A stretch of DNA of 64,000 nucleotides, taken from NCBI RefSeq assembly GCF_988242995.1, contig NZ_OZ547043.1. One strand, given 5' to 3'. Positions 1-64,000 of this stretch are shown one piece after another; positions within the stretch are counted from its first letter, which is position 1; each line of letters begins with the position of its first letter. Both the position numbers and the translations under genes were made by a program. The notes beneath the pieces were generated by a model. That model had not been told where the DNA came from, made no database searches, and saw only the letters and a list, made by a program, of their open reading frames with translations.

Positions 1-425
1 GTGTCTTTATCCAGACGATGGACGATGCCCGCACGCGGTACATCGGCAATGGGCGGATAGTAATGAAGCAACGCATTCAGTACCGTGCCATCCGGGTTAC
101 CCGCGCCAGGATGTACCACCAGGTCGCGTGGTTTATTAATGACGATGATATCTTCATCTTCATAGACGATATCCAGCGGGATATCCTGCGGTTCAAAACG
201 CGCTTCTTCTTCAATCTCAGCGTTGATGGCCACCTGCTCGCCACCCAATACTTTTTCTTTCGGCTTATCACAAACTTTGCCGTTAACCAGCACGCGCTGG
301 TCGAGGATCCATTCTTTTATCCGCGAACGTGAATAATCCGGGAACATTTCGGCCAAAGCCTGATCTAAGCGTTGACCGAGTTGGTTTTCGGACACCGTTG
401 CAGTGAGCTGTACTCGTTGTGCCAT
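1..425 (-). CDS. rluD: 23S rRNA pseudouridine synthase RluD, 5' part (gene continues past window start)
   Basis: Reverse complement from 425 reads MAQRVQLTATVSENQLGQRLDQALAEMFPDYSRSRIKEW..., matching recalled RluD N-terminus; not in ORF track because no stop in window. Confidence 0.85.
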   Translation of the reverse strand, partial: MAQRVQLTATVSENQLGQRLDQALAEMFPDYSRSRIKEWILDQRVLVNGKVCDKPKEKVLGGEQVAINAEIEEEARFEPQDIPLDIVYEDEDIIVINKPRDLVVHPGAGNPDGTVLNALLHYYPPIADVPRAGIVHRLDKD

Positions 426-559
426 ATATACTGCTTCTTCGTTTATCGTTGGGGTTTTACGGCTTTGCCGTTTAATATAGTGTGCTATTGTAGCTGGTCT
501 TAACCGGGAGCAGGAACAGAGAATCTCCCGTATTACATTTTGAGGAAAGTCAAAACGTC

Positions 560-1297
560 ATGACGCGCATGAAATATCTGGTGGCAGCCGCCACACTAAG
601 CCTGTTTTTGGCGGGTTGCTCGGGGTCAAAGGAAGAAGTACCTGATAACCCGCCAAATGAAATTTACGCGACTGCACAACAAAAGCTGCAGGACGGTAAC
701 TGGAGACAGGCAATAACGCAACTGGAAGCGTTAGATAATCGCTATCCGTTTGGTCCGTATTCGCAGCAGGTGCAGCTGGATCTCATCTACGCCTACTATA
801 AAAACGCCGATTTGCCGTTAGCACAGGCTGCCATCGATCGTTTTATTCGCCTTAACCCGACCCATCCGAATATCGATTATGTCATGTACATGCGTGGCCT
901 GACCAATATGGCGCTCGATGACAGTGCACTGCAAGGGTTCTTTGGCGTCGATCGTAGCGATCGCGATCCTCAACATGCACGAGCTGCGTTTAGTGACTTT
1001 TCCAAACTGGTGCGCGGCTATCCGAACAGTCAGTACACCACCGATGCCACCAAACGTCTGGTATTCCTGAAAGATCGTCTGGCGAAATATGAATACTCCG
1101 TTGCCGAGTACTATACAGAACGTGGTGCATGGGTTGCCGTCGTTAACCGCGTAGAAGGCATGTTGCGCGACTACCCGGATACCCAGGCTACGCGTGATGC
1201 GCTGCCGCTGATGGAAAATGCATACCGTCAGATGCAGATGAATGCGCAAGCTGAAAAAGTAGCGAAAATCATCGCTGCAAACAGCAGCAATACATAA
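560..1297 (+). CDS. bamD: Outer membrane protein assembly factor BamD (lipoprotein, TPR-like)
   Basis: 245 aa ORF; lipobox LAGC; sequence recalled as YfiO/BamD; position next to rluD and raiA. Confidence 0.95.
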
Positions 1298-1513
1298 CAA
1301 AAACCTGAAACACAAAACGGCAGCCCTTGAGCTGCCGTTTTTTTATTCTGTTAGTTGTGAAACTGAAGCGATTTAGTCACTATCGATCTCATCAAATATG
1401 GCTCGCTTTGAGATATTCCTCAAGTAAAAAAACACCTCTTCCTGCGATTTCTCACAAAAAAGATTCGTTGACAAAAAGTGACAAAATTATGAGATTTCCA
1501 TCACACATTTTGA

Positions 1514-1909
<396 letters not shown>

Positions 1910-1932
1910 TCCTTTATATTGAGTGTATCGCC

Positions 1933-1956
1933 AACGCGCCTTCGGGCGCGTTTTTT
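1933..1956 (+). terminator. Rho-independent terminator after raiA
   Basis: GC stem aacgcgcc/ggcgcgtt with ttcg loop followed by T-run. Confidence 0.6.
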
Positions 1957-2012
1957 GTTGACAGCGTGAAAACAGTACGGGTACTGTACTGAAGTCACTT
2001 AAGGAAACAAAC

Positions 2013-2060
2013 ATGAAACACACACCGTTTTTCTTCGCATTCTTTTTTACCTTCCCCTGA
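2013..2060 (+). CDS. pheL: pheA leader peptide (Phe-rich, 15 aa)
   Basis: ATG at 2013 encodes MKHTPFFFAFFFTFP*, 7 Phe codons; precedes attenuator hairpin and pheA. Confidence 0.85.
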   Translation: MKHTPFFFAFFFTFP

Positions 2061-2107
2061 ATGGGAGGCGTTTCGTCGTGTGAAACAGAATGCGAAGACG
2101 AACAATA

Positions 2108-2135
2108 AGGCCTCCCAAATCGGGGGGCCTTTTTT
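2108..2135 (+). terminator. pheA attenuator terminator hairpin
   Basis: aggcctccc-aaatc-ggggggcct stem-loop followed by TTTTT, between pheL and pheA. Confidence 0.7.
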
Positions 2136-2158
2136 ATTGATAACAATAAGGCAACACT

Positions 2159-3319
2159 ATGACATCGGAAAATCCATTACTGGCGCTGCGAGAGAAAATC
2201 AGCGCGCTGGATGAAAAATTATTAGCATTACTGGCAGAGCGGCGCGAACTGGCCGTCGAGGTGGGAAAAGCCAAACTGCTCTCGCATCGCCAGGTACGTG
2301 ATATTGATCGTGAACGCGATTTACTGGAAAGATTAATTACGCTCGGTAAAGCGCACCATCTGGACGCCCATTACATTACTCGCCTGTTCCAGCTCATTAT
2401 TGAAGATTCCGTATTAACTCAGCAGGCGTTGCTCCAGCAACATCTCAATAAAATTAATCCGCACTCAGCACGCATCGCTTTTCTCGGCCCCAAAGGTTCT
2501 TATTCCCATCTTGCGGCGCGCCAGTATGCTGCCCGTCACTTTGAGCAATTCATTGAAAGTGGCTGCGCCAAATTTGCCGATATTTTTAATCAGGTGGAAA
2601 CCGGCCAGGCCGACTATGCCGTCGTACCGATTGAAAATACCAGCTCCGGTGCCATAAATGACGTTTATGATCTGCTGCAACATACCAGTTTGTCGATTGT
2701 TGGCGAGATGACGTTAACTATCGACCATTGTTTGTTGGTCTCCGGCACTACTGATTTATCCACAATCAATACGGTCTACAGCCATCCGCAGCCATTCCAG
2801 CAATGCAGCAAATTCCTTAATCGTTATCCGCACTGGAAGATTGAATATACCGAAAGTACGTCTGCGGCAATGGAAAAGGTTGCACAGGCAAAATCACCGC
2901 ATATTGCTGCGTTGGGAAGCGAAGCTGGCGGCACTTTGTACGGTTTGCAGGTACTGGAGCGTATTGAAGCGAATCAGCGACAAAACTTCACCCGATTTGT
3001 GGTGTTGGCACGTAAAGCCATTAACGTTTCTGACCAGGTTCCGGCGAAAACGACGTTGTTAATGGCGACCGGACAACAAGCTGGTGCGCTGGTTGAAGCA
3101 TTGCTGGTACTGCGCAACCACAATCTGATTATGACCCGTCTGGAATCACGCCCGATTCACGGTAATCCGTGGGAAGAGATGTTTTATCTGGATATTCAGG
3201 CCAATCTGGAATCCACAGAAATGCAAAAGGCGTTAAAAGAGTTAGGGGAAATCACCCGTTCAATGAAGGTATTGGGCTGTTACCCAAGCGAGAATGTAGT
3301 GCCTGTTGATCCAACCTGA
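2159..3319 (+). CDS. pheA: Bifunctional chorismate mutase / prephenate dehydratase
   Basis: 386 aa ORF; recalled PheA sequence; synteny with pheL and tyrA. Confidence 0.95.
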
Positions 3320-3362
3320 ATGAAAAGGTGCCGGATGATGTGAATCACCCGGCACTGGATTA

Positions 3363-4484
3363 TTACTGGCGACTGTCATTCGCCTGACGCAATAACACGC
3401 GGCTTTCACTCTGAAAACGCTGTGCGTAATCGCCGAACCAGTGCTCCACCTTGCGGAAACTGTCAATAAACGCCTGCTTATCGCCCTGCTCCAGCAACTC
3501 AATCGCCTCGCCGAAACGCTTATAGTAACGTTTGATTAACGCCAGATTACGCTCTGACGACATAATAATGTCGGCATACAGTTGCGGATCTTGGGCAAAC
3601 AGTCGCCCAACCATCGCCAGCTCAAGGCGGTAAATCGGCGAAGAAAGTGCCAGAAGTTGCTCAAGCTGAACATTTTCTTCTGCCAGGTGCAGCCCATAAG
3701 CAAAAGTAGCAAAGTGGCGCAGAGCCTGAATAAACGCCATATTCTGATCGTGCTCGACGGCGCTAATACGATGCAGCCGAGCGCCCCAGACCTGAATTTG
3801 CTCCAGAAACCATTGGTATGCTTCCGGCTTACGTCCATCACACCAGACCACAACTTGCTTTGCCAGGCTACCGCTGTCCGGGCCGAACATCGGGTGTAAC
3901 CCCAGCACCGGACCATCATGCGCCGCCAGCATGGCCTGTAATGGTCCATTTTTCACCGATGCCAGATCGACCAGAATACAATCTTTCGGTAAAGGCGGTA
4001 ATTTGCCAATAACTTGTTCAGTAACGTGGATGGGCACACTAACAATCACCATTCCGGCATCGGCAACAATATCAGCCGCTCGATCCCAGTCATGTTGCTC
4101 CAGAATCCGCACCTGATAACCCGAGAGTGTCAGCATCTTCTCGAACAGACGTCCCATCTGACCGCCACCACCGACGATAACCACCGGGCGCAGTGACGGA
4201 CAAAGCGTTTTAAATCCTTTGTCGTTTTCACTGGAGTAAGATTCACGCATCACCCGACGCAAAACATCCTCAATCAGATCTGGCGGTACACCCAGAGCTT
4301 CCGCCTCTGCACGACGCGAGGCCAACATAGATGCCTCGCGCTCCGGAACATAAATAGGCAGTCCAAAGCGGCTTTTCACCTCGCCCACTTCAGCAACCAG
4401 TTCCAGACGCTTCGCTAATAAATTCAGCAGCGCTTTATCGACTTCATCAATTTGATCGCGTAATGCGGTCAACTCAGCAACCAT
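3363..4484 (-). CDS. tyrA: Bifunctional chorismate mutase / prephenate dehydrogenase
   Basis: 373 aa ORF; GGGGQMG NAD-binding motif; convergent with pheA as in E. coli. Confidence 0.95.
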
Positions 4485-4494
4485 AATAAACCTC

Positions 4495-5565
4495 TTAAGC
4501 CACGCGCGCCGTCAGCTGCCCGTTGAGATCATGATGGATCTCACGCAGTAAGGCATCGGTCATTTCCCAGCTAATGCAGGCATCGGTTACAGACACGCCG
4601 TATTTCATTTCGCTACGCGGCTGTTCGGAAGACTGATTACCTTCGTGGATATTACTTTCAATCATCAGACCAATAATGGAGCGATTACCATCTTTGATCT
4701 GAGCAACCACGGACTCTGCCACCGCAGGCTGACGGCGATAATCTTTATTGGAATTACCGTGGCTGCAATCTACCATCAGAGACGGGCGCAGTCCCGCCTG
4801 TTCCATCTCTTTTTCACATTGCGCAACATCCGCAGGGCTATAGTTCGGCGCTTTACCACCGCGCAGGATCACATGCCCGTCCGGATTCCCCTGAGTTTGT
4901 AGCAACGCCACCTGCCCTGCCTGGTTAATGCCAACAAAACGGTGCGGCTGGGCGGCGGCGCGCATAGCGTTAATTGCTGTTGCCAGACTGCCGTCGGTGC
5001 CGTTTTTAAAACCAACCGGCATGGAAAGCCCGGAGGCCATTTCACGGTGAGTTTGCGATTCCGTTGTACGAGCACCAATTGCTGACCAGCTAAACAGATC
5101 GCCCAGGTATTGCGGGCTATTTGGATCTAACGCTTCCGTCGCCAGTGGCAGTCCCATATTCACCAGCTCAAGCAGCAATTTACGCGCGATCTGCAGCCCG
5201 GCTTCTACATCAAAAGAGCCATCCATATGGGGATCGTTAATCAACCCTTTCCAACCGACAGTGGTACGGGGTTTTTCAAAATAGACGCGCATTACCAGAT
5301 AGAGGCTATCGCTGACCTCTGCGGCAAGGGCTTTAAATCGACGAGCATATTCCAGAGCAGTTTCCGGATCATGAATGGAACAAGGACCACATACTACCAA
5401 CAGACGAGGATCGCGCCCGGCGATAATATCTGAAATGGTTTTACGCGAGTCAGCAATCTGGGCTTCTTGTTGCAGGCTTAATGGAAAAGCGGCCTTCAGT
5501 TGTTCCGGAGTCATTAAAACTTGTTCGTCGGTAATATGTACGTTATTCAGCGCGTCTTTTTGCAT
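4495..5565 (-). CDS. aroF: Tyr-sensitive DAHP synthase
   Basis: ORF track gives 379 aa; start chosen at internal Met ([11 protein letters not shown]...) to give 356 aa as recalled for AroF. Confidence 0.9.
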
Positions 5566-5710
5566 GATGGCGATCCTGTTTATGCTCGTTTGCGATAGTT
5601 GATCCTCAGCGAGGATGACGTAACGATAACACATAAAGTAAAGTTTTCAATCCATATTTCGTACATTTCTCTTTACACAAGCAATTTATTCGCGCTTTTA
5701 ACCCTTGTTT

Positions 5711-5728
5711 ATGTATAAATAAATTTAC
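5711..5728. promoter_or_regulatory. Candidate TyrR box (TGTAtA-N6-TTTACA) upstream of aroF
   Basis: tgtataaataaatttaca fits the TGTAAA-N6-TTTACA consensus; a weaker box-like sequence lies near 5659-5680. Confidence 0.5.
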
Positions 5729-5774
5729 ACCGCCTTTGAAAACAATCCGCTATGCTTTGAAAAAGGAGAAAGAA

Positions 5775-6140
5775 ATGATGAAAAAGTTTATCGCCCCCTT
5801 GTTGGCTTTACTGGTTAGCGGATGTCAGATTGATCCTTATACTCACGCGCCAACCTTGACCAGCACCGACTGGTATGATGTTGGTATGGAAGATGCGATA
5901 TCGGGCAACGCCATAAAAGATGACGATGCATTTAGCGATTCACAGGCGGATCGCGGTCTATACCTTAAAGGATATGCCGAAGGACAAAAGAAAACTTGCC
6001 AGACCGATTTTACTTATGCCCGAGGACTTTCCGGTAAAAGCTTTCCTGCCAGCTGCAACAATGTTGAAAATGCCAGCCAACTGCATGAAGTATGGCAAAA
6101 AGGGGCTGATGAAAATGCCAGCACAATACGATTAAATTAA
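5775..6140 (+). CDS. yfiL: Small lipoprotein YfiL
   Basis: Start chosen at MMKKFIAPLLALLVSGC (lipobox) after aggag RBS; ORF track starts 13 codons upstream. Confidence 0.8.
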   Translation: MMKKFIAPLLALLVSGCQIDPYTHAPTLTSTDWYDVGMEDAISGNAIKDDDAFSDSQADRGLYLKGYAEGQKKTCQTDFTYARGLSGKSFPASCNNVENASQLHEVWQKGADENASTIRLN

Positions 6141-6289
6141 TTAACCCCCCACAAATAAATTAAACATGAGATTCTACTCATTGTGTTTTATTTCTCACAT
6201 TGATGACGACCGCATGAAAGAATGATATTTTAATGAGCATTCTGAAAAAATATCGATGCATTTCGAGCGAAGATGGTGAGGATCCCTGA

Positions 6290-6808
6290 ATGCGTTTTTC
6301 TCACCGACTGTTCTTACTGCTGATTCTCCTGCTGACGGGAGCACCAATACTCGCTCAGGAACCTTCTGACGTTGCGAAAAACGTGCGTATGATGGTTTCC
6401 GGTATTGTCAGTTACACCCGCTGGCCTGCGCTATCAGGGCCACCAAAGTTATGTATCTTTTCATCTTCACATTTTAGTAACGCCCTACAAGAGAATGGTA
6501 CGACATCTTTGCCTTATCTGCCTGTCATCATTCACACTCAACAAGAGGCGATGATTTCAGGCTGCAATGGTTTTTATTTTGGCAACGAGTCACCGACATT
6601 CCAGATGGAATTAACCGAACAATATCCGTCAAAGGCGTTATTATTAATTGCCGAACAAAATACCGAGTGCATTATTGGTAGCGCCTTTTGTCTGATCATC
6701 CACAATAATGACGTCAGATTTGCCGTAAACCTGGATGCCTTATCGCGTAGCGGTGTAAAGGTCAACCCAGATGTCTTGATGCTCGCACGGAAGAAAAATG
6801 ATGGATAA
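6290..6808 (+). CDS. yfiR: Periplasmic repressor of diguanylate cyclase DgcN (YfiR)
   Basis: 172 aa ORF with signal peptide; first gene of yfiRNB operon. Confidence 0.9.
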
Positions 6809-8024
6809 CGATAATTCTCTTAATAAGCGCCCCACGTTTAAAAGAGCATTACGCAACATCAGTATGACCAGCATATTTATCACTATGATGCTGATCTGGT
6901 TGCTGCTTTCCGTGACCTCGGTGCTGACCCTGAAACAGTACGCGCAAAAAAACCTGGCACTGACAGCAGCAACAATGACTTACAGTCTGGAAGCAGCGGT
7001 CGTTTTTGCCGATGGCTCTGCAGCAACTGAAACACTGGCAGCGCTGGGGCAGCAAGGCCAATTTTCAACTGCAGAAGTGCGTGATAAGCAGCAAAATATT
7101 CTGGCATCCTGGCATTACACCCGTAAGGATCCAGGCGATACTTTCAGTAATTTCATAAGCCACTGGCTCTTCCCTGCCCCCATCGTTCAGCCGATTCGTC
7201 ACAATGGTGAAACCATTGGCGAAGTTCGCTTAACCGCTCGCGACAGTTCAATCAGCCATTTCATCTGGTTTTCGCTCGCTGTCCTGACCGCCTGCATTCT
7301 GCTGGCATCAGGCATCGCAATTACCCTCACCCGCCATTTGCACAATGGTCTGGTTGAAGCGTTAAAAAACATCACCGATGTCGTACATGATGTGCGTTCC
7401 AACCGCAATTTTTCCCGACGAGTTTCGGAAGAACGTATCGCAGAGTTTCACCGCTTCGCTCTCGACTTCAACAGTCTGCTGGATGAAATGGAAGAGTGGC
7501 AGCTTCGTTTACAGGCCAAAAATGCGCAGCTTCTGCGTACCGCGCTACATGACCCATTAACCGGGCTGGCTAACCGCGCAGCGTTTCGTAGCGGTATCAA
7601 TACGTTGATGAACAATTCCGATGCCCGAAAAACGTCGGCGTTACTATTTCTTGATGGCGATAATTTCAAATATATCAATGATACCTGGGGTCATGCGACG
7701 GGCGATCGTGTCTTGATTGAGGTAGCAAAACGGTTAGCTGAATTTGGCGGGCTGCGACATAAAGCATACCGCCTGGGCGGCGATGAATTCGCGATGGTGC
7801 TCTATGATGTACAGTCGGAATCTGAAGTGCAGCAGATATGCTCAGCACTGACACAAATCTTTAATCTCCCGTTTGATCTTCATAATGGCCATCAGACCAC
7901 CATGACATTAAGCATTGGTTACGCGATGACCATTGAGCACGCCTCTGCGGAAAAATTACAAGAGCTTGCCGATCACAATATGTATCAGGCCAAACACCAG
8001 CGTGCCGAAAAGCTGGTGAGATAA
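6798..8024 (+). CDS. dgcN: Membrane diguanylate cyclase (GGDEF)
   Basis: 408 aa ORF, two TM segments, GGDEF motif [10 protein letters not shown]; overlaps yfiR stop. Confidence 0.9.
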
Positions 8025-8039
8025 CAAGGATATATCGAT

Positions 8040-8522
8040 ATGATAAAGCACCTGGTAGCACCCCTGATTTTCACCTCACTAATACTGACTGGCTGCCAGT
8101 CCCCTCAGGGAAAGTTTACTCCTGAGCAAGTCGCCGCTATGCAATCTTATGGATTTACTGAATCCGCCGGCGACTGGTCGCTGGGCTTATCAGATGCCAT
8201 TCTGTTCGCAAAAAATGACTACAAATTGCTCCCGGAAAGCCAGCAACAGATCCAAACCATGGCAGCCAAATTGGCCTCGACAGGGCTAACACATGCCCGT
8301 ATGGATGGACACACCGATAACTATGGTGAAGACAGTTACAACGAAGGCTTATCATTGAAACGGGCGAATGTCGTGGCCGATGCATGGGCTATTGGTGGAC
8401 AAATTCCACGCAGCAATCTCACCACACAGGGTTTAGGAAAAAAATATCCCATAGCCAGTAACAAGACCGCCCAGGGCCGCGCCGAGAACCGCCGCGTCGC
8501 AGTGGTGATTACAACCCCTTAA
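8040..8522 (+). CDS. yfiB: OmpA-family outer membrane lipoprotein YfiB
   Basis: 160 aa ORF, lipobox LTGC, OmpA-like C-terminus (NRRV). Confidence 0.9.
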   Translation: MIKHLVAPLIFTSLILTGCQSPQGKFTPEQVAAMQSYGFTESAGDWSLGLSDAILFAKNDYKLLPESQQQIQTMAAKLASTGLTHARMDGHTDNYGEDSYNEGLSLKRANVVADAWAIGGQIPRSNLTTQGLGKKYPIASNKTAQGRAENRRVAVVITTP

Positions 8523-8540
8523 AACACGAGCAAACAGATA

Positions 8541-8570
8541 AAAAAGGGCCAGCCAATTGGCCAGCCCTTC
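8541..8570 (-). terminator. Probable terminator downstream of rplS
   Basis: Palindromic GC stem (aagggc...gccctt around gccaattggc) flanked by an A-run, which is a U-run on the minus strand. Confidence 0.5.
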
Positions 8571-8597
8571 TTAACAGGATGTCGCTTAAGCGAAACC

Positions 8598-8948
<351 letters not shown>

Positions 8949-8986
8949 TTAATCTCTTATCCTGGGTAAACTGATATCTCGGGGGC

Positions 8987-9754
8987 TTACGCCATCCCAT
9001 CATGTTTATGTTGCTGTTGTGCGTGTTCCGTTTTGAACTCCGCCAGCAACCTTGCTTGCTCTTCAGTCAGAGCCAGGTTTTCCAGAAGTTCAGGTCTTCT
9101 AAGCCAGGTACGGCCCAGCGACTGTTTCAAACGCCAGCGACGTATCTCGGCATGGTTGCCCGACAGTAACACTGGCGGAACTTCCATCCCTTCTAACACC
9201 TCAGGCCGCGTATAGTGCGGGCAATCCAGCAATCCTTCAGCAAAGGAATCTTCCGTTGCTGAGGCTTCATGTCCCAGTACTCCCGGAATAAACCGGGAAA
9301 CGGAGTCAATCAGCGTCATTGCTGGTAACTCACCACCACTGAGAACGTAATCGCCGATTGACCATTCTTCGTCAATTTCGGTTTGGATCACGCGCTCATC
9401 TATACCTTCGTAGCGACCGCACACCAGAATCAATTTTTGATTCGTTGCCAGTTCGCTGACGCCCGCTTGATCAAGCTTGCGTCCCTGTGGTGACAGATAA
9501 ATCACCTTTGCGCCTTCACCCGCCGCGGCTTTTGCTGCATGAATGGCGTCCCGCAAGGGTTGCACCATCATTAACATCCCCGGTCCGCCGCCGTAAGGAC
9601 GATCGTCCACGGTACGGTGCCGGTCATGCGTGAAGTCGCGAGGACTCCAGCTCTGGATGCTCAGCAGGCCATTTTTAACTGCCCGGCCAGTTACCCCGTA
9701 ATCGGTAATTGCGCGGAACATTTCAGGAAACAGGCTAATTATGCCAATCCACAT
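8987..9754 (-). CDS. trmD: tRNA (guanine37-N1)-methyltransferase
   Basis: 255 aa ORF; recalled TrmD; operon position. Confidence 0.97.
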
Positions 9755-9784
9755 AGCGCCGTCTTTTACCGTTTATCCGGTGGT

Positions 9785-10333
9785 TTAAAAACCAGGATCC
9801 CAATCTACTTCGATTGAACGAGTAGTGAGATCGACTTTCTTGATAACCTGCCCATCGAGGAACGGTACGAGACGTTCCTTGATACCAAACGCATCTTTCA
9901 GGTTTGCCTTAATGACGAGAACATCATTAGATCCGGTTTCCATCATATCGACGACTTTACCGAGATCGTAGCCTTCAGTGGTTACTACCTGGCAGCCCAT
10001 CAGGTCTTTCCAGTAGTAGTCACCCTCTTCAAGCTGAGGCAGCTGCGATGAATCCACGACAATTTCACAATTCGTCAGCAGGTTCGCCGCATCACGATCG
10101 TCAACGCCTTTCAGCTTGATGATCATGTCCTGATTGTGGTGCTTCCAGCTTTCCAGCTGGACTTGCTGCCACTGACCCGCCTTCTGGATAAACCAGGGCT
10201 GATAGTCAAAAATGCTTTCGGCGTCTTCGGTGGAAGAAAACACTCTGAGCCACCCACGAATACCGTAAGACGAACCCATTTTTCCCAAAACGATGGGATC
10301 AACAGGTGCTTGCGCGGTGAGTTGTTTGCTCAT
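9785..10333 (-). CDS. rimM: Ribosome maturation factor RimM
   Basis: Start chosen at [13 protein letters not shown] (182 aa); ORF track begins 3 codons upstream. Confidence 0.92.
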
Positions 10334-10351
10334 CATGACCACCGTGACAGA

Positions 10352-10678
<327 letters not shown>

Positions 10679-10848
10679 TTACTCATTTTTGCGGAAATTG
10701 CAATCAGCAGTTGCTAACTCTGCTGTAAAAGGCCGTCGGCGGTGCAGCCAGTTTGGTGCCGGAGTGCGCGCAGTCACCGGAGCGTACACGCAGTACGTGA
10801 GGATGACGAGCACACCCCGGTGCCAAAATGGCAAACAAGCCAGGCCGA

Positions 10849-12210
10849 TTAGCGACCAGGAAATCCCGGCGGCATCATACCCTTCATGCTTCTCATCATC
10901 TTCGCCATTCCGCCCTTCTTCATTTTCTTCATCATGCGCTGCATGTCGTCGAACTGTTTCAGAAGACGGTTAACGTCCTGTACCTGCATCCCGCAACCGG
11001 CGGCGATACGACGCTTACGTGAACCTTTGATGATTTCTGGCTTAGCGCGCTCTTTCATCGTCATTGAGTTGATGATGGCTTCCATACGCACCAGCACTTT
11101 ATCGTCCATCTGCGACTTGACGTTATCCGGGATCTGCCCCATGCCCGGCAGCTTGCCCATCAGGCTAGCCATGCCGCCCATATTTTTCATCTGGCGCAGC
11201 TGCTCAAGAAAGTCGTTGAGATCGAAGCCGTCGCCTTTTTTCAGCTTGCTGGCTAATTTCTCTGCCTGCGCGCGGTCAACTTTGCTTTCGATATCTTCGA
11301 TCAGTGACAGTACGTCGCCCATGCCGAGAATACGCGACGCGATGCGGTCAGGATGGAACGGCTCCAGCGCCTCAGTTTTCTCGCCAACACCGAGGAACTT
11401 GATCGGTTTGCCAGTGATGTGACGAATAGAGAGCGCCGCACCGCCGCGGGCATCGCCGTCCACTTTGGTCAACACTACGCCGGTAAGCGGTAACGCTTCA
11501 TTGAATGCTTTTGCCGTATTGGCCGCATCCTGACCGGTCATGGCGTCAACCACAAACAGGGTTTCAACCGGATTAATCGACGCATGGACTTGTTTGATCT
11601 CATCCATCATCGCTTCGTCAACGTGCAGACGACCAGCGGTATCCACCAGCAGCACGTCGTAGAATTTCAGTTTGGCTTCTTTCAGCGCCGCGTTAACGAT
11701 ATCTACCGGCTTCTGACCAACATCAGAAGGGAAGAAATCAACGCCCACCTGCTCTGCCAGCGTCTCAAGCTGTTTGATTGCCGCCGGGCGATAAACGTCG
11801 GCGGAAACCACCAGCACTTTCTTCTTGTGCTTCTCGCGCAGGAACTTACCGAGTTTACCAACGCTGGTTGTTTTACCGGCACCTTGCAGGCCCGCCATCA
11901 GCACGACCGCAGGCGGTTGCGCAGCCAGGTTCAGGGTCTGGTTCTCTTCGCCCATCGCCGCAACCAGTTCGTTACGGACGATTTTGACGAACTCCTGCCC
12001 CGGCGTCAGGCTCTTATTAACTTCATGACCAACCGCTTTCTCTTTTACGCGATTGATAAACTCACGCACTACCGGCAGAGCGACATCCGCCTCCAGCAGC
12101 GCCATGCGCACTTCGCGCAGCGTATCTTTTACGTTGTCTTCAGTGAGGCGTCCACGGCCACTGATATTGCGCAGCGTGCGCGACAAACGATCGGTTAAAT
12201 TATCAAACAT
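10849..12210 (-). CDS. ffh: Signal recognition particle protein Ffh
   Basis: 453 aa ORF; GTPase motifs GLQGAGKTT and DTAGR; Met-rich C-terminal M domain. Confidence 0.97.
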   Translation of the reverse strand: MFDNLTDRLSRTLRNISGRGRLTEDNVKDTLREVRMALLEADVALPVVREFINRVKEKAVGHEVNKSLTPGQEFVKIVRNELVAAMGEENQTLNLAAQPPAVVLMAGLQGAGKTTSVGKLGKFLREKHKKKVLVVSADVYRPAAIKQLETLAEQVGVDFFPSDVGQKPVDIVNAALKEAKLKFYDVLLVDTAGRLHVDEAMMDEIKQVHASINPVETLFVVDAMTGQDAANTAKAFNEALPLTGVVLTKVDGDARGGAALSIRHITGKPIKFLGVGEKTEALEPFHPDRIASRILGMGDVLSLIEDIESKVDRAQAEKLASKLKKGDGFDLNDFLEQLRQMKNMGGMASLMGKLPGMGQIPDNVKSQMDDKVLVRMEAIINSMTMKERAKPEIIKGSRKRRIAAGCGMQVQDVNRLLKQFDDMQRMMKKMKKGGMAKMMRSMKGMMPPGFPGR

Positions 12211-12376
12211 TGTCTCTCGCCTGGGGTGGAAACGGTTGGCCGCAATCGCGACACATCATCAGTATTTTGCCGCAGTATAACATGAAGGCGTCTTTGTTGT
12301 TATGCAACGGTTGGAGCAGCGTTCACCTGACGCTATACTGCTTCTCTTTCTTATTGCTCAAACTGTCGACATCACT

Positions 12377-13168
12377 ATGCCCGTTTTTGCTCTGCTCGCG
12401 CTTGTCGCCTACTCCGTCAGTCTTGCGCTGATTGTTCCCGGTCTGCTGCAAAAAAACGGCGGCTGGCGGCGCATGGCTATTATTTCTGCGGTCATTGCGC
12501 TGGTCTGCCACGCAATCGCTCTGGAAGCCCGCATCCTGCCCGACGGTGATAGCGGACAAAACCTCAGCCTGCTGAACGTTGGTTCATTGGTCAGTTTGAT
12601 GATCTGTACGGTAATGACCATTGTGGCTTCTCGCAATCGTGGCTGGTTGCTGCTACCCATTGTCTATGCCTTTGCGCTTATCAACCTGGCGCTGGCGACC
12701 TTCATGCCCAATGAATACATCACTCATCTGGAAGCAACGCCTGGGATGCTGGTGCACATTGGCTTATCGCTCTTTTCCTATGCCACGCTGATTATCGCCG
12801 CCCTGTACGCGCTGCAACTGGCGTGGATTGATTACCAACTGAAGAACAAGAAGCTGGCGTTTAACCAGGAAATGCCGCCATTAATGAGTATCGAGCGTAA
12901 AATGTTCCACATCACGCAGATTGGCGTGGTGCTGCTAACGCTCACGCTTTGCACTGGCCTGTTCTACATGCACAACTTATTTAGCATGGAAAATATCGAC
13001 AAGGCCGTGCTCTCTATCGTGGCGTGGTTTGTCTATATTGTGCTGCTGTGGGGACATTATCATGAAGGATGGCGTGGACGTCGCGTCGTCTGGTTTAACG
13101 TTGCGGGTGCAGTCATTCTGACACTGGCCTACTTCGGCAGCCGAATTGTCCAGCAGTTAATCAGCTAA
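12377..13168 (+). CDS. ypjD: Inner membrane protein YpjD (cytochrome c assembly/CcsA-like family)
   Basis: Multi-TM ORF; start chosen at internal Met to give 263 aa as recalled; ORF track starts at 12302. Confidence 0.75.
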   Translation: MPVFALLALVAYSVSLALIVPGLLQKNGGWRRMAIISAVIALVCHAIALEARILPDGDSGQNLSLLNVGSLVSLMICTVMTIVASRNRGWLLLPIVYAFALINLALATFMPNEYITHLEATPGMLVHIGLSLFSYATLIIAALYALQLAWIDYQLKNKKLAFNQEMPPLMSIERKMFHITQIGVVLLTLTLCTGLFYMHNLFSMENIDKAVLSIVAWFVYIVLLWGHYHEGWRGRRVVWFNVAGAVILTLAYFGSRIVQQLIS

Positions 13169-13212
13169 ACCCAGAAAAGGAGTTTCCCCTGGAACACATT
13201 TCTACTACTACG

Positions 13213-14475
13213 TTGATCATTATTCTGATCATCATGGTGGTCATTTCAGCCTATTTTTCCGGGTCCGAAACCGGAATGATGACCCTCAACCGCTATCGTC
13301 TGCGACATATGGCGAAACAGGGTAATCGCTCGGCCAAGCGCGTCGAAAAATTGCTGCGTAAGCCAGACCGCCTGATAAGCCTGGTATTAATCGGCAATAA
13401 CCTGGTCAATATTCTTGCCTCCGCGCTCGGCACTATTGTTGGGATGCGTTTGTACGGCGATGCGGGCGTGGCAATTGCGACTGGTGTGCTGACTTTTGTC
13501 GTACTGGTTTTTGCTGAGGTATTGCCGAAAACCATTGCCGCGCTGTACCCGGAAAAAGTCGCTTATCCGAGTAGTTTTCTGCTGGCTCCGCTGCAAATTT
13601 TGATGATGCCGCTGGTCTGGTTGCTGAATGCTATCACCCGTATGCTGATGCGCATGATGGGTATCAAAACCGATATCGTGGTTAGCGGCTCTTTGAGCAA
13701 AGAAGAGTTGCGCACTATCGTGCATGAGTCGCGCTCACAAATTTCCCGTCGCAATCAGGATATGCTGCTGTCTGTGCTCGATCTGGAAAAGATGACCGTT
13801 GATGACATCATGGTGCCGCGCAGTGAAATTATCGGTATTGATATCAACGATGACTGGAAATCGATTCTGCGCCAACTATCCCACTCACCTCACGGGCGCA
13901 TCGTGCTCTACCGTGATTCGCTGGACGACGCCATCAGTATGCTGCGAGTACGTGAAGCCTGGCGGTTGATGTCGGAGAAAAAAGAGTTCACCAAAGAAAC
14001 CATGCTGCGCGCCGCGGACGAGATCTATTTTGTCCCGGAAGGTACGCCCCTCAGCACGCAGTTGGTGAAGTTTCAGCGCAACAAAAAGAAAGTCGGCCTG
14101 GTCGTCAACGAATATGGAGACATTCAGGGGCTGGTGACGGTTGAAGATATTCTGGAAGAGATAGTTGGTGATTTCACCACGTCGATGTCGCCAACACTTG
14201 CCGAAGAAGTCACTCCGCAAAACGACGGTTCGGTGATTATTGATGGCACTGCCAACGTGCGGGAAATCAACAAAGCCTTTAACTGGCATCTACCGGAAGA
14301 TGATGCCCGCACGGTTAATGGCGTCATTCTTGAGGCACTGGAAGAGATCCCTGTCGCAGGCACCCGCGTGCGTATTGGCGAGTACGATATTGATATTCTC
14401 GACGTACAGGACAATATGATTAAGCAGGTAAAAGTTTTTCCTGTGAAACCGCTGCGCGAGAGTGTGGCGGAGTAA
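13213..14475 (+). CDS. yfjD: CNNM/CorC-family membrane protein (DUF21-CBS-CorC_HlyC)
   Basis: 420 aa ORF from a TTG at 13213; reading frame stays open upstream to a CTG at 13189 six nt after an AAGGAG RBS; true start uncertain. Confidence 0.8.
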   Translation: MIIILIIMVVISAYFSGSETGMMTLNRYRLRHMAKQGNRSAKRVEKLLRKPDRLISLVLIGNNLVNILASALGTIVGMRLYGDAGVAIATGVLTFVVLVFAEVLPKTIAALYPEKVAYPSSFLLAPLQILMMPLVWLLNAITRMLMRMMGIKTDIVVSGSLSKEELRTIVHESRSQISRRNQDMLLSVLDLEKMTVDDIMVPRSEIIGIDINDDWKSILRQLSHSPHGRIVLYRDSLDDAISMLRVREAWRLMSEKKEFTKETMLRAADEIYFVPEGTPLSTQLVKFQRNKKKVGLVVNEYGDIQGLVTVEDILEEIVGDFTTSMSPTLAEEVTPQNDGSVIIDGTANVREINKAFNWHLPEDDARTVNGVILEALEEIPVAGTRVRIGEYDIDILDVQDNMIKQVKVFPVKPLRESVAE

Positions 14476-14529
14476 CGAAAACGGCCCTGCATTCGCATGC
14501 AGGGCCGTGAATTATTACGAAAACAGAAA

Positions 14530-15156
<627 letters not shown>

Positions 15157-15245
15157 CTAACTTCGCTTATTATGGGGATCAGTTTCAGGGTTTCAAGGGA
15201 AGCACTCACATTGTCATCAATCTTCGCAACAAGGACCTCGGAAAA

Positions 15246-16124
15246 ATGAATAATCATTTCAAGTGTATTGGCATTGTGGGACACCCACGGCACCCCACTG
15301 CACTGACAACACATGAAATGCTCTACCGCTGGCTGTGCACAAAAGGTTACGAGGTCATCGTTGAGCAACAAATCGCTCACGAACTGCAACTGAAGAATGT
15401 GAAAACTGGCACGCTCGCGGAGATTGGGCAACAGGCTGATCTCGCGGTTGTCGTTGGCGGCGACGGTAATATGCTGGGCGCGGCGCGCACGCTCGCCCGT
15501 TACGATATTAAAGTTATTGGAATCAACCGTGGCAACCTGGGTTTCCTGACCGACCTTGATCCCGATAACGCCCAGCAACAGTTAGCCGATGTGCTGGAAG
15601 GCCACTACATCAGCGAAAAACGTTTTTTGCTGGAAGCGCAAGTCTGTCAGCAAGATTGCCAGAAACGCATCAGCACGGCGATTAACGAAGTGGTACTTCA
15701 CCCTGGCAAAGTGGCGCATATGATTGAGTTCGAAGTGTATATCGACGAGATCTTTGCGTTTTCTCAGCGTTCTGATGGCCTGATTATTTCGACGCCAACA
15801 GGTTCCACCGCTTATTCCCTCTCAGCGGGAGGTCCGATTCTGACACCGTCTCTGGATGCGATTACCCTGGTGCCCATGTTCCCGCATACGTTGTCAGCAC
15901 GACCACTGGTTATAAACAGCAGCAGCACGATCCGTCTGCGTTTTTCGCATCGCCGTAACGACCTGGAAATCAGTTGCGACAGCCAGATAGCACTACCTAT
16001 TCAGGAAGGTGAAGATGTCTTGATTCGTCGCTGTGATTACCATCTGAATCTAATTCATCCGAAAGATTACAGTTATTTCAATACATTAAGCACCAAACTC
16101 GGCTGGTCAAAAAAATTATTCTAA
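15246..16124 (+). CDS. nadK: NAD kinase
   Basis: 292 aa ORF with [11 protein letters not shown] motif. Confidence 0.95.
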
Positions 16125-16209
16125 TTTTACGCCAGCCTCTTTACTGTATATAAAACCAGTTTATACTGTACACAATAACAGTAATGGTTTTTCATACAGG
16201 AAAACAACT

Positions 16210-17871
16210 ATGTTGGCACAACTGACCATCAGCAACTTTGCTATCGTTCGTGAGCTTGAGATTGATTTTCATAGCGGCATGACCGTAATAACTGGCGAGA
16301 CCGGCGCGGGTAAATCTATTGCAATAGATGCCCTCGGCCTTTGTCTCGGTGGTCGCGCTGAAGCCGACATGGTGCGTACCGGCGCTGCTCGTGCCGACCT
16401 GTGCGCCCGTTTTTCACTGAAAGATACGCCAGCGGCTCTGCGCTGGCTGGAAGAAAACCAACTGGAAGATGGCCGTGAATGTCTGCTTCGTCGCGTAATC
16501 AGCAGCGATGGTCGCTCACGAGGTTTTATCAACGGTACAGCTGTTCCTCTGTCACAACTGCGCGAACTAGGTCAGTTGCTGATTCAGATCCATGGTCAGC
16601 ATGCTCATCAGTTACTTACCAAACCCGAGCACCAAAAATTCCTTCTTGATGGCTATGCCAATGAAACCTCTCTGCTCCAGGAAATGACCGCACGTTATCA
16701 GTTGTGGCATCAAAGCTGCCGTGACCTCGCGCATCATCAACAGTTAAGTCAGGAACGTGCTGCCCGTGCGGAATTGCTGCAATACCAATTAAAAGAACTT
16801 AACGAATTTAATCCGCAGCCCGGAGAGTTTGAGCAAATCGACGAAGAGTACAAACGTCTGGCGAATAGCGGCCAATTACTGACCACCAGCCAGAATGCAT
16901 TGGCATTAATGGCCGATGGTGAAGACGCAAACCTGCAAAGTCAGCTTTACACGGCTAAACAACTGGTGAGCGAATTGATTGGCATGGACAGCAAACTGTC
17001 CGGCGTACTTGATATGCTGGAAGAAGCTACCATCCAGATTGCTGAAGCCAGCGATGAACTGCGCCACTACTGCGATCGTCTGGATCTCGATCCCAACCGA
17101 CTGTTTGAACTTGAACAGCGCATCTCAAAACAGATTTCGCTGGCACGTAAACATCACGTCAGCCCTGAGGCATTGCCACAGTATTACCAGTCGCTACTGG
17201 AAGAACAGCAGCAACTGGACGATCAGGCCGACTCACAAGAAACGCTCGCGCTGGCGGTAACGAAACATCATCAGCAGGCACTGGAAACCGCGCACGCATT
17301 ACACCAGCAACGCCAGCACTATGCAGAAGAACTTGCACAGCTGATCACCGACAGTATGCATGCACTCTCTATGCCGCATGGGCAGTTTACGATTGATGTT
17401 AAATTTGACGAGCATCACCTGGGCGCTGACGGCGCTGATCGTATTGAGTTTCGGGTAACCACCAACCCAGGTCAGCCAATGCAGCCTATTGCCAAAGTTG
17501 CATCCGGTGGTGAATTGTCCCGCATCGCATTGGCAATTCAGGTCATCACGGCGCGTAAAATGGAAACCCCGGCACTGATTTTTGATGAAGTGGATGTAGG
17601 GATTAGCGGTCCAACAGCGGCAGTTGTCGGCAAACTGCTGCGTCAACTTGGCGAATCAACTCAGGTGATGTGTGTTACCCACCTGCCACAAGTCGCGGGA
17701 TGTGGTCATCAACACTATTTTGTCAGCAAAGAAACCGATGGTGCGATGACAGAAACGCATATGCAATCCCTGGATAAAAAAGCGCGGTTACAAGAGCTGG
17801 CGCGCCTGCTTGGTGGCAGTGAAGTCACACGTAACACACTGGCGAATGCGAAAGAACTACTTGCGGCGTAA
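16210..17871 (+). CDS. recN: DNA repair protein RecN (SMC-like ATPase)
   Basis: 553 aa ORF; Walker A GETGAGKS; coiled-coil middle. Confidence 0.97.
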
Positions 17872-18019
17872 ACTTTTTTCCTGCTTCACGGTCAGAGTAA
17901 ACAGCAAAACGCCGTAAGACCGGAAAGCAAAAGGTTTTAAAGTGATGAAAGGTCTATTATCATCGGCATATTACAGATGAGCCACGTACTGCTCGGGCCC
18001 GAAAAGGAATCAAATCACT

Positions 18020-18361
18020 ATGCGCTGTAAAACGCTGACTGCTGCAGCAGCAGTACTATTGATGTTGACCGCAGGCTGTTCCACTCTGGAGCGAGTGGTT
18101 TACCGTCCTGACATCAACCAGGGGAACTATCTGACCGCTAACGACGTATCCAAAATACGTGTTGGCATGACGCAACAACAAGTTGCGTACGCATTGGGTA
18201 CACCGCTGATGTCCGATCCATTTGGTACGAATACCTGGTTCTATGTCTTCCGCCAGCAACCAGGTCATGAAGGTGTAACGCAGCAAACGCTGACGCTGAC
18301 CTTTAACAGTAGCGGAGTGTTGACCAACATTGATAATAAACCTGCGCTGAGTGGTAACTAA
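18020..18361 (+). CDS. bamE: Outer membrane protein assembly factor BamE (SmpA)
   Basis: 113 aa ORF with lipobox LTAGC. Confidence 0.92.
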
Positions 18362-18421
18362 TCATAAAGTTGCCCTCAAAGACGTTAAAAAGGTGCTCAA
18401 TGAGCACCTTTTTTCTGTCTG

Positions 18422-18712
18422 TTATTTATTCGCTGATTTTTCTGCTCGTTGCCTGCGCAGCTCTTTCGGATCGGCAATGAGAGGACGATAAATCTCCACC
18501 CGATCGCCATCATGCACAATATCGCTGAGTTTTGCCGGACGGCTGTAAATGCCGACTTTGTTTTTAGTTAAATCGATATCGGTACGCAATTCCAGCAAGC
18601 CACTGGCACGAATAGCTTCTTCAACCGTCGCACCCTCCTGCAGCGTCACGCGCTGCAGGTACTGCTTCTCAGGTAGCGCATAAGCCACCTCAACGGCAAT
18701 TTTACCTGGCAC
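18422..18712 (-). CDS. ratB: RnfH-family protein YfjF (RatB)
   Basis: Start chosen at GTG (…[18 protein letters not shown]) giving 96 aa; ORF track extends 28 codons upstream. Confidence 0.8.
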
Positions 18713-19178
18713 TGTAAACCTCTTTCGCACGAACCGTAAAAGCCTGGACCATATTAGCCGCCAGCTCTTTAAACACGCGACCAAAGGCGAGTTCAATCAA
18801 CTTATTGGTAAACTCAAAGTCGAGATGAAACTCGATACGACACGCCTCCTGGCTCAGCGGCGTAAACTTCCATCCACCGATCAATTTCTTGAACGGCCCA
18901 TCCACCAGATTCATAAGAATACTTTGGTTACTGGTCAACTGGTTGCGGGTAGTAAACGTTTTGCTGATCCCAGCCTTAGAGACATCTACCGCTGCAGTCA
19001 TCTGCCCAGGAGTGGACTCCAGAATCCGACTTCCGGTACAACCCGGCAAAAACTGAGGATAAGACTGAACGTCATTCACTAACTGATACATTTGCTCCGC
19101 GCTGTAGGGTACCAGTGCGGTCCGGCTAATCTGAGGCATAACAATTTCCATCAACAAAAATCCAACAAATAATATCAT
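18702..19178 (-). CDS. ratA: Ribosome association toxin RatA (YfjG, SRPBCC family)
   Basis: 158 aa ORF; overlaps ratB start; synteny upstream of smpB. Confidence 0.9.
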
Positions 19179-19309
19179 TTATCCTGCTGTAAAAAAAACG
19201 CTATCCCGGCGCTGGGTAACATCGGGTTCATGCTAAGATAGAGCCTTGTCCCCCGCAGGATTGATATGGGGTGTTTTCGATTTCAGATTACCGATGATTC
19301 ACGACGCTT

Positions 19310-19792
19310 ATGACGAAGAAAAAAGCACATAAACCTGGTTCAGCGACCATCGCGCTTAACAAGCGCGCCCGGCACGAATACTTTATCGAAGAAGAGTTCG
19401 AAGCGGGACTTGCCCTGCAAGGCTGGGAGGTTAAATCCCTGCGCGCAGGAAAAGCCAATATCAGCGACAGCTACGTCCTTCTACGTGATGGAGAAGCATT
19501 TCTGTTTGGCGCTAACATCACGCCAATGGCTGTGGCCTCCACGCATGTGGTGTGCGATCCTACCCGTACCCGCAAGTTACTTCTCAACCAGCGCGAACTG
19601 GACTCATTGTACGGTCGCGTCAATCGAGAAGGCTATACCGTAGTGGCGCTCTCCCTGTACTGGAAAAATGCCTGGTGCAAAGTGAAAATCGGCGTCGCCA
19701 AAGGTAAGAAACAGCACGATAAACGTTCAGATATCAAAGAACGCGAATGGCAGGTGGATAAAGCGCGTATCATGAAAAACGCCCACCGTTAA
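19310..19792 (+). CDS. smpB: SsrA-binding protein SmpB
   Basis: 160 aa [37 protein letters not shown]... Confidence 0.97.
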
Positions 19793-20006
19793 ACCTGCAC
19801 TGCAATTATTGACCCGCTCCTCACCGCGCCTCCCTCTCCGGCGGCGCGAATGCACATCTTATTGGCTATCACATCCGACACAAATGTTGCCATCCCATTG
19901 CTTAATCGAATAAAAATCAGGCTACATGGGTGCTAAATCTTTAACGATAACGCCATTGAGGCTGGTCATGGCACTCATGAATCTGGTATACTTACCGTTA
20001 CACATT

Positions 20007-20369
20007 GGGGCTGATTCTGGATTCGACGGGATTTGCGAAACCCAAGGTGCATGCCGAGGGGCGGTTGGCCTCGTAAAAAGCCGCAAAAAATAGTCGCAAA
20101 CGACGAAAACTACGCTTTAGCAGCTTAATAACCTGCTTAGAGCCCTCTCTCCCTAGCCTCCGCTCTTAGGACGGGGATCAAGAGAGGTCAAACCCAAAAG
20201 AGATCGCGTGGAAGCCCTGCCTGGGGTTGAAGCGTTAAAACTTAATCAGGCTAGTTTGTTAGTGGCGTGTCCGTCCGCAGCTGGCAAGCGAATGTAAAGA
20301 CTGACTAAGCATGTAGTACCGAGGATGTAGGAATTTCGGACGCGGGTTCAACTCCCGCCAGCTCCACCA
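20007..20369 (+). ncRNA. ssrA: tmRNA (transfer-messenger RNA)
   Basis: Begins ggggctgattctggattcgacggg, contains tag-peptide reading frame (…gcaaacgacgaaaactacgctttagcagcttaa), ends …gggttcaactcccgccagctccacca. Confidence 0.97.
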
Positions 20370-20402
20370 CTTGCTCTTCCGGATACGTCCGGAGAAATCC
20401 TG

Positions 20403-20437
20403 AAAGCCCGCATGGCGCAAGCCCTGTGGGCTTTTTT
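20403..20437 (+). terminator. Probable ssrA terminator
   Basis: aaagccc…gggcttt inverted repeat followed by T-run just 3' of ssrA. Confidence 0.5.
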
Positions 20438-20480
20438 GTGTCTACCGTTGTCCGAGGATATCCAGCTGAGTCCAGTGATT

Positions 20481-20534
20481 ATTGGTATACGTTTAGGTAT
20501 ACGGTAAGATGTATACCTAAATGCGTATACCAAT
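20481..20534. repeat. Imperfect 54-bp palindrome of GGTATACGTTTAGGTATAC motifs upstream of int (candidate Int arm-type / operator sites)
   Basis: attggtatacgtttaggtatac … gtatacctaaatgcgtataccaat; same motif recurs at 32027-32049 near attR. Confidence 0.55.
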
Positions 20535-20553
20535 TCATGAAGGAACGGCCAAA

Positions 20554-21753
20554 GTGGCAAGAACGACACGTCCCCTGACCAACACTGAAGTTCTGCGCGC
20601 TAAAGCGTTAGAAAAGGATCTAACGTTGCATGATGGCGATGGCCTTTTTCTGCTCGTTAAAACGAACGGTAAGAAATTATGGCGTTTCCGCTACCAAAAG
20701 CCAGTAACAAAACAGCGGACCATGATTAGTTTAGGAACCTTCCCTGCACTATCCTTGGCTGAAATCAGAAATGTGCGAGCTAAGTATCTTTCCTTGTTAG
20801 CCAAGGGGATCGATCCACAAACACACAATGAACAAGTCACACAACAACAACAAATTGCAGTAGAAAGTATTTTTTCAAACGTTGCTAAAAATTGGTTTGC
20901 CATTAAACGCAATAGCGTTACACCTGATTATGCAAAGGATATATGGCGATCCTTAGAGAAGGACATTTTCCCTGCTATCGGAGAGATTCCTGTTCAGGAA
21001 ATAAAAGCACGTATATTAATTGAAGCCCTAGAACCAATTAAGGCCCGCGGTGCACTCGAGACTGTTCGTCGTTTGGTGCAACGTATTAACGAAATTATGA
21101 TCTACGCTGTCAATACCGGATTAATTGAGGCTAATCCTGCGTCAGGTATTGGCATGGCTTTTGATAAACCCAAAAAGCAAAATTTGCCAACGCTGCGGCC
21201 AGAAGAATTACCTAAACTGATGCATTCTCTAGTAATGTCAAACCTGTCTATTCCTACTCGTTGTCTGATCGAATGGCAACTACTGACACTCGTTCGCCCT
21301 TCAGAAGCCTCTGGCGCCCGCTGGGATGAGATCGATTTAGAATCCAAACTTTGGAGAATTCCTGCTGAAAGGATGAAAGCAAAGCGCGAACATATAGTTC
21401 CTTTATCATCTCAAGCTTTAATTATTCTTGAAGTAATGAAACCCATAAGTGCTCATCGTGAACATATATTTCCTAGCAGGAATAACCCTCAAGAACCGAT
21501 GAATAGCCAAACAGCAAATGCAGCATTAAAACGCATAGGGTACGGAGGAAAGTTAGTTGCACATGGACTCCGTTCTATTGCCAGCACTGCATTAAATGAA
21601 GCCGAATTTAATTCTGACATTATTGAATCAGCTCTTGCACATGTTGATAAAAATGAGGTGAGAAGAGCATATAACCGCTCCACTTATCTTGATAAACGTA
21701 AAGAGATGATGGCTTGGTGGGGAAATTTTATATATAAAAATAATTCATTATAA
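20554..21753 (+). CDS. int: Tyrosine recombinase, P4-type integrase
   Basis: Start chosen at GTG after aggaa RBS giving 399 aa (…ARTTRPLTNTEVLRAKA…), typical of P4-family integrases; ORF track starts at 20521; C-terminal catalytic region (HGLRS…, …Y). Confidence 0.88.
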   Translation: MARTTRPLTNTEVLRAKALEKDLTLHDGDGLFLLVKTNGKKLWRFRYQKPVTKQRTMISLGTFPALSLAEIRNVRAKYLSLLAKGIDPQTHNEQVTQQQQIAVESIFSNVAKNWFAIKRNSVTPDYAKDIWRSLEKDIFPAIGEIPVQEIKARILIEALEPIKARGALETVRRLVQRINEIMIYAVNTGLIEANPASGIGMAFDKPKKQNLPTLRPEELPKLMHSLVMSNLSIPTRCLIEWQLLTLVRPSEASGARWDEIDLESKLWRIPAERMKAKREHIVPLSSQALIILEVMKPISAHREHIFPSRNNPQEPMNSQTANAALKRIGYGGKLVAHGLRSIASTALNEAEFNSDIIESALAHVDKNEVRRAYNRSTYLDKRKEMMAWWGNFIYKNNSL

Positions 21754-21764
21754 AAGGTATTACA

Positions 21765-22799
21765 ATGAATATTGATTCTATAAAACTTCATTTACAAAAT
21801 TTTTTCACAAATAATCCAACTGTTCTTATCGGTTCTGGCCTCTCTCTCGGTGAGGGGATTCCAGGTATGAAAACATTGGGAGAACATCTTAATACAACTA
21901 TCCCCAAATTAGTAAGCGGGGATCTTATAAGAGAATGGGGTATCATAAGTTCCAAACTAAATAATGGTATGGGACTTGAAGATGCCATGGCATTTCTTAA
22001 AGATGAAAGTGAACTTATCCCATTAATTATTCAGCACACCGCAGATCTTATTTTAAAGCATGAAAATACTGTAATATGCTCTGTAATCAATGGAGAAAAA
22101 AATCTAGCATTTACATCTTTATTGAATCACTTAACTTTTAATCAAAATGAATTGATAATTATAACTCCAAACTATGATAGACTAATTGAAATAGCATGTG
22201 AAATTGCTGGTCTAGAAATTTCAACAGGATTTATCAATAGTTATCATTGTATAAATAATCCTGAAGTTGAGTTAGATAAATTCAAAATCACCCACTCTAT
22301 CAAAACCACACGAGGTAAATCTACAGTTCAAATTAGAACTAAAAAACACGTTAAAATATTTAAACCTCATGGTAGTCTTGATTGGTTCAAGGCTGACGAT
22401 AAAATTATCAGGACCAGCTTTCAAAATAAACATAAAAGATTAATTATTACACCAGGTACAAGTAAATTCAGAGCTGGATATCAGCAGCCTTTTGATTGGC
22501 ATAGAGAAAAAGCAAACCATTATATCAAAAGAGCAAAATCACTATTAATTATTGGCTATGGGTTTAATGATGAGCAGTTAGAAGTACATTTGAAATCAAA
22601 AATACGTGAAAAAATACCTGTTTTATTAATGACATATGAATTGACATCAAACGCTCAAAAAATATGTGATGATAATCCTTCTATAACATATGTTATTGCA
22701 GAAGGAAACAATTCCATCGTTTGTATCGATGGCATTAAATATAAAATCGAAAAGAATATTTGGTCTTTAAATGAGTTTGTTAAAGAGGTACTTAAATAA
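21765..22799 (+). CDS. SIR2-like (NAD-binding/NADase family) protein, putative defence effector
   Basis: 344 aa; Rossmann-like VLIGSGLS, TPNYD and KPHGSL motifs as in SIR2/DUF4020 defence proteins; AT-rich; 11 bp after int stop. Confidence 0.75.
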   Translation: MNIDSIKLHLQNFFTNNPTVLIGSGLSLGEGIPGMKTLGEHLNTTIPKLVSGDLIREWGIISSKLNNGMGLEDAMAFLKDESELIPLIIQHTADLILKHENTVICSVINGEKNLAFTSLLNHLTFNQNELIIITPNYDRLIEIACEIAGLEISTGFINSYHCINNPEVELDKFKITHSIKTTRGKSTVQIRTKKHVKIFKPHGSLDWFKADDKIIRTSFQNKHKRLIITPGTSKFRAGYQQPFDWHREKANHYIKRAKSLLIIGYGFNDEQLEVHLKSKIREKIPVLLMTYELTSNAQKICDDNPSITYVIAEGNNSIVCIDGIKYKIEKNIWSLNEFVKEVLK

Positions 22800-24583
22800 T
22801 GGAATATTACGTCATTAACACTGATGAAACATGCTTTATCGGACGAATCGCAAATGTTGATACCGATCGTGCTATTATCATTTCAGAGTCTCCAGAGATC
22901 ATACAAGAACTAACCGTTTTTGACTTGGTTGCTATTGAAGGCAATACCCCCACAGAGTTTCTTGTTGGTATCATTGAAAAAGTAAAACGCTCTATTGGAG
23001 AAATACAAACTATTGATACTGAAGAAAATATTGAAGATGACAGTGAAAAAGATTTCGATAATATCTTCCAAACTTATTCTATCGATCATGATATTCTTCA
23101 AGTAGCTCTTATCGGCACTTTCTGGGAGGTTTACGGGGATAGAAGGAAAATTTTTAAAAGAGGAGCACAATATTTTCCAAAAGTTGAAAAACAAGCATTT
23201 CTTATAAAAAAAGACAGTCTTGAGAAATTAATGTCGGCAGTCGACAATGATACTCCTGATGAGCTAAAACTCATACTAGGCAACTATGGAAATACCAATT
23301 CACGAGCAGTTGCAAATGGGGATAAATTATTTCAGAGACATGCTGCCCTATTGGGGAGTACTGGTTCAGGTAAAAGTTGGACAGTTGCGTCATTACTAGA
23401 ACAAGCCTCAAAATTAAAATACAACAATATTGTACTTTATGATCTTCATGGTGAATACAAAACTTTATCTGATACACATAATAAATCGAACCGCCCGAGC
23501 ATAGCCGATTATTTTAAAATTGCAAGCCCAGGAAATATCGACGATGTAAATAGTATTTATGTACCTCATTGGTTATTAAACAAAGAAGAAATGCTATCAC
23601 TGTTGTTAGATAGAAGCGATAGCAATGCACCTAATCAGGCAGCAAGATTTAGCTACCACGTGAGAGAGCTAAAAAAAGAATACATCACACACAACAGATT
23701 AATACACTTAGAAGATTGTTTGACTGTTGATGCTCCAATACCCTACTCTATCGAGGATCTTATTAGCAGACTGCACGATGATGATCAAGGTATGAAAAAA
23801 GGTACTAATAATAAAGAAATAAAAGGTGATTGGAATGGAAAACTAACAAGATTCATAAGCAGGTTAAGAACAAAAGTAGACGACAAGAGGAACTGTTTTC
23901 TATTCTCAAATAAACCAGAACACAACCAATATGATTGGTTGGAGAAATACGCTTGTAAAATTTTAAAATCAGATAGCACAGATCATGGCATTAAAATAAT
24001 TGATTTTTCTGAAGTTCCTTCAGATATTATGCCTATTGTTATTGGTGTATTGACCAGATTTTTATACAACGTCCAATTTTGGAGATGTGAGACCGAACGA
24101 ACCCCTATAGCATTCGTTTGTGACGAAGCTCATATTTATTTACCCGCTAAGGATACCACTGAGGCTGAAACAAAAATATCCTTATCAATATTCGAGAAAA
24201 TTGCTAAAGAAGGCAGAAAGTACGGAGTATCTTTATTAGTCGTCAGCCAAAGACCTTCTGATGTTAGCAGAACAATACTAAGTCAATGTAATAACATAAT
24301 TTCTCTCAGACTAAGTAATTATAGAGATCAACAGGTAGTTAGTCGGTTAATGCCTGATTCATTGAGTTCATTAACATCCATACTACCAATTCTTGATACT
24401 GGGGAAGCAATAGTTCTTGGCGACTCTGTTCTATTACCAGCTAGAATAAAATTGAATCCACCAACACTCAAGCCCGATAGCGCAACCAGAGCTTTTTGGA
24501 ATGAGTGGGGGGCAATTGAAGCAAAAGAAATCTCTATAGCAAATGCTGTTGAATCACTCAGGAGACAATCTCGTAATCGCTAA
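22799..24583 (+). CDS. HerA-like P-loop ATPase (FtsK/HerA superfamily), partner of the SIR2 protein
   Basis: 594 aa; Walker A GSTGSGKS, Walker B FVCDEAH; start overlaps SIR2 stop (TAATG). Confidence 0.75.
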   Translation: MEYYVINTDETCFIGRIANVDTDRAIIISESPEIIQELTVFDLVAIEGNTPTEFLVGIIEKVKRSIGEIQTIDTEENIEDDSEKDFDNIFQTYSIDHDILQVALIGTFWEVYGDRRKIFKRGAQYFPKVEKQAFLIKKDSLEKLMSAVDNDTPDELKLILGNYGNTNSRAVANGDKLFQRHAALLGSTGSGKSWTVASLLEQASKLKYNNIVLYDLHGEYKTLSDTHNKSNRPSIADYFKIASPGNIDDVNSIYVPHWLLNKEEMLSLLLDRSDSNAPNQAARFSYHVRELKKEYITHNRLIHLEDCLTVDAPIPYSIEDLISRLHDDDQGMKKGTNNKEIKGDWNGKLTRFISRLRTKVDDKRNCFLFSNKPEHNQYDWLEKYACKILKSDSTDHGIKIIDFSEVPSDIMPIVIGVLTRFLYNVQFWRCETERTPIAFVCDEAHIYLPAKDTTEAETKISLSIFEKIAKEGRKYGVSLLVVSQRPSDVSRTILSQCNNIISLRLSNYRDQQVVSRLMPDSLSSLTSILPILDTGEAIVLGDSVLLPARIKLNPPTLKPDSATRAFWNEWGAIEAKEISIANAVESLRRQSRNR

Positions 24584-24608
24584 TAAAAATATTATCTAGC
24601 AACGCGCA

Positions 24609-24627
24609 GTGCTTTCCCCGCCTCGCC
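24609..24627 (-). other. P2/P4-type cos site (19-nt cohesive end sequence)
   Basis: gtgctttccccgcctcgcc is the exact reverse complement of the recalled P2/P4 cohesive end GGCGAGGCGGGGAAAGCAC. Confidence 0.75.
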
Positions 24628-24727
24628 CGCCCGCTTTGCGGGGCGGTTTCAGTGCAGTTGCACTGACACGCTCAGGCCGCGCCGGGAATGGCGCGGTCTG
24701 CAGAAAATGAGGCAGGAAAACGCATGC

Positions 24728-24762
24728 AAAGCCATGCACCTTATCGATGCATGGCTTTTTTC
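24728..24762 (+). terminator. Rho-independent terminator between cargo operon and psu
   Basis: gccatgca-ccttatcga-tgcatggc hairpin followed by TTTTTT. Confidence 0.6.
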
Positions 24763-24791
24763 AGTAAAAACGGGCGGATTTTCGGGGAATT

Positions 24792-25364
24792 TTACACAGA
24801 CTGATGTGATGCCAGTTGCGCACTTTTACGCGAAAAAATCATGTTCTGCGCAGGAGTGAATTTTTCACGGCTGTCATCCACCGAAGCCGCGTCAGGCCTG
24901 AATCCGATGGTCGTTAAAATGTCGCTATCCTGTGCGGAATAATTAATTTTTTCACCCTTCGCAAGCCAGGACTGGAGGGCTTCACGCAGGGCATCTGTGG
25001 CACGCTGTATGGCACAGTTTCGGGCAATGGCCGTCAGCTCACTGTAGCCCATCAGCTCCGGTGCCAGTGCCGCCGCCAGTGCTGTGCCGTGCTGCTGCAT
25101 AAAATCATTCAGCCGGTCGCGGATGCTGATGTGCTGAACGGCTTCATGCGAACGAATATAACGACCGGCGGCCTGATTCACCTGCCATTTTCTGACTTCG
25201 ATAATATTGCGTAATTCGTCCAGGCGACTGACGTTTCTGCCTTCTCCTGACAGAAGCCGCAGGTATTCCTGTTCGGCCGCTGCCAGCTCATTTTTGCGTT
25301 GCAGCCATGCTGCTTTGTTATTCTGACAGGTGTCAAAGGCCTGCTGTAAGGCTGTGCTTTCCAT
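24792..25364 (-). CDS. psu: Polarity suppression protein Psu (P4-like)
   Basis: 190 aa ORF MESTALQQAFDTCQNNKAAWLQRK…, recalled as P4 Psu; length matches. Confidence 0.85.
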   Translation of the reverse strand: MESTALQQAFDTCQNNKAAWLQRKNELAAAEQEYLRLLSGEGRNVSRLDELRNIIEVRKWQVNQAAGRYIRSHEAVQHISIRDRLNDFMQQHGTALAAALAPELMGYSELTAIARNCAIQRATDALREALQSWLAKGEKINYSAQDSDILTTIGFRPDAASVDDSREKFTPAQNMIFSRKSAQLASHQSV

Positions 25365-25437
25365 CGTTATCTCTTTCTCATCATGCTGAAGAATAAAAAT
25401 ACGGTGTGCGGCGACGGCCGGTGTTAACCGGCAGCCC

Positions 25438-25938
25438 TCATTCCAGACGCAGCGAATATGATTGTGTTTTTAACCGTACTGGCGGCAGTTCCTGTTTTTC
25501 ATGCAGGCGTTCTGCCAGTTCGTCCGGCGTGACCGGGCGGACAATGAAACGGTTGATGGTCTGAAGCGTTTTAAACACCAGACCACAGCCCGGATCCGTG
25601 CACACATAAAAACGCTCGGTGACTTCCTGAGACAGACGCCGCGATGTTCTTGACAGTGCAAGGCCTTTACATCTCCGACAACAATATCCGGTAACAAGCA
25701 TTCTTTTCGGCCGTTTCATACTGCCGGAGGCTGACGTCAGTGAATCGCGGTATCTCTGTTTGCCTGAAATGTATTCCATTCCTGAATCTTTACAGTCAGA
25801 GAAAAAGCTTTCACTCGCTTCAAATGTCGCAGAGCAATAAATATTCCGGCACTGTGCAATCATTATCTTGGTGCCATCGTCCATGAAATGTGCGCGACGG
25901 GTGTGAGCAACATGTCCACACGACGGGCAGTAAATCAT
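25438..25938 (-). CDS. delta: Late-gene transcriptional activator Delta (Ogr/Delta zinc-finger family)
   Basis: 166 aa; CPSCGH…C…C zinc-finger at N-terminus and a second Cys cluster; same size as P4 Delta. Confidence 0.85.
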   Translation of the reverse strand: MIYCPSCGHVAHTRRAHFMDDGTKIMIAQCRNIYCSATFEASESFFSDCKDSGMEYISGKQRYRDSLTSASGSMKRPKRMLVTGYCCRRCKGLALSRTSRRLSQEVTERFYVCTDPGCGLVFKTLQTINRFIVRPVTPDELAERLHEKQELPPVRLKTQSYSLRLE

Positions 25939-26669
25939 GACAGCAGCCCTCTGGCCTTAAGCTCTGCTCCCTGCTGGTCTATTTTGTCCTGCCACACCTT
26001 GCGCTGTGCCGGTGTGCCTGCCACCTCATAATCCATGTGCGGGAGTGTTGCCGCTGACAGTCCGGCCAGCCGGAGAACCGGCTCGCCGGTGAGGCTGATT
26101 TGCATCTGTTTTATTTTCTGTTCCAGCGATGATTTCACCTGCTGCATGACAGCCTTTTCCGGCGCGACGTAGCCCTGATGGCCGGTGGTGTTGGCGAGCG
26201 GATTTTCCTGTACCAGGATGCTCAGATGCATTGCCCGGACAAGCGCCTCACAGGTTTCATTCAGGGCGTGTTCCAGCTCATGCTCTGCATACAGACTCAG
26301 CAGGTGATGATGTGCCTTCCGGTAGGCGGTGGCCGTGCTGTCACACGCCCCTTTCAGGCGTTCACATTCAAAATTCAGCACCACGGCCAGATTGTCATAT
26401 TCCTGTACCAGCTCCCGGCGTGCCACGCGCTCAATGTGGCGCTGTTTCAGCTCATCGCTCAGGACACCACCGGCTGCACGAAAGGCCGTGCGCCAGTCGT
26501 CAGCGTCGTTTCCGTCGGCCTGCGTCAGCGCATTTTTTTCCTGCTCTGCCCGTTCAATGGCCGTGATGGTCTCATCCATCAGGCGGGCGTTCTCAAGATG
26601 AGCGGCTCTGGCCTTTTCCAGTTGTGCCAGCGCGGGTTGCAGATATTCAGGGATGGTGTTGTCAGACAT
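25935..26669 (-). CDS. sid: Capsid size determination protein Sid (P4-like)
   Basis: Start chosen at MSDNTIPEYLQPALAQLEKAR (244 aa); ORF track extends 22 codons upstream; overlaps delta start. Confidence 0.8.
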   Translation of the reverse strand: MSDNTIPEYLQPALAQLEKARAAHLENARLMDETITAIERAEQEKNALTQADGNDADDWRTAFRAAGGVLSDELKQRHIERVARRELVQEYDNLAVVLNFECERLKGACDSTATAYRKAHHHLLSLYAEHELEHALNETCEALVRAMHLSILVQENPLANTTGHQGYVAPEKAVMQQVKSSLEQKIKQMQISLTGEPVLRLAGLSAATLPHMDYEVAGTPAQRKVWQDKIDQQGAELKARGLLS

Positions 26670-26703
26670 TTTCCGGCTCCTCGTCACTTCAGGTTGAGAA
26701 AAT

Positions 26704-26759
26704 TGTGACGTACACCGGACAACAACACGACGCATTGCAGATGTGCCAGCCCTGACACA
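26704..26759 (-). promoter_or_regulatory. Candidate Psid late promoter with two TGT-N12-ACA Delta/Ogr-type dyads
   Basis: tgt-gacgtacaccgg-aca (26704-26721) and tgt-gccagccctgac-aca (26742-26759), centres 38 bp apart, immediately upstream of sid. Confidence 0.6.
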
Positions 26760-26838
26760 GGAGACTCATCCTCAGACCGGCAAGCCAGGAAAAGGTCGCA
26801 GGAAAAACCGGCTTACTGTTTGTTTTTTTATATTTTAC

Positions 26839-26942
26839 TGTTCACCTCTGTTCACCTTAAGAAAAAAGATAAGTAATACAGTAAGTTAAAGGATGAACAA
26901 TCGCAGTAATGACTGTTCACCGTCTGTTCACCACTGTTCACC
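26839..26942. repeat. Cluster of five direct TGTTCACC octamers (P4 ori-like alpha-binding iterons)
   Basis: tgttcacc at 26839, 26849, 26914, 26925, 26935; same octamer recurs in repeats downstream of alpha. Confidence 0.7.
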
Positions 26943-27101
26943 CGCTCATGGACTTTTTGTGCTGTTTACTACTGTTTGTTTTTATTAATTCGCCGGGAAT
27001 GAATAAGAAGAAACGATTTGTATTTCACTATAAAAATTACGAATTGCTTTAAGTGGCTTTAAATGACTTTAAGTGGAGATGAACAAAAAATACACAAGCA
27101 T

Positions 27102-27119
27102 TGTAAGGCTGCCGGAACA
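27102..27119 (+). promoter_or_regulatory. Candidate Delta-dependent leftward-operon promoter element (TGT-N12-ACA)
   Basis: tgt-aaggctgccgga-aca upstream of the AlpA/Vis-like gene; an imperfect second dyad follows. Confidence 0.35.
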
Positions 27120-27221
27120 AATCCCCCCTGTTGCGTCTGCCGAAAATATTCACAAAATAAAGCGCTACCCGAAGCCGGACGGACTTATCCGGTGCTGTAT
27201 GGACATTAACGAGGTAGCCCG

Positions 27222-27488
27222 ATGCAATCTGTTTTTTCTTCCCCGTCTCCCGCCCCAGTGACGCCACTGATGCCGCTGCCGGACATCACGCAGGAGCGTT
27301 TTTTACGTCTGCCGGAAGTGATGCACCTGTGCGGCCTGTCACGCTCGACCATCTATGAACTTATCCGTAAGGGGGAATTTCCGCCGCAGGTGAGTCTTGG
27401 CGGTAAAAATGTGGCCTGGCTGCACTCTGAAGTCACCGCATGGATGGCCGGGCGCATTGCCGGACGCAAACGGGGGTACGACGCATGA
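27222..27488 (+). CDS. AlpA/Vis-family small DNA-binding protein (excisionase/regulator)
   Basis: …[52 protein letters not shown] is AlpA-like HTH; a later start at Met-17 (27270) is possible. Confidence 0.75.
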
Positions 27489-27886
27489 TGATGCCCGCTC
27501 TGCAAAAAGTCCCTTTTTCTGGCTTGCCTTTTTCCGGCATTTGCGGATATAGTTTTTCCGCTGCCGCAAAATCGGCAGCCGGGCGTGGAAACCCGAGTAT
27601 GTTATCGGCGACATATGACGCGCCATGCGTCTTTTTTTGTGTCGCAATCAACGCCACAGAGCGCCAGATTATGGTGTGGTGTGTGGTCAGTCGAGCAAAT
27701 GGCACTCCGTGCATTCTGCCCGCGTCCGCTCATTATACCGCAGAGTCAATGGTAGCTCAGGCGGGGCAGCCTCCGCGCTGGCCGGTTTCCGATAACGCCG
27801 GTATTTCCACCCCCGTCTGGGCTATCGCCATCGAGCGTGGAAACTCCGGCGATAGCGTCATTTACGCTGTTATCGGAGGTTGCCTT

Positions 27887-28084
27887 ATGGCTACGACCCT
27901 TATCCCCTCACACCCTGAATTTGTCTTTGTGTTTGCGGCTGTCCGTCGCGCAGACCGTCATCCCCGTATCTGTATGCTTCGCACCGTCGCCGGTGATGAA
28001 CGCAGCGCCCGCCGTTCCCTTGTCCGTGACTATGTGCTCTCCCTTGCTGCCCGTCTGCCGGTGGTGGAGGTGTCCCGTGCGTAA
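27887..28084 (+). CDS. Small hypothetical protein (65 aa) in satellite left operon
   Basis: ATG 7 nt after GGAGG; lies within long frame 27440-28084; overlaps next gene start. Confidence 0.35.
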
Positions 28085-28364
28085 TAAAAAAGCCCCTCAG
28101 ACCGTCTCAGCACGTCATGACGCCCGTGAACACCTCAGCATTGAGGCTTACCATAAGCTCAACCGCGCCAGCGCCGTATCCCAGTTTGTTGGGGGTGATT
28201 TGATTCACCGTGAACTCTCCGGCCTGCATCAGCTCTACATTCCGCATATTTTCAGCTACCTGAATGAAGATATTGATTTTGTGCTGAATGAGCTGAAAGC
28301 CAAAGGCCTGTGCCGCGATTTTCTCGCCCAGCAGAAAGACCGGGGAGACAGGACGCATGTTTGA
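28077..28364 (+). CDS. Hypothetical 95-aa protein, candidate P4 epsilon-like (anti-repressor) by position and size
   Basis: GTG start after ggagg; 95 aa, same size as P4 epsilon and directly upstream of a 151-aa ORF; sequence identity not verified. Confidence 0.4.
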
Positions 28365-28812
28365 TTTTCCCCAGCCCGGTGAGATTTACCGTTCTGCCGG
28401 TTTTCCCGATGTGGCCGTGGTCGGCATTCTGGAAGACGGTATTCCGTGGGAAATGCCGTACCGCTGCCCGGACATTGTCTGGAACCCGTACCGCCGTAAA
28501 TTCAGTATCCTTGTGCGTATCCTCGCTGACGGGCGCACCACAGACATCCCGCTGGGGCGTTTTCTGCGGGAATTTACCTGTGACCGTCCTGACCTGTTTA
28601 AACGCAGCCCCGTAAACCGGCATGCGGTACTGAAAGAAATGGCCGGAGACCCGGAATTACAGAAATGGCGGGAGAAATATCTGGATATTTACCCGCAGGA
28701 CCCTGTTCCGGTCAGCCGGGCGGCACCGGTGGCGCGGGAATGGCGGGAAATTCCCCGCACGGAGCCTGACCCGGAAACCACCCCGGATAACAGTTACCGC
28801 AATTATCTGTAA
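28357..28812 (+). CDS. Hypothetical protein, P4 orf151-like
   Basis: 151 aa ORF, start overlaps preceding stop (ATGTTTGA); position and length match P4 orf151. Confidence 0.55.
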   Translation: MFDFPQPGEIYRSAGFPDVAVVGILEDGIPWEMPYRCPDIVWNPYRRKFSILVRILADGRTTDIPLGRFLREFTCDRPDLFKRSPVNRHAVLKEMAGDPELQKWREKYLDIYPQDPVPVSRAAPVAREWREIPRTEPDPETTPDNSYRNYL

Positions 28813-28947
28813 TTAAAAAACGACACCCGAAAAATTAAATGTGCGTATTCGCGCAGGGATACGCACGTCTTCAGGAGACGCAGATATGCCTTATCAGTTA
28901 ATGCAACCGGCACGGAATGCAGTCATCTGTCACAGGGAGGAAAACAA

Positions 28948-29268
28948 ATGAAAACACCCTTACCGCCCGTCTTACGCGCTGCCCTTTACCGTCGCGCTGT
29001 CGCCTGTGCCTGGCTGACCGTGTGCGAACGTCAGCACCGCTACCCGCATCTCACCCTTGAGTCACTGGAGGCGGCCATCGCCGCTGAGCTGGAAGGCTTT
29101 TATCTGCGCCAGCACGGTGAGGAAAAAGGGCGTCAGATAGCCTGTGCCCTGCTGGAAGATTTAATGGAATCCGGCCCCCTGAAGGCCGCGCCGTCGCTGT
29201 CCTTTCTCGGGCTGGTTGTGATGGATGAACTCTGTGCCCGTCACATAAAAGCGCCGGTACTGCACTGA
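28948..29268 (+). CDS. Hypothetical 106-aa protein, candidate Cnr-like copy-number regulator
   Basis: 106 aa ORF immediately upstream of alpha, as for P4 cnr; assignment by position and size only. Confidence 0.4.
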
Positions 29269-29282
29269 AGGAGAACAACACC

Positions 29283-31616
29283 ATGAAAATGAACGTAACC
29301 GCCACCGTCAGCCATGCGCTCGGCCACTGGCCGCGTATTCTCCCGGCGCTGGGGATTCAGGTGCTGAAGAACCATCATCAGCCCTGTCCGGTCTGTGGCG
29401 GGAGTGACCGCTTCCGTTTTGATGACAGGGAGGGGCGCGGCACCTGGTACTGCAATCAGTGTGGTGCCGGTGACGGCCTGAAACTGGTTGAAAAGGTGTT
29501 TGGTGTCTCCCCGTCCGACGCGGCCGCAAAGGTGGCTGCCGTGACCGGCAGTCTGCCCCCGGCTGACCCGGCAGTGACGGCTGCCGCCGTTGCTGAAACA
29601 GACGCTGCCCGGAAGAACGCCGCCGCACTGGTACAAACCCTGATGGCAAAAACCCGTCCCGGAACCGGTAACGCCTACCTGACCCGCAAGGGCTTTCCCG
29701 GCCGGGAATGCCGGATGCTGACCGGCACACACAGAGCCGGTGGCGTGAGCTGGCGCGCCGGTGACCTTGTGGTGCCACTGTATGACGACAGCGGCGAACT
29801 GGTTAACCTTCAGTTAATCAGTGCTGACGGCCGTAAGCGCACCCTGAAAGGCGGACAGGTCAGGGGCACCTGTCACACCCTTGAAGGACAGAATCAGGCC
29901 GGAAAACGTCTGTGGATAGCGGAGGGATACGCGACCGCACTTACCGTGCATCACCTGACCGGTGAAACGGTGATGGTGGCGCTTTCTTCCGTGAATCTCC
30001 TTTCTCTGGCCAGCCTTGCCCGGCAGAAGCATCCGGCCTGTCAGATTGTCCTTGCTGCTGACCGTGACCTCAGCGGTGACGGCCAGAAAAAAGCCGCCGC
30101 AGCCGCAGATGCGTGTGAAGGTGTTGTTGCCCTGCCGCCGGTCTTCGGTGACTGGAATGATGCCTTCACGCAGTACGGCGGGGAAGCCACCCGTAAGGCC
30201 ATTTATGATGCCATCCGGCCACCGGCTGAAAGCCCGTTCGACACCATGAGCGAAGCGGAGTTTTCCGCCATGAGTACCAGCGAAAAGGCCATGCGTATCT
30301 ATGAGCATTACGGCGAGGCGCTCGCGGTCGATGCCAACGGCCAGCTTCTGTCCCGCTATGAAAATGGTGTCTGGAAGGTGCTGCCGCCACAGGACTTTGC
30401 CCGGGATGTGGCCGGGCTGTTTCAGCGTCTGCGAGCGCCGTTCTCCTCCGGGAAGGTGGCCTCCGTGGTGGACACCCTGAAGCTGATTATTCCGCAGCAG
30501 GAAGCCCCCTCCCGCCGCCTGATTGGCTTTCGTAACGGCGTGCTCGACACGCAGAACGGCACGTTCCACCCGCACAGTCCGTCACACTGGATGCGCACCC
30601 TGTGCGATGTGGATTTCACCCCGCCGGTGGACGGTGAAACGCTGGAAACCCACGCCCCCGCCTTCTGGCGCTGGCTTGACCGTGCCGCCGGTGGCCGTGC
30701 GGAAAAACGCGACGTGATTCTGGCTGCACTGTTTATGGTGCTGGCAAACCGCTACGACTGGCAGCTCTTTCTGGAGGTGACCGGTCCCGGCGGCAGCGGC
30801 AAAAGTATCATGGCCGAAATCGCCACCCTGCTGGCCGGGGAGGATAACGCCACGTCGGCCACCATCGAGACGCTGGAATCCCCGCGTGAACGTGCCGCGT
30901 TAACTGGCTTCTCACTGATACGCCTGCCGGATCAGGAAAAATGGAGCGGCGACGGTGCCGGACTCAAGGCCATCACCGGCGGCGATGCGGTGTCCGTTGA
31001 CCCGAAATACCGGGATGCGTACTCCACGCACATCCCGGCGGTGATTCTGGCCGTGAACAATAACCCGATGCGCTTCACCGACCGCAGCGGCGGCGTGTCA
31101 CGCCGGCGGGTGATTATTCACTTCCCGGAACAGATAGCCCCGCAGGAGCGCGACCCGCAGCTTAAGGACAAAATCACCCGCGAGCTGGCGGTCATCGTGC
31201 GTCACCTGATGCAGAAGTTCAGCGACCCGATGCTCGCCCGGTCACTGCTTCAGTCCCAGCAGAACTCAGACGAGGCACTGAACATCAAACGGGATGCCGA
31301 CCCGACGTTTGATTTTATCGGCTATCTGGAAACCCTGCCGCAGACCAGCGGCATGTATATGGGGAACGCCAGTATCATCCCGCGTAATTACCGTAAATAC
31401 CTCTATCACGCCTATCTGGCCTACATGGAGGCAAACGGCTACCGGAATGTACTCAGTCTGAAAATGTTCGGACTGGGGCTGCCGGTGATGCTGAAAGAAT
31501 ACGGGCTGAATTACGAGAAGCGCCATACCAAACAGGGGATACAGACCAACCTGACGCTGAAAGAAGAAAGCTACGGCGACTGGCTGCCAAAATGTGACGA
31601 CCCTGCAACAGCCTGA
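29283..31616 (+). CDS. alpha: Alpha primase-helicase replication protein (P4-like)
   Basis: 777 aa, same length as P4 alpha; zinc-binding primase motif CPVCGGSDRFRF…YCNQCG; Walker A GPGGSGKS. Confidence 0.9.
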   Translation: MKMNVTATVSHALGHWPRILPALGIQVLKNHHQPCPVCGGSDRFRFDDREGRGTWYCNQCGAGDGLKLVEKVFGVSPSDAAAKVAAVTGSLPPADPAVTAAAVAETDAARKNAAALVQTLMAKTRPGTGNAYLTRKGFPGRECRMLTGTHRAGGVSWRAGDLVVPLYDDSGELVNLQLISADGRKRTLKGGQVRGTCHTLEGQNQAGKRLWIAEGYATALTVHHLTGETVMVALSSVNLLSLASLARQKHPACQIVLAADRDLSGDGQKKAAAAADACEGVVALPPVFGDWNDAFTQYGGEATRKAIYDAIRPPAESPFDTMSEAEFSAMSTSEKAMRIYEHYGEALAVDANGQLLSRYENGVWKVLPPQDFARDVAGLFQRLRAPFSSGKVASVVDTLKLIIPQQEAPSRRLIGFRNGVLDTQNGTFHPHSPSHWMRTLCDVDFTPPVDGETLETHAPAFWRWLDRAAGGRAEKRDVILAALFMVLANRYDWQLFLEVTGPGGSGKSIMAEIATLLAGEDNATSATIETLESPRERAALTGFSLIRLPDQEKWSGDGAGLKAITGGDAVSVDPKYRDAYSTHIPAVILAVNNNPMRFTDRSGGVSRRRVIIHFPEQIAPQERDPQLKDKITRELAVIVRHLMQKFSDPMLARSLLQSQQNSDEALNIKRDADPTFDFIGYLETLPQTSGMYMGNASIIPRNYRKYLYHAYLAYMEANGYRNVLSLKMFGLGLPVMLKEYGLNYEKRHTKQGIQTNLTLKEESYGDWLPKCDDPATA

Positions 31617-31623
31617 CCCACCT

Positions 31624-31648
31624 GACCGGCATCTGCCGGTCTTTTTTT
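31624..31648 (+). terminator. Rho-independent terminator after alpha
   Basis: gaccggca/tgccggtc stem followed by TTTTTTT. Confidence 0.6.
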
Positions 31649-31666
31649 ATCCCTGAATCCCCCGAA

Positions 31667-31962
31667 GGTGAACAATCCAGTGTTCACCCTTCACCGTATA
31701 TTCACCCGTTATCACACTGAAATTAAAAGAGAAAAACGAAAGGTGAACAGTGTGAACAATCAAATCAAAAAAAACTTTTTTTCTTCCTGTGTGATTTTCA
31801 GCACGGGAAATTAATCCCCTGCACAAGTCACACCGGCAGAATGCCGGAGGTGAAGAATCGAATGTTCACCCTTCACCCATTATTCACCACCTATCACTCT
31901 GAAATAAAAGGAGAAAACAGAAAGGTGAACAGTGTGAACAGTTCTTTCGAAAAAAAATTTTT
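31667..31962. repeat. crr-like region: two ~115-bp direct repeats carrying TGTTCACC / GGTGAACA iterons
   Basis: Repeat units at ~31667-31790 and ~31849-31962 (ggtgaa.aatc..atgttcacccttcacc…aaaggtgaacagtgtgaaca…aaaaaa.ttttttt), period ~182 bp. Confidence 0.75.
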
Positions 31963-32026
31963 TTCCTGTACGATATAGCATCAATCCAAGTAAAAATGCG
32001 CTTTCATTTCACATTAACTTACAGCC

Positions 32027-32049
32027 ATTGGTATACGATTAGGTATACG
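32027..32049. repeat. Distal copy of GGTATACG(A/T)TTAGGTATACG motif near attR
   Basis: attggtatacgattaggtatacg, direct repeat of 20481-20503. Confidence 0.55.
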
Positions 32050-32106
32050 CACAAAAAATGAATTAAACAAAATCATTAAAAATCAAAGCAATACAATATT
32101 TATTCA

Positions 32107-32124
32107 AACTCCGCCAGCTCCACC
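32107..32124 (+). repeat. attR: imperfect direct repeat of ssrA 3' end
   Basis: actccgccagctccacca versus ssrA end actcccgccagctccacca (20351-20369). Confidence 0.75.
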
Positions 32125-32285
32125 AATCATGATTGAACGGTGCAAGGACAACACCAACAAAAACAGGAAGTTATAAGTCTCAGCAAGACACCGACCAGAC
32201 GGTGAGGAGACAAAAAAGGATACGCAAAGGAGCCGCGGCTCCTGGTGATATGAAAGCCCACAGATGTGGGCTTTTTCGTTGATGG

Positions 32286-44161: not shown

Positions 44162-45430
44162 ATGTATGATTTTGTGATTATTGGCGGCGGCATCATCGGC
44201 ATGTCGACCGCCATGCAACTGATTGATGTTTATCCGGATGCCCGCATTGCGTTGCTGGAAAAAGAGTCCGGTCCGGCCTGTCATCAGACAGGCCACAACA
44301 GCGGCGTGATCCATGCCGGGGTCTATTACACGCCCGGCAGCCTGAAGGCGCAGTTTTGCCTGGCGGGAAACCGCGCCACCAAAGCCTTTTGCGATCAAAA
44401 CGGCATTCGCTATGACAACTGCGGCAAGATGCTGGTCGCCACCTCTGAACTTGAAATGGAACGGATGCGCGCGTTGTGGGAACGCACGGCGGCGAACGGT
44501 ATCGAGCGCGAGTGGTTAAACGCCGAGGAACTGCGCGAGCGCGAACCGAATATCACCGGGCTCGGCGGCATTTTTGTGCCGTCCAGCGGCATTGTCAGCT
44601 ATCGCGAAGTGACGGCGGCGATGGCAAAAATCTTCCAGGCCAGAGGCGGCGAGATTATTTATAACGCCGAAGTCAGCGCCCTCAGTGAGCATAAAAACGG
44701 CGTGGTGATACGTACCCGTCAGGGCGGTGAATATGAAGCATCGACGCTGATTAGCTGTTCCGGGCTGATGGCTGACCGGCTGGTGAAAATGCTCGGCCTC
44801 GAACCGGGCTTTATTATCTGCCCGTTCCGTGGCGAGTATTTCCGCCTTGCGCCGGAGCATAACCAGATTGTTAACCACCTGATTTACCCCATTCCCGACC
44901 CCGCGATGCCATTTTTGGGCGTGCATCTCACCCGCATGATCGATGGCAGCGTGACCGTCGGGCCAAACGCGGTGCTGGCTTTTAAACGCGAAGGCTATCG
45001 CAAGCGCGATTTCTCGTTTAGTGACACGCTGGAGATTTTAGGCTCGTCGGGGATTCGCCGGGTGCTGCAAAACCATCTACGCTCAGGACTGGGCGAGATG
45101 AAAAACTCGCTGTGCAAAAGCGGCTATCTGCGGCTGGTGCAAAAGTATTGTCCCCGGCTTTCGTTAAGCGATCTCCAGCCCTGGCCCGCCGGTGTGCGGG
45201 CGCAGGCGGTATCGCCGGACGGCAAGCTGATTGACGATTTTCTGTTTGTCACCACCCCGCGCACGATCCACACCTGCAATGCGCCCTCCCCGGCAGCGAC
45301 ATCAGCAATTCCTATTGGTGCGCATATTGTCAGCAAGGTACAAACGCTGTTGGCAAGCCAGAGTAACCCCGGACGCACGCTGCGAGCGGCACGTAGTGTG
45401 GATGCCTTACACGCCGCATTTAATCAATAA
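44162..45430 (+). CDS. lhgO: L-2-hydroxyglutarate oxidase/dehydrogenase (FAD)
   Basis: Start chosen at MYDFVIIGGGIIG (FAD-binding GxGxxG), 422 aa. Confidence 0.92.
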   Translation: MYDFVIIGGGIIGMSTAMQLIDVYPDARIALLEKESGPACHQTGHNSGVIHAGVYYTPGSLKAQFCLAGNRATKAFCDQNGIRYDNCGKMLVATSELEMERMRALWERTAANGIEREWLNAEELREREPNITGLGGIFVPSSGIVSYREVTAAMAKIFQARGGEIIYNAEVSALSEHKNGVVIRTRQGGEYEASTLISCSGLMADRLVKMLGLEPGFIICPFRGEYFRLAPEHNQIVNHLIYPIPDPAMPFLGVHLTRMIDGSVTVGPNAVLAFKREGYRKRDFSFSDTLEILGSSGIRRVLQNHLRSGLGEMKNSLCKSGYLRLVQKYCPRLSLSDLQPWPAGVRAQAVSPDGKLIDDFLFVTTPRTIHTCNAPSPAATSAIPIGAHIVSKVQTLLASQSNPGRTLRAARSVDALHAAFNQ

Positions 45431-45452
45431 CCTTTGAAAACAGGACGTAACA

Positions 45453-46901
45453 ATGAAACTTAACGACAGTAACTTATTCCGCCAGCAGGCGTTGATTAAC
45501 GGGGAATGGCTGGACGCCAACAATGGCGAGGTCATCGACGTCACCAATCCGGCGAACGGCGACAAGCTGGGTAGCGTGCCGAAAATGGGCGCTGATGAAA
45601 CCCGCGCCGCTATCGACGCCGCCAACCGCGCCCTGCCCGCCTGGCGTGCGCTCACCGCCAAAGAACGCGCCAACATTCTGCGCAACTGGTTCAATTTGAT
45701 GATGGAGCATCAGGACGATTTAGCGCGCCTGATGACCCTCGAACAGGGCAAACCACTGGCCGAAGCGAAAGGCGAAATCAGCTACGCAGCCTCTTTTATT
45801 GAGTGGTTTGCCGAAGAAGGCAAACGTATTTATGGCGATACCATTCCCGGTCATCAGGCCGACAAACGCCTGATTGTTATCAAACAGCCGATTGGCGTTA
45901 CCGCCGCCATCACGCCGTGGAACTTCCCGGCGGCGATGATTACCCGTAAAGCCGGTCCGGCGCTGGCGGCAGGCTGCACGATGGTGCTGAAACCTGCCAG
46001 TCAGACGCCGTTCTCTGCGCTGGCGCTGGCGGAACTGGCGATTCGCGCAGGCGTTCCGGCTGGCGTATTTAACGTGGTCACCGGTTCGGCGGGCGCGGTC
46101 GGTAACGAACTGACCAGCAATCCGCTGGTGCGCAAGCTGTCGTTTACCGGCTCGACCGAAATTGGCCGCCAGTTAATGGAACAGTGCGCGAAAGACATCA
46201 AGAAAGTGTCGCTGGAGCTGGGCGGCAACGCGCCGTTTATCGTCTTTGACGATGCCGACCTCGACAAAGCCGTGGAAGGCGCACTGGCCTCGAAATTCCG
46301 CAACGCCGGGCAAACCTGCGTCTGCGCCAACCGTTTATATGTGCAGGACGGCGTGTATGACCGCTTTGCCGAAAAATTACAGCAGGCGGTGAGCAAACTG
46401 CACATCGGCGACGGGCTGGAGAATGGCGTCACCATCGGGCCGCTGATTGATGAAAAAGCGGTAGCAAAAGTGGAAGAGCATATTGCCGATGCGCTGGAGA
46501 AAGGTGCGCGTGTGGTTTGCGGCGGTAAAGCACACGAACGCGGCGGCAACTTCTTCCAGCCGACCATTCTGGTGGACGTTCCGGCCAACGCCAAAGTGTC
46601 GAAAGAAGAGACATTCGGCCCCCTCGCCCCGCTGTTCCGTTTTAAAGATGAAGCCGATGTGATCGCGCAAGCCAATGACACCGAATTTGGTCTTGCCGCC
46701 TATTTCTACGCCCGTGATTTAAGCCGCGTCTTCCGCGTGGGCGAAGCGCTGGAGTACGGCATCGTCGGCATCAATACCGGGATTATTTCCAATGAAGTGG
46801 CCCCGTTCGGCGGCATTAAAGCCTCGGGTCTGGGTCGTGAAGGTTCGAAGTATGGCATCGAAGATTACTTAGAAATCAAATATATGTGCATCGGTCTTTA
46901 A
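45453..46901 (+). CDS. gabD: Succinate-semialdehyde dehydrogenase (NADP+)
   Basis: 482 aa aldehyde dehydrogenase family ORF; synteny. Confidence 0.95.
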   Translation: MKLNDSNLFRQQALINGEWLDANNGEVIDVTNPANGDKLGSVPKMGADETRAAIDAANRALPAWRALTAKERANILRNWFNLMMEHQDDLARLMTLEQGKPLAEAKGEISYAASFIEWFAEEGKRIYGDTIPGHQADKRLIVIKQPIGVTAAITPWNFPAAMITRKAGPALAAGCTMVLKPASQTPFSALALAELAIRAGVPAGVFNVVTGSAGAVGNELTSNPLVRKLSFTGSTEIGRQLMEQCAKDIKKVSLELGGNAPFIVFDDADLDKAVEGALASKFRNAGQTCVCANRLYVQDGVYDRFAEKLQQAVSKLHIGDGLENGVTIGPLIDEKAVAKVEEHIADALEKGARVVCGGKAHERGGNFFQPTILVDVPANAKVSKEETFGPLAPLFRFKDEADVIAQANDTEFGLAAYFYARDLSRVFRVGEALEYGIVGINTGIISNEVAPFGGIKASGLGREGSKYGIEDYLEIKYMCIGL

Positions 46902-46914
46902 CTGGAGAACGCGA

Positions 46915-48195
46915 ATGAGCAGCAATAAAGAGTTAATGCAGCGCCGCAGTCAGGCAGTTCCTCGTGGCGTTGGGCAAATTCACCCCATTTTCGCTGATCG
47001 CGCGGAAAACTGCCGGGTGTGGGACGTTGAAGGCCGTGAGTATCTTGATTTCGCGGGCGGGATTGCGGTGCTCAATACCGGGCACCTGCATCCGAAGGTG
47101 GTTGCGGCGGTGGAAGCGCAGTTGAAAAAGCTGTCGCACACCTGCTTCCAGGTGCTGGCCTACGAGCCGTATCTGGAGCTGTGCGAAATAATGAATCAGA
47201 AGGTGCCGGGCGATTTCGCCAAAAAAACGCTGCTGGTGACGACTGGTTCCGAAGCGGTGGAAAACGCGGTGAAAATCGCCCGCGCCGCCACCAAACGTAG
47301 CGGTACTATCGCCTTTAGCGGCGCGTATCACGGGCGTACGCACTACACGCTGGCGCTGACCGGCAAGGTAAATCCGTACTCTGCGGGTATGGGGCTGATG
47401 CCAGGCCATGTTTATCGCGCGCTTTATCCTTGCCCGCTGCACGGCATAAGCGAGGATGACGCTATCGCCAGCATCCACCGGATCTTTAAAAATGACGCTG
47501 CGCCGGAAGATATCGCCGCCATCGTGATTGAGCCGGTTCAGGGCGAAGGCGGTTTCTACGCCGCGACGCCAGCCTTTATGCAGCGTTTACGCGCGTTGTG
47601 TGACGAGCACGGGATCATGCTGATTGCCGATGAAGTGCAGAGCGGCGCGGGGCGTACCGGCACGCTGTTTGCGATGGAGCAGATGGGCGTTGCGCCGGAT
47701 CTTACCACCTTTGCGAAATCGATCGCAGGCGGCTTCCCGCTGGCGGGCGTCACCGGGCGCGCGGAAGTGATGGATGCCGTCGCTCCAGGCGGTCTGGGCG
47801 GCACCTATGCGGGTAACCCGATTGCCTGCGTGGCTGCGCTGGAAGTGTTGAAGGTGTTTGAGCAGGAAAATCTGCTGCAAAAAGCCAACGATCTGGGGCA
47901 GAAACTGAAAGACGGATTGCTGGCGATAGCCGAAAAACATACTGAGATCGGCGACGTACGCGGGCTGGGAGCGATGATTGCCATCGAGCTGTTTGAAGAT
48001 GGCGATCACAGCAAACCAGACGCAAAACTCACCGCCGAGATCGTGGCGCGTGCCCGCGATAAAGGCCTGATTCTTCTCTCCTGCGGCCCGTATTACAACG
48101 TGCTGCGCATCCTTGTACCGCTCACCATTGAAGACGCTCAGATCCGTCAGGGTCTGGAGATCATCAGCCAGTGTTTTGCAGAGGCGAAGCAGTAG
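46915..48195 (+). CDS. gabT: 4-aminobutyrate aminotransferase
   Basis: 426 aa class-III aminotransferase ORF. Confidence 0.95.
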   Translation: MSSNKELMQRRSQAVPRGVGQIHPIFADRAENCRVWDVEGREYLDFAGGIAVLNTGHLHPKVVAAVEAQLKKLSHTCFQVLAYEPYLELCEIMNQKVPGDFAKKTLLVTTGSEAVENAVKIARAATKRSGTIAFSGAYHGRTHYTLALTGKVNPYSAGMGLMPGHVYRALYPCPLHGISEDDAIASIHRIFKNDAAPEDIAAIVIEPVQGEGGFYAATPAFMQRLRALCDEHGIMLIADEVQSGAGRTGTLFAMEQMGVAPDLTTFAKSIAGGFPLAGVTGRAEVMDAVAPGGLGGTYAGNPIACVAALEVLKVFEQENLLQKANDLGQKLKDGLLAIAEKHTEIGDVRGLGAMIAIELFEDGDHSKPDAKLTAEIVARARDKGLILLSCGPYYNVLRILVPLTIEDAQIRQGLEIISQCFAEAKQ

Positions 48196-48202
48196 ATCCG
48201 TA

Positions 48203-48368
48203 CCCATGCCGGAGGCGACGCTGCGCGTCTTGTCCGGCCCACGAAAATGTAGGTCGGATAAGGCGTTTACGCCGCATCCGACATTCGGCGCACCATGCCG
48301 GAGGTGACGCTTTGCGTCTTGTCCGGCCTACGAGAATCCAGGTCGGGTAAGGCGGAGCCGCTCTCCGG
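48203..48368. repeat. REP/BIME-type palindromic repeats between gabT and gabP
   Basis: Two near-identical units gccggaggcgacgctgcgcgtcttgtccggcc…aggtcggataaggcg / gccggaggtgacgctttgcgtcttgtccggcc…aggtcgggtaaggcg. Confidence 0.8.
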
Positions 48369-48458
48369 CAAAAAGAATCAATAACAATTACACGCGTGAC
48401 CCGACGCGGGAAATGTCGGGGCGCTCTCCCAAGTGACACACTTTCGAGAGGATTCAGG

Positions 48459-49859
48459 ATGGGGCAATCATCGCAACCACATGAGTTAGGCGGCGGGCTG
48501 AAGTCACGCCACGTCACCATGTTGTCTATTGCCGGTGTTATCGGCGCAAGTCTGTTTGTCGGTTCCAGCGTCGCCATCGCCGAAGCGGGCCCGGCGGTAT
48601 TACTGGCCTATCTGTTCGCCGGATTACTGGTGGTTATGATTATGCGGATGTTGGCGGAAATGGCGGTTGCCACGCCCGACACGGGTTCGTTTTCCACCTA
48701 TGCAGATAAAGCTATTGGTCGTTGGGCGGGCTATACCATCGGCTGGTTGTACTGGTGGTTTTGGGTACTGGTTATCCCGCTGGAAGCCAACATCGCCGCC
48801 ATGATCCTGCACTCGTGGGTTCCAGGCATTCCCATCTGGTTATTTTCCCTCGTCATTACCCTCGCCTTAACTGGCAGTAATTTATTAAGCGTTAAAAACT
48901 ACGGCGAATTTGAGTTCTGGCTGGCGCTGTGCAAAGTCATCGCTATCCTGGCCTTTATTTTCCTTGGTGCAGTCGCAATTAGCGGTTTTTACCCTTATGC
49001 CGAAGTGAGCGGGATCTCAAGATTGTGGGATAGCGGCGGCTTTATGCCCAACGGCTTCGGCGCGGTATTAAGCGCGATGTTGATCACTATGTTCTCGTTT
49101 ATGGGCGCAGAAATTGTCACCATTGCCGCCGCGGAATCCGACACGCCGGAAAAACATATTGTCCGCGCCACCAACTCGGTTATCTGGCGTATCTCTATTT
49201 TCTATTTGTGTTCTATTTTTGTCGTTGTGGCATTAATACCGTGGAATATGCCGGGGCTGAAAGCCGTTGGATCTTATCGCTCGGTTCTGGAGTTGCTCAA
49301 TATTCCCCATGCGAAATTAATCATGGACTGCGTGATATTACTTTCCGTAACCAGTTGCCTGAACTCGGCGCTGTATACCGCTTCCAGAATGCTCTACTCC
49401 TTAAGCCGTCGCGGTGATGCGCCCGCAGTAATGGGTAAAATCAACCGCAGTAAAACCCCGTACGTGGCGGTGTTACTCTCCACCGGAGCGGCATTTTTAA
49501 CGGTGGTGGTGAATTATTACGCGCCTGCGAAAGTGTTTAAATTCCTGATCGACAGCTCCGGCGCTATCGCCCTGCTGGTTTATTTAGTCATCGCCGTTTC
49601 ACAATTGCGGATGCGCAAAATTCTGCGAGCAGAAGGAAGCGAAATTCGCCTGCGGATGTGGCTTTATCCGTGGCTCACCTGGCTGGTAATCGGCTTTATT
49701 ACCTTTGTGTTGGTAGTGATGCTATTCCGCCCGGCGCAACAGTTAGAAGTGATCTCCACCGGCTTATTAGCGATAGGGATTATCTGTACCGTGCCAATTA
49801 TGGCTCGCTGGAAAAAGCTGGTATTGTGGCAAAAAACACCCGTTCATAATACGCGCTGA
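48459..49859 (+). CDS. gabP: GABA permease (APC family)
   Basis: Start chosen at MGQSSQPHELGGGLKSRH (466 aa); 12-TM permease. Confidence 0.93.
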   Translation: MGQSSQPHELGGGLKSRHVTMLSIAGVIGASLFVGSSVAIAEAGPAVLLAYLFAGLLVVMIMRMLAEMAVATPDTGSFSTYADKAIGRWAGYTIGWLYWWFWVLVIPLEANIAAMILHSWVPGIPIWLFSLVITLALTGSNLLSVKNYGEFEFWLALCKVIAILAFIFLGAVAISGFYPYAEVSGISRLWDSGGFMPNGFGAVLSAMLITMFSFMGAEIVTIAAAESDTPEKHIVRATNSVIWRISIFYLCSIFVVVALIPWNMPGLKAVGSYRSVLELLNIPHAKLIMDCVILLSVTSCLNSALYTASRMLYSLSRRGDAPAVMGKINRSKTPYVAVLLSTGAAFLTVVVNYYAPAKVFKFLIDSSGAIALLVYLVIAVSQLRMRKILRAEGSEIRLRMWLYPWLTWLVIGFITFVLVVMLFRPAQQLEVISTGLLAIGIICTVPIMARWKKLVLWQKTPVHNTR

Positions 49860-49879
49860 TAATGATCAGGAGTCACACC

Positions 49880-50542
49880 ATGACCATTACGTCTCTGGAT
49901 GGCTATCGCTGGCTGAAGAACGATATTATTCGCGGTAATTTTCAACCGGATGAAAAATTACGGATGAGTTTGCTGACATCGCGTTATGCACTTGGCGTTG
50001 GGCCGTTACGGGAAGCTCTTTCGCAACTGGTGGCGGAACGGCTGGTCACGGTGGTGAATCAAAAAGGGTATCGGGTGGCGTCTATGTCAGAGCAGGAGCT
50101 GCTCGATATTTTCGACGCCCGCGCCAATATGGAAGCGATGCTGGTCAGTCTGGCGATTGCCCGCGGTGGCGATGAATGGGAGGCAGACGTTCTCGCAAAA
50201 GCGCATCTGCTCAGTAAGCTGGAGGCGTGTGACGCCAGTGAGAAAATGCTTGATGAGTGGGATCTGCGTCATCAGGCGTTTCATACGGCAATTGTGGCGG
50301 GCTGTGGTTCTCACTATTTGCTGCAAATGCGTGAACGGTTGTTTGATCTGGCGGCGCGCTATCGATTTATCTGGCTGCGGCGAACAGTGCTTTCGGTGGA
50401 AATGTTGGAAGATAAACGCGATCAGCACCAGACCCTGACTGCGGCGGTACTGGCGCGAGATACCGCGCGCGCCAGTGAGTTAATGCGCCAGCATTTACTG
50501 ACGCCAATTCCCATTATCCAGCAGGCAATGGCTGGCAATTAA
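49880..50542 (+). CDS. csiR: GntR-family repressor of csiD-gab operon
   Basis: Start chosen at MTITSLDGYRWLKNDII (220 aa). Confidence 0.88.
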   Translation: MTITSLDGYRWLKNDIIRGNFQPDEKLRMSLLTSRYALGVGPLREALSQLVAERLVTVVNQKGYRVASMSEQELLDIFDARANMEAMLVSLAIARGGDEWEADVLAKAHLLSKLEACDASEKMLDEWDLRHQAFHTAIVAGCGSHYLLQMRERLFDLAARYRFIWLRRTVLSVEMLEDKRDQHQTLTAAVLARDTARASELMRQHLLTPIPIIQQAMAGN

Positions 50543-50992
50543 CTACTCTTCAGGAATACGCAACACTTGCCCCGGGTAAATTTTATCCGGGCTTTTTAAC
50601 ATCGGTTTATTCGCTTCGAAGATTTTATTGTACAGATTGGCGTTACCGTAGACCTGTTTGGAAATGGCACTCAGAGTGTCGCCAGACTTAACGGTATAAA
50701 ACTGGCTGGCAGCGGCTGGTGTCGCCGTTTTCACCTGATCATCGACACTGGCAATACCGGAAATATTCCCCACCGCAACAAGGATTTTCTCCTTCGCCTC
50801 CTGACTTAAGCCGTCACCCGTGACCGTCGCTTTGCCGTCGGCGATTTGAATGTTCACTTTATCGGCATCAGGTATACCGGTTTTGTTCAGATGCTCCTGC
50901 ACCTTCTTCGCCTGATCGTCTTTATCGTGCTGACCTGTAACCGCGTCCCAGAGTTTTTCTCCGGCATCTTTCACAAAATTGAACAGACCCAT
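50543..50992 (-). CDS. ygaU: BON/LysM-domain potassium-binding protein
   Basis: Start chosen at [14 protein letters not shown] (149 aa); LysM-like C-terminus. Confidence 0.9.
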
Positions 50993-51075
50993 AGCTACCT
51001 CATTCGTTAACGGAAACACTCAGAAAGTGTAGCAGAGGAACGCGGCGCGTTAACGCCGCGGGGGTGAGGACAGGT

Positions 51076-51234
51076 TTAATCGCGGGTTTGCACCCAGAAC
51101 GCGTGAATCAAACCGGGGATATACCCAAGCAGTGTCAGCAGAATATTAATAATGAACGCCCAACCGAACCCTTTACCGAGCAGTACGCCGAGCGGCGGCA
51201 GAATGATGGTGATGACGATTCTCCAGAAACCCAT
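51076..51234 (-). CDS. yqaE: Small membrane protein YqaE (Pmp3/UPF0057 family)
   Basis: Minus strand encodes MGFWRIVITIILPPLGVLLGKGFGWAFIINILLTLLGYIPGLIHAFWVQTRD; the ORF-track call 51064-51249(+) is on the wrong strand. Confidence 0.85.
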   Translation of the reverse strand: MGFWRIVITIILPPLGVLLGKGFGWAFIINILLTLLGYIPGLIHAFWVQTRD

Positions 51235-51416
51235 ATGTACTCCCTATAAGAAAATTACTCATTGTTTAAAAAGAGATTTTATCTCTTAAGCGTAGTAATT
51301 TTAGCGGAGCCTGCCAGTTTCAGCTTACGCTTTTACTCTCATTTACGCTGCTGATGCTGGCATATGTTATATTTTTAGTTTAGAGTTTACTTAATTTAGA
51401 AAATGCTTAAATAACT

Positions 51417-51716
51417 ATGACTGAACTCGCGCAATTACAGGCCAGTGCCGAACAGGCAGCGGCCTTATTGAAAGCAATGAGCCACCCTAAACGGTTGCTG
51501 ATTCTGTGCATGCTTAGCGGTTCCCCCGGCACCAGCGCGGGAGAGCTGACGCGCATTACCGGACTGAGTGCCTCTGCGACATCACAGCATCTCGCTCGTA
51601 TGCGGGACGAAGGGCTTATCGACAGCCAACGGGATGCCCAACGCATTCTATATTCCATTAAAAATGAGGCGGTAAATGCCATTATCGCCACCCTGAAAAA
51701 TGTCTATTGTCCGTAA
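51417..51716 (+). CDS. ygaV: ArsR/SmtB-family transcriptional regulator
   Basis: 99 aa wHTH ORF. Confidence 0.9.
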   Translation: MTELAQLQASAEQAAALLKAMSHPKRLLILCMLSGSPGTSAGELTRITGLSASATSQHLARMRDEGLIDSQRDAQRILYSIKNEAVNAIIATLKNVYCP

Positions 51717-51725
51717 GGAGTCACT

Positions 51726-52250
51726 ATGGCTTTGACAACCATTTCGCCGCATGATGCACAAGAATTAATCGCACGCGGCGCAAAGTTAATCGATATTCGT
51801 GACGCTGATGAATATCTTCGTGAACATATTCCTGAAGCAGATCTGGCTCCATTATCCGTGCTGGAACAGTCAGGTCTTCCGGCTAAATTACGTCGCGAGC
51901 AAATTATATTCCACTGCCAGGCAGGTAAACGCACCAGTAATAACGCCGATAAATTAGCAGCGATTGCCGCCCCCGCAGAAATCTTTTTACTCGAAGATGG
52001 GATTGATGGCTGGAAAAAAGCAGGATTACCAGTAGCGGTAAATAAATCTCAACCCTTGCCGTTAATGCGCCAGGTGCAGATCGCTGCGGGTGGTTTAATA
52101 TTAATCGGCGTTATACTGGGCTATACCGTAAATAGCGGTTTCTTCTTATTAAGCGGCTTTGTTGGTGCCGGGTTACTGTTTGCAGGAATTAGCGGTTTTT
52201 GTGGGATGGCAAGGTTGTTAGATAAGATGCCGTGGAACCAACGAGCTTGA
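51726..52250 (+). CDS. ygaP: Membrane-anchored rhodanese-domain sulfurtransferase
   Basis: 174 aa; active-site CQAGKR; C-terminal TM helices. Confidence 0.9.
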
Positions 52251-52292
52251 GAAGCGACGCCGGACGCGCCATAGCGGCGGCATCCGGCCTCA
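52251..52292. repeat. REP element between ygaP and stpA
   Basis: gaagcgacgccggacgcgcc…gcggcggcatccggcctca palindromic unit. Confidence 0.7.
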
Positions 52293-52296
52293 GTAA

Positions 52297-52701
52297 TTAG
52301 ATCAGGAAATCGTCGAGAGATTTACCTTCTGCCAGCGCCTGAGCGATTGGCTTCGGTGTACGGCCCTGACCGGTCCAGGTTTTAGTTTCACCGTTAACAT
52401 CAGTGAATTTATATTTTGCCGGACGCGGCTGGCGTTTTTTACCAGCGCGTGGTGCAGCAGCAGAGCTATTACCCAATAACTCTTCCGGGTTAATTCCGTC
52501 AGCTTTCATCAGCTCCAGCCAGGTACTAATTTTTTCCTGGCGCTCTGCCAGTTCACGCTGCTGCTGTTCTTCTTCTTCACGTCTTTCTTTAGTGACAACC
52601 CTGAATTTTTCGAGCATTTCTTCAAGAACGTCAATGGAGAATTCGCGAGCCATCGCACGGAGAGTGCGAATGTTATTTAAACTTTGTAACATTACGGACA
52701 T
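52297..52701 (-). CDS. stpA: H-NS paralogue / RNA chaperone StpA
   Basis: 134 aa [36 protein letters not shown]…. Confidence 0.95.
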
Positions 52702-53368
52702 AATAAAGAAAACCTTTTAACGCCAAAACAAAAAAGTATTTCGTCGCGTAGTGTAAGCGATCACTTATTATATTTCCACAAAATTTAATCTATTTACAGT
52801 CCTGCGCGAGATTATTTCAGCTGTTATTTTCTGAAACTCTCAGAATAATTTCAAGATTATATATTAGCCATTTTGATGAGTAATTTAGGTTATTTGTGAG
52901 CAGAGCGGCGCTCTCTGCTCGCTAATTCCGCAAGCCTGACAAAACCAAAGTGAATAAAAATGCAACTCAACAGAATAAAAGAAAACATCTATCACTGGTG
53001 CTTTCTGCTGTCAATGTACATTATCTGGCATAAAAAATGCTGAAAATGACCCGGCCACGACATACACCGAATTCTCTACGCTTATAGCGTTACCTCCCCC
53101 CCAAACCTTCATGAGTGAAAATAAAGGTAAACACATATCCAATTGATTTAATTAAAAATAAATCATATTGGCATGTAAAAATCCACAATGTACAAAAAAC
53201 GCGCCGTTACGGAATATTTTATCTACAAAAACAGATTAAATAAAAATTTTTCACTAATTGATTAGTCATAGCCAGCGATATACGCTATGCGAAAATGCAG
53301 ATGGCAATGAGATCCACTGCTTTCATCTCCATTCACATCCCATTACGCTTTTATTAAGGAGCATTAGC

Positions 53369-53818
53369 ATGTTCTCACCGCAGTCACGCTTGCGTCATGC
53401 AGTTGCAGATACGTTCGCGATGGTTGTTTACTGTTCTGTCGTGAACATGTGTATTGAAGTTTTCCTCTCCGGAATGAGCTTCGAACAGTCTTTTTATTCC
53501 AGATTGGTAGCGATTCCGGTGAACATCTTAATTGCATGGCCATACGGTATGTACCGCGATCTGTTTATGCGCGCAGCACGCAAAGTTAGCCCGTCGGGCT
53601 GGATAAAAAATCTGGCGGATATCATGGCTTATGTGACGTTCCAGTCACCGGTGTATGTGGCGATCTTGTTAGTGGTGGGCGCAGACTGGCATCAGATTAT
53701 GGCGGCGGTCAGTTCAAACATCGTTGTTTCGATGTTGATGGGGGCGGTTTATGGCTACTTCCTCGATTATTGCCGCCGACTGTTTAAAGTCAGCCGTTAC
53801 CAGCAGGTAAAAGCCTGA
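53369..53818 (+). CDS. alaE: L-alanine exporter
   Basis: Start chosen at [15 protein letters not shown] (149 aa); ORF track begins 37 codons upstream. Confidence 0.88.
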
Positions 53819-53854
53819 CCCTTCTTTTCGCGACTGGCATCGCCAGTCGCGTCT

Positions 53855-54199
53855 TTAACTGGCTTCGCCAAATAAACCATTCAAATAACGTTCAAGCGCA
53901 ACACGCGAACTAAAGCCATGCGGGATACCGTAATGCTCATGACGTTCACCCGCTAAATAGAGCGGAAATTGCTGGTAATGATCGCAAGTTTTAATATCGG
54001 AAGCGGGTTCAGCCAGTGTTGAACTGCGTTCTTTTAATGTTGGATGAATCACCAGGGCGGTACGTCCCATTCGCGCTTCGCGATTAACATAGACATAATT
54101 TTCCCCACGGCGGTAACCATACGCTTTCTGGGTTACCACATCGACAGTAAAACCGACTTTTTCAAGTACGCGCGCCACCTCGTCTGGTCGTAAATACAT
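53855..54199 (-). CDS. ygaC: DUF2002-family protein YgaC
   Basis: 114 aa ORF; synteny. Confidence 0.85.
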
Positions 54200-54350
54200 A
54201 TTTGATCCTCGTTATTATCAACCGCGGGCCTACCTTACCTGATTGCGCATTCACAACGCTTTCAGAAAAGTCCATAAAGCCGCGATGAACCTCAGTTAAG
54301 AAAATTATGGTCTACACTGAAAATTACATCGAATTCTAATGGGGGATCAT

Positions 54351-54680
54351 ATGTTTAACCGACCGAACCGCAACGACGTTGATGATGGCGTACAGGATAT
54401 CCAGAATGATGTCAATCAATTAGCTGATAGCCTCGAATCTGTATTGAAGTCCTGGGGCAGCGACGCCAAAGGGGAAGCCGAAGCCGCTCGTAGTAAAGCG
54501 CAGGCTCTACTGAAAGAAACCAGGGCGCGAATGCATGGTCGTACTCGCGTCCAGCAAGCCGCGCGTGATGCCGTTGGCTGCGCGGATTCTTTTGTTCGTG
54601 AAAGACCCTGGTGTAGCGTGGGTACAGCAGCTGCGGTAGGTATTTTTATCGGCGCACTGTTAAGCATGCGCAAATCGTAG
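54351..54680 (+). CDS. ygaM: DUF883 (ElaB/YqjD-like) membrane-anchored protein
   Basis: Start chosen at MFNRPNRNDV (109 aa); C-terminal TM anchor. Confidence 0.85.
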   Translation: MFNRPNRNDVDDGVQDIQNDVNQLADSLESVLKSWGSDAKGEAEAARSKAQALLKETRARMHGRTRVQQAARDAVGCADSFVRERPWCSVGTAAAVGIFIGALLSMRKS

Positions 54681-54711
54681 TGCAATAATGATAATAAATA
54701 CGCGTCTTTGA

Positions 54712-54738
54712 CCCCGAAGCCTGGCTTCGGGGTTTTTT
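54712..54738. terminator. Bidirectional rho-independent terminator between convergent ygaM and MocR-like gene
   Basis: ccccgaagc-ctgg-cttcgggg hairpin flanked by T-run. Confidence 0.6.

Positions 54739-64000: not shown

What the first reader, a model, noticed from the sequence alone, without database searches (positions are those of the whole stretch)
13189..13215. yfjD appears to lack an ATG start
The conserved N-terminus begins at a TTG (13213) with no RBS. The frame is open upstream to a CTG at 13189, which lies 6 nt after a strong AAGGAG. Either a rare non-ATG start is used, or a start-codon substitution relative to K-12 has occurred.
Basis: seen in the sequence. Interest (0 to 1): 0.2.

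Follow-up and report, generated by a model that had tools for sequence, protein, structure and literature searches.

The report
Known CTG start codon of yfjD
The E. coli membrane-transporter gene yfjD (a CorB/CNNM magnesium-transporter homologue) really has no ATG start: it begins at a rare CTG codon behind a strong ribosome-binding site, exactly as in K-12, where this start is already curated and reported as experimentally confirmed, so the finding is correct but ordinary.

Summary
CTG lies at 13189-13191, 6 nt after AAGGAG (13177-13182). TTG at 13213 is codon 9 and has no ribosome-binding site.

- **No substitution relative to K-12.** MG1655 is identical across the start region. Both the K-12 record (b4461) and RefSeq annotate a 428-aa yfjD from this CTG.
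[quoted passage not shown] It calls it the second CTG start shown in E. coli K-12, after hda. Mutating the old TTG start had no effect.
- **E. coli population.** CTG in its exact context is present in 5,408 of 5,425 complete genomes. No genome has ATG, GTG or TTG in an otherwise identical 41-mer.
- **Other species.** In 80 Enterobacteriaceae sequences (79 species loci plus the window), codon 1 is CTG in 37, TTG in 30, GTG in 13 and ATG in none. Third-position-only variation starts at codon 2, and the Shine-Dalgarno sequence is conserved. CTG goes with a full AGGAG in 33 of 37 sequences; TTG or GTG does so in 0 of 43.

Verdict: a real, already known non-canonical start of low interest. The only mildly new point is that this gene avoids ATG across the family, with a stronger ribosome-binding site where the start codon is weakest.

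The parts
13189..13191 (+). CTG initiation codon of yfjD (codon 1, read as fMet)
   Evidence: It is the annotated CDS start in K-12 b4461 and in RefSeq and is identical to K-12. EcoGene 3.0 reports mutagenesis confirmation. Positions 2 and 3 (TG) are invariant in 80 Enterobacteriaceae sequences, and position 1 is C, T or G but never A. CTG in its exact context is present in 5,077 + 331 E. coli genomes, and no genome has an ATG, TTG or GTG variant.
13177..13182 (+). Shine-Dalgarno sequence AAGGAG, 6 nt upstream of the CTG
   Evidence: Read directly from the sequence. An AGGA or AGGGA core at this position is present in all 80 sequences. The full AGGAG occurs in 33 of 37 CTG-start sequences and in 0 of 43 TTG- or GTG-start sequences. 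Mean predicted anti-SD duplex energy is -8.1 kcal/mol for CTG, against -5.9 for TTG and -6.1 for GTG.
13183..13188 (+). Spacer TTTCCC between the Shine-Dalgarno sequence and the start codon
   Evidence: Read directly. The spacer is C-rich (CCCC or TCCC before the start) in 31 of 37 CTG-start sequences. A variant with one extra C, giving a 7-nt spacer, occurs in 331 E. coli genomes including O157:H7.
13192..13212 (+). Codons 2-8 (EHISTTT), the N-terminal extension that is lost if TTG is taken as the start
   Evidence: Amino-acid identity to the window is 96-100% across 80 sequences, with variation almost only at third positions. The coding signature stops abruptly upstream of codon 1. NCBIfam equivalog NF008604 (428 positions) aligns from residue 1.
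13213..13215 (+). TTG, codon 9 (Leu): the obsolete annotated start, not an initiation site
   Evidence: There is no ribosome-binding site upstream. In 80 sequences codon 9 is CTG 50, CTC 11, TTG 8, CTA 6, CTT 4 and TTA 1, so it is a synonymous Leu codon and not a conserved start. Mutating it had no effect on expression according to EcoGene 3.0.
13189..14475 (+). Full yfjD coding sequence (428 aa plus stop), a CNNM/CorB-type HlyC/CorC family transporter
   Evidence: Pfam finds CNNM at residues 11-184, CBS at 278-326 and CorC_HlyC at 344-418. NCBIfam NF008604 scores 866.7 bits against a cutoff of 475. The exact 428-aa protein is in the public collection, in a cluster of 10,782 member sequences.
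13166..13168 (+). Stop codon TAA of the upstream gene ypjD, 20 nt before the yfjD CTG and in a different frame
   Evidence: The gap between the ypjD stop and the yfjD start is 12-30 nt in 72 of 78 sequences. A Cytochrom_C_asm (ypjD-like) gene also sits directly upstream in distant homologues.

Best explanation
yfjD is translated from the CTG at 13189. The 30S subunit is placed by pairing of the AAGGAG at 13177-13182 with the 3' end of 16S rRNA. Initiator fMet-tRNA reads the near-cognate CUG 6 nt downstream, giving a 428-aa protein that begins fMet-Glu-His-Ile-Ser-Thr-Thr-Thr. The weak start codon behind a strong, well-spaced Shine-Dalgarno sequence, only 20 nt after the ypjD stop, most likely sets a low level of synthesis of this inner-membrane CorB/CNNM-type transporter within a ypjD-yfjD operon.

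**Shown here:** the coordinates; identity to K-12; the annotation; the point where coding-type conservation begins; and the conservation and covariation of the Shine-Dalgarno sequence.

**Taken from the literature:** functional confirmation by start-codon mutagenesis and fusions (PMC3531124, citing unpublished results), and CUG initiating at about 1-2% of AUG in reporters (bioRxiv 10.1101/063800).

**Inferred:** low expression as the purpose of the weak start; co-transcription or translational coupling with ypjD; Mg2+ efflux as the protein's function.
For: - K-12 MG1655 b4461 and RefSeq WP_010723175.1 start at this CTG, giving 1287 nt and 428 aa. The K-12 sequence is identical across the start region.
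- In 80 Enterobacteriaceae sequences codon 1 is always NTG, and codons 2-10 vary almost only at third positions, whereas the upstream triplets show no coding pattern apart from the Shine-Dalgarno sequence.
- In 35 of 37 CTG-start sequences there is no canonical in-frame start upstream. The first canonical one is codon 9, 11 or 16.
- NCBIfam equivalog NF008604 covers residues 1-427.
- The CTG context is essentially fixed in E. coli: 5,077 exact, 16 near and 331 with one extra C, out of 5,425 genomes. No genome has ATG, TTG or GTG there.
Against: - The experimental confirmation is cited only as unpublished results within a database paper.
- I found no ribosome-profiling or N-terminal proteomics record for yfjD. 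The Ribo-RET preprint has no supplements held as text. The TRAINSPOTTER supplements do not mention yfjD.
- CUG is a very weak start in reporters, so a minor contribution from downstream starts (TTG9, Met16) cannot be excluded from sequence alone.
- The local RNA fold is unremarkable, with z = -0.66, so structure gives no extra support.
Confidence: 0.93

Rival explanations
1. Translation starts at the TTG at 13213 (codon 9), as in the older K-12 annotation and in mechanical ORF lists, giving a 420-aa protein.
For: TTG is the first canonical start codon of the open frame. The Pfam CNNM domain begins only at residue 11, so a 420-aa product would still hold the whole domain.
Against: There is no Shine-Dalgarno sequence in front of it. 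Codon 9 is CTG, CTC, CTA, CTT or TTA in 72 of 80 related sequences, so it behaves as a synonymous Leu codon. Codons 2-8 upstream of it are under protein-level constraint. Mutating it had no effect on expression.
Confidence: 0.03
2. Translation starts at the invariant ATG at 13234 (Met16), as chosen by gene callers that do not allow CTG.
For: ATG at codon 16 is 100% conserved in 80 sequences. The representative of the 50% identity cluster, P0121, is called from this Met.
Against: No Shine-Dalgarno sequence precedes it (ATTATTCTGATCATC-ATG). Codons 2-15 show coding-type conservation. A start at Met16 would remove residues 11-15 of the CNNM transmembrane domain. EcoGene's mutagenesis assigns the start to the CTG.
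Confidence: 0.03
3. The CTG is a strain-specific substitution or a sequencing error of an ancestral ATG.
For: None beyond the rarity of CTG starts.
Against: The sequence is identical in K-12. The exact CTG context is present in 5,408 of 5,425 complete E. coli genomes, and none has an ATG variant. CTG is also present in Salmonella, Enterobacter, Kosakonia, Raoultella and other genera, and ATG appears in none of 80 sequences.
Confidence: 0.01

Closest known systems
yfjD (b4461) of E. coli K-12, as curated by EcoGene and RefSeq
   Same: It is the same gene with an identical start region and the same CTG start. [quoted passage not shown]
   Different: Nothing differs in the start region. The window differs from MG1655 only at a few upstream sites near the end of ypjD (window 13108, 13111 and 13114).
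hda of E. coli, the first chromosomal gene shown to start at CTG
   Same: A chromosomal E. coli gene that initiates at CUG. It is cited by EcoGene 3.0 as the first case, with yfjD as the second.
   Different: It is an unrelated cytoplasmic protein that regulates DnaA. I did not examine its ribosome-binding site or its conservation here.
infC and pcnB, E. coli genes with AUU starts (from general knowledge, not tested here)
   Same: Near-cognate start codons that hold expression low. In infC the weak codon is the sensor of IF3 autoregulation.
   Different: The codon differs (AUU rather than CUG). No regulatory role has been shown for the yfjD start.
Compensation between start codon and Shine-Dalgarno sequence (Belinky, Rogozin and Koonin 2017, PMC5622118)
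   Same: That paper reports that switches to sub-optimal start codons tend to be compensated by a stronger Shine-Dalgarno sequence. At yfjD the weakest codon (CTG) goes with the full AGGAG in 33 of 37 sequences, against 0 of 43 for TTG or GTG.
   Different: That study treated AUG, GUG and UUG and argued for selection towards maximal initiation. At yfjD, ATG is never seen in 80 sequences despite at least 8 codon switches, which looks more like a capped initiation rate.
CorB/CNNM Mg2+ transporters (Salmonella CorB, archaeal CorB structures; PMC8242095, bioRxiv 10.1101/2021.02.11.430706)
   Same: The same domain architecture of CNNM/DUF21, a CBS pair and CorC_HlyC. A CNNM structure preprint places E. 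coli YfjD (P37908) in its CNNM phylogenetic tree, alongside Salmonella CorB.
   Different: Transport by E. coli YfjD itself was not assessed here. This concerns the protein, not the start codon.

Membership tests
Bacterial genes initiated at a near-cognate CUG codon | No canonical in-frame ATG, GTG or TTG is available at or upstream of the conserved N-terminal boundary | tested here: met
   The frame is open from the TAA at 13096-13098, and the first canonical start is the TTG at codon 9. The same holds in 35 of 37 CTG-start sequences.
Bacterial genes initiated at a near-cognate CUG codon | A Shine-Dalgarno sequence at functional spacing from the CUG | tested here: met
   AAGGAG lies 6 nt upstream and is conserved in position across 80 sequences.
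Bacterial genes initiated at a near-cognate CUG codon | Protein-coding constraint begins immediately after the proposed start codon | tested here: met
   Codons 2-10 vary almost only at third positions and keep 96-100% amino-acid identity. The upstream triplets show no such pattern.
Bacterial genes initiated at a near-cognate CUG codon | Loss of expression on mutating the CUG, and an fMet N-terminus at that position | not testable with these tools
   EcoGene 3.0 reports start-codon mutagenesis and fusions as unpublished results. No proteomic or initiation-profiling record for yfjD was found.
YfjD/CorB, HlyC/CorC (CNNM) family transporter (NCBIfam NF008604 equivalog) | Whole-protein score above the curated equivalog cutoff | tested here: met
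   866.7 bits against a cutoff of 475. Residues 1-427 align to profile positions 1-427 of 428.
YfjD/CorB, HlyC/CorC (CNNM) family transporter (NCBIfam NF008604 equivalog) | Domain architecture of a CNNM/DUF21 transmembrane domain, CBS and CorC_HlyC | tested here: met
   PF01595 at residues 11-184 (E 8e-54), PF00571 at 278-326 and PF03471 at 344-418, all above their gathering scores.
YfjD/CorB, HlyC/CorC (CNNM) family transporter (NCBIfam NF008604 equivalog) | Mg2+/Co2+ efflux activity | not testable with these tools
   Function is inferred from family names only.

The most novel reading that the evidence does not exclude
The weak start may be a maintained, possibly regulatory, feature of this gene rather than an E. 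coli accident.

**What the data show:**
- ATG is absent from codon 1 in all 80 Enterobacteriaceae sequences, despite at least 8 switches among CTG, TTG and GTG on the gene tree.
- 7 of 10 distant homologues (42-50% identity) are also called with non-ATG starts. All five confirmed to have a ypjD-like gene directly upstream are non-ATG.
- Shine-Dalgarno strength covaries with the weakness of the start codon.

**The most novel reading not excluded:** initiation at this non-AUG codon is tuned by the fidelity of start-codon selection. That fidelity depends on IF3 and on Mg2+, so synthesis of a Mg2+ exporter would rise when cytoplasmic Mg2+ is high. This would be analogous to infC autoregulation through its AUU start.

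Nothing here tests that mechanism.
Probability: 0.07. Interest if true: 0.5.

Novelty: already known. Interest (0 to 1): 0.1.

Why it matters
The result matters little beyond annotation hygiene. It is a correct example of a rare CTG-initiated gene that automated callers still get wrong: mechanical ORF finding starts at TTG codon 9, and the representative of the 50% identity cluster starts at Met16.

One practical consequence is that analyses using the old start can misplace features. The MazF cleavage site reported 17 nt upstream of the yfjD start appears to lie inside codons 3-4 of the true ORF.

The avoidance of ATG across the family, with compensation in the Shine-Dalgarno sequence, is a tidy single-gene illustration of selection on initiation strength. 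It could make a small test case for start-codon-based control of a magnesium transporter.

Tried and rejected
- **RNA structure around the start.** The 90-nt fold has z = -0.66 against shuffles, so there is nothing special.
- **Internal promoter for yfjD.** The simple promoter scan found no + strand promoter between ypjD and yfjD. This fits an operon but is weak evidence.
- **Motif statistics.** AAGGAG-N6-CTG alone is not significant in the window.
- **Direct evidence of the N-terminus.** The Ribo-RET preprint has no supplements held as text. The TRAINSPOTTER N-terminomics supplements do not contain yfjD, P37908 or b4461. Literature searches for yfjD with CUG found nothing.
- **Outgroups at intermediate distance.** The search for homologous proteins listed only relatives of at least 86% identity. 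The single genome-contig scan kept only the best 80 loci, all of at least 87% identity. Taxa such as Yersinia, Serratia and Vibrio were therefore not sampled by name. I used representatives of 50% identity clusters instead, which come from unnamed metagenome contigs and carry gene-caller starts.
- **Sequencing error or substitution.** Rejected.

Full report
**Context.** The window is an E. coli chromosome segment carrying ffh (-, 10849-12210), ypjD (+, ending at TAA 13166-13168), yfjD (+), grpE (-, 14530-15123) and nadK (+). The finding concerns the 5' end of yfjD.

**Observation check.**
- CTG at 13189-13191.
- AAGGAG at 13177-13182, with a 6-nt spacer (TTTCCC).
- TTG at 13213-13215 with no purine-rich sequence in front of it.

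In this frame the nearest upstream stop is TAA at 13096-13098. No ATG, GTG or TTG lies between that stop and 13213.

Two details are off. The frame is open 30 codons beyond the CTG, not just as far as it. The conserved N-terminus begins at codon 2 (13192), not at the TTG. The bare motif AAGGAG-N6-CTG is not statistically remarkable: it occurs once against 0.26 expected, and 23 of 100 shuffles have a match.

**Comparison with K-12 and with annotation.** A 501-nt query around the site matches 5,425 of 5,426 complete E. coli genomes.
- In a strain identical to the window over that query, RefSeq annotates yfjD (WP_010723175.1, 'HlyC/CorC family transporter') from the position that corresponds to window 13189.
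- In K-12 MG1655 (NC_000913.3), b4461 yfjD is annotated at 2748774-2750060, which is 1287 nt or 428 aa. Its first codon is the same CTG.
- The window and MG1655 are identical from 13112 to 13300.

The 'substitution relative to K-12' alternative is therefore wrong.

**Literature.** The EcoGene 3.0 paper (PMC3531124, section 'CTG start codon verification') makes the following statements:
- A CTG start was predicted for yfjD from sequence conservation and the ribosome-binding site.
- Mutating the previously annotated TTG at codon 9 had no effect. This is credited to D. Dague and K. E. Rudd as unpublished results.

This is exactly the finding, already resolved. For scale, a reporter study of all 64 codons found CUG initiating at about 1-2% of AUG (bioRxiv 10.1101/063800).

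I found no ribosome-profiling or N-terminomics entry for yfjD in the texts held.

**Independent comparative evidence.** One scan of species-representative genomes gave 80 Enterobacteriaceae loci at 87-100% protein identity. One was cut at its 5' end, leaving 79, which I analysed together with the window (80 sequences).
- **Codon 1.** It is CTG in 37 sequences, TTG in 30, GTG in 13 and ATG in none. Its second and third positions are invariant.
- **Codons 2-10.** They vary almost only at third positions, and EHISTTT keeps 96-100% amino-acid identity. The triplets upstream of codon 1 lose all coding signature except for the conserved AAGGA core.
- **Codon 9.** It is CTG, CTC, CTA, CTT or TTA in 72 of 80 sequences, so the E. 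coli TTG is just a synonymous Leu codon.
- **Alternative starts.** In 35 of 37 CTG-start sequences no canonical in-frame start exists upstream. The first canonical one is codon 9, 11 or 16.
- **Family model.** NCBIfam equivalog NF008604 is 428 positions long and aligns from residue 1. The Pfam CNNM domain starts at residue 11 and so does not discriminate between CTG and TTG.

**E. coli population.** The 63-mer 13159-13221 is identical in 4,701 of 5,425 genomes.
- **Sampled variants.** Three kinds were seen: an A-to-C change just after the ypjD stop, one extra C in the spacer in O157:H7, and a 9-bp duplication in a divergent strain. All keep AAGGAG and CTG and are annotated from the CTG.
- **41-mer centred on the start codon.** It is exact in 5,077 genomes and near-exact in 16. 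Seeding constraints place the mismatches of those 16 outside the start codon.
- **Extra-C haplotype.** It is exact in 331 genomes.
- **Other start codons.** The same 41-mer carrying ATG, TTG or GTG has no match.

**Mechanism.** The best-supported reading is ordinary Shine-Dalgarno-directed initiation at a near-cognate CUG read by fMet-tRNA. It yields a 428-aa CNNM/CorB-type inner-membrane transporter.

The ypjD stop lies 20 nt upstream, and 12-30 nt upstream in 72 of 78 related sequences. No + strand promoter-like site lies between the two genes. Co-transcription, and perhaps translational coupling, is a reasonable inference but is not shown.

The local RNA fold is unremarkable, with z = -0.66.

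**A modest extra observation.** Start-codon identity covaries with Shine-Dalgarno strength.
- The full AGGAG occurs in 33 of 37 CTG-start sequences and in none of 43 TTG- or GTG-start sequences.
- Mean predicted anti-SD duplex energies are -8.1 kcal/mol for CTG, -5.9 for TTG and -6.1 for GTG.
- On a neighbour-joining tree of the coding sequences, parsimony needs at least 8 start-codon changes and at least 7 Shine-Dalgarno changes, so the association is not a single inherited event.
- The sequences are related, however, and recombination of the 5' region is possible, so this is suggestive rather than proven.

The pattern matches the general trend reported by Belinky et al. (PMC5622118).

ATG is never seen in the family. 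Ten distant homologues (42-50% identity, from metagenome contigs, with gene-caller starts) are called with TTG in 5, GTG in 2 and ATG in 3. The five confirmed to have a cytochrome-c-assembly-family (ypjD-like) gene directly upstream are all non-ATG. This hints that a weak start is a long-standing property of this gene.

Whether the weak start is regulatory, for example through IF3- or Mg2+-dependent start-codon fidelity, is pure speculation here.

**Rivals.**
- A TTG9 start is contradicted by the lack of a ribosome-binding site, the lack of conservation of that codon as a start, the constraint on codons 2-8, and the published mutagenesis.
- A Met16 start is what some gene callers choose (P0121). 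It is contradicted by the constraint on codons 2-15, the lack of a ribosome-binding site, and truncation of the CNNM domain.
- Sequencing error or a strain-specific substitution is excluded by the population data.

**Verdict.** The 'rare non-ATG start' interpretation is correct, and the 'substitution relative to K-12' alternative is refuted. The feature is already known, curated and reported as experimentally confirmed, so interest is low.

Noticed in passing
window 13194-13198 (codons 3-4 of yfjD): Sauert et al. 2016 (PMC5001579, Table 1) list yfjD in the MazF regulon with the cleaved ACA 17 nt from the start. The only nearby ACA sites are 13194-13196 and 13196-13198. They lie 17 nt from the obsolete TTG start and inside the true ORF; the next ACA is 68 nt upstream of the CTG. 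The reported 5'-UTR cut would therefore be intragenic and would remove both the Shine-Dalgarno sequence and the CTG.
   Followed up: partly
window 13234-13236 (Met16); P0121: Gene callers that do not allow CTG mis-start this gene. The representative of the 50% identity cluster is called from the invariant ATG at codon 16, and mechanical ORF listing starts at TTG codon 9.
   Followed up: yes
window 12302-13168 (ypjD): The longest ypjD ORF starts at ATG 12302 (288 aa). K-12 and RefSeq annotate a 792-nt, 263-aa CDS that starts at the position corresponding to window 12377. I did not check which start is real.
   Followed up: no
L003-L082, region -16 to +3 relative to the yfjD start: Start codon and Shine-Dalgarno sequence covary across Enterobacteriaceae. 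CTG goes with AGGAG and a C-rich spacer in 33 of 37 sequences, whereas TTG or GTG goes with AGGAA, AGGAC, AGGAT or AGGGA in 43 of 43. ATG is never used, and the gene tree needs at least 8 codon switches.
   Followed up: partly
L087-L097 (distant homologues from metagenome contigs): The gene pair of a ypjD-like (Cytochrom_C_asm) gene followed by a yfjD-like gene is conserved at 42-50% protein identity. Called starts are TTG in 5, GTG in 2 and ATG in 3 of 10. In L095 the caller's TTG start is probably 9 codons too far upstream of a second TTG that aligns with E. coli codon 1.
   Followed up: partly
L008, L018, L023, L024, L025, L035 (intergenic ypjD-yfjD): Six species have 104-159 nt inserted between the ypjD stop and the yfjD start, against 12-30 nt elsewhere. 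All six keep CTG and AAGGAG. L008 also has an in-frame ATG 7 codons upstream of the CTG.
   Followed up: no
window 13183-13188; L083: A spacer variant with one extra C (TTTCCCC, 7-nt spacing) occurs in 331 complete E. coli genomes, including O157:H7 strains. RefSeq still annotates the CTG start there.
   Followed up: yes
window 14481-14508: A 12-bp, GC-rich perfect hairpin (ACGGCCCTGCATGCGAATGCAGGGCCGT) lies between the convergent ends of yfjD (stop at 14475) and grpE. It is probably a shared, bidirectional terminator.
   Followed up: no

Follow-up and report, generated by a model that had tools for sequence, protein, structure and literature searches.

A very probably complete Type A P4-like phage satellite at ssrA that joins a near-P4 core to an IntA-lineage integration module, SIR2-HerA cargo and a non-P4 RNA immunity type

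What kind of element occupies the ssrA site in this DNA, and does its anatomy fit one that can still move? The whole stretch analysed, called the window here, is 64,000 nucleotides long, and an 11,756-bp element was located in it directly 3′ of an intact E. coli tmRNA gene. An earlier note had described a complete-looking P4-like satellite at ssrA, and this description was supported by the 98% identity to P4, the full-length proteins, cos, the iterons and the presence of seven components. Seven points of the note were checked; six held, and its remark on CP4-57 held in part. Type A P4-like satellites carry int, psu, delta, sid, alpA/vis, epsilon and alpha (de Sousa & Rocha, PMC8628076). All seven were co-localised and full length in the element, which was chromosomal, showed the layout int-(hotspot, cos)-psu-delta-sid-alpA-epsilon-alpha and fell inside the ~10–13 kb size range. 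The element is thus very probably a complete Type A P4-like satellite made of four modules: a P4 core, an IntA-lineage integrase/att module, a SIR2-HerA operon and a non-P4 RNA immunity region. This kind of element is common and well catalogued; the combination of integrase, SIR2-HerA cargo and immunity type is uncommon. P4-like satellites were reported in ~44% of E. coli isolates (PMC9122126), and matches to the element were found in 2364 of 5426 complete genomes. The features are collected in Table 1.

Table 1. Features of the ssrA element and its left flank (positions in the window; a point marks features without strand).
Feature	Position	Strand	Evidence
ssrA (tmRNA)	20007..20369	+	ARAGORN; Rfam RF00023, 295.8 bits
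Element-borne sequence 3′ of tmRNA end, incl. ssrA terminator hairpin	20370..20441	+	terminator scan; K-12 homology
Putative arm-type integrase-binding sites, int side	20481..20531	.	four GGTATAC half-sites
Tyrosine integrase, IntA/PRK09692 type, ssrA-specific, 399 aa	20554..21753	+	NF007246; IntA identity; Pfam
SIR2-family NADase component, 344 aa	21765..22799	+	PADLOC SIR2 PDLC04082; motifs; GC
HerA-family ATPase component, 594 aa	22799..24583	+	PADLOC HerA PDLC04105; Walker motifs; PDB relatives
cos packaging site	24603..24669	.	P4 alignment; P2-family matches
psu, 190 aa, capsid decoration protein and Rho antagonist	24792..25364	-	98.4% to P4 Psu, full length; phrog_6366
delta, 166 aa, late-promoter transactivator	25438..25938	-	98.2% to P4 Delta; phrog_603
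sid, 244 aa, external scaffold setting small capsid size	25935..26669	-	98.0% to P4 Sid; phrog_6165
ori: six type-1 iterons and three type-2 repeats	26839..27076	.	mapped from P4 annotation
vis/orf88, 88 aa, AlpA-family excisionase and regulator	27222..27488	+	97.7% to P4 orf88; phrog_2790
PLE promoter and seqA/IsrK-like leader	27524..27637	+	promoter/terminator scan; Rfam isrK, c4-a1b1; alignment A1
CI RNA, C4-type antisense immunity RNA	27745..27832	+	Rfam C4; covariation; duplex energies
seqC and kil-like ORF	27837..28084	+	exact-complement search; PGAP labels; phrog_6928
epsilon, 95 aa, helper prophage derepressor	28077..28364	+	98.9% to P4 Epsilon
orf151, 151 aa	28357..28812	+	99.3% to P4 ORF151
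cnr/orf106, 106 aa, copy-number regulator	28948..29268	+	100% to P4 ORF106
alpha, 777 aa, primase-helicase and origin-binding protein	29283..31616	+	99.2% to P4 Alpha; phrog_2249
crr: two ~120-bp direct repeats, ten type-1 iterons	31662..31965	.	family D1; P4 iteron mapping
attR side: element-specific arm, then attR copy of tmRNA 3′ end	31966..32125	.	families D7, D9; 14-mer count

The boundaries were set by the tmRNA gene and a second copy of its 3′ end. ARAGORN and Rfam both called the tmRNA intact, with the tag ANDENYALAA, and repeat family D9 gave an att-to-att spacing of 11,756 bp; the ~11.7 kb element proposed earlier between an intact tmRNA gene and a second tmRNA 3′ end was confirmed. 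The second copy (32103-32125, TTCAAACTCCGCCAGCTCCACCA) corresponds to 20347-20369 (TTCAACTCCCGCCAGCTCCACCA). This 23-nt repeat contained two offsetting single-base indels, and its 15 terminal nt (CCGCCAGCTCCACCA) matched exactly and ungapped. The attL core was accordingly the final 15 nt of ssrA (20355-20369) and the exact attR core was 32111-32125. The repeat had been described as a degenerate copy of the last 17–18 nt; it exists, but it is 23 nt long with 15 nt exact, and attR is degenerate only left of its perfect core. The earlier range of 20370-32124 held at the left edge, as the tmRNA ends at 20369, but the right repeat reaches 32125. The 14-mer CGCCAGCTCCACCA occurred exactly twice in the 64-kb window (chance expectation 0.38 at ≤2 mismatches), and the att core had no copies in it beyond the one at each element end. 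The ssrA terminator hairpin (20419-20433, followed by a T-run) lay inside the element, in a segment resembling the left end of CP4-57 in K-12. K-12 homology persisted to 20440 and K-12 chromosomal homology restarted at 32102, and the flanks were colinear with the K-12 chromosome. No P2-like helper was found in the 64-kb window, which was otherwise K-12-colinear.

From cos to crr the element was nearly P4 itself. Alignment to phage P4, the check suggested in the earlier note, identified P4-family homologues: positions 24603-31963 aligned with P4 (NC_001609) 25..1/11624..4291 at 97.96% nucleotide identity; the alignment covered 7,339 positions, and its only indels were 4 of a single base. This core is 7.36 kb long; P4 homology begins at 24603 (P4 position 25, at cos) and ends at 31963. 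Nine P4 proteins aligned end to end and ungapped with 87.7–100% identity. The order int, cargo, cos, psu-delta-sid, ori, AlpA-like, epsilon, orf151, cnr, alpha, crr given from the first reading was correct by coordinates, and so were the P4-like ORF lengths of psu (190), delta (166), sid (244), orf151 (151) and alpha (777). The 244-aa sid sits inside a 266-codon ORF. The 19-nt cohesive end (24609-24627) was identical to that of P4, and the 64–67 nt around this end matched P2-family cos regions at 86–92%; the site is predicted to be recognisable by a P2-family terminase. The ori lay between sid and vis, alongside divergent late promoters, with 14 substitutions in 552 nt relative to P4 and a single substitution in one type-1 iteron. 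All ten crr iterons were identical to those of P4, which left 18 of the 19 annotated P4 iterons (ori and crr) unchanged. PLE, the leader terminator and the alpha terminator (31624-31641, 3′ of alpha) were at P4-equivalent places. Since all ORFs and cis sites are intact, we rejected decay to a cryptic remnant as the main explanation.

Near-identity to P4 (98–100% for Sid, Psu, Delta and Epsilon) suggests that a P2-like helper could mobilise the element, whose core holds the full set of P4 functions for replication and for exploiting a P2-type helper. Replication would depend on alpha, ori, crr and cnr. Epsilon would derepress the helper prophage and Delta would turn on late genes. Sid and Psu would build and stabilise small capsids, into which the helper terminase would package the DNA via cos, and Vis would serve excision and regulation. 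After infection or induction of the helper, excision through Int and Vis would be followed by replication and by packaging of the element as an 11.76-kb genome with cos ends.

The left part of the element is not that of P4. In P4 this region (P4 26-4290) holds a leuX-specific int/attP and gop-beta-cII, which are replaced here by the IntA-like ssrA module and SIR2-HerA. The integrase scored 596 bits against NF007246 (curated cutoff 434). Its catalytic residues R248, H337, R340, H363 and Y373 (R...HxxR...H...Y) were invariant with IntA and P4 Int, and the Pfam domains Arm-DNA-bind_3, Phage_int_M and Phage_integrase were found on an identical protein. Its start codon is GTG, in an ORF open from an ATG at 20521. 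Identity was 60% to IntA of CP4-57 in K-12 and 35.6% to P4 Int. Two direct and two inverted GGTATAC half-sites overlapped the region immediately 5′ of int; of the ten copies of GGTATAC in the 64-kb window, six were at the ends of the element. The 21-nt arm pattern was seen twice against an expectation of 0.02, and the same 23-nt putative arm-type repeat was present inside both ends (right-hand copy 32027-32049, family D7). The tmRNA 3′-end duplication flanks the element, with these repeats inside both ends. The module would target the final 15 nt of ssrA and not leuX, and would supply the displaced tmRNA 3′ end and terminator. Vis was of P4 type, with 36% identity to K-12 AlpA, whereas Int and the att arms were not of P4 type.

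Integrase exchange in P4-like satellites has already been described (PMC9122126, PMC8628076). The ssrA-type integrase of the IntA-like lineage was found in 376 complete E. coli genomes; the allele of the window was present at ≥99% in only one of the 5426 complete genomes, and the others were 78–80% identical at the nucleotide level.

CP4-57 uses the same attachment site, the final 15 nt of ssrA. The earlier note had called it unrelated, which is true for the core and cargo but not for the integrases (60% identical), the similar ssrA terminator at the left end or the common chromosomal attR remnant beside ypjA. CP4-57 is 22 kb long, lacks psu, delta, sid, epsilon, alpha and cos, and has different arm sequences. 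Its attR lacks T357, so its excision inactivates tmRNA (PMC10107115). The attR of the element is intact, unlike that of CP4-57, and excision should for this reason restore a normal ssrA without damage to tmRNA.

It is unlikely, in our estimate, that the element is a domesticated, immobile island, P4-like in structure but without excision or packaging, for example if the swapped integrase/att module failed with the P4-type Vis. The host would then keep the element for its SIR2-HerA defence and because it provides the 3′ end and terminator of ssrA. The same-site CP4-57 is cryptic and rarely excises (PMC10107115), attR is degenerate beyond its 15-nt core, and a P4-type Vis stands with an Int that shares only 36% identity with P4 Int. 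In EC21GDE043, the closest relative, attR is truncated (CGCCAGC-----CA). Decay, however, would not be expected to leave all genes and cis sites intact at 98–100% identity to a functional satellite, both ends keep intact arm-type repeats, and the attR core is perfect. The same P4-like core was also found with at least three integrase families at ~99% protein identity, which implies ongoing mobility. For the same reason we assumed that a P4-type Vis is compatible with a non-P4 Int and its att arms. The complete satellite remains our reading, and its excision and packaging are predicted from these intact parts.

Between int and cos lies the SIR2-HerA operon. The psu-int hotspot of P4-like satellites is known to carry defence systems, SIR2+HerA among those listed (PMC9122126), and the operon occupies this hotspot in place of gop-beta-cII. 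Defence-carrying P4-like satellites of E. coli show the same architecture, with the hotspot beside cos (Rousset et al. 2022, PMC9122126; de Sousa & Rocha, PMC8628076). Both proteins matched their PADLOC models at full length (SIR2 E=1e-124, HerA E=9e-210), as a two-gene operon in which the HerA start codon overlaps the SIR2 stop codon. SIR2 contained the motifs TPNYD and KPHGS, and HerA a Walker A (GSTGSGKS) and a Walker B (AFVCDEAH). Against NCBIfam SIR2_antiphage and HerA_antiphage the proteins stayed below cutoff (38 bits against 500 and 289 against 850, respectively), so that they are not equivalent to these families, and in a PDB search they were related only distantly to the solved SIR2-HerA complexes. 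The operon is a divergent subtype. Presumably it would protect the host through NAD+ depletion and abortive infection. The cassette was found in only one of the 5426 complete genomes, the same one that carries the ≥99% int allele; the nearest other HerA relatives were in Pantoea, Dickeya and Rahnella (78–86%).

GC content was ~30% in SIR2 and 30–37% over the cargo, compared with 50–64% in the P4 core. This sharp break in composition and homology, precisely at cos (24603), could indicate two adjacent elements: a small ssrA islet of int and SIR2-HerA, and next to it a P4 remnant without integrase that inserted or recombined at this place. EC21GDE043 is in line with it, as its int-cargo block is nearly identical to the one here and parts of its core are ~5% different. 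We consider this very improbable. An internal att copy was not found in the 64-kb window, the integrase arm-type repeat stands at both outer ends and encloses all 11.76 kb, int-hotspot-cos-psu is the canonical P4-like layout (PMC8628076, PMC9122126), and the overall size fits the P4 packaging size. A tandem or composite island was rejected on the missing internal att copy and the enclosing arm repeats. One satellite with a cargo of different composition remains the preferred reading.

The differences between the window and P4 concentrate at 27600-27900, in the immunity region between vis and epsilon. This region was absent from the earlier note. The PLE promoter (27524-27553) precedes a leader with Rfam isrK (74.7 bits) and c4-a1b1 (51.5 bits) matches, both above gathering thresholds, and with a terminator at 27617-27631. 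The CI RNA scored 70.4 bits against Rfam C4 (gathering score 45). Assignments of seqA, seqB and seqC were based on Rfam models, complementarity and secondary citations (PMC4825925, PMC3632133). In seqB, element a is CCGATAAC (27789-27796, in the hairpin loop) and element b is TTTCCAC (27804-27810), both unlike P4. The upstream target seqA contains b as GTGGAAA (27585-27591) and a as GTTATCGG (27601-27608); the downstream target seqC contains b as GTGGAAA (27837-27843) and a as GTTATCGGA (27869-27877). seqC overlaps the Shine-Dalgarno of a 65-codon kil-like ORF (27887-28084). An ORF enclosing the kil-like ORF is labelled 'Icd-like' by PGAP in relatives.

The region thus shows a C4 fold with two unpaired elements, each with exact 7–9-nt complements at both seqA and seqC. 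The seqB-seqC complementarity comes from the exact-complement search, because the MAFFT alignment A1 shifts seqC by one column. Between seqA and seqB in 11 sequences, 99.3% of cells paired and 9 of 15 pairs showed double changes; in 500 shuffles neither the pairing nor the covariation score of the real data was reached, and pairing was only 40–52% in slid controls. The same RNA fold occurs in the C4/CI immunity systems of P1, P7, P4 and phiR73 (Rfam C4), in which two single-stranded elements likewise pair with upstream and downstream targets, the downstream target covers a ribosome-binding site and specificity lies in complementary changes. Such changes reportedly separate the immunities of P4 and phiR73 (Sabbattini et al. 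1996) and, as is said, those of P1 and P7 (Citron & Schuster 1990). In the element, CI RNA would be processed from the PLE leader, and its two single-stranded elements would pair with seqA and seqC. This would block kil translation and terminate transcription before the alpha operon.

The immunity specificity of the element is predicted to differ from that of P4. In seqA, seqB and seqC both sub-elements differed (element a at 4 of its 8 positions, element b at 2 of 7), and the changes were coordinated and compensatory. Predicted duplex energies were about −20 kcal/mol for cognate pairs and −5.4 and −6.9 kcal/mol for the cross-duplexes between the element and P4. As the compensatory changes extend to the two immunity elements and their four target sites, the element should be heteroimmune to P4: it is predicted to repress itself, but neither to repress P4 nor to be repressed by it. 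Neutral drift of the region was rejected on the compensatory changes at three sites and the discrete allele classes. The 361-nt region was ≥99% identical in 95 genomes, 95–99% in 1 and 90–95% in 650, and the type was also present in 3 IMG/VR loci.

Among 59 P4-like loci the loop element had at least 7 alleles and the tail element at least 3, in at least 13 combinations, each mirrored at seqA and seqC; CCGATAAC with TTTCCAC is one of these combinations. A combinatorial RNA 'immunity code' in two parts may exist in P4-like satellites, with the element as one of its types; our confidence in this proposal is evenly balanced. We found no earlier description of such a code at population scale in the literature. 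If it is true, the element and P4 would be mutually non-repressing, and the same would hold for the element and EC21GDE043, from which it differs in the loop element alone. Several near-identical satellites could then coexist or compete in one cell, and new immunity types would arise through patchy recombination across six interleaved sites.

As a satellite the element is ordinary: in E. coli few mobile elements are commoner than the P4-like ones, whose integrase swapping and defence hotspots have already been described. Its value is that of a clean natural chimera, in which a near wild-type P4 core is combined with another integration module, a rare SIR2-HerA subtype and another RNA immunity type. 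This makes it possible to test on a P4 background whether P4 Vis functions with foreign integrases, against what this subtype of SIR2-HerA protects and to what extent two short RNA elements set immunity specificity. With attR intact, loss of the element is also predicted to leave trans-translation on, unlike loss of CP4-57 in K-12.

The 3′ end of the intact tmRNA gene was present again 11,756 bp downstream of its ssrA copy. The downstream (attR) copy reads TTCAAACTCCGCCAGCTCCACCA and the ssrA copy TTCAACTCCCGCCAGCTCCACCA, and their final 15 nt are identical. Within the 64-kb window the 14-mer CGCCAGCTCCACCA is confined to the two att copies, with a single occurrence in each. Just within each element end lies the 23-nt arm-type repeat ATTGGTATACGNTTAGGTATACG, with an inverted pair adjoining int; the window has ten GGTATAC heptamers, six of them at these ends. 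The earlier note proposed a P4-like satellite at ssrA, and this reading was supported by the att duplication together with nucleotide and protein alignments to satellite phage P4 (NC_001609). Its right-hand limit fell one base short, as the repeat copy ends at 32125, and its repeat length was somewhat too short; its description was otherwise accurate.

Features of the window discussed in the text
Feature	Coordinates	Strand	Remark
tmRNA gene, ssrA	20007-20369	+	ARAGORN and Rfam agree
End of left K-12 homology	20440		
Integrase start	20554		Probable GTG; 399 aa, as annotated in EC21GDE043
Megablast match to P4	24628-31963		P4 coordinates 11624-4291; 98.0%
Homologous block with P4	24603-31963		
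c4-a1b1	27547-27599		Rfam, above gathering score
isrK	27560-27637		Rfam, above gathering score
C4	27745-27832		Rfam, above gathering score
attR copy of tmRNA 3′ end	32103-32125		
ypjA homologue	32286-36983	-	1565-aa ORF
tRNA-Met (CAT)	39941-40016	-	ARAGORN; K-12 ileY by position
Insertion relative to K-12	54738-56684		1.9 kb, between ygaM and nrdH
First insertion gene	54737-56071	-	444 aa
Second insertion gene	56159-56590		143 aa, divergent from the first

The megablast match against phage records was extended by local alignment across cos to P4 position 25, which sets the limits of the homologous block. The block showed 153 differences over 7,362 columns, with just four single-base indels. 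Nine P4 proteins aligned with the element proteins at full length and ungapped: Psu (98.4% identity), Delta (98.2%), Sid (98.0%), Vis/ORF88 (97.7%), the ‘cI ORF137’ frame (87.7%), Epsilon (98.9%), ORF151 (99.3%), Cnr/ORF106 (100%), and Alpha (99.2%). This ORF and protein comparison bore out all ORF lengths quoted in the earlier note. The 19-nt cohesive end was the same as that of P4, the P4 annotation lists 19 iterons for ori and crr, of which 18 were identical here and one carried a single substitution, and the PLE promoter, leader terminator, and alpha terminator were positioned as in P4. All seven components defining a Type A P4-like satellite (de Sousa and Rocha, PMC8628076) were found in canonical order. 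P4 positions 26-4290 (gop, beta, cII, int, attP) had no counterpart in the element.

The integrase showed 35.6% identity to P4 Int and 60% to IntA of CP4-57, the K-12 cryptic prophage at ssrA. It scored 596 bits against the NCBIfam PRK09692 model (cutoff 434) and retained the catalytic R, HxxR, H, and Y residues. The cargo operon encodes proteins of 344 and 594 aa with overlapping stop and start codons, and its GC content is 30–37% vs 50–64% in the P4-like core. Both proteins matched PADLOC models at full length (SIR2, 1e-124; HerA, 9e-210) and carried the expected motifs (TPNYD/KPHGS, Walker A/B). They scored well under the NCBIfam curated equivalog cutoffs and are only distantly related to the solved SIR2-HerA complexes; the cargo is therefore a divergent SIR2-HerA subtype. 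SIR2+HerA is among the defence systems listed for the psu-int hotspot beside cos (Rousset et al., PMC9122126).

The break in homology and composition at cos might point to two neighbouring elements. Against this, an exact search of the window found no further copy of the 14-mer inside the element, the integrase arm repeat stands at both outer ends, and the layout is the canonical P4-like one, all of which argue for a single element.

The window aligned colinearly to positions 2,735,587-2,807,922 of the E. coli K-12 chromosome at 95–98% identity, with two exceptions, the element and the 1.9-kb insertion. By eye, the first insertion gene resembles a GntR/MocR-type PLP-dependent regulator and the second an AhpD/carboxymuconolactone-decarboxylase. 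Judged by its position, the tRNA called as tRNA-Met is the counterpart of ileY, a tRNA-Ile(CAU) that reads AUA through a modification of its anticodon. Directly right of the element, the homologue of the adhesin-like autotransporter gene ypjA showed 94.7% nucleotide identity to K-12, where the protein is 1526 aa long. In EC21GDE043, the strain with the closest full-length relative of the element, the right flank differs and glaH comes after the element.

CP4-57, called unrelated in the earlier note, does occupy the same site, but it proved closer than that: the integrases are homologous, both elements provide a similar terminator behind the tmRNA 3′ end, and chromosomal homology restarts at one common attR remnant adjoining ypjA. 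The attR copy in K-12 (23964-23986 of our K-12 locus) is CGCCAGC-CCACCA, one T missing, and in EC21GDE043 (about 14745-14765 of its locus) CGCCAGC-----CA, five bases missing, whereas the window attR is intact, CGCCAGCTCCACCA. When CP4-57 excises, its attR deletion (delta-T357) passes to ssrA and tmRNA is inactivated (PMC10107115). If the crossover is placed as for IntA, a normal tmRNA should remain after excision of the present element; the predicted empty attB is ssrA directly followed by ATCATGATTGAACGG. As the attR copy differs among strains, excision of ssrA-integrated elements would affect tmRNA differently by strain.

Some part of the element was matched in 2364 of 5426 complete E. coli genomes, with full coverage only in EC21GDE043 (98.6%). 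This strain alone among them carried the integrase allele at ≥99% and matched the SIR2-HerA cassette at the nucleotide level; ssrA-type integrases related at 78–80% were present in 376 genomes. One public read-set assembly contained an identical HerA, again set in this ssrA context, and the next HerA relatives were from Pantoea, Dickeya, and Rahnella (78–86%). Against EC21GDE043 the int-cargo-psu-delta block was almost identical. Of 174 differences, 76 fell within 26500-27999 (ori-immunity) and 32 within 31500-31999 (crr), a clustering that would be expected from recombination among related satellites. The two regions that bind Alpha, ori and crr, appear to have been swapped as a pair relative to EC21GDE043. 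In the IMG/VR loci, the P4 core (98–100% protein identity) was combined with integrases of at least three families, and the cargo of the element was absent from all of these loci.

The differences from P4 were unevenly spread, with 35 of the 153 within 27600-27999. Work on P4 equates the IsrK-like sequence with seqA and the C4-like RNA with the CI immunity RNA, whose pairing with seqA and seqC leads to premature termination (PMC4825925, PMC3632133). Between P4 and the window, two short elements, a and b, change jointly at three sites. At seqC, element a overlaps the Shine-Dalgarno sequence belonging to a kil-like ORF 65 codons long.

Immunity elements of P4 and of the window
Site	P4	Window
CI RNA hairpin loop, element a	CCTGTGAA	CCGATAAC
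CI RNA 3′ single strand, element b	TTCTCAC	TTTCCAC
seqA	GTGAGAA...TTCACAGG	GTGGAAA...GTTATCGG
seqC	GTGAGAA...TTCACAGGA	GTGGAAA...GTTATCGGA

Covariation was tested for 15 proposed pairs between seqA and seqB, the CI RNA site, in eleven aligned loci. Standard pairs filled 99.3% of cells and both sides had changed in nine of the 15 pairs; none of 500 shuffles reached the observed pairing or covariation score, and pairing fell to 40–52% when the partner was shifted by 1–3 columns. seqC contained the exact complement of the CI RNA elements in every aligned locus. Predicted cognate duplexes were about −20 kcal/mol, whereas the window CI RNA on P4 seqA gave −5.4 kcal/mol and the reverse combination −6.9 kcal/mol, so the element is predicted to be heteroimmune to P4. 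The principle of compensatory specificity is known from P4 vs phiR73 and P1 vs P7.

A pattern scan of IMG/VR added 48 P4-like loci, giving 59 with the others. Element a had at least seven alleles and element b at least three, in 13 combinations; that of the window was found again in three IMG/VR loci. The two elements assort independently, four a alleles each occurring with two or three b alleles. The sites are interleaved (DNA order A-b, A-a, B-a, B-b, C-b, C-a), and switching one element needs matched changes at three of them. The exceptions were one locus with a non-cognate seqA (L016), two with apparently decayed sites (L045, L054), and two pairing through G-U (L015, L044). L016 (IMGVR_UViG_2698536560_000011, about 8580-8950) has seqA of type TCTAACGG / GTGAGAA with CI RNA and seqC of type CCTGTGAA / TTTCCAC, and appears to be a recombinant whose upstream target is non-cognate. 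In L045 and L054, the CI loop element CCTATGAC had no complement at seqA or seqC; their immunity may have decayed or may pair some other way. The 361-nt immunity region fell into discrete classes across complete E. coli genomes (95 at ≥99%, one at 95–99%, 650 at 90–95%). A population-scale description of such immunity types was not found in the literature searched.

If the steps known for P4 apply, PLE transcripts of the integrated element would yield CI RNA that pairs with seqA and seqC, halting transcription before epsilon, orf151, cnr, and alpha, while SIR2-HerA, expressed from the hotspot, would defend the cell. A P2-type helper, infecting or induced, would activate the late promoters; Epsilon would derepress a helper prophage and Delta activate late genes. 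Alpha would replicate the element from ori and crr, and Int and Vis would excise it. Sid would steer helper capsid protein into small shells stabilised by Psu, and the helper terminase would cut at cos and package the 11.76-kb genome. The weakest link is the presumed cooperation of a P4-type Vis with a non-P4 integrase and its arms.

Intact and mosaic in make-up, the element belongs to a very common, well-described family, and its most interesting part is the switch of immunity type with the combinatorial pattern behind it.

What the first reader, a model, noticed from the sequence alone, without database searches (positions are those of the whole stretch)
20481..20534. GGTATACG(T/A)TTAGGTATAC motifs at both ends of the satellite
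A 54-bp imperfect palindrome built from this motif lies just upstream of int and partly overlaps the longest possible int start. A direct copy (attggtatacgattaggtatacg) lies at 32027-32049, about 60 bp inside attR. Repeats at both element ends near the att core are what integrase arm-type binding sites look like; the palindrome could also be an int autoregulatory operator.
Basis: seen in the sequence. Interest (0 to 1): 0.45.

Follow-up and report, generated by a model that had tools for sequence, protein, structure and literature searches.

The report
Integrase arm sites of P4-like satellite
The repeated GGTATAC words at both ends of this E. coli P4-like satellite are very probably the accessory ("arm-type") docking sites of its own integrase, laid out as in phage P4 and doubling as the integrase gene's self-repression operator; this is an expected feature in a new sequence variant.

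Summary
Six GGTATAC words lie at 20481-20534 (two direct, two inverted) and 32027-49 (two direct). The 19-mer occurs twice against 0.02 expected.

The element (20370-32125) is a P4-like satellite inserted in ssrA. Its Vis is 98% identical to P4 Vis, but its Int is only 36% identical to P4 Int.

The word layout matches the "attP arm sequence repeats" annotated in P4 record X51522:
- A 12-bp tandem pair lies on the P arm.
- A tandem pair lies 111 bp (P4: 113) beyond the tRNA-like CCA end.
- An inverted copy abuts int.
- The pair-to-pair distance in attP is 186 nt, against 185 nt in P4.

The words and spacings are conserved in more than 20 enterobacterial genera while the flanks diverge. They also occur in Aeromonas elements with a tRNA-Leu core.

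A natural variant, GGTACAC, replaces GGTATAC at every strong site at both ends together (13 elements, none discordant). All 10 Int residues that separate the two types lie in the N-terminal arm-binding domain (p=2e-7).

The palindrome centre holds a conserved TAnnAT 17 bp after TTGGTA, a likely int promoter, so Int binding should repress int as in P4.

This is a new member of a known kind. Binding itself is untested.

The parts
20007..20369 (+). ssrA (tmRNA gene), the integration target. Its 3' end is rebuilt by element DNA.
   Evidence: ARAGORN. RefSeq annotation of the near-identical locus.
20355..20369 (+). attL core CCGCCAGCTCCACCA, identical to the attR core.
   Evidence: Read directly. 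Conserved in relatives.
20403..20440 (+). Element-borne stem-loop plus T-run that replaces the native ssrA terminator. It is part of the P' arm.
   Evidence: I1. Conserved in all relatives.
20451..20473 (+). Three TCC(G) repeats with a 10-bp period (20451, 20461, 20471), just upstream of P'1. They are shared with P4 and with Aeromonas relatives. Candidate Vis (excisionase) sites; this is inferred.
   Evidence: Alignment of P' arms. Conservation. Vis is 98% identical to P4 Vis. P4 Vis footprints in attP according to PMC2603039.
20481..20491 (+). P'1 arm-type site ATTGGTATACG. It contains the candidate -35 TTGGTA (20482-20487).
   Evidence: Conserved in 45 of 52 unbiased relatives and switched to GGTACAC in 5.
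20492..20503 (+). P'2 arm-type site TTTAGGTATACG, 12 bp after P'1.
   Evidence: GGTATAC is invariant in loci found with a pattern that did not require it.
20505..20510 (+). Candidate -10 hexamer TAAGAT of the int promoter, at the palindrome centre, 17 bp after TTGGTA.
   Evidence: TAnnAT, TATAAT or TATACT in about 76 of about 80 forward-oriented unique relatives; variation is concentrated at positions 3-5. It scores 8 of 12, below the 9-of-12 threshold of the generic scan, which found nothing.
20511..20521 (-). P'3, the inner inverted copy (GTATACCTAAA on the + strand). A weak or degenerate site.
   Evidence: I3. Variable in relatives and absent in Aeromonas relatives and in P4.
20524..20534 (-). 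P'4, the outer inverted arm-type site (CGTATACCAAT on the + strand). It lies between the predicted transcription start and the int ribosome-binding site, and corresponds to P4's inverted repeat at the int start.
   Evidence: I2. P4 annotation. Conserved in relatives.
20554..21753 (+). int, a P4-family tyrosine integrase of 399 aa with a GTG start. Domains: arm-binding (N-terminal), central, catalytic.
   Evidence: Pfam PF13356, PF22022 and PF00589. Start per PGAP. PDB 3JU0 and 3JTZ homology. 36% identical to P4 Int.
27222..27488 (+). vis (P4 ORF88 homologue), the recombination directionality factor.
   Evidence: 98% identical to P4 Vis.
32027..32037 (+). P1 arm-type site ATTGGTATACG on the P arm (right end of the prophage).
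   Evidence: Conserved in 54 unique P arms.
32038..32049 (+). P2 arm-type site ATTAGGTATACG, 12 bp after P1.
   Evidence: Its GGTAYAC ends exactly 60 bp before CTCCGCCAGC in 51 of 54 unique P arms.
32058..32064 (+). ATGAATT, the window's version of a conserved AAAGTTGAATT block in the otherwise divergent, AT-rich P-arm spacer. Its binding partner is unknown; an accessory bending protein is a candidate.
   Evidence: Column information content.
32111..32125 (+). attR core CCGCCAGCTCCACCA.

Best explanation
**What it is.** The GGTATAC words are the arm-type (accessory) binding sites of the satellite's own P4-family integrase.

**Layout.** In the excised circle the attP reads:
- P1-P2, a tandem pair of 12-bp period;
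- 60 bp of AT-rich spacer;
- the core (the 3' end of ssrA);
- about 110 bp carrying a replacement terminator and three TCC repeats of 10-bp period;
- P'1-P'2, a tandem pair;
- the int -10 element;
- P'3 (weak) and P'4, both inverted;
- the int ribosome-binding site and GTG start.

**Recombination (inferred).** The N-terminal arm-binding domain of Int docks on these words while the central and catalytic domains hold the core. Int therefore bridges arms and core to assemble the intasome for integration and, with Vis, for excision.

**Regulation (inferred).** After integration the P' cluster lies in attL directly over the int promoter (TTGGTA-17 bp-TAAGAT). The same Int binding should therefore repress int transcription.

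**Shown versus inferred.**
- Shown here: sequence, layout, conservation, co-variation with the Int N-domain, and domain homology.
- Inferred: physical binding, promoter activity and repression.
For: **1. P4 layout.**
- GenBank X51522 annotates 12-bp 'attP arm sequence repeats' as a tandem pair, the core, a tandem pair, and an inverted copy at the int ATG.
- The window has the same plan with a different word.
- Distance from the CCA end to P'1 is 111 nt, against 113 nt in P4.
- Distance from the P2 end to the P'1 start in attP is 186 nt, against 185 nt in P4.
- The P' arms align.

**2. Int domain.** Int has PF13356 Arm-DNA-bind_3. Its residues 8-93 match the solved arm-binding domains 3JU0 (E=6e-17) and 3JTZ/3RMP.

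**3. Footprint.**
- In 52 unique upstream regions chosen by Int homology only, 45 keep the exact words and 5 keep the layout with GGTACAC.
- P-arm information content is 1.82 bits per column in the pair, against 0.42 upstream of it and 1.04 in the spacer.
- The pair-to-core spacing is 60 bp in 51 of 54 unique P arms.
- CCA-to-P'1 distances fall at 111/112, 121/122 and 133 bp, which are steps of about one helical turn.
- The sites are found in more than 20 genera of Enterobacterales.

**4. Independence from the core.** Aeromonas elements with a tRNA-Leu core carry the same words at the same 111-bp distance.

**5. Co-variation.**
- GGTATAC changes to GGTACAC together in P'1, P'2, P'4, P1 and P2: 8 T-type and 5 C-type elements have both ends on one contig, and none is discordant.
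- Among 123 unique Ints, all 10 columns that fully separate the types lie in residues 4-92 and none in 96-399 (Fisher p=2e-7).
- T-versus-C identity is 65.5% in residues 1-95 but about 83% in the central and catalytic parts, which equals the within-type identity.

**6. Operator.**
- The central hexamer is TAnnAT, TATAAT or TATACT, 17 bp after TTGGTA.
- P4 Int represses its own gene by DNA binding near the int start site, and overlap of attL with the int promoter is widespread (PMC2951348).
Against: - No binding, footprint or expression data exist for this element.
- The generic sigma-70 scan found no promoter, because the candidate scores 8 of 12, below its threshold.
- The equivalent hexamers in P4 (TTAACT) and Aeromonas (CGATTC) are poor -10 elements, so the promoter position may differ among family members.
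- Parts of the comparative set were retrieved with patterns that required the words. For those loci the invariance of P'1 and P'4 is partly circular.
- In the excised circle the attP arms and the int 5' end lie within about 500 bp of one another. Linkage by recombination could therefore contribute to the association between word and N-domain.
- The Kp4865-2 Int (58% identical) has different and less regular upstream repeats, so the layout is not universal.
Confidence: 0.88

Rival explanations
1. The 54-bp palindrome acts as a nucleic-acid structure rather than as protein-binding words. It could be a DNA cruciform, or an RNA hairpin in a read-through or int leader transcript acting as terminator or attenuator.
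For: As single-stranded DNA it folds at -18.1 kcal/mol with z=-8.7. Some relatives change P'2 and P'3 in parallel, from TAGG/CCTA to TTGG/CCAA.
Against: - The inner inverted arm P'3 is degenerate in many relatives and missing in Aeromonas relatives and in P4, while the outer sites persist.
- The same words occur as a purely direct pair on the P arm, and they switch T to C together with the P' arm. Pairing cannot explain this.
- A proper terminator already lies upstream at 20403-20440.
- The loop carries a conserved -10-like hexamer, so the predicted transcript would start inside the stem.
Confidence: 0.04
2. The words are operator sites for another regulator rather than for Int. Candidates are Vis, the satellite's immunity system or a host factor. 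On this view they control int only, and the P-arm copy has an unrelated role.
For: In P4, Vis also down-regulates int (PMC2951348). An inverted repeat over a promoter is typical of dimeric repressors.
Against: - Vis is 98% identical to P4 Vis, yet P4 carries a different word (TTGGGGGCAT) at the same positions. The word follows Int (36% identical), not Vis.
- The T/C switch tracks substitutions only in the Int N-domain.
- The TCC repeats, which P4 and the window share, are the better candidates for Vis sites.
Confidence: 0.05
3. The words are arm-type sites used only for recombination. The int promoter lies elsewhere, so there is no autoregulation.
For: The promoter is only predicted. The P4 and Aeromonas counterparts of the hexamer are weak. 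No promoter passed the generic scan.
Against: TAnnAT, or a perfect TATAAT, is conserved 17 bp after TTGGTA across about 76 of about 80 unique relatives. A terminator lies immediately upstream, leaving little room for another promoter. There is also the P4 and KplE1 precedent.
Confidence: 0.15

Closest known systems
Bacteriophage P4 attP arm sequence repeats (annotated in GenBank X51522; attributed from my own knowledge to Pierson & Kahn 1987) and Int/Vis control of the P4 int promoter (Piazzolla et al. 2006, as described in PMC2951348)
   Same: - Same satellite backbone: psu, delta, sid, vis, ORF106 and alpha. Vis is 98% identical.
- Same attP plan: a 12-bp tandem pair on each arm plus an inverted copy at the int start.
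- Same distances to within 1-3 bp.
- Homologous P' arm, including the TCC repeats.
   Different: - The word is TTGGTATACG instead of TTGGGGGCAT.
- The core is the ssrA 3' end instead of tRNA-Leu (leuX).
- Int is only 36% identical.
- There is an extra weak inverted copy (P'3), which makes a near-perfect palindrome.
- No sixth copy lies inside int.
Arm-binding (DUF4102 / PF13356) domains of the genomic-island integrases HPI Int and HAI7 Int (PDB 3JTZ/3RMP and 3JU0; Szwagierczak et al. 2009, cited in PMC8138268)
   Same: The Int N-terminal residues 8-93 align with both solved domains, at E=6e-17 and 1e-9. It belongs to the same IntSXT/P4-type subgroup, which is defined by this domain.
   Different: The cognate DNA words of those integrases were not available for comparison, because the paper is not held. 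Sequence identity is moderate.
KplE1 IntS / attL-overlapping, negatively autoregulated integrase promoters (Panis et al. 2010, PMC2951348)
   Same: The integrase gene lies next to the tRNA-type target, and its promoter is embedded among P' arm-type and RDF sites. Negative autoregulation is predicted.
   Different: The integrase lineage and the words differ. Regulation here is predicted only.
CP4-57-type integrase modules at ssrA (phi467 intA; the second island in E. coli STEC2017-197)
   Same: Same target gene. The plan of two direct plus two inverted words abutting the int ATG is the same. The Int is 49% identical.
   Different: The word is ATGGGACCC / GGGTCCC. These modules can sit in tandem with the element type described here.

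Membership tests
Arm-type binding sites of heterobivalent tyrosine integrases | Short repeated words on both sides of the core in attP, unrelated in sequence to the core | tested here: met
   Two words 60 bp before the core and four words 111 bp after it. The word GGTATAC is absent from the core.
Arm-type binding sites of heterobivalent tyrosine integrases | The cognate integrase carries an N-terminal arm-binding domain | tested here: met
   PF13356, E=1.4e-21. PDB 3JU0 and 3JTZ.
Arm-type binding sites of heterobivalent tyrosine integrases | Sites and their spacing are conserved among related elements while neighbouring DNA diverges | tested here: met
   The set is free of motif ascertainment.
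Arm-type binding sites of heterobivalent tyrosine integrases | Site sequence co-varies with the integrase arm-binding domain, not with the core or the catalytic domain | tested here: met
   The T-type/C-type switch is concordant in 13 of 13 elements with both ends. All 10 discriminating residues lie within positions 4-92. The same word occurs with a tRNA-Leu core in Aeromonas.
Arm-type binding sites of heterobivalent tyrosine integrases | Physical binding by the Int N-domain, and a requirement for recombination | not testable with these tools
   Needs EMSA or footprinting and integration/excision assays.
P4 attP architecture | 12-bp tandem pair on each arm and an inverted copy at the int start, with P4-like distances | tested here: met
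   Distances are 111 versus 113 nt and 186 versus 185 nt.
P4 attP architecture | P4's own word (TTGGGGGCAT) and its tRNA-Leu core | tested here: not met
   The word is TTGGTATACG and the core is ssrA. This is therefore a specificity variant of the plan, not P4's att site.
Negatively autoregulated int promoter overlapping attL | The int promoter lies within the arm-site cluster | tested here: inconclusive
   TTGGTA-17-TAAGAT, with TAnnAT conserved. However, it falls below the generic scan threshold and no start site is mapped.
Negatively autoregulated int promoter overlapping attL | Int lowers expression of its own gene | not testable with these tools
   Needs a reporter or RT-qPCR with and without Int.

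The most novel reading that the evidence does not exclude
The GGTATAC and GGTACAC elements may represent two natural, mutually orthogonal arm-site/arm-binding-domain specificities. They share the same core, central domain and catalytic domain. A one-base change in every arm word is matched by a handful of N-domain substitutions: T4I, T11N, A18P, L23F and M57N.

If this is true, it gives a compact 'recognition code' for DUF4102 arm-binding domains. It would also explain how closely related satellites stacked in tandem at ssrA could avoid assembling mixed intasomes.
Probability: 0.3. Interest if true: 0.5.

Novelty: new member of a known kind. Interest (0 to 1): 0.3.

Why it matters
- It marks the functional ends and the likely int control region of a common family of ssrA-inserted P4-like satellites. 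Related int modules occur at ssrA in 418 of 5,426 complete E. coli genomes and in many other Enterobacterales. Here the satellite carries a SIR2-HerA defence cargo.
- The defined words and fixed spacings give a simple signature for delimiting such satellites and resolving tandem arrays.
- The natural T/C word switch, paired with N-domain substitutions, offers a ready-made experiment on how this integrase class reads its arm sites.
- Conceptually it confirms an expected mechanism rather than revealing a new one.

Tried and rejected
- **Hairpin or terminator reading of the palindrome.** Folded. Rejected because P'3 is degenerate or absent in relatives, and because the direct P-arm copy co-varies.
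- **Longest ORF start at 20521.** Rejected in favour of GTG 20554.
- **First motif scan of viral contigs with GGTATACN5GGTATAC.** Mostly chance hits. It was usable only after filtering for the ssrA core.
- **Generic promoter scan.** Found nothing. The promoter proposal rests on conservation instead.
- **IHF consensus (WATCAANNNNTTR).** Inspected by eye in the P-arm spacer; no convincing match. The conserved AAAGTTGAATT block is left unassigned.
- **Tandem-array test of orthogonality.** I asked whether neighbouring elements prefer different arm types. Only 3 junctions were found (T-T, C-T, T-C), so it is uninformative.
- **Klebsiella phage Kp4865-2 (Int 58% identical).** Its upstream repeats (TTTTAGGCACCT inverted; ATGGCGACAG tandem) do not fit one word cleanly. 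Not pursued.
- **Primary papers.** Piazzolla 2006 and Szwagierczak 2009 are not held. Their content is cited only through PMC2951348, PMC2603039 and PMC8138268. Pierson & Kahn 1987 and Cali 2004 were not looked up.

Full report
**1.

Window 20481-20534 reads ATTGGTATACGTTTAGGTATACGGTAAGATGTATACCTAAATGCGTATACCAAT.
- It consists of two nested 11-nt inverted pairs, each 100% complementary: 20481-91/20524-34 and 20492-502/20511-21.
- On the left half there is a direct repeat of 12-nt period.
- A direct copy, ATTGGTATACGATTAGGTATACG, lies at 32027-32049.
- The 19-mer GGTATACGWTTAGGTATAC occurs twice in 64 kb against 0.02 expected; 0 of 100 shuffles gave 2 or more matches.
- Six of the window's ten GGTATAC heptamers are in these two clusters.
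- No extra copies above chance exist at up to 2 mismatches.

**2. Context.**

- ARAGORN places ssrA (tmRNA) at 20007-20369.
- The 15-bp core CCGCCAGCTCCACCA is at 20355-20369 (attL) and 32111-32125 (attR).
- Between the two cores lies a P4-like satellite:
  - int;
  - a SIR2-like protein plus a HerA-like ATPase;
  - psu, delta and sid on the opposite strand;
  - an Ash-family protein;
  - the ORF106 family protein (DUF5375);
  - an alpha-type primase-helicase.
- A 99.7% identical locus in E. coli EC21GDE043 is annotated the same way, and it starts int at the GTG that corresponds to window 20554.
- The ATG at 20521 inside the palindrome is not conserved in relatives, whereas the start at 20554 is. 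The palindrome is therefore wholly upstream of int.
- Related int modules at ssrA (at least 80% of the query covered) occur in 418 of 5,426 complete E. coli genomes.

**3. Same plan as P4.**

The GenBank record of P4 (X51522) annotates 12-bp 'attP arm sequence repeats'. In the int orientation the order is:
- a tandem pair (4174-4151);
- the 20-bp core (4097-4078);
- a tandem pair (3965-3942);
- an inverted copy (3926-3915) that overlaps the longest int ATG.

The P4 word is TTGGGGGCAT. The window shows the same plan with TTGGTATACG.

| Distance | Window | P4 |
|---|---|---|
| CCA end of the core to P'1 | 111 nt | 113 nt |
| End of the P-arm pair to start of the P'-arm pair (reconstructed attP) | 186 nt | 185 nt |

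- The P' arms of the window, P4 and an Aeromonas relative align. The shared features include a T-run of the replacement terminator and three TCC repeats of 10-bp period just before P'1 (window 20451, 20461, 20471).
- The satellite's Vis is 98% identical to P4 Vis, whereas Int is only 36% identical to P4 Int. The int-attP module has therefore been exchanged on a P4 backbone, and the word follows Int, not Vis.
- The shared TCC repeats are the natural candidates for Vis sites. This is an inference. P4 Vis is reported to footprint in attP (PMC2603039).

**4. The integrase has the right domain.**

- Pfam finds Arm-DNA-bind_3 (PF13356), the integrase central domain and the catalytic domain.
- Residues 8-93 match the solved arm-binding domains 3JU0 (E=6e-17) and 3JTZ/3RMP, 'CP4-like integrase'.
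- PMC8138268 describes this DUF4102 domain as the arm-binding domain of the IntSXT subgroup.

**5. Conservation.**

*Motif-independent sample.* This sample comprised 80 IMG/VR loci found by Int homology, with Int 77-85% identical. It gave 52 unique upstream regions:
- 45 keep P'1, P'2 and P'4 exactly;
- 5 keep the layout with GGTACAC;
- 1 is mixed;
- 1 is decayed;
- 1 has a point change.

*Genome scan.* A scan of one genome per species with the outer palindrome words found about 55 real loci.
- They fall in more than 20 genera, including Escherichia, Salmonella, Klebsiella, Enterobacter, Serratia, Yersinia (with Y. pestis), Pantoea, Erwinia, Pectobacterium, Photorhabdus, Hafnia, Morganella and Edwardsiella.
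- P'2 and the central hexamer were not required by the pattern, yet they are conserved.

*Spacing on the P' arm.* The distance from the CCA end to P'1 takes the following values:

| Distance (bp) | Loci |
|---|---|
| 109 | 1 |
| 111 | 33 |
| 112 | 5 |
| 121 | 9 |
| 122 | 19 |
| 133 | 2 |

The three main classes are about one helical turn apart. This fits a phasing constraint, although few independent indel events underlie it.

*P arm.* Among 54 unique P-arm sequences:
- the pair has 1.82 bits per column, against 0.42 immediately upstream of it and 1.04 in the spacer;
- the distance from the second word to CTCCGCCAGC is exactly 60 bp in 51 of 54.

**6. Independence from the core.**

Two Aeromonas genomes carry the same words next to a tRNA-Leu gene rather than ssrA.
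- The arrangement is two direct words plus one inverted word over the int ATG, as in P4.
- The words lie 111 bp from the tRNA's CCA end.
- Their Int is only 40% identical overall to the window's Int, with the N-domain the most similar part at 47%.

**7. Co-variation, the strongest evidence.**

- In the GGTACAC variant every strong site changes together: P'1, P'2, P'4 (as GTGTACC), P1 and P2.
- For elements with both ends on one contig, 8 distinct T-type and 5 distinct C-type elements were found, and none was discordant. The P arm is about 11.5 kb away in the prophage and is a direct repeat, so base pairing cannot explain this.
- Among 123 unique full-length Ints there were 93 T-type, 29 C-type and 1 mixed.
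- All 10 alignment columns that completely separate the types lie at residues 4, 11, 13, 18, 19, 23, 57, 70, 90 and 92. None lies in residues 96-399 (Fisher p=2e-7 against variable columns).
- Between-type identity drops only in the N-domain:

| Int region | T versus C | Within T | Within C |
|---|---|---|---|
| Residues 1-95 | 65.5% | 83% | 89% |
| Central domain (96-200) | 82.8% | 85% | 92% |
| Catalytic domain (201-399) | 82.6% | 81% | 85% |

- Caveat: in the excised circle the arms and the int 5' end are contiguous, so recombinational linkage may add to functional co-evolution.

**8. Operator reading.**

- The centre of the palindrome is TAAGAT (20505-20510), 17 bp after the TTGGTA inside P'1 (20482-20487).
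- Across about 80 forward-oriented unique relatives the hexamer is TAAGAT, TAGGAT, TAGAAT, TAAAAT, TATGAT or TACGAT. In C-type elements it is TATAAT or TATACT. Positions 1, 2 and 6 are essentially fixed and positions 3-5 vary.
- A terminator lies just upstream at 20403-20440, so this is the most plausible int promoter.
- Int bound at P'1/P'2 (over the -35 and the spacer) and at P'4 (about +6 to +17) would repress it.
- PMC2951348 reports, citing Piazzolla 2006, that P4 Int represses its own gene by DNA binding near the int start site. It also reports that overlap of attL with the int promoter is widespread.
- The candidate scores 8 of 12 and was missed by the generic scan. The hexamers at the equivalent position in P4 and Aeromonas are weak. 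This step therefore remains inferred.

**9. Rivals.**

- *Structural hairpin.* Its energy is favourable at -18.1 kcal/mol, z=-8.7. It is contradicted by the degeneracy or absence of P'3 in relatives and by the P-arm co-variation.
- *A non-Int regulator such as Vis.* Contradicted because the word follows Int, not Vis.
- *Recombination-only sites without autoregulation.* This cannot be excluded without expression data.

**10. Verdict.**

- The feature is the attP arm-site set of an ssrA-specific P4-family integrase. It is a new sequence variant of a well-known kind.
- The natural GGTATAC/GGTACAC switch, tied to a few N-domain residues, is the most useful by-product.

Noticed in passing
window 21765-24583: A SIR2-like protein (344 aa) and a HerA-like ATPase (594 aa) lie between int and psu. 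This is the variable cargo position of P4-like satellites. A relative (L003) carries different genes at the same position, including an ABC-three-component system component.
   Followed up: partly
window 20451-20473; P4 (L004) 3996-3974; L174: Three TCC(G) repeats of exact 10-bp period lie just upstream of P'1. They are conserved between the window, P4 and Aeromonas elements even though the arm words or cores differ. They are candidate Vis (excisionase) sites.
   Followed up: partly
window 20403-20440 and about 32243-32275: The element brings its own stem-loop terminator for the rebuilt ssrA. The native ssrA terminator is displaced to just beyond attR.
   Followed up: no
L148 and L174 (Aeromonas veronii, A. 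taiwanensis): The same GGTATAC arm words occur at the same 111-bp distance, but next to a tRNA-Leu gene. The integrase is 40% identical to the window's Int. Arm specificity is therefore retained while core specificity differs.
   Followed up: partly
L002 27850-28040; L126 1130-1200: A second, CP4-57-type integrase lies in tandem right after the satellite's attR. It has its own set of two direct plus two inverted words (ATGGGACCC / GGGTCCC) abutting its ATG. Junction cores in such arrays read CCGCCAGCCCACCA, one base shorter than the functional ssrA end.
   Followed up: partly
L001 attR (E. coli EC21GDE043): In the near-identical element the attR core reads CCGCCAGCCAATCATG. It lacks the TCCAC of the window's CCGCCAGCTCCACCAATCATG, so this is a small deletion at the right junction.
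   Followed up: no
window 32058-32064 and the P arms of relatives: A conserved AAAGTTGAATT block lies about 10 bp after the P-arm pair, in an otherwise scrambled AT-rich spacer. It does not fit the IHF consensus well, and its partner is unknown.
   Followed up: partly
window 32286-36983 (- strand): A 1565-aa AIDA/pertactin-type autotransporter adhesin gene lies directly outside attR. In strain EC21GDE043, glaH follows within about 1.2 kb of the element's last annotated gene (alpha primase), with no such adhesin gene.
   Followed up: no
L161 (Yersinia pestis NCTC5923): The P' cluster and the int start are present, but no ssrA core lies within 200 bp upstream. The upstream DNA appears replaced, which suggests a rearranged or relocated remnant.
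   Followed up: no
L257 and L261: L257 is a mixed element: P'1 is GGTACAC while P'2 and P'4 are GGTATAC, and its Int has T-type residues. L261 has lost one unit and has mutated words, so it looks decayed.
   Followed up: partly

What the first reader, a model, noticed from the sequence alone, without database searches (positions are those of the whole stretch)
21765..24583. SIR2-like + HerA-like two-gene cargo in the satellite hotspot between int and cos
Two AT-rich genes, clearly lower in GC than the flanking satellite genes, sit exactly where P4 carries its dispensable gop/beta/cII genes. The first has SIR2-type motifs (VLIGSGLS, TPNYD, KPHGSL); the second has HerA/FtsK-type Walker A (GSTGSGKS) and Walker B (FVCDEAH). 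The SIR2 stop overlaps the HerA start (TAATG), and SIR2 begins only 11 bp after int, suggesting co-transcription. This is the most plausible anti-phage system in the window. It most likely belongs to the already described SIR2-HerA defence family, so novelty would lie in sequence divergence or regulation, not in the pairing itself.
Basis: partly seen in the sequence, partly recalled or inferred. Interest (0 to 1): 0.8.

Follow-up and report, generated by a model that had tools for sequence, protein, structure and literature searches.

The report
SIR2-HerA defence pair on P4 satellite
The two AT-rich genes are an intact SIR2-HerA anti-phage system in the known cargo slot of a P4-like phage satellite, and a 2022 survey of these slots already lists this HerA protein, so the finding is correct but ordinary.

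Summary
Two co-oriented ORFs, 21765-22799 (344 aa) and 22799-24583 (594 aa), overlap by one base. They start 11 nt after the int stop, have 30-36% GC against a 49-61% backbone, and lie between int and the P2/P4 cos site of an 11.8-kb P4-like satellite inserted in ssrA.

Both proteins match PADLOC SIR2 and HerA models over their full length (1e-124 and 9e-210). The predicted folds are closest to subunits of solved SIR2-HerA and DUF4297-HerA complexes. The catalytic Asn and His and the Walker A and B residues are intact and invariant in the family. The pairing is kept in all four other loci examined, from three phyla and on other mobile elements.

The HerA is 100% identical to WP_021516369. Rousset et al. 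2022 list that protein as "SIR2_2 + DUF87" cargo of the P4 hotspot and name SIR2+HerA as a known system there.

The most likely mechanism, by homology, is a SIR2 ring mounted on a HerA hexamer that destroys NAD+ on infection and so aborts it.

The open points are small. This ~345-aa SIR2 lineage is only 14-20% identical to the characterised ones, I found no experimental test of it, and co-transcription with int is unproven. Verdict: already known, low interest.

The parts
21765..22799 (+). SIR2-family NADase effector gene (344 aa). Rossmann GSGLS at 21831-21845; TPNYD with catalytic Asn136 at 22164-22178; KPHGSL with catalytic His202 at 22362-22379; GYGFND at 22554-22571.
   Evidence: PADLOC SIR2 PDLC04082, 1e-124, residues 1-343 of a 345-position model. 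Pfam SIR2_2, 9.6e-11. AlphaFold model with pLDDT 88.7, whose top 37 PDB matches are all SIR2 subunits of SIR2-HerA complexes. Family profile against PDB: 8yhx 2.6e-18, 8j4u 1.2e-13, 8w9l 1.6e-7. The motifs are invariant in 32 homologues.
22799..24583 (+). HerA-family ATPase/translocase gene (594 aa). N-terminal beta-barrel up to about residue 135; Walker A GSTGSGKS at 23354-23377 (Lys192); Walker B FVCDEAH at 24113-24133 (Asp442, Glu443); SQRPSD at 24245-24262; conserved C-terminal helix, residues 577-589.
   Evidence: PADLOC HerA PDLC04105, 9.3e-210, residues 5-592. Pfam DUF87, 1.2e-29. PDB sequence hits: 9c1m 1.4e-67, 8xau 3e-58, 8wiv 4.7e-56, 8j4u_M 2.3e-33. Full-length fold matches with TM about 0.7. 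Invariant columns in 20 homologues. 100% identical to WP_021516369.1.
20521..21753 (+). Satellite tyrosine integrase (context). It ends 11 nt before SIR2, has 41% GC, and is not homologous to P4 int at the DNA level.
   Evidence: ORF. Annotated as an integrase in the near-identical locus L001. No blastn match to P4, but 75% identity as one block with SIR2-HerA to a Pantoea satellite.
24609..24627 (-). P2/P4-type cos cohesive-end sequence (reverse complement of GGCGAGGCGGGGAAAGCAC). It marks the distal edge of the cargo slot.
   Evidence: Exact match found by script, and P4 homology begins at 24628, which equals the P4 right end at 11624. The cos sequence itself comes from my own knowledge of P2/P4.
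24792..25364 (-). psu (polarity suppression protein), the other flank of the hotspot as defined by Rousset et al.
   Evidence: ORF. Annotation of L001. 97.9% identity to P4.
20007..20369 (+). ssrA (tmRNA) gene. Its 3' end (20347-20369) is attL of the satellite.
   Evidence: ARAGORN. Rfam tmRNA, 295.8 bits. Direct repeat D2.
32103..32125 (+). attR, an imperfect copy (87%) of the ssrA 3' end. The element from 20370 to 32125 is about 11.76 kb.
   Evidence: Direct repeat D2, with start-to-start spacing of 11756. The crr-like 122-nt repeats at 31662-31965 lie just inside it.

Best explanation
This is a two-gene SIR2-HerA (Gao 'SIR2+HerA' / Nezha type) abortive-infection system. It is carried as cargo in the psu-int/cos hotspot of a P4-like satellite integrated at ssrA. 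By homology, HerA forms a hexameric ATPase ring and the SIR2 protein forms a double ring (12-14 subunits) on HerA's N-terminal beta-barrel face. SIR2 alone is auto-inhibited. Assembly, plus an infection cue that is still unknown for the whole family, opens the NAD+ pocket. Asn136 and His202 then hydrolyse NAD+ to ADP-ribose and nicotinamide, which stops the infected cell and the phage. HerA's ATPase and DNA-translocase activity probably supplies the sensing or DNA-handling step. What is shown here: gene integrity, family membership, intact catalytic residues, conserved pairing and the genomic setting. What is inferred from characterised homologues: oligomeric assembly, NADase activity, abortive infection and phage protection.
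For: Both proteins give full-length, very strong hits to PADLOC SIR2 and HerA models, and to Pfam SIR2_2 and DUF87. The SIR2 model (pLDDT 88.7) has as its top 37 PDB matches only SIR2 subunits of the E. coli, S. aureus and Paenibacillus SIR2-HerA complexes (TM 0.49-0.64). KomC, ThsA and DSR2 come next at TM 0.40-0.45. The family profile ranks the same three SIR2s first. In the phmmer alignment, Asn136 aligns with SaSir2 N226 and His202 with H287, which are the catalytic residues named in PMC11514289. G23, G25, T134, N136, Y137, D138, K200, P201, H202 and G203 are invariant in 32 homologues of 36-75% identity. In HerA, Walker A (G186-S193) and Walker B (D442, E443) are invariant in 20 homologues. 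The gene pair, abutting or overlapping, recurs in Pantoea (P4-like satellite at ssrA), Vibrio (Tn7-like element), Sorangium and Paeniclostridium. The assembly-activated NADase mechanism comes from PMC11514289 and PMC11472057. The hotspot setting, and SIR2+HerA named as a known P4 cargo, come from PMC9122126.
Against: I found no experiment on this ~345-aa SIR2 lineage. Rousset et al. did not list a SIR2+HerA pair among their cloned systems (file 3), and no paper text cites these accessions. Identity to characterised proteins is low: SIR2 14-20% and HerA 17-28% in structural alignments. Scores fall far below NCBIfam's curated equivalog cut-offs: 38 against 500, 289 against 850, and 185 against 800. 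HerA's first 171 residues, the expected effector-docking part, match no solved HerA by sequence. Published work also reports nuclease and ATP-hydrolysis activities in SIR2-HerA complexes, so NAD+ depletion may not be the only effector activity. The trigger is unknown.
Confidence: 0.88

Rival explanations
1. The assembly is the same, but killing relies mainly on DNA cleavage and/or ATP consumption rather than NAD+ depletion. That would make it behave more like the DUF4297-HerA nuclease systems, whose HerA is the closest solved relative.
For: HerA's best PDB matches are HerAs partnered with DUF4297 nucleases: 9c1m 1.4e-67, 8xau 3.1e-58, 8ziq 1.3e-56. NCBIfam HerA_antiphage_2 scores higher than HerA_antiphage. 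PMC11472057 reports ATP-inhibited nuclease activity in Paenibacillus and E. coli SIR2-HerA complexes.
Against: The partner here is a SIR2, with no nuclease domain detected by Pfam or PADLOC. The NAD+-site residues are invariant across the family, which argues that selection acts on NADase chemistry. [quoted passage not shown]
Confidence: 0.08
2. The genes are silent or decaying cargo and give no protection in this host, for example because they have no promoter of their own.
For: No sigma-70-like site was found on the + strand between 20300 and 22130. The system is rare, present in 1 of 5426 complete E. coli genomes.
Against: Both ORFs are full length against the family profiles and keep every invariant residue. 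HerA is 100% and SIR2 99% identical to the copies in an independent strain. The same scan also found no + strand site upstream of int, so it is insensitive. [quoted passage not shown]
Confidence: 0.03
3. The pair serves the satellite's own life cycle (DNA processing or packaging, or manipulation of the helper phage) rather than defence, by analogy with HerA-NurA end resection.
For: HerA is related to archaeal repair HerA (4d2i 1.8e-25). The genes sit next to cos and int.
Against: The slot is dispensable and holds unrelated cargo in other P4-like elements (PMC9122126). The same pair occurs on Tn7-like and other elements and in chromosomal contexts without any P4 genes. No NurA-like partner is present.
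Confidence: 0.01

Closest known systems
Paenibacillus sp. 453MF SIR2-HerA (PsSIR2-HerA; PDB 8W9L, 8WIV, 8WLD; PMC11472057)
   Same: A two-gene operon with overlapping ORFs. The SIR2 is of similar size (381 aa against 344 aa). Among SIR2-partnered HerAs this one is the closest (4.7e-56; 26-28% identity, TM about 0.69). The SIR2 fold matches at TM 0.50-0.64.
   Different: The SIR2 sequences are barely related. No phmmer hit appears at E<=0.01, the profile E-value is 1.6e-7, and structural alignments give 12-16% identity. PsHerA is about 100 aa longer (696 aa). The host and the mobile element differ.
E. coli NCTC 11129 SIR2-HerA / 'Nezha' (WP_021577683/WP_021577682; PDB 8J4U, 8SU9 and others)
   Same: Same species, same domain pair and same predicted 12:6-type architecture. 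The SIR2 fold matches at TM about 0.6.
   Different: That SIR2 is 415 aa and has a C-terminal extension reported as unique to it, which the 344-aa protein has no room for. Identity is 15-20% for SIR2 and 18-19% for HerA. NCBIfam equivalog scores are far below cut-off.
Staphylococcus aureus SaSir2-HerA (PDB 8YHX/8YHO; PMC11514289)
   Same: It is the best sequence match for the SIR2 (1.1e-10 with the single sequence, 2.6e-18 with the profile). Catalytic N226 and H287 align with N136 and H202.
   Different: SaSir2 is 428 aa. SaHerA is the most distant of the defence HerAs (1.8e-24, 17% identity).
DUF4297-HerA (PDB 9C1M, 8XAU, 8ZIQ; PMC11291478; bioRxiv 10.1101/2024.10.24.620088)
   Same: These are the closest solved HerA motors (1.4e-67 to 1.3e-56; 24-28% identity, TM about 0.7). 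The logic is the same: an effector double ring on a HerA hexamer, activated by assembly.
   Different: The effector there is a Cap4-like DUF4297 nuclease, not a SIR2. The N-terminal 171 residues of this HerA have no sequence match to those HerAs.
P4 hotspot cargo catalogued by Rousset et al. 2022 (PMC9122126, list of P4 loci in supplementary file 2)
   Same: Identical HerA protein accession (WP_021516369), paired with a SIR2_2 protein and listed between psu and int of E. coli P4-like satellites. The main text names SIR2+HerA among the known systems in this hotspot.
   Different: Essentially nothing. The SIR2 alleles listed there have other accession numbers, and I did not compare their sequences with the window's SIR2. 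The entry was catalogued, not tested experimentally.

Membership tests
SIR2-HerA (Gao_Her_SIR / Nezha) anti-phage system | A SIR2-domain protein with a Rossmann NAD+ site and catalytic Asn and His | tested here: met
   Pfam SIR2_2, 9.6e-11. PADLOC SIR2, 1e-124, full length. N136 and H202 align to SaSir2 N226 and H287. These residues are invariant in 32 homologues.
SIR2-HerA (Gao_Her_SIR / Nezha) anti-phage system | A HerA-clade ASCE ATPase with an N-terminal beta-barrel and a RecA-like core carrying Walker A and B | tested here: met
   Pfam DUF87, 1.2e-29. PADLOC HerA, 9.3e-210. Full-length Foldseek matches to defence HerAs. The model has beta strands through residues 13-135. Walker residues are invariant.
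SIR2-HerA (Gao_Her_SIR / Nezha) anti-phage system | The two genes are adjacent and co-oriented in one operon, and the pairing is conserved among homologues | tested here: met
   One-base overlap. In 4 of 4 other loci examined (Pantoea, Vibrio, Sorangium, Paeniclostridium) the SIR2 gene is followed directly by a 579-594-aa DUF87 gene, overlapping it or starting at the next base.
SIR2-HerA (Gao_Her_SIR / Nezha) anti-phage system | The SIR2 belongs to the HerA-associated SIR2 clade rather than to ThsA, DSR, pAgo or Avs SIR2s | tested here: met
   The top 37 fold hits and the top 3 profile hits are the three solved HerA-associated SIR2s. KomC, FAM118B, ThsA and DSR2 rank clearly lower.
SIR2-HerA (Gao_Her_SIR / Nezha) anti-phage system | SIR2 (12-14 subunits) and HerA (6 subunits) form a supramolecular complex that activates the NADase | not testable with these tools
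   No multimer prediction or biochemistry was available. The only indirect hint is the conserved N-terminal helix of SIR2 (K7 and Q11 invariant, L10 and F14 nearly so). It corresponds in position to the alpha1 helix that docks between HerA barrels in PsSIR2-HerA.
SIR2-HerA (Gao_Her_SIR / Nezha) anti-phage system | Protection against phage with NAD+ depletion | not testable with these tools
   This needs an experiment. I found no published test of this lineage.
NCBIfam equivalogs SIR2_antiphage (NF042942), HerA_antiphage (NF042943), HerA_antiphage_2 (NF042944) | Whole-protein score at or above the curated cut-off | tested here: not met
   38 against 500, 185 against 800, and 289 against 850 bits. 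The pair is therefore not an equivalog of those curated subfamilies. It is a separate lineage within the wider family.
P4-like satellite psu-int / cos defence hotspot (Rousset et al. 2022) | Cargo lies between int and psu, next to cos, in an element with P4 core genes | tested here: met
   The order is int, SIR2, HerA, cos, psu, delta, sid ... alpha. The backbone is 97.9% identical to P4. P4 immunity RNAs C4 and c4-a1b1 are present. attL and attR were found. The definition is in PMC9122126.

The most novel reading that the evidence does not exclude
The ~345-aa SIR2 and ~590-aa HerA lineage seen here, for which I found no biochemical study, may be more than a diverged copy of the studied systems. 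It combines a SIR2 only 14-20% identical to the characterised ones with a HerA motor closer to DUF4297-partnered HerAs, and its N-terminal docking domain matches no solved HerA by sequence. It could therefore differ in stoichiometry, auto-inhibition or trigger. Its 11-nt spacing from int, conserved as a 24-nt spacing in the Pantoea satellite, could tie its expression to the satellite's integrase promoter. The int-SIR2-HerA segment also appears to move between satellites as one 4.4-kb block.
Probability: 0.15. Interest if true: 0.4.

Novelty: already known. Interest (0 to 1): 0.18.

Why it matters
It matters little beyond correct annotation. The locus is a clean example of a mobile defence cassette in the P4 hotspot, and RefSeq labels it only 'SIR2 family protein' and 'ATP-binding protein'. 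A modest value is that this lineage is widespread (more than 2000 SIR2 and at least 8000 HerA database relatives) and, as far as I could find, untested. Its HerA sits between the SIR2-partnered and DUF4297-partnered motors, so it would be a useful comparison point for how one HerA chassis adapts to different effectors.

Tried and rejected
1. tblastn of the SIR2 against 50,697 phage records gave no match. Plasmid relatives reach at most 36% identity.
2. HerA residues 1-171 searched against PDB sequences at E<=10 gave only a chance hit. The docking domain therefore cannot be assigned to a SIR2-type or a DUF4297-type by sequence.
3. NCBIfam equivalog membership was rejected because scores are far below the cut-offs.
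4. The promoter and terminator scan found no + strand promoter before 22131 and no terminator between int and SIR2. It found none upstream of int either, so it cannot settle co-transcription.
5. I looked for a third gene. A 253-aa ORF follows HerA in Paeniclostridium, but nothing equivalent exists here or in the Vibrio, Sorangium or Pantoea loci. I treat this as a two-gene system.
6. I checked the low-GC stretch beyond attR (37-43 kb) for further defence genes. It holds a YpjA-like autotransporter, YpjC and a 750-aa ORF, none of which hits PADLOC.
7. A literature search for these accession numbers and for a known SIR2-HerA trigger found nothing specific.
Full report
**Observation.** The window holds two co-oriented ORFs exactly where stated: 21765-22799 (344 aa) and 22799-24583 (594 aa). 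The first stop and the second start share one base, within TAAATAATGG. The upstream integrase ORF ends at 21753, leaving 11 nt before the first ATG, with AAGG upstream of it. GC is 30.4% and 35.7% for the two genes. It is 41% for int, 49-61% for psu, delta, sid and alpha, and 48.8% for the whole window. An open frame of 595 codons in DNA this AT-rich is far beyond chance, since 200 shuffles gave a mean of 88 and a maximum of 150.

**Setting.** smpB (19310-19792) and the tmRNA gene ssrA (20007-20369) precede the integrase. The last 23 nt of ssrA recur at 32103-32125 (87% identity), which delimits an 11.76-kb element.
- From 24628 to 31963 the element is 97.9% identical to phage satellite P4, from P4's right cos end through psu, delta, sid, the immunity region, alpha and crr.
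- Rfam finds P4's C4 antisense RNA, its a1b1 targets and isrK at 27547-27832.
- The reverse complement of the 19-nt P2/P4 cohesive end lies at 24609-24627, immediately before the P4 homology begins (the cos sequence is from my own knowledge).
- The two genes therefore occupy the position that gop, beta and cII occupy in P4. This is the psu-int hotspot next to cos defined by Rousset et al. 2022 (PMC9122126).

**Identity of the proteins.**
- *Family models.* PADLOC-DB gives full-length hits: SIR2 model PDLC04082 at 1e-124 (residues 1-343 of 345 positions) and HerA model PDLC04105 at 9.3e-210 (residues 5-592). Pfam gives SIR2_2 (9.6e-11) and DUF87, the HerA central domain (1.2e-29).
- *SIR2 fold.* An AlphaFold model built on 32 homologues has pLDDT 88.7. 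Its first 37 Foldseek matches in the PDB are all SIR2 subunits of the E. coli, S. aureus and Paenibacillus SIR2-HerA complexes (TM 0.49-0.64, 12-20% identity). KomC, ThsA and DSR2 follow at TM 0.40-0.45. A profile of the family ranks the same three proteins first, at 2.6e-18, 1.2e-13 and 1.6e-7.
- *SIR2 catalytic residues.* In the alignment to SaSir2, Asn136 and His202 fall on N226 and H287, the residues named as catalytic in PMC11514289. These two residues, the GxG of the Rossmann loop and the GYGFND motif are invariant in 32 homologues sharing 36-75% identity with the query.
- *HerA.* The model (pLDDT 75) has an N-terminal beta-barrel, a RecA-like core and a conserved C-terminal helix at 577-589. 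It aligns over its full length with defence HerAs. Walker A (G186-S193, Lys192), Walker B (Asp442, Glu443) and SQRP (483-486) are invariant in 20 homologues.

**Conserved pairing.** More than 2000 database proteins match the SIR2 at E<=1e-5, and the best 120 are mostly 341-351 aa long. At least 8000 proteins match the HerA. In all four other loci I opened, the SIR2 gene is followed directly by a 579-594-aa DUF87 gene that overlaps it or starts at the next base:
- Pantoea cypripedii, again in a P4-like satellite at ssrA;
- Vibrio parahaemolyticus, next to Tn7-like tnsA, tniB and tniQ genes;
- Sorangium, next to IS21/Mu-type transposase genes;
- Paeniclostridium sordellii, next to VapE- and Mor-like genes.

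This is the behaviour of a self-contained mobile defence cassette.

**Mechanism (inferred from homologues).** In the three studied systems the SIR2 protein forms a two-layer ring of 12 subunits, or 14 in Paenibacillus. This ring sits on the N-terminal barrel face of a HerA hexamer. SIR2 alone is auto-inhibited, and complex formation opens the NAD+ pocket so that NAD+ is hydrolysed to ADPR and nicotinamide. HerA's ATPase and helicase activities are stimulated in the complex (PMC11514289, PMC11472057). I expect the same here.
- Intact catalytic residues and the conserved N-terminal helix of SIR2 support this. That helix spans residues 3-13, with K7 and Q11 invariant. It corresponds in position to the alpha1 helix that docks between HerA barrels in the Paenibacillus complex.
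- The infection signal is not known for any member, as far as I could find.
- Nuclease and ATP-consuming activities reported for these complexes remain a minority alternative for the killing step.

**How it differs from characterised members.** This is a separate lineage.
- Identity to the solved proteins is 12-20% for SIR2 and 17-28% for HerA.
- Scores are far below NCBIfam's equivalog cut-offs.
- The SIR2 is 37-84 aa shorter than the three solved ones (381, 415 and 428 aa).
- HerA's nearest solved relatives are HerAs that partner the DUF4297 nuclease (9c1m, 8xau, 8ziq), then Paenibacillus HerA. The E. coli 'Nezha' and S. aureus HerAs are much further away.
- The similarity is concentrated in the C-terminal motor. 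The first 171 residues match no solved HerA by sequence.
- This pattern suggests a shared motor with an effector-specific docking domain, but I did not test that with a phylogeny.

**Prior knowledge.** The pair is present in RefSeq as WP_021516368 (SIR2 family protein) and WP_021516369 (ATP-binding protein) in E. coli EC21GDE043. That is the only one of 5426 complete E. coli genomes with a near-identical copy. The window's HerA is 100% identical to that copy and its SIR2 is 99% identical.

Rousset et al. 2022 list WP_021516369 four times in their supplementary list of P4 hotspot loci (file 2, stored truncated), and the two passages shown pair it with a SIR2_2 protein as 'SIR2_2 + DUF87'. Their main text names SIR2+HerA among the known systems found in this hotspot. 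Their table of cloned systems holds a single-gene SIR2 and no HerA entry, so they do not appear to have tested the pair. No paper text cites these accessions. The finding is therefore correct but already catalogued.

**Regulation.** The 11-nt gap after int (24 nt in the Pantoea satellite) and the lack of a predicted terminator between the genes fit read-through from int. The consensus promoter scan found no + strand site upstream of int either, so it cannot decide the matter. In the non-P4 contexts the pair has its own upstream intergenic region of 125 to about 850 bp.

**Verdict.** This is an intact, previously catalogued SIR2-HerA defence cassette in the P4 hotspot. Interest is low. The only open points are the untested biochemistry of this lineage and its possible transcriptional coupling to int.

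Noticed in passing
window 20370-24627 versus 24628-31963; L008 6611-11002: The satellite is a mosaic with its junction at cos. The part from cos onward is 97.9% identical to P4. The int-SIR2-HerA block has no blastn match to P4, yet it is 75% identical as one 4.4-kb block to a Pantoea cypripedii satellite whose backbone is far more diverged (69-86%, patchy). int (41% GC) seems to travel with the cargo rather than with the P4 core.
   Followed up: partly
window 32126-43000: Unlike strain EC21GDE043, where glaH follows about 1.2 kb after alpha (L001), this window has about 11 kb between attR and the glaH-like ORF at 43060. It holds a 1565-aa YpjA/Ag43-like autotransporter (32286-36983, -), YpjC (37790-39184, -), a tRNA (39944-40016, -) and a 750-aa ORF with no NCBIfam or PADLOC hit (40576-42828, +) in 32-40% GC DNA.
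   Followed up: partly
window 22994-23083 (HerA residues 66-95): There is an acidic loop of low model confidence (IGEIQTIDTEENIEDDSEKDFDNIF...) inside the N-terminal barrel of HerA. It is poorly conserved among homologues (no majority residue in most columns of A2) and its role is unknown.
   Followed up: no
window 24527-24565 (HerA residues 577-589): A conserved C-terminal helix (E585 and L587 nearly invariant; R588, Q590 and R592 invariant) follows a disordered linker at residues 555-573. It may act like the C-terminal extension reported to stabilise the split-spiral PsHerA hexamer.
   Followed up: no
window 27547-27832: Rfam detects the P4 immunity RNA elements c4-a1b1 (27547-27599), isrK (27560-27637) and the C4 antisense RNA (27745-27832). 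The satellite therefore keeps P4-type RNA-based immunity.
   Followed up: no
L003 8803-9564 and L004 3601-4362: In Paeniclostridium sordellii a 253-aa ORF with no Pfam hit follows HerA directly. It could be a lineage-specific third component or just a neighbour. It is absent from the window.
   Followed up: no
window 2012-2137 and 48252-48328: Rfam finds a Phe leader (pheL) and a naRNA4 nucleoid-associated RNA element. Both are ordinary E. coli chromosomal features unrelated to the finding.
   Followed up: no

What the first reader, a model, noticed from the sequence alone, without database searches (positions are those of the whole stretch)
24609..24627. Exact P2/P4 cohesive-end (cos) 19-mer inside the prophage
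gtgctttccccgcctcgcc is the exact reverse complement of the recalled 19-nt cohesive end GGCGAGGCGGGGAAAGCAC. It falls between the cargo genes and psu, so the defence cargo would sit at one end of packaged linear DNA. An intact cos implies the satellite can still be packaged by a helper terminase.
Basis: partly seen in the sequence, partly recalled or inferred. Interest (0 to 1): 0.5.

Follow-up and report, generated by a model that had tools for sequence, protein, structure and literature searches.

The report
P4 satellite packaging (cos) site
The 19-base sequence is the genuine DNA-packaging cut site of a complete P4-type phage satellite carrying a SIR2–HerA defence system; this is a well-documented arrangement, so the finding is correct but ordinary.

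Summary
GGCGAGGCGGGGAAAGCAC lies once in the window, on the minus strand at 24609–24627. It is identical to nt 1–19 of phage P4 and to the annotated cosL/cosR of phage P2.

The 19-mer sits inside the 55-bp P2/P4 cos core (window 24602–24656). That core is 51/55 identical to P4 and 50/55 to P2, while P4 and P2 share 52/55. It lies 25 bp beyond the HerA stop codon and 164 bp beyond the psu stop codon.

The element is bounded by attL (tmRNA 3′ end) and attR and measures 11,756 bp, against 11,624 bp for P4. All seven P4-like core genes are present and full length. The backbone is about 98% identical to P4. Only the integrase/att module and the cargo (SIR2–HerA) differ.

"Intact cos" needs one qualification. 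The core has C instead of T at position −25, which was invariant in 113 surveyed cos flanks, and a rare G at −23. The same variant flank is found in six unrelated E. coli genomes, in satellites at tRNA-Sec with other cargos. Those satellites are far less diverged than the adjacent chromosome, so the variant appears transmissible.

A defence hotspot next to cos in P4-like satellites, SIR2+HerA included, was published by Rousset et al. 2022. The finding is already known and of low interest.

The parts
24609..24627 (-). 19-nt cohesive-end sequence GGCGAGGCGGGGAAAGCAC. The inferred staggered terminase nicks fall between 24628/24627 on the minus strand and between 24608/24609 on the plus strand.
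   Evidence: Exact and unique in the window. Identical to P4 nt 1–19 and to P2 cosL/cosR. The nick positions are inferred from the ends of the linear P4 and P2 records.
24602..24656 (-). 55-bp cos core shared by P2 and P4 (positions −29 to +25 relative to the first base of the 19-mer). Window-specific bases: C at −25 (24652), G at −23 (24650), T at +25 (24602).
   Evidence: 51/55 identical to P4 and 50/55 to P2; P4 and P2 share 52/55. Conservation collapses outside this block in 113 distinct flanks. The literature describes a 55-bp cos.
24627..24646 (-). Inverted repeat CCGCCCCGCAAAGCGGGCGG that abuts and overlaps the first base of the 19-mer.
   Evidence: Read directly from the sequence. The outer 6-bp arms are conserved in P4, P2 and the surveyed flanks, while the loop varies.
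24649..24666 (.). Perfect 8+2+8 inverted repeat TCAGTGCA-GT-TGCACTGA, created by the two variant bases. P4 has an interrupted version.
   Evidence: Sequence. There is no covariation between −36 and −25 in the survey, so the pairing is probably not the constrained feature.
24731..24761 (+). GC-rich hairpin GCCATGCA(9-nt loop)TGCATGGC followed by TTTTTT. It is a terminator-like element between the convergent HerA and psu genes and is flanked by A-runs and T-runs on both sides.
   Evidence: Sequence and fold. The consensus scan missed it because the loop exceeds 8 nt. It is identical in P4. Its function is inferred.
20347..20369 (+). attL: the 3′ end of the tmRNA gene ssrA (20007–20369).
   Evidence: Direct repeat with 32103–32125. 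tmRNA called by ARAGORN and Rfam.
20554..21753 (+). Tyrosine integrase targeting ssrA, not the P4 leuX type (35.6% aa identity to P4 Int).
   Evidence: PHROG integrase. NCBIfam PRK09692 scores 598 bits against a cutoff of 434. tblastn against P4 Int.
21765..22799 (+). SIR2 protein of the SIR2–HerA defence cargo.
   Evidence: PADLOC SIR2, E=1e-124, full length.
22799..24583 (+). HerA ATPase of the SIR2–HerA cargo. Its stop codon lies 25 bp from the 19-mer.
   Evidence: PADLOC HerA, E=9e-210, full length.
24792..25364 (-). psu (polarity suppression / capsid decoration).
   Evidence: PHROG 6366, E=2e-100. 98.4% aa identity to P4 Psu, full length.
25438..25938 (-). delta (activator of helper late genes).
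   Evidence: 98.2% aa identity to P4 Delta, full length.
25935..26669 (-). sid (capsid size determination).
   Evidence: 98.0% aa identity to P4 Sid, 244 aa.
27222..27488 (+). ORF88/vis (AlpA-family regulator).
   Evidence: 97.7% aa identity to P4 ORF88. Homologues are annotated as AlpA family.
27547..27832 (+). P4 immunity RNA region: c4-a1b1 targets and isrK (27547–27637), and the C4/CI antisense RNA (27745–27832).
   Evidence: Rfam matches above gathering thresholds.
28077..28364 (+). epsilon (helper derepression).
   Evidence: 98.9% aa identity to P4 epsilon, full length.
29283..31616 (+). alpha primase-helicase.
   Evidence: 99.2% aa identity to P4 alpha, 777 aa.
31662..31965 (+). crr (cis replication region): two ~120-bp direct repeats.
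   Evidence: Repeat family D1. Aligns to P4 crr 4291–4590.
32103..32125 (+). attR. It lies 11,756 bp from attL.
   Evidence: Direct repeat of the tmRNA 3′ end.

Best explanation
Window 24602–24656 is the cos site of a complete P4-like phage satellite integrated at ssrA. The proposed mechanism has three steps, all inferred from P2/P4 biology rather than shown here. First, when a P2-family helper is active, the satellite excises as an 11.76-kb circle and replicates. Second, the helper terminase recognises the ~55-bp core and makes staggered nicks at the two edges of the 19-mer. Third, the linear DNA, with 19-nt 5′ cohesive ends, is packaged into Sid-shrunken capsids. In that linear molecule the left end reads: overhang, 25 bp, then HerA–SIR2–int. 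The right end is psu. The defence cargo therefore sits at the left terminus, as gop/beta/cII do in P4. What is shown here is sequence identity, conserved context, synteny, completeness of the element, and spread of the same cos variant in other strains.
For: The 19-mer is exact and unique. It is identical to P4 nt 1–19 and to the annotated P2 cosL/cosR. The 55-bp core is 51/55 identical to P4 and 50/55 to P2, against 52/55 between P4 and P2. Conservation in 113 distinct flanks defines exactly this block, and sequences diverge completely 6–7 nt past the 19-mer on the cargo side. Window 24603–31963 is 97.9% identical to P4 across the cos junction. All P4 backbone proteins are full length at 98–100% identity. 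The immunity RNAs are present. The crr repeats and att repeats are present, and the element is 11,756 bp against 11,624 bp for P4. The same variant cos flank (100% over 198 nt) occurs in six other complete E. coli genomes at tRNA-Sec, with GapS4 or dCTP-deaminase cargo. In those strains the integrase is 100% identical between five of the six strains (SC476 carries a different integrase, about 88% identical) and cos–sid is 99.7–100% identical across all six, across hosts whose adjacent chromosome differs by 1.6–1.7%. The literature supports a 55-bp cos, 19-nt ends and closed circles as the packaging substrate, a core cos shared by P2 and P4, and a hotspot adjacent to cos that includes SIR2+HerA.
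Against: The core has C at −25, where T was found in 113/113 distinct surveyed flanks. Exact-pattern scans for the C variant found none in IMG/VR or in the metagenome collection, against 107 matches for the canonical control. G at −23 and T at +25 are also rare. No helper prophage lies in the 64-kb window. The vis/AlpA regulator is P4-type while the int/att module is not, so efficient excision is assumed rather than shown. No packaging data exist for this element.
Confidence: 0.8

Rival explanations
1. The site descends from a cos site but is functionally weakened or dead. The substitution at the invariant −25 position, with −23 and +25, would impair terminase recognition. The element would then be an immobilised, domesticated defence island.
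For: T at −25 is invariant in 113/113 distinct flanks. The C variant has 0 hits in IMG/VR and metagenomes, against 107 for the canonical pattern. Only 6 of about 1,067 E. coli genomes with a full-length match share it. Two members of that lineage show decay: a psu internal stop in EM10-18-28 and an IS21 insertion in WWCOL-236. Flanking sequence can change cosmid transduction by 10^4-fold or more.
Against: The variant flank is linked to three different cargos and two different integrase/att modules. It occurs in near-identical satellites across host backgrounds that differ by 1.6–1.7% in adjacent DNA, which suggests recent transfer. Every backbone gene in the window is intact. Two of 70 surveyed natural cores also carry a private change at an otherwise invariant position.
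Confidence: 0.15
2. The conserved hairpin-rich HerA–psu intergenic region now serves mainly as a terminator for the two convergent transcription units, and the cos function is incidental or vestigial.
For: The interval holds four inverted repeats; folded as a single strand it gives z = −4.9 against shuffles. A hairpin followed by a T-run lies at 24731–24761.
Against: The terminator-like hairpin lies outside the 55-bp core. Conservation of the core across P2-like phages, where the gene context differs (portal gene Q on one side), follows packaging rather than local transcription. The two roles are not mutually exclusive.
Confidence: 0.04
3. The match is a chance occurrence of a GC-rich 19-mer unrelated to packaging.
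For: None beyond the GC-rich composition.
Against: Only 0.01 matches are expected even with 3 mismatches allowed. The position is syntenic with P4 and the flank is 98% identical to P4.
Confidence: 0.01

Closest known systems
cos site of satellite phage P4 (X51522 / NC_001609)
   Same: The 19-nt cohesive end is identical. The 55-bp core is 51/55 identical. The position downstream of psu is the same. The psu-side flank and the backbone through alpha and crr are 97.9% identical.
   Different: There are four core differences: −25 T→C, −23 A→G, +19 C→T (the P2-type base) and +25 C→T. Everything beyond +25 differs: HerA–SIR2–int(ssrA) replaces gop–beta–cII–int(leuX).
cos site of helper phage P2 (NC_001895, cosL/cosR)
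   Same: The 19-mer is identical. The core is 50/55 identical, including T at +19. The adjacent CCGCCC…GGGCGG inverted repeat is the same.
   Different: Outside the core there is no homology. In P2 the site lies between old/tin and the portal gene Q.
P4-like satellite defence hotspot between psu and int (Rousset et al. 2022, PMC9122126; de Sousa & Rocha 2021, PMC8628076)
   Same: The cargo lies between int and psu, directly adjacent to cos. SIR2+HerA is one of the systems listed for this hotspot. Cargo varies between otherwise similar satellites.
   Different: Nothing of substance differs. This instance combines an ssrA-type integrase with a near-P4 backbone and a rare cos-flank variant.
The satellite of E. 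coli EC21GDE043 (NZ_CP099721), at ssrA
   Same: The int–SIR2–HerA–cos–psu arrangement is the same, at 99.7–99.8% identity in the int/cargo module. It shares T at +25 and G at −23.
   Different: It has the canonical T at −25. Its ori region is only 93% identical and its sid 98.4% identical to the window. The downstream chromosome context differs.

Membership tests
P2/P4-type cos site | 19-nt cohesive-end sequence GGCGAGGCGGGGAAAGCAC | tested here: met
   Exact match at 24609–24627 on the minus strand. Equals P4 nt 1–19 and the annotated P2 cosL/cosR.
P2/P4-type cos site | ~55-bp conserved core around the cohesive end, shared by P2 and P4 | tested here: met
   51/55 identical to P4 and 50/55 to P2, against 52/55 between P4 and P2. 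Caveat: C at −25, where 113/113 surveyed flanks have T.
P2/P4-type cos site | Syntenic position: immediately downstream of psu in satellites, at the junction with the variable region | tested here: met
   164 bp from the psu stop. The end of the P4 record abuts the 19-mer. The same layout is seen in other satellites, for example L003–L005 and L235–L241.
P2/P4-type cos site | Cleavage by P2-family terminase to give 19-nt 5′ overhangs, and packaging of the circle | not testable with these tools
   Needs a transduction or end-mapping experiment. The only support is indirect: horizontal spread of satellites with the same flank.
P4-like satellite, Type A (seven core components; PMC8628076) | Co-localised integrase, psu, delta, sid, alpA, epsilon and alpha | tested here: met
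   All seven are present and full length. alpA corresponds to ORF88/vis at 97.7% identity to P4 ORF88.
P4-like satellite, Type A (seven core components; PMC8628076) | Element bounded by att repeats, about 11 kb, compatible with the small P4 capsid | tested here: met
   attL 20347–20369 and attR 32103–32125 are spaced 11,756 bp apart; P4 is 11,624 bp.
P4-like satellite, Type A (seven core components; PMC8628076) | Dependence on, and mobilisation by, a P2-like helper | not testable with these tools
   No helper lies in the window. The rest of the genome was not available.
psu–int defence hotspot of P4-like satellites (PMC9122126) | Variable cargo between int and psu, adjacent to cos, differing between otherwise similar satellites | tested here: met
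   About 104 genomes share the ssrA int, backbone and ypjA context but carry other cargo. Satellites with an identical cos flank carry GapS4 or dCTP deaminase.
SIR2–HerA defence system | Adjacent SIR2-domain and HerA-ATPase genes matching defence-system profiles | tested here: met
   PADLOC SIR2 E=1e-124 and HerA E=9e-210, both full length. The NCBIfam equivalog models score below their cut-offs, so this is a divergent subtype. Anti-phage activity was not tested.

The most novel reading that the evidence does not exclude
The rare cos-flank variant (C at −25, G at −23) turns P4's interrupted repeat into a perfect 8+2+8 palindrome. It marks a small lineage of satellites at selC and ssrA. This lineage might have altered terminase recognition, for example a changed packaging efficiency or a preference for a particular P2-family helper. 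If so, helper specificity could be tuned at the cos flank rather than only by proteins.
Probability: 0.08. Interest if true: 0.35.

Novelty: already known. Interest (0 to 1): 0.12.

Why it matters
The result confirms that the SIR2–HerA defence genes ride on a complete, P4-sized satellite with its packaging site in place. They are therefore probably transferable between E. coli strains by P2-family helpers. This is one more example of the published principle that P4-like satellites shuttle defence systems in a hotspot next to cos. The only new detail is a rare variant at an otherwise invariant position of the cos core. It could serve as a natural test case for which flank bases the P2 terminase actually needs.

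Tried and rejected
- **Primary literature.** I tried to read Ziermann & Calendar 1990 and Christie & Calendar 2016. Neither is held. The exact functional limits of cos therefore rest on secondary citations.
- **Variant scans.** Exact-pattern scans for the window's flank variant found nothing in IMG/VR or in the metagenome collection, which suggested a private mutation or a sequencing error. A BLAST of complete E. coli genomes then found six identical flanks, so that idea was rejected.
- **Recombination breakpoint at cos.** I tested whether the window's element shows a sharp breakpoint exactly at cos. It does not. The backbone is a patchwork, and psu/delta are equally close to both candidate parents.
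- **Pairing constraint.** I tested whether the palindrome made by the two variants reflects a pairing constraint. There is no covariation: −36 varies freely while −25 is fixed.
- **Terminator scan.** The consensus scan found no terminator.
- **Helper search.** I looked for a P2-like helper or a second cos in the window and found none.
- **Technical.** Two scripts failed because L002 was not yet exported to /data.

Full report
**Observation.** The + strand at 24609–24627 reads gtgctttccccgcctcgcc. Its reverse complement, GGCGAGGCGGGGAAAGCAC, occurs exactly once in the 64-kb window, even with up to three mismatches allowed; 0.01 matches are expected by chance. The linear P4 record X51522 begins with these 19 bases. 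The P2 RefSeq record annotates the same 19 bases as 'cosL; left cohesive end' (1–19) and 'cosR' (33575–33593).

**Context test.** A BLAST of the intergenic region against phage records aligned window 24628–24800 to P4 11452–11624 at 97.1%. The alignment stops at the physical right end of P4, directly next to the 19-mer. I rebuilt the circular junctions of P4 and P2 and aligned them with the window. All three share one block and nothing else: TGCAyTrAAACCGCCCCG..AAGCGGGCG | 19-mer | yGCGCGy.

Positions are numbered from the first G of the 19-mer (position 0 = window 24627). On that scale the block runs from −29 to +25, which is window 24602–24656. It is 55 bp, matching the '55-bp cos' of the literature. 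The window is 51/55 identical to P4 and 50/55 to P2, while P4 and P2 share 52/55. Against doubled P4, window 24603–31963 aligns at 97.9% from P4 nt 25 back across the junction, through psu, delta, sid, the immunity region, epsilon and alpha, to crr at nt 4291.

**The element.** The tmRNA gene lies at 20007–20369. Its last 23 nt are repeated at 32103–32125, 11,756 bp away; P4 is 11,624 bp. The contents between the repeats are:
- **Integrase, 20554–21753.** NCBIfam PRK09692 scores above its cut-off. It is only 35.6% identical to P4 Int.
- **SIR2, 21765–22799, and HerA, 22799–24583.** PADLOC gives E = 1e-124 and 9e-210, both full length.
- **cos**, as described above.
- **P4 backbone genes.** psu, delta, sid, ORF88/vis, epsilon, ORF151, ORF106 and alpha are all full length at 98–100% amino-acid identity to P4, with no gaps.
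- **Immunity RNA region.** Rfam C4, c4-a1b1 and isrK match above gathering thresholds.
- **crr repeats**.

All seven markers that define a Type A P4-like satellite are therefore present. P4's gop, beta, cII, int and attP are replaced by a different cargo and a different int/att module. The rest of the window is ordinary E. coli chromosome (recN, smpB, ypjA, ileY, the gab operon, nrdHIEF). It holds no helper prophage and no second cos.

**How it most likely works.** These steps are inferred from established P2/P4 biology and were not shown here.
- The substrate is the excised, replicated closed circle.
- The P2-family terminase recognises the core and nicks at the two edges of the 19-mer. This gives a left end whose 5′ overhang GGCGAGG… is followed after 25 bp by the HerA stop codon, then SIR2 and int. 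The right end finishes just past psu.
- The cargo therefore sits at the left terminus, as gop/beta/cII do in P4.

**Qualification of 'intact'.** I then compared 113 distinct flanks: 89 next to a P2-type portal gene, 17 next to psu, and 7 unclassified. Conservation is high from about −35 to +25 and collapses outside that range.

Within the core the window has three unusual bases:
- **C at −25 (window 24652).** T was found in 113/113 flanks.
- **G at −23 (window 24650).** A was found in 101/113. The only G was in a locus I had fetched myself.
- **T at +25 (window 24602).** C was found in 110/113.

Exact-pattern scans for the C variant found nothing in IMG/VR or in the metagenome collection. The canonical control found 107 stretches in the metagenome collection.

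The two right-flank changes convert P4's interrupted repeat into a perfect 8+2+8 palindrome at 24649–24666. However, −36 varies freely in the survey while −25 is fixed. The constraint therefore looks sequence-specific rather than a pairing constraint.

**The variant is not a private lesion.** Six of 5,426 complete E. coli genomes carry a flank 100% identical over window 24603–24800. All six are P4-like satellites at tRNA-Sec with a different integrase. Five carry GapS4a/b cargo and one carries an anti-phage dCTP deaminase.

Some of these hosts differ by 1.6–1.7% in the adjacent yicI–yicJ DNA. Across such hosts the integrase is 100% identical between the five strains that share it (SC476 carries a different one, about 88% identical), and cos-to-sid is 99.7–100% identical across all six. 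This fits recent horizontal spread of satellites carrying this cos, although routes other than packaging are not excluded. In addition, 2 of 70 surveyed natural cores carry a private change at an otherwise invariant position. I therefore judge the site probably functional (about 0.8), with a weakened-cos rival at about 0.15.

**Mosaicism.** The int–SIR2–HerA module is 99.7–99.8% identical to that of E. coli EC21GDE043. This is the only complete genome with this cargo next to cos. The sid and ori regions are closer to the selC lineage. The breakpoint is not sharply at cos.

About 104 genomes share the ssrA integrase family, the backbone and the ypjA context, but carry other cargos. In every satellite compared, similarity on the cargo side ends 6–7 nt after the 19-mer.

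**Comparison with what is known.**
- Rousset et al. 2022 describe this arrangement. [quoted passage not shown] SIR2+HerA is listed among its systems. P2 and P4 share a core cos.
- The same authors propose that cohesive ends may seed the cargo exchange.
- de Sousa & Rocha 2021 define the seven-component family and note that the int–psu region includes cos.
- A 2026 preprint documents rapid swapping of these loci.

The finding is therefore a correct recognition of a known feature in a known type of element. Novelty is 'already known' and interest is low.

**Limits.** The primary cos paper was not available. The sequence requirements of the P2 terminase at single-base resolution are not known to me. 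Packaging, excision and the presence of a helper in the source genome could not be tested.

Noticed in passing
window 20347–32125: The satellite combines a near-P4 backbone (about 98% nt identity) with an ssrA-targeting integrase that is only 35.6% identical to P4 Int. It occupies the ssrA–ypjA site. From my own knowledge (not checked here), this is where E. coli K-12 carries the cryptic prophage CP4-57. The vis/AlpA regulator is P4-type while int/att is not, so whether excision control still matches is open.
   Followed up: partly
window 24603–27638 versus L236–L241; 19900–24627 versus L003: The backbone is a mosaic. int–SIR2–HerA is 99.7–99.8% identical to EC21GDE043. The ori region is only 93.3% identical to that strain but 98.7% identical to the selC-integrated lineage. 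No sharp breakpoint falls at cos.
   Followed up: yes
L237 5690–6262; L240 7916–10223: Two members of the selC lineage that share the variant cos flank show decay: psu has an internal stop in EM10-18-28, and an IS21 element is inserted between sid and vis in WWCOL-236.
   Followed up: no
window 21753–21765 and 22796–22799: The int stop and the SIR2 start are only 12 bp apart, and the SIR2 stop overlaps the HerA start. The cargo may be co-transcribed with int, reading towards and across cos before the hairpin and T-run at 24731–24761.
   Followed up: no
window 24628–24791: The psu–cos interval holds four successive inverted repeats. Folded as single-stranded DNA it is far more stable than shuffles (z = −4.9). 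Three of the four lie outside the 55-bp core, and the interval differs from P4 at only four positions (97.6% identity). Any role in packaging efficiency is unknown.
   Followed up: partly
window 27222–28076: The vis–cI immunity segment is the most diverged part of the backbone (94.6% nt to P4; the old 'cI ORF137' is 87.7% aa). The satellite may have a different immunity specificity from P4.
   Followed up: no
metagenome loci L128–L234: Next to the canonical right flank, natural 19-mers vary. About 66 of 103 are the P2/P4 type. About 15 read GGCGTGGCGGGGAAAGCAT, which I recall as the phage 186 type (not checked here). Several further variants occur.
   Followed up: partly
window 21765–24583: SIR2 and HerA match PADLOC models over their full length. 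Against the NCBIfam 'antiphage' equivalog models they score far below the curated cut-offs (38 against 500 bits; 289 against 850 bits). This is a divergent SIR2–HerA subtype.
   Followed up: no
window 39941–40016: ARAGORN calls a tRNA with anticodon CAT as tRNA-Met. RefSeq annotates the syntenic gene in GMF065 as tRNA-Ile (probably ileY, whose CAT anticodon is modified to read an isoleucine codon).
   Followed up: partly
window 2012–2137; 48252–48328: A Phe leader (pheA attenuator) and an naRNA4 match (nucleoid-associated noncoding RNA 4). Both are ordinary chromosomal features unrelated to the finding.
   Followed up: no

What the first reader, a model, noticed from the sequence alone, without database searches (positions are those of the whole stretch)
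26704..26759. Two TGT-N12-ACA dyads 38 bp apart upstream of sid, plus one candidate on the opposite operon
Exact TGT-N12-ACA elements occur at 26704-26721 and 26742-26759. If the distal one is centred near -55, the proximal one falls near -18, which is the arrangement I recall for P4 Psid recognised by Delta/Ogr activators. A third exact dyad at 27102-27119 precedes the AlpA-like gene and could be the divergent late promoter. Together with an intact delta gene this suggests helper-responsive late transcription is preserved.
Basis: partly seen in the sequence, partly recalled or inferred. Interest (0 to 1): 0.4.

Follow-up and report, generated by a model that had tools for sequence, protein, structure and literature searches.

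The report
Known P4 satellite late promoters
The three short inverted repeats are the activator-binding sites of the two well-studied late promoters of satellite phage P4, sitting in a near-identical P4 copy in an E. coli chromosome, so the finding is correct but ordinary.

Summary
The motif alone is not enriched in the window (17 matches against about 14.6 expected), and a close pair arises by chance in about 21% of simulated windows.

The context settles it. Window 24628-31963 is collinear with bacteriophage P4 at 97.9% identity. The two sid-proximal dyads are base-for-base identical to P4's sid promoter (Psid). The third dyad lies at P4's PLL promoter upstream of vis (ORF88, the AlpA-like gene), with arms intact and three spacer changes.

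Delta is 163/166 identical to P4 delta, and both zinc fingers are intact. Placing the distal dyad at -55 puts the proximal one at about -17.5. This matches the spacing of P2's annotated late promoters.

Across 98 related satellites the distal dyad and the 38-bp offset never vary, while the spacers do.

One new observation: the exact proximal dyad occurs only with two-domain delta (40/40). Satellites with single-domain delta have TGT-N12-AGA instead (35/35). This is a single phylogenetic contrast.

Verdict: observation confirmed, interpretation supported, already known.

The parts
26742..26759 (-). Distal activator dyad of the sid late promoter (Psid). It reads TGTGTCAGGGCTGGCACA on the sid-sense strand and is centred about -55.5 from the inferred start.
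   Evidence: Exact match. Identical to P4. Present at the same position in 98/98 related loci, with a variable spacer. It lies 46 bp centre to centre from the -10-like hexamer, the same as P2 PO.
26704..26721 (-). Proximal dyad of Psid. It reads TGTCCGGTGTACGTCACA on the sid-sense strand and is centred about -17.5. Its right arm overlaps the -10-like hexamer.
   Evidence: Exact match. Identical to P4. The left arm, inside GTTGTTGT, is invariant across the family. The right arm is ACA in P4-type elements and AGA elsewhere.
26702..26707 (-). -10-like hexamer CACAAT of Psid. The inferred transcription start is near 26695. There is no -35 consensus.
   Evidence: Read from the sequence. No sigma-70 consensus promoter found in 26500-27400. 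CA(C/G)AAT is conserved in all relatives. The start position is an inference.
24792..26669 (-). Late operon sid (25935-26669), delta (25438-25938) and psu (24792-25364), driven by Psid.
   Evidence: Sid 239/244, delta 163/166 and Psu 187/190 identical to P4 proteins (the stop position the script also counted as a match is excluded from these figures). Delta has two Ogr_Delta zinc-finger matches. Both halves of delta align to P2 Ogr.
27102..27119 (+). Activator dyad of the divergent late promoter PLL. It reads TGTAAGGCTGCCGGAACA and is centred about -55 from the inferred start near 27165-27166.
   Evidence: Exact match. P4 has TGTAAGACAGCCTGAACA at the same place, so the arms are kept and 3 spacer bases differ. 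An exact N12 dyad lies 43 nt before the conserved AATATTCACAAAATA in 49 loci, and variant forms occur in other clades.
27129..27160 (+). PLL core: conserved TGTTGC (-35 region) and AATATTCACAAAATA (-10 region, with hexamer AAAATA at 27154-27159 or CAAAAT at 27153-27158).
   Evidence: Nearly invariant in 19 non-redundant vis-upstream sequences. The promoter assignment comes from position and homology to P4, and the start is inferred.
27222..27488 (+). vis (P4 ORF88), an AlpA-family excisionase and regulator, and the first gene downstream of PLL.
   Evidence: 86/88 identical to P4 ORF88. Pfam Phage_AlpA, E = 7e-21. NC_001609 annotates it as 'excisionase and transcriptional regulator'.
27044..27073 (-). 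P4 ori type-2 repeats, which contain two exact P2 Cox-box matches (TTAAAGCCA and TTAAAGTCA) upstream of PLL and facing away from it.
   Evidence: X51522 annotation of type-2 repeats. Pattern matches at 27054-27062 and 27064-27072. Cox binding upstream of PLL and the cox-box consensus are described in PMC3936717.
26839..26942 (+). P4 ori type-1 iterons (TGTTCACC), lying between the two divergent late promoters.
   Evidence: Five exact copies here. The whole window has 14 against 1.9 expected. Annotated in X51522.

Best explanation
These are the operator dyads of the two divergent, activator-dependent late promoters of a P4-type satellite prophage. The element spans about 20355-32125 and is integrated at ssrA. 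Psid drives sid-delta-psu on the minus strand. It has a distal TGT-N12-ACA at about -55 and a second dyad at about -18 that overlaps a weak -10 hexamer (CACAAT). PLL drives vis and the downstream left operon on the plus strand and has one dyad at about -55. Neither promoter has a usable -35 element, so RNA polymerase needs a zinc-finger activator of the Ogr/Delta family bound at the -55 dyad. That activator can be the satellite's own delta or the Ogr protein of a P2-type helper. This wiring couples the satellite's capsid-resizing genes to helper late gene expression. Shown here: sequence identity to P4, intact delta, absence of a sigma-70 consensus, invariant arms and spacing across the family, and spacing equal to P2's annotated late promoters. 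Inferred: the exact transcription starts. Recalled from the classical P4 literature, which I could not read here: activator binding at each dyad, and the activator's contact with RNA polymerase.
For: 97.9% identity to P4 over 7338 bp. Window 26697-26860 is identical to P4 and includes both sid dyads. The PLL dyad arms are conserved while the spacer is polymorphic. No sigma-70 consensus promoter in 26500-27400. The P2 record annotates activator sites centred -55 to -58 from annotated starts. The dyad-to-hexamer distance is 46 bp for the window's Psid and PLL, and the P2 PO dyad lies at -55.5. 98/98 related loci with enough upstream DNA keep TGT-N12-ACA, then 20 nt, then TGT-N12-A(C/G)AAT, with no indels between the elements although the spacers diverge. 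Delta is intact with two Ogr-like fingers. The literature held here confirms that TGT-N12-ACA is the P2 late promoter consensus (PMC3931495). It also confirms that Ogr trans-activates P4 sid/delta/psu (PMC7552001) and that delta is an Ogr homologue activating late genes (PMC8628076).
Against: No transcription start or binding was measured for this locus. The -55 and -18 values depend on a start inferred from a weak hexamer. The motif alone is not enriched in the window. The primary footprinting paper (Julien and Calendar 1995) is not in the held library, so binding at the -18 site is recalled, not verified. The proximal right arm coincides with the -10 hexamer, so its conservation could reflect polymerase contact rather than activator contact. 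No helper prophage lies in the window, so whether the circuit is ever used in this strain is unknown.
Confidence: 0.9

Rival explanations
1. Only the -55 dyads are true activator sites. The proximal 'dyad' would then be a by-product of two other constraints: a conserved GTTGTTGT element and the -10 hexamer CA(C/G)AAT. In the P4 lineage these happen to spell TGT-N12-ACA.
For: In 37 of 81 scored loci the right arm is AGA, not ACA, and it always lies inside the hexamer CA(C/G)AAT. P2's four late promoters have no second site. PLL has no dyad near -18.
Against: The left arm TGT, the exact N12 spacing and the 38-bp offset are invariant in 98/98 loci while the 12-bp spacer varies freely. That is the pattern expected of a spaced two-half-site protein contact. 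The exact ACA form co-occurs perfectly with two-domain delta. I recall a published delta footprint at -18 of Psid, which I could not verify here.
Confidence: 0.2
2. The dyads are chance occurrences, or they belong to the replication origin that lies between sid and vis, and have nothing to do with transcription.
For: The motif count in the window equals chance. A close pair arises in 21% of simulated windows. The X51522 rep_origin feature (9086-9809) formally spans the Psid region.
Against: Arms and spacing are invariant across four further genera and 47 distinct sequences. The ori determinants are different motifs: TGTTCACC iterons and type-2 repeats. Each dyad sits 46 bp from a -10-like hexamer oriented toward a gene, as in P2 late promoters.
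Confidence: 0.02
3. The distal palindrome acts as a nucleic-acid hairpin, for example a terminator or processing site, rather than as a protein-binding site.
For: In the window it can form a 7-bp stem with a 4-nt loop, at -7.7 kcal/mol on the sid-sense strand.
Against: In relatives the inner arm positions lose complementarity (L004 TGTGCCA...TGCTACA, L006 TGTGCCA...TCTGACA), while the outer TGT and ACA stay fixed in sequence. It lies upstream of the inferred start and has no T-tract, and no terminator-like site is called there.
Confidence: 0.02

Closest known systems
Bacteriophage P4 late promoter Psid (X51522, upstream of sid at 9583)
   Same: Same sequence. Window 26697-26860 is identical to P4 and includes both dyads, the 20-bp interval between them and the CACAAT hexamer. 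The downstream operon sid-delta-psu is the same.
   Different: One base differs at about -1: sid-sense C in the window, T in P4. This is a common natural polymorphism. The element is integrated at ssrA with a different integrase, and it carries SIR2-HerA cargo in place of P4's gop/beta/cII.
Bacteriophage P4 late promoter PLL (upstream of vis/ORF88)
   Same: Same position and orientation. The TGT and ACA arms, the TGTTGC and AATATTCACAAAATA core and the upstream Cox-box/type-2 repeats are all the same.
   Different: Three substitutions in the 12-bp spacer and three just upstream of the dyad. The spacer is polymorphic among natural P4-type elements.
Bacteriophage P2 late promoters PP, PO, PV and PF (Ogr-dependent)
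   Same: A dyad-symmetric activator site centred -55 to -58 from the annotated start, with a weak -10 and no -35. The left half of PO (TGTGTCAG) equals the left half of the Psid distal dyad.
   Different: P2's sites are imperfect: TGT-N12-CCA in PO/PP and PF, and TGT-N11-ACA in PV. There is one site per promoter and no -18 site.
P4-like satellites with single-domain delta (Citrobacter, Cedecea, Enterobacter, Raoultella and a roughly 70%-identity E. coli clade)
   Same: An exact distal dyad, the 38-bp offset, the GTTGTTGT left arm and the sid-delta-psu order.
   Different: The proximal right arm is AGA (CAGAAT). The PLL dyad has N11/N13 spacing or a degenerate right arm. Delta is 75-87 aa with one zinc finger. 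TTTGCCA/GGCCA repeats replace the Cox-box repeats.

Membership tests
Ogr/Delta-dependent late promoter of the P2/P4 type | Complete or partial dyad TGT-N12-ACA upstream of the core promoter | tested here: met
   Exact dyads at 26742-26759 and 27102-27119. The consensus is stated in PMC3931495.
Ogr/Delta-dependent late promoter of the P2/P4 type | Dyad centred near -55 relative to the transcription start | tested here: inconclusive
   No start was measured. With starts inferred from the -10-like hexamers, the centres fall at -55.5 (Psid) and about -55 (PLL). The 46-bp dyad-to-hexamer distance is consistent with P2 PO, whose dyad is at -55.5 from its annotated start.
Ogr/Delta-dependent late promoter of the P2/P4 type | Poor sigma-70 promoter, with no -35 consensus | tested here: met
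   Zero sigma-70 consensus sites in 26500-27400 on either strand.
Ogr/Delta-dependent late promoter of the P2/P4 type | A cognate zinc-finger activator of the Ogr/Delta family is available | tested here: met
   Delta at 25438-25938 has two PF04606 matches and two CX2CX22CX4C motifs. Each half aligns to P2 Ogr.
Ogr/Delta-dependent late promoter of the P2/P4 type | Transcription depends on delta or Ogr, and the activator binds the dyad | not testable with these tools
   This needs reporter, footprint or RACE experiments. The primary papers are not in the held library.
Bacteriophage P4 Psid specifically | Sequence identity to the characterised P4 promoter, including a second dyad 38 bp downstream | tested here: met
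   Identical over window 26697-26860.
Bacteriophage P4 PLL specifically | A dyad upstream of vis/ORF88, divergent from Psid across ori, with P2 Cox boxes upstream | tested here: met
   Dyad at 27102-27119, vis at 27222-27488, ori iterons at 26839-26942 and Cox boxes at 27054-27072.
[quoted passage not shown] | The core gene set in conserved order | tested here: met
   int at 20521-21753, then psu, delta, sid, vis and alpha, collinear with P4 4291-11624. The family definition is in PMC8628076.

The most novel reading that the evidence does not exclude
The promoter and its activator may have co-evolved. The exact second dyad at -18 of Psid, and the exact N12 dyad at PLL, occur only in satellites whose delta is a tandem fusion of two Ogr-like domains. 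Satellites with a single-domain delta have TGT-N12-AGA at -18 and N11/N13 or degenerate dyads at PLL. If this link is causal, duplicating the activator created a second DNA-binding unit, and the P4 lineage improved a pre-existing half-good site at the -10 region to use it. That could give the satellite's own activator an advantage over helper Ogr at its own promoter.
Probability: 0.3. Interest if true: 0.35.

Novelty: already known. Interest (0 to 1): 0.12.

Why it matters
It matters little as a discovery, because these are the textbook P4 late promoters in a near-identical P4 copy. It is useful as annotation. The prophage has kept the full helper-responsive circuit: delta, both late promoters, Cox boxes, ori, crr and the immunity RNA. 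It is therefore probably a mobilisable satellite that carries a SIR2-HerA defence system. The family survey adds a small refinement. The distal -55 dyad and its 38-bp relationship to the -10-overlapping site are invariant across genera, and the quality of the second site tracks the domain architecture of delta.

Tried and rejected
(1) I tried to retrieve the primary papers on delta footprinting and the P2 review by DOI, PubMed id and PMC id. None is held. Full-text searches for Psid or -55 statements found nothing usable. The -18 footprint therefore stays recalled knowledge.

(2) Enrichment of the exact motif across the window is not significant, so I abandoned that argument.

(3) An exact-motif search of P2 found none of its real late promoter sites, because they are imperfect. 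Exact matching is therefore a poor detector for this family.

(4) The sigma-70 consensus scan found no promoter. I use this as support for activator dependence, not as a way to locate a start.

(5) I rejected the hairpin reading of the distal palindrome, because the inner arms lose complementarity in relatives.

(6) I considered the conserved block at 26772-26808 as a third activator site. The full intergenic alignment shows it is contiguous with the conserved AT-rich tract and the iterons, so it is more likely ori core.

(7) The 1984 record X02534 marks a 'consensus -10 sequence' that maps to window 26751-26757, inside the distal dyad, where the sid-sense sequence reads TGTCAGG. I treat it as an obsolete guess.

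(8) The zero entropy of the dyad arms is circular, because the search pattern fixed them. The valid statistic is the 98/98 recovery.

Full report
**Observation.** The three exact TGT-N12-ACA elements exist at 26704-26721, 26742-26759 and 27102-27119. The first two start 38 bp apart. They lie just upstream of an ORF on the minus strand whose real start is the ATG at 26669, preceded by GAGGAG. The third lies 103 nt upstream of an 88-aa AlpA-family ORF that starts at 27222. The motif by itself carries little information. The window contains 17 matches against 14.6 expected. In 1500 first-order Markov simulations, a pair within 60 bp appeared in 21% of windows, a pair offset by 36-40 bp in 1.6%, and a triple within 420 bp in 6%.

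**What the locus is.** Window 26500-27500 is 97.5% identical to bacteriophage P4. The whole stretch 24628-31963 is collinear with P4 (X51522) positions 4291-11624 at 97.9% identity.
- That stretch covers crr, alpha, ORF106, ORF151, epsilon, the cI region, ORF88 (vis), ori, sid, delta, psu and the cos end.
- Sid is 239/244 identical to its P4 counterpart, delta 163/166, Psu 187/190, Vis 86/88 and alpha 771/777 (stop codons excluded).
- The other arm of P4 (gop, beta, cII, int) is replaced by a different tyrosine integrase (20521-21753) and a SIR2-HerA pair (21765-24583).
- The element sits at ssrA (tmRNA at 20007-20369). It is flanked by a 15-bp direct repeat, CCGCCAGCTCCACCA, at 20355 and 32111.
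- No helper prophage is in the window.

**The dyads compared with P4.** Window 26697-26860 is base-for-base identical to P4, so both sid-side dyads, the 20 bp between them and the downstream hexamer are P4's own sequence. The only nearby difference is 26696, which is sid-sense C in the window and T in P4. This is a common polymorphism among natural elements. The third dyad reads TGTAAGGCTGCCGGAACA where P4 has TGTAAGACAGCCTGAACA. The arms are kept and three spacer bases are changed. The gene downstream is P4 ORF88, which NC_001609 annotates as an excisionase and transcriptional regulator. That gene is vis, and the promoter in front of it in P4 is PLL. PMC3936717 describes P2 Cox binding upstream of PLL.

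**Geometry.** The P2 reference record annotates transcription starts and activator-binding sites for all four late promoters. The site centres lie at -56 (PP), -55 (PO), -55.5 (PV) and -58 (PF).
- The P2 sites are imperfect dyads: TGT-N12-CCA in PO/PP and PF, and TGT-N11-ACA in PV. An exact-match search of P2 therefore misses them all.
- In the window, the sid-sense strand reads CACAAT at 26707-26702. A start about 7 nt downstream of it (near 26695) puts the distal dyad centre at -55.5 and the proximal one at -17.5.
- On the other side, AAAATA (27154-27159) or CAAAAT (27153-27158) implies a start near 27165-27166, with the dyad centre at about -55.
- Both dyads are 46 bp, centre to centre, from their hexamer.
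- No sigma-70 consensus promoter exists anywhere in 26500-27400, which fits activator dependence.
- The starts are inferred, not measured.

**Family footprint.** About one fifth of complete E. coli genomes carry this region, with identity bands from above 99% down to about 68%. I collected 100 loci: the window, six E. coli loci, 13 from one-genome-per-species contigs (Cedecea, Citrobacter, Enterobacter, Raoultella and one MAG), and 80 IMG/VR contigs.
- Every locus with enough upstream DNA (98/98) has TGT-N12-ACA, then exactly 20 nt, then TGT-N12-A(C/G)AAT upstream of sid. There are 47 distinct sequences in this set.
- The spacers diverge freely: TGTgtcagggctggcACA, TGTgccatttttgccACA, TGTgccagaactgccACA, TGTgccacgtctgctACA and TGTgccagcattctgACA.
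- No indel occurs between the distal dyad and the hexamer, although indels occur on both sides of that interval.
- Often the distal site extends to TGTGYCA-N4-TGRCACA. The inner positions lose symmetry in some relatives, so TGT and ACA are the fixed determinants. This argues against a hairpin function.
- On the vis side, the exact N12 dyad lies 43 nt before an almost invariant AATATTCACAAAATA in 49 loci, all P4-type. Other clades have N11/N13 spacings or a degenerate right arm at the same place. That resembles the looseness seen in P2's own sites.

**Mechanism.** The best-supported reading is the classical one. Psid and PLL are divergent late promoters that lack a -35 element. They fire when an Ogr/Delta-family zinc-finger activator binds the -55 dyad. 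The activator can be the satellite's delta or the helper's Ogr, which links sid-delta-psu expression to helper late development.
- Held literature supports the general circuit. TGT-N12-ACA is given as the P2 late-promoter consensus with Ogr as activator (PMC3931495).
- Ogr trans-activates P4 sid, delta and psu (PMC7552001).
- Delta is an Ogr homologue that promotes late gene expression of both P2 and P4 (PMC8628076).
- Delta here has both CX2CX22CX4C fingers and two Ogr_Delta matches. Each half aligns to P2 Ogr, at 48% and 35% identity.
- The second Psid site at -18 as a delta footprint is my recollection of Julien and Calendar 1995. I could not read that paper here.

**A small new observation.** The proximal site's right arm overlaps the -10-like hexamer, and it splits the family cleanly.
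- ACA (CACAAT) occurs in 44 loci, and every one with a scorable delta (40/40) has the two-finger, 166-aa delta.
- AGA (CAGAAT) occurs in 37 loci, and every one with a scorable delta (35/35) has a one-finger delta of 75-87 aa. RefSeq annotation agrees for two E. coli examples.
- The exact N12 PLL dyad follows almost the same split: L004, a diverged element whose delta was lost to an IS100 insertion, also has it, and P4-type L007 has one degenerate arm.
- This is effectively one phylogenetic contrast, so it is a hypothesis rather than a result. It suggests that the -18 site was perfected in the lineage whose activator became a covalent tandem.

**Verdict.** The feature is already known: these are P4 Psid and PLL. 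Interest is low. The remaining uncertainty is experimental, namely the actual starts and the activator dependence in this strain. The role of the proximal site is the only part where a rival reading keeps appreciable weight.

Noticed in passing
window 21765-24583: Two cargo genes between int and psu encode a SIR2-HerA anti-phage system (PADLOC SIR2 E = 1e-124, HerA E = 9e-210). They occupy the known psu-int defence hotspot of P4-like satellites, where SIR2+HerA is a listed cargo (PMC9122126).
   Followed up: partly
window 20007-20369, 20355-20369 and 32111-32125: The satellite is integrated at the 3' end of ssrA (tmRNA). It uses a 410-aa integrase unrelated in sequence to P4's int region. A 15-bp direct repeat, CCGCCAGCTCCACCA, marks both ends, giving an element of about 11.8 kb next to the ypjA/ehaD autotransporter gene (32286-36983).
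   Followed up: partly
window 26704-26721, with loci L012-L023, L025, L026 and L027-L106: There is a perfect association between the proximal Psid site and delta architecture. ACA/CACAAT goes with two-finger 166-aa delta (40/40), and AGA/CAGAAT goes with one-finger 75-87-aa delta (35/35). This is effectively one phylogenetic contrast.
   Followed up: partly
window 26772-26808: A block upstream of the distal dyad (sid-sense GACCTTTtCcCTGGC..GCC) is nearly invariant across all clades. It runs straight into the conserved CTGTTTGTTTTTTTA tract and the type-1 iterons. It is probably part of the ori core rather than of Psid, but its function is unknown.
   Followed up: partly
window 27044-27073, and the same position in L005, L006, L012-L023: P4-type elements carry three 10-bp type-2 repeats here, with two exact P2 Cox boxes among them. 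Satellites with single-domain delta instead carry arrays of TTTGCCA/GGCCA repeats. This may reflect a different helper derepression signal.
   Followed up: no
window 26892-26899: One of the six P4 ori type-1 iterons, the inverted copy, has a G-to-A change: GATGAACA in the window against GGTGAACA in P4. L009 shares the same variant, so it is a natural polymorphism.
   Followed up: no
window 27547-27832: Rfam finds the P4 immunity RNA system intact: C4 antisense RNA (CI RNA) at 27745-27832, its a1/b1 target at 27547-27599, and isrK at 27560-27637, which overlaps that target.
   Followed up: no
window 27160-27222: The inferred vis leader folds into a stem-loop at -18 kcal/mol. It includes GCCGGA...TCCGGT at about 27174-27193, whose stem is conserved and whose loop varies across clades. 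It may be a regulatory leader structure.
   Followed up: no
L004 / L024 (E. coli 2014EL-1346-6): In this diverged satellite an IS100 insertion directly follows sid and removes delta and psu. The Psid distal dyad and the PLL dyad are still exact, so this is a decaying element with intact promoters.
   Followed up: no
L001 (X02534) 552-558, equal to window 26751-26757: The 1984 P4 record annotates a 'consensus -10 sequence' here, inside the distal dyad, where the sid-sense sequence reads TGTCAGG. It looks like an obsolete prediction and should not be used.
   Followed up: no
L003 (P2, NC_001895) 3057-3087, 10239-10266 and 17555-17583: None of P2's annotated activator sites is an exact TGT-N12-ACA: they are TGT-N12-CCA twice and TGT-N11-ACA once. 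The five exact matches in P2 lie elsewhere. Exact-motif scanning therefore both misses real sites and reports irrelevant ones.
   Followed up: yes

Follow-up and report, generated by a model that had tools for sequence, protein, structure and literature searches.

Satellite phage P4 replicates independently of DnaA, DnaB and DnaG, and deletion analysis of its origin reportedly showed that all six ori iterons matter. Two other groups of replicons are built along comparable lines. Iteron plasmid origins share with P4 the phased direct repeats, an initiator of their own, an adjacent AT-rich segment and a distant, modulating set of iterons. Satellites of the SaPI/PICI type likewise encode a self-loading helicase/primase initiator and carry iterons flanking an AT-rich region, although their protein family and iteron sequence are unrelated to those of the P4 type. 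In addition, the SaPI ori is a single site adjoining rep, in contrast to a bipartite arrangement of ori and crr 4.8 kb apart. In a published survey, P4-like elements were never found on plasmids; the plasmid state, in which Cnr has a role, arises in about 1% of P4 infections (PMC8628076).

Here we describe two iteron clusters in a window of 64,000 nucleotides (contig NZ_OZ547043.1, assembly GCF_988242995.1). These clusters are very probably the two parts, ori (ori1) and crr, of a bipartite, initiator-dependent origin in an intact P4-type satellite prophage. Clusters of this kind are already well known, and the finding is correct but ordinary. Its value as a discovery is small: sequencing, annotation and dissection of P4 ori and crr go back to the late 1980s, and the present copy is 98–99% identical.

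A P4-type satellite prophage in ssrA

The element is a relative of satellite phage P4, integrated in an E. coli chromosome. It is seated in ssrA, the tmRNA gene (20007–20369), and measures 11,756 bp (11.76 kb) between its att cores, which fits a P4-size capsid (∼11.6 kb). Its ends and cos region are located as follows.

20355–20369, + strand: attL core CCGCCAGCTCCACCA, a 15-nt repeat at the 3′ end of ssrA
24603–24674, strand not given: cos region; P4 homology starts at 24628, the equivalent of the P4 genome end
32111–32125, + strand: attR core CCGCCAGCTCCACCA, second copy of the 15-nt direct repeat

Between 24628 and 31963 (7.3 kb), the window aligns to P4 with 98% identity in a single, gap-free alignment, and sid and epsilon fall within this alignment and its annotation. 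Pfam searches with the ORFs of the element returned integrase, Psu, Ogr_Delta, Phage_AlpA and the domains of alpha. The element carries the core gene set of P4-like satellites (Moura de Sousa & Rocha), in agreement with how RefSeq annotates the closest genome. With att repeats, int, cos, psu, delta, sid and immunity RNAs all in place, the element appears complete.

There are also departures from P4. SIR2+HerA defence genes take the place of gop/beta/cII as cargo, and the integrase has been swapped, the Int of the element being 36% identical to that of P4. The att site lies in ssrA rather than corresponding to P4's attP, which matches leuX. The attR region is overlapped by a database match to a tmRNA pseudogene/attP of another phage. 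The cos region also matches P2-type phage genomes, and in several of these the match lies near the genome end (e.g. 32387–32449 of 32541 in OU784750).

Two iteron clusters equivalent to P4 ori and crr

A first-pass annotation of the window had placed five direct octamers between sid and an AlpA-like gene, and both the coordinates and the gene context were confirmed. Direct copies of TGTTCACC start at 26839, 26849, 26914, 26925 and 26935 on the + strand, with sid on the left and the AlpA-family gene (27222–27488) on the right. A sixth iteron, the only inverted one, occupies 26892–26899 on the − strand and reads TGTTCATC, a single mismatch. As in P4 ori1, the six type I iterons, five exact and one with a mismatch, have an AT-rich neighbor of ∼35 bp. 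Spacings between successive iterons are 10, 43, 22, 11 and 10 bp, or approximately 1, 4, 2, 1 and 1 helical turns.

26443–27166, − strand: span equivalent to rep_origin (X51522 9086–9809), transferred via the gap-free 98% alignment
26839–26942, + strand: ori1 core with six type I iterons, a base-for-base match to six P4 'ori type 1 repeat' features
26857–26891, no strand: AT-rich segment of 35 bp between iterons 2 and 3, defined by composition (80% A+T, versus 51% for the window overall)
27047–27076, − strand: three tandem 10-bp 'ori type 2' repeats, CTTTAAGTGG / CTTTAAATGA / CTTTAAGTGG, placed by alignment to the P4 annotation

The AT-rich segment is presumed to be the DNA-unwinding element, a role suggested by its composition and position.

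The second cluster lies downstream of alpha, which ends 46 bp before it, and its exact TGTTCACC copies span 31667–31931. The distance between the two clusters, start to start, is 4828 bp, in agreement with the original estimate of about 4.8 kb.

31624–31648, + strand: Rho-independent alpha terminator, from a terminator scan; corresponds to the P4 'talpha' feature
31662–31781, + strand: crr unit 1, 120 bp (P4 'crr 120bp direct repeat'), with exact iterons at 31667 (−), 31681 (+) and 31742 (−) and degenerate ones at 31699 (+, TATTCACC) and 31751 (−, TGTTCACA)
31844–31963, + strand: crr unit 2, 120 bp by P4 annotation, with exact iterons at 31863 (+) and 31924 (−) and degenerate ones at 31849 (−, TCTTCACC), 31881 (+, TATTCACC) and 31933 (−, TGTTCACA); P4 homology stops at the end of this unit

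The two units lie ∼60 bp apart and each contains five iterons, in both orientations, the same number as annotated for P4; five of the ten are degenerate. This region had been described as two ∼115-bp direct repeats just after alpha. The repeats, their octamers and their position are real, while their length is 120–122 bp: positions 31662–31783 and 31844–31965 are 82% identical, with 98 of 120 matches over the units as defined in P4. The inverted ori iteron, the five degenerate crr iterons and the three type 2 repeats had been overlooked in the first-pass annotation.

That annotation had also likened the two clusters to P4 ori and crr, and the comparison bears this out. In P4 (X51522 / NC_001609, X05623), the homologous bases, 98% identical, are annotated as rep_origin and crr; the labels read "origin of DNA replication / ori type 1 repeats" and "crr (cis required region for replication)", and both X51522 and X05623 give crr two 120-bp direct repeats. 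Over a 321-bp ori region, identity reaches 99%. None of the five direct ori iterons or the ten crr iterons differs from its P4 counterpart; the type 2 repeats are likewise identical, and the alpha terminator and the ori–crr spacing are the same. Differences from P4 at the two sites include a G→A in the inverted ori iteron, one substitution in the AT-rich segment, several more immediately to the right of iteron 6, and divergence of the ∼60-bp spacer between the crr units.

The alpha initiator and Cnr

Two genes between the clusters encode the predicted trans-acting factors.

28948–29268, + strand: cnr (ORF106, DUF5375), copy-number regulator acting on alpha; 106/106 residues identical to P4 ORF106
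29283–31616, + strand: alpha, a 777-aa primase-helicase-origin-binding initiator; 771/777 residues (99%) identical to P4 alpha

In alpha, Pfam identified Zn ribbon, Toprim, D5_N, DUF5906 and Pox_D5 domains, and the protein combines a primase, an SF3 helicase and a C-terminal origin-binding domain. Residues 671–770 are 100% identical to PDB 1KA8, the solved origin-binding domain of P4. Cnr, encoded immediately upstream of alpha, matches DUF5375 with E = 3e-63. We also considered whether the DNA-binding domain of alpha is unusually conserved among homologs, in parallel with the conserved iteron, and rejected the idea: identities over three identity bands (0.79, 0.68 and 0.54) are close to those for the whole protein, and the most conserved part is the ATPase core.

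In its working mode, the element resembles iteron plasmids such as R6K, where pi mediates looping at the gamma ori, and P1, F and pSC101, with their iterons and handcuffing. However, its initiator is a primase–SF3 helicase fusion with a winged-helix C-terminal domain rather than a Rep_3/RepA-type protein, and no Rep_3/RepA initiator domain was found by Pfam in alpha or the other element ORFs submitted. The likeness to Rep-type iteron plasmids is one of mechanism only, and the element is not a member of that group.

Conservation across P4-like elements

The first-pass annotation had held that a lack of iterons in related satellites would count against an origin. We surveyed the surroundings of 80 alpha homologs (56–87% identity) from across the Enterobacterales and found the iterons to be widely conserved. 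An ori-type cluster, scored as at least 4 iteron matches per 130 bp, was present upstream of alpha in 53 of 69 loci, and the ++-+++ layout is kept down to 57% alpha identity. Using a profile built from the window's two units alone, we detected a near full-length crr-type unit, on the same strand and downstream of alpha, in 65 of 77 loci (about 85%). Relatives typically share the gene order and have a ++-+++ cluster about 1.6–2.6 kb upstream of alpha, with between one and three crr-type units on its downstream side. Distant relatives vary at the eighth iteron base, and their crr iterons have drifted, for example to T[GC]TACACC or TGGTCAC; crr units can lie 0.7–3.8 kb from alpha. The element in the window is at the P4-proximal end of this diversity. 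The survey is a modest addition to what is known of the family: the ori layout is conserved down to 57% alpha identity, while crr varies in copy number, distance and iteron sequence.

Two other readings of these data were discarded. Octamer counts, exact or with one mismatch, had suggested that many distant relatives are devoid of crr; inspection and the seed-only profile showed that most of these apparent absences are degenerate units, so that octamer counting underestimates crr. An nhmmer search iterated three times had given a minus-strand match to ori (E about 1e-16), as if ori were an inverted paralog of the crr unit, and this proved to be contamination of the profile by ori hits. The un-iterated crr seed matches ori weakly (E = 0.0065 in the window; E < 1e-3 in 7 of 80 loci), and MAFFT aligned little of ori and crr beyond the iterons.

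Proposed origin function and alternative explanations

Every cis site and trans factor of the P4 replicon is present in the element, intact and nearly identical to its P4 counterpart, in a layout conserved across the family. By analogy with P4, replication would proceed as follows. The origin-binding domain of the element's alpha, a winged helix at the C-terminus, would bind the type I iterons (TGTTCACC). The six iterons at ori, on one face of the helix, flank the 35-bp, 80% A+T segment, which would melt. As alpha is predicted to supply both the SF3 helicase and the primase, the host's own initiator, helicase loader and primase would be dispensable, and elongation would fall to a host polymerase. 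The crr, 4.8 kb away past the alpha terminator with its ten iterons in two 120-bp units, would be required in cis, most likely acting as an 'enhancer' of ori through alpha loading or looping. Cnr would hold alpha back and thereby set copy number. This scheme draws on GenBank feature tables and on the biology of P4. Experiments on P4, reportedly those of Flensburg and Calendar in 1987, Ziegelin and colleagues in 1993 and 1995, Tocchetti and colleagues in 1999, and Briani and colleagues in 2001, are the source for binding and melting, for the need for crr in cis, for independence from host factors and for the idea of looping.

Autonomous replication as a plasmid, which had been raised at the outset, is plausible for this element, judging from its near-identity to P4. 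Of three matches in PLSDB, two were chromosome-sized records, and no genuine natural P4-type plasmid was found in that database. It is more likely that the usual job of the replicon is replication after excision or infection rather than stable plasmid maintenance.

We considered whether the sites might instead be relics, that is, homologs of P4 ori and crr in which the origin is attenuated or dead, for instance through the substitution in the inverted iteron, so that the element persists by chromosomal inheritance only. The G→A in iteron 3 is indeed a minority allele: of 37 close relatives, 3 carry it, whereas the other 34 and P4 do not. That P4-like elements have never been seen as plasmids points the same way, as does the fact that many prophage-like elements are defective (PMC8628076). 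However, all other parts (alpha, cnr, the ten crr iterons, the AT-rich segment, att, cos and the immunity RNAs) are intact, with no frameshifts. Moreover, TGTTCATC occurs at the same position in two otherwise normal relatives (L019 and L033), and degenerate iterons are tolerated in P4's own crr. On balance, a relic origin seems improbable, although the G→A may affect origin firing.

A second possibility is that the iterons are mainly transcriptional operators. Alpha or another factor bound to them would control read-through beyond alpha as well as the promoters that diverge toward sid and the early/immunity genes. Their placement lends this some appeal, the ori cluster being intergenic between the divergent sid and AlpA-family genes and crr coming directly after the alpha terminator. 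However, the P4 record assigns exactly these bases to the replication origin and crr, a promoter scan of the ori and crr regions returned no sigma-70-like promoter in either, and iterons in helical phase around an AT-rich segment resemble an origin in their layout. We therefore consider a mainly regulatory role very improbable. A 'terminator-like' match reported within ori by the scan is merely the inverted iteron pair.

Finally, the idea that the clusters are functionless chance or low-complexity repetition, which could appeal to four further isolated TGTTCACC copies (at 34402, 34897, 36977 and 53518), has a negligible probability and is already refuted by statistics and conservation: the window contains 14 exact matches compared to 1.88 ± 1.28 in shuffled sequences (maximum 5; 0/100 reach 14), a Poisson estimate puts the chance of five or more copies within any 104 bp of the 64 kb at about 2e-10, position and layout are conserved in 50–70 independent loci from many genera, and the stray copies are unclustered, three of them lying inside a repetitive autotransporter ORF.

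Variation and annotation of the cis sites

Within the reading of the clusters as a functional ori and crr, the minority TGTTCATC allele, together with the drift of crr in sequence, number and position in distant relatives as against the fixed iterons and layout of ori, raises the idea that the two sites are under different constraints. On this idea, crr would be a portable, low-specificity landing pad or enhancer for alpha, and the inverted iteron would be a site at which origin firing, or the choice between the two replicons reported for P4, is naturally tuned. We regard this as speculative and rather unlikely; if true, it would refine P4 replication biology incrementally and would not amount to a new system.

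The practical value of the comparison lies in annotation. In the closest genome, RefSeq marks neither ori nor crr as a feature, and the cis-site signature, in which ++-+++ TGTTCAC iterons lie upstream and a -++-- unit downstream of alpha, goes unlabeled by automated annotation. Adding ori and crr marks 20355–32125 as a complete, probably replication-competent P4-type satellite with SIR2+HerA defence cargo.

Two iteron clusters form a P4-type replication origin

The octamer TGTTCACC occurs in 14 exact copies in the 64-kb window, compared to 1.88 ± 1.28 copies (maximum 5) in dinucleotide-preserving shuffles. Ten of these lie in the two clusters that the first-pass annotation had picked out, and by a Poisson estimate, at least five octamers would fall together in some 104-bp stretch of the window with a probability of ∼2e-10. 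The genes around the clusters are also as described there, with sid to the left and an AlpA-family gene to the right of the first cluster (ori), and the second cluster (crr) just after the gene for alpha, the P4-type primase-helicase and origin-binding initiator.

Features of the ori and crr regions (window coordinates)
26839, 26849, 26914, 26925 and 26935 (starts), same strand: five direct ori iterons, TGTTCACC
26892-26899, inverted: sixth ori iteron
27047-27076: three 10-bp 'type 2' repeats
27222-27488: AlpA-family gene
29283-31616: alpha gene (777 aa), ending 46 bp before the second cluster
31624-31648: alpha terminator, 14 bp before the start of crr unit 1
31667, 31681, 31742, 31863 and 31924 (starts), both strands: five exact crr copies of TGTTCACC

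A bipartite P4 ori/crr architecture had been proposed for these clusters, and the P4 records agree. Window positions 24628-31963 align to bacteriophage P4 (X51522 / NC_001609) with 98.0% identity in one gap-free piece. The P4 feature table labels the homologous bases as rep_origin, with six 'ori type 1 repeats' and three 'type 2 repeats', and as 'crr (cis required region for replication)', with two 'crr 120bp direct repeats' containing five type 1 repeats each. In the comparison with P4 that had been suggested as a check, base-level alignment of the ori region gave 99% identity over 321 bp with 5/5 direct iterons unchanged, and all of the crr iterons (10/10) were identical. The clusters are the P4 replication origin, ori/crr, a textbook feature that is already known.

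The first-pass annotation missed the inverted ori iteron, the type 2 repeats and five degenerate crr iterons. Spacings between the six ori iterons are 10, 43, 22, 11 and 10 bp, or about 1, 4, 2, 1 and 1 helical turns, so all six face the same side of the helix. The 35-bp segment between iterons 2 and 3 is 80% A+T, compared to 51% for the window overall. In crr, the direct repeat (31662-31783 versus 31844-31965) shows 82% identity, or 98/120 over the 120-bp units, and each unit has the iteron pattern - + + - -. The ∼60-bp spacer between the units has diverged from P4. With an iterated crr profile, ori looked like a crr unit copied in inverted orientation; this idea was rejected, the profile having been contaminated by ori hits. 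The seed-only crr profile sees ori at E = 0.0065, and a direct ori-crr alignment shares little beyond the iterons.

The sole iteron-level difference from P4 in ori falls in the inverted iteron: P4 has GGTGAACA and the window has GATGAACA, i.e. TGTTCATC in place of TGTTCACC (G->A). Among 37 close relatives, A is the minority allele (A in 3, G in 34), and the closest complete genome, CP099721, carries the P4 allele. TGTTCATC is also found at the same position in L019 and L033, two distant relatives that are normal in other respects, and degenerate iterons are tolerated in the crr of P4 itself. The substitution is probably neutral.

Conservation of ori and crr in related satellites

We scanned one genome per species for alpha homologues and obtained 80 loci (56-87% identity) from Citrobacter, Enterobacter, Klebsiella, Kluyvera, Edwardsiella, Pantoea, Erwinia, Serratia, Yersinia, Dickeya, Pectobacterium, Rahnella and other genera. 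With an ori cluster defined as four or more octamers per 130 bp, each with up to one mismatch, against a background of 0.1-0.4 per 130 bp, 53/69 loci with sufficient flank have such a cluster 1.6-2.6 kb upstream of alpha. Its layout, ++-+++ with the 7-mer core TGTTCAC, is nearly unchanged down to 57% alpha identity. Octamer counting detected a crr cluster in just 42/71 loci, and inspection revealed degenerate units in many of the negatives. With an nhmmer profile built from the window's two crr units only, 65/77 loci (38/39, 7/9 and 20/29 by identity band) show a near-full-length unit that follows alpha on the same strand, and 26 loci have at least two units. In 49 loci, no more than 300 bp separate the first unit from the alpha stop codon, and in the rest the distance is 0.7-3.8 kb. 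For close relatives in IMG/VR, the ori-crr distance is 4.77-5.04 kb in every contig long enough. Hence the iterons, whose absence from related satellites had been named as grounds against the P4 reading, are conserved there.

In five distant loci (L038, L049, L053, L065 and L071), ori lies ∼2.0 kb upstream of alpha and crr +40 to +210 after it. Here, ori retains iterons of the TGTTCAC type in the ++-+++ layout, whereas the crr iterons have drifted (T[GC]TACACC in L038; TGGTCAC in L053 and L065), so crr seems to evolve faster than ori. Other loci (L004, L007, L023, L024, L028, L059, L075 and L076, among others) contain one to three crr units ∼50 bp to 3.8 kb from the alpha stop codon, a variability implying that some satellites have gained inserted DNA between the two.

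In L066, a ++-+++ ori-type cluster is found at -151 from alpha rather than the usual ∼2 kb, suggesting that this element has lost the region with immunity, epsilon and cnr. Separately, Serratia-type loci (L051, L052, L054, L058 and L064) have in common ∼190 conserved nt ahead of the terminator, in the ∼200 nt that directly follow the alpha match, with the inverted repeat GATCAAT-N-ATTATTGATC followed by CTGCCGAACCCATTGGACGC. This stretch may extend the C terminus of alpha, or else represent a small gene or RNA.

Trans-acting factors and mode of replication

Alpha is identical to P4 alpha at 771/777 positions and contains Zn-ribbon and Toprim primase domains and D5-type helicase domains; residues 671-770 are 100% identical to the solved P4 alpha C-terminal domain (PDB 1KA8). 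The copy-number regulator Cnr (ORF106) matches its P4 counterpart at 106/106 positions. Both trans-acting parts are intact, and ori/crr most likely works as in P4. Given the near-identity to P4, the C-terminal domain of alpha would bind the type I iterons, and alpha would melt the AT-rich segment of ori before acting as its own helicase and primase. The crr, needed in cis, would provide extra alpha-binding sites that aid ori at a distance, and Cnr would restrain alpha activity, thereby setting copy number. The biochemical steps of P4 replication were reportedly described by Flensburg & Calendar (1987), Ziegelin et al. (1993, 1995), Tocchetti et al. (1999) and Briani et al. (2001). PMC8628076 gives a summary of what alpha and cnr do, and Ziegelin 1993 is cited by title in PMC9611036.

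Plasmid replication of the element, also raised in the first-pass annotation, is more weakly inferred than the origin assignment. A survey reports that P4-like elements are never on plasmids and cites a P4 plasmid establishment of ∼1% (PMC8628076). No real P4-type plasmid was found in PLSDB.

The element and its neighbourhood

The element is a P4-like prophage of 11,756 bp that has integrated at the 3' end of ssrA in E. coli; smpB-ssrA lies on one side of it in the chromosome and ypjA-gab on the other.

Features of the element and its flank (window coordinates)
20355-20369 and 32111-32125: att cores, CCGCCAGCTCCACCA (15 nt)
21765-24583: SIR2-domain protein (344 aa) and HerA-type ATPase (594 aa), int-psu hotspot
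27547-27599: c4-a1b1, Rfam gathering-level match
27560-27637: isrK, Rfam gathering-level match
27745-27832: C4 antisense RNA, Rfam gathering-level match
32286-36983, minus strand: AIDA/pertactin autotransporter (1565 aa), YpjA/EhaD-like
39941-40016, minus strand: tRNA-Met (CAT anticodon), ARAGORN

P4 similarity begins exactly at cos (24628) and ends with crr unit 2; outside it, the integrase and P4 Int share only 36% identity. With homology stopping precisely at these two points, the int/att/cargo block (20355-21753 and 31963-32125 sides) resembles a swapped module. The P4 immunity RNA region (27547-27832) is apparently intact. P4 carries gop, beta and cII in the int-psu hotspot, whereas this element has SIR2 and HerA instead, a known anti-phage pair in a known hotspot, already described as cargo there (PMC9122126).

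The autotransporter ORF directly follows attR and contains three lone copies of TGTTCACC (34402, 34897 and 36977), which are unclustered and look incidental. From its map position in the ypjA-gab interval, we take the tRNA at 39941-40016 to be ileY of E. coli K-12, a tRNA-Ile via lysidine.
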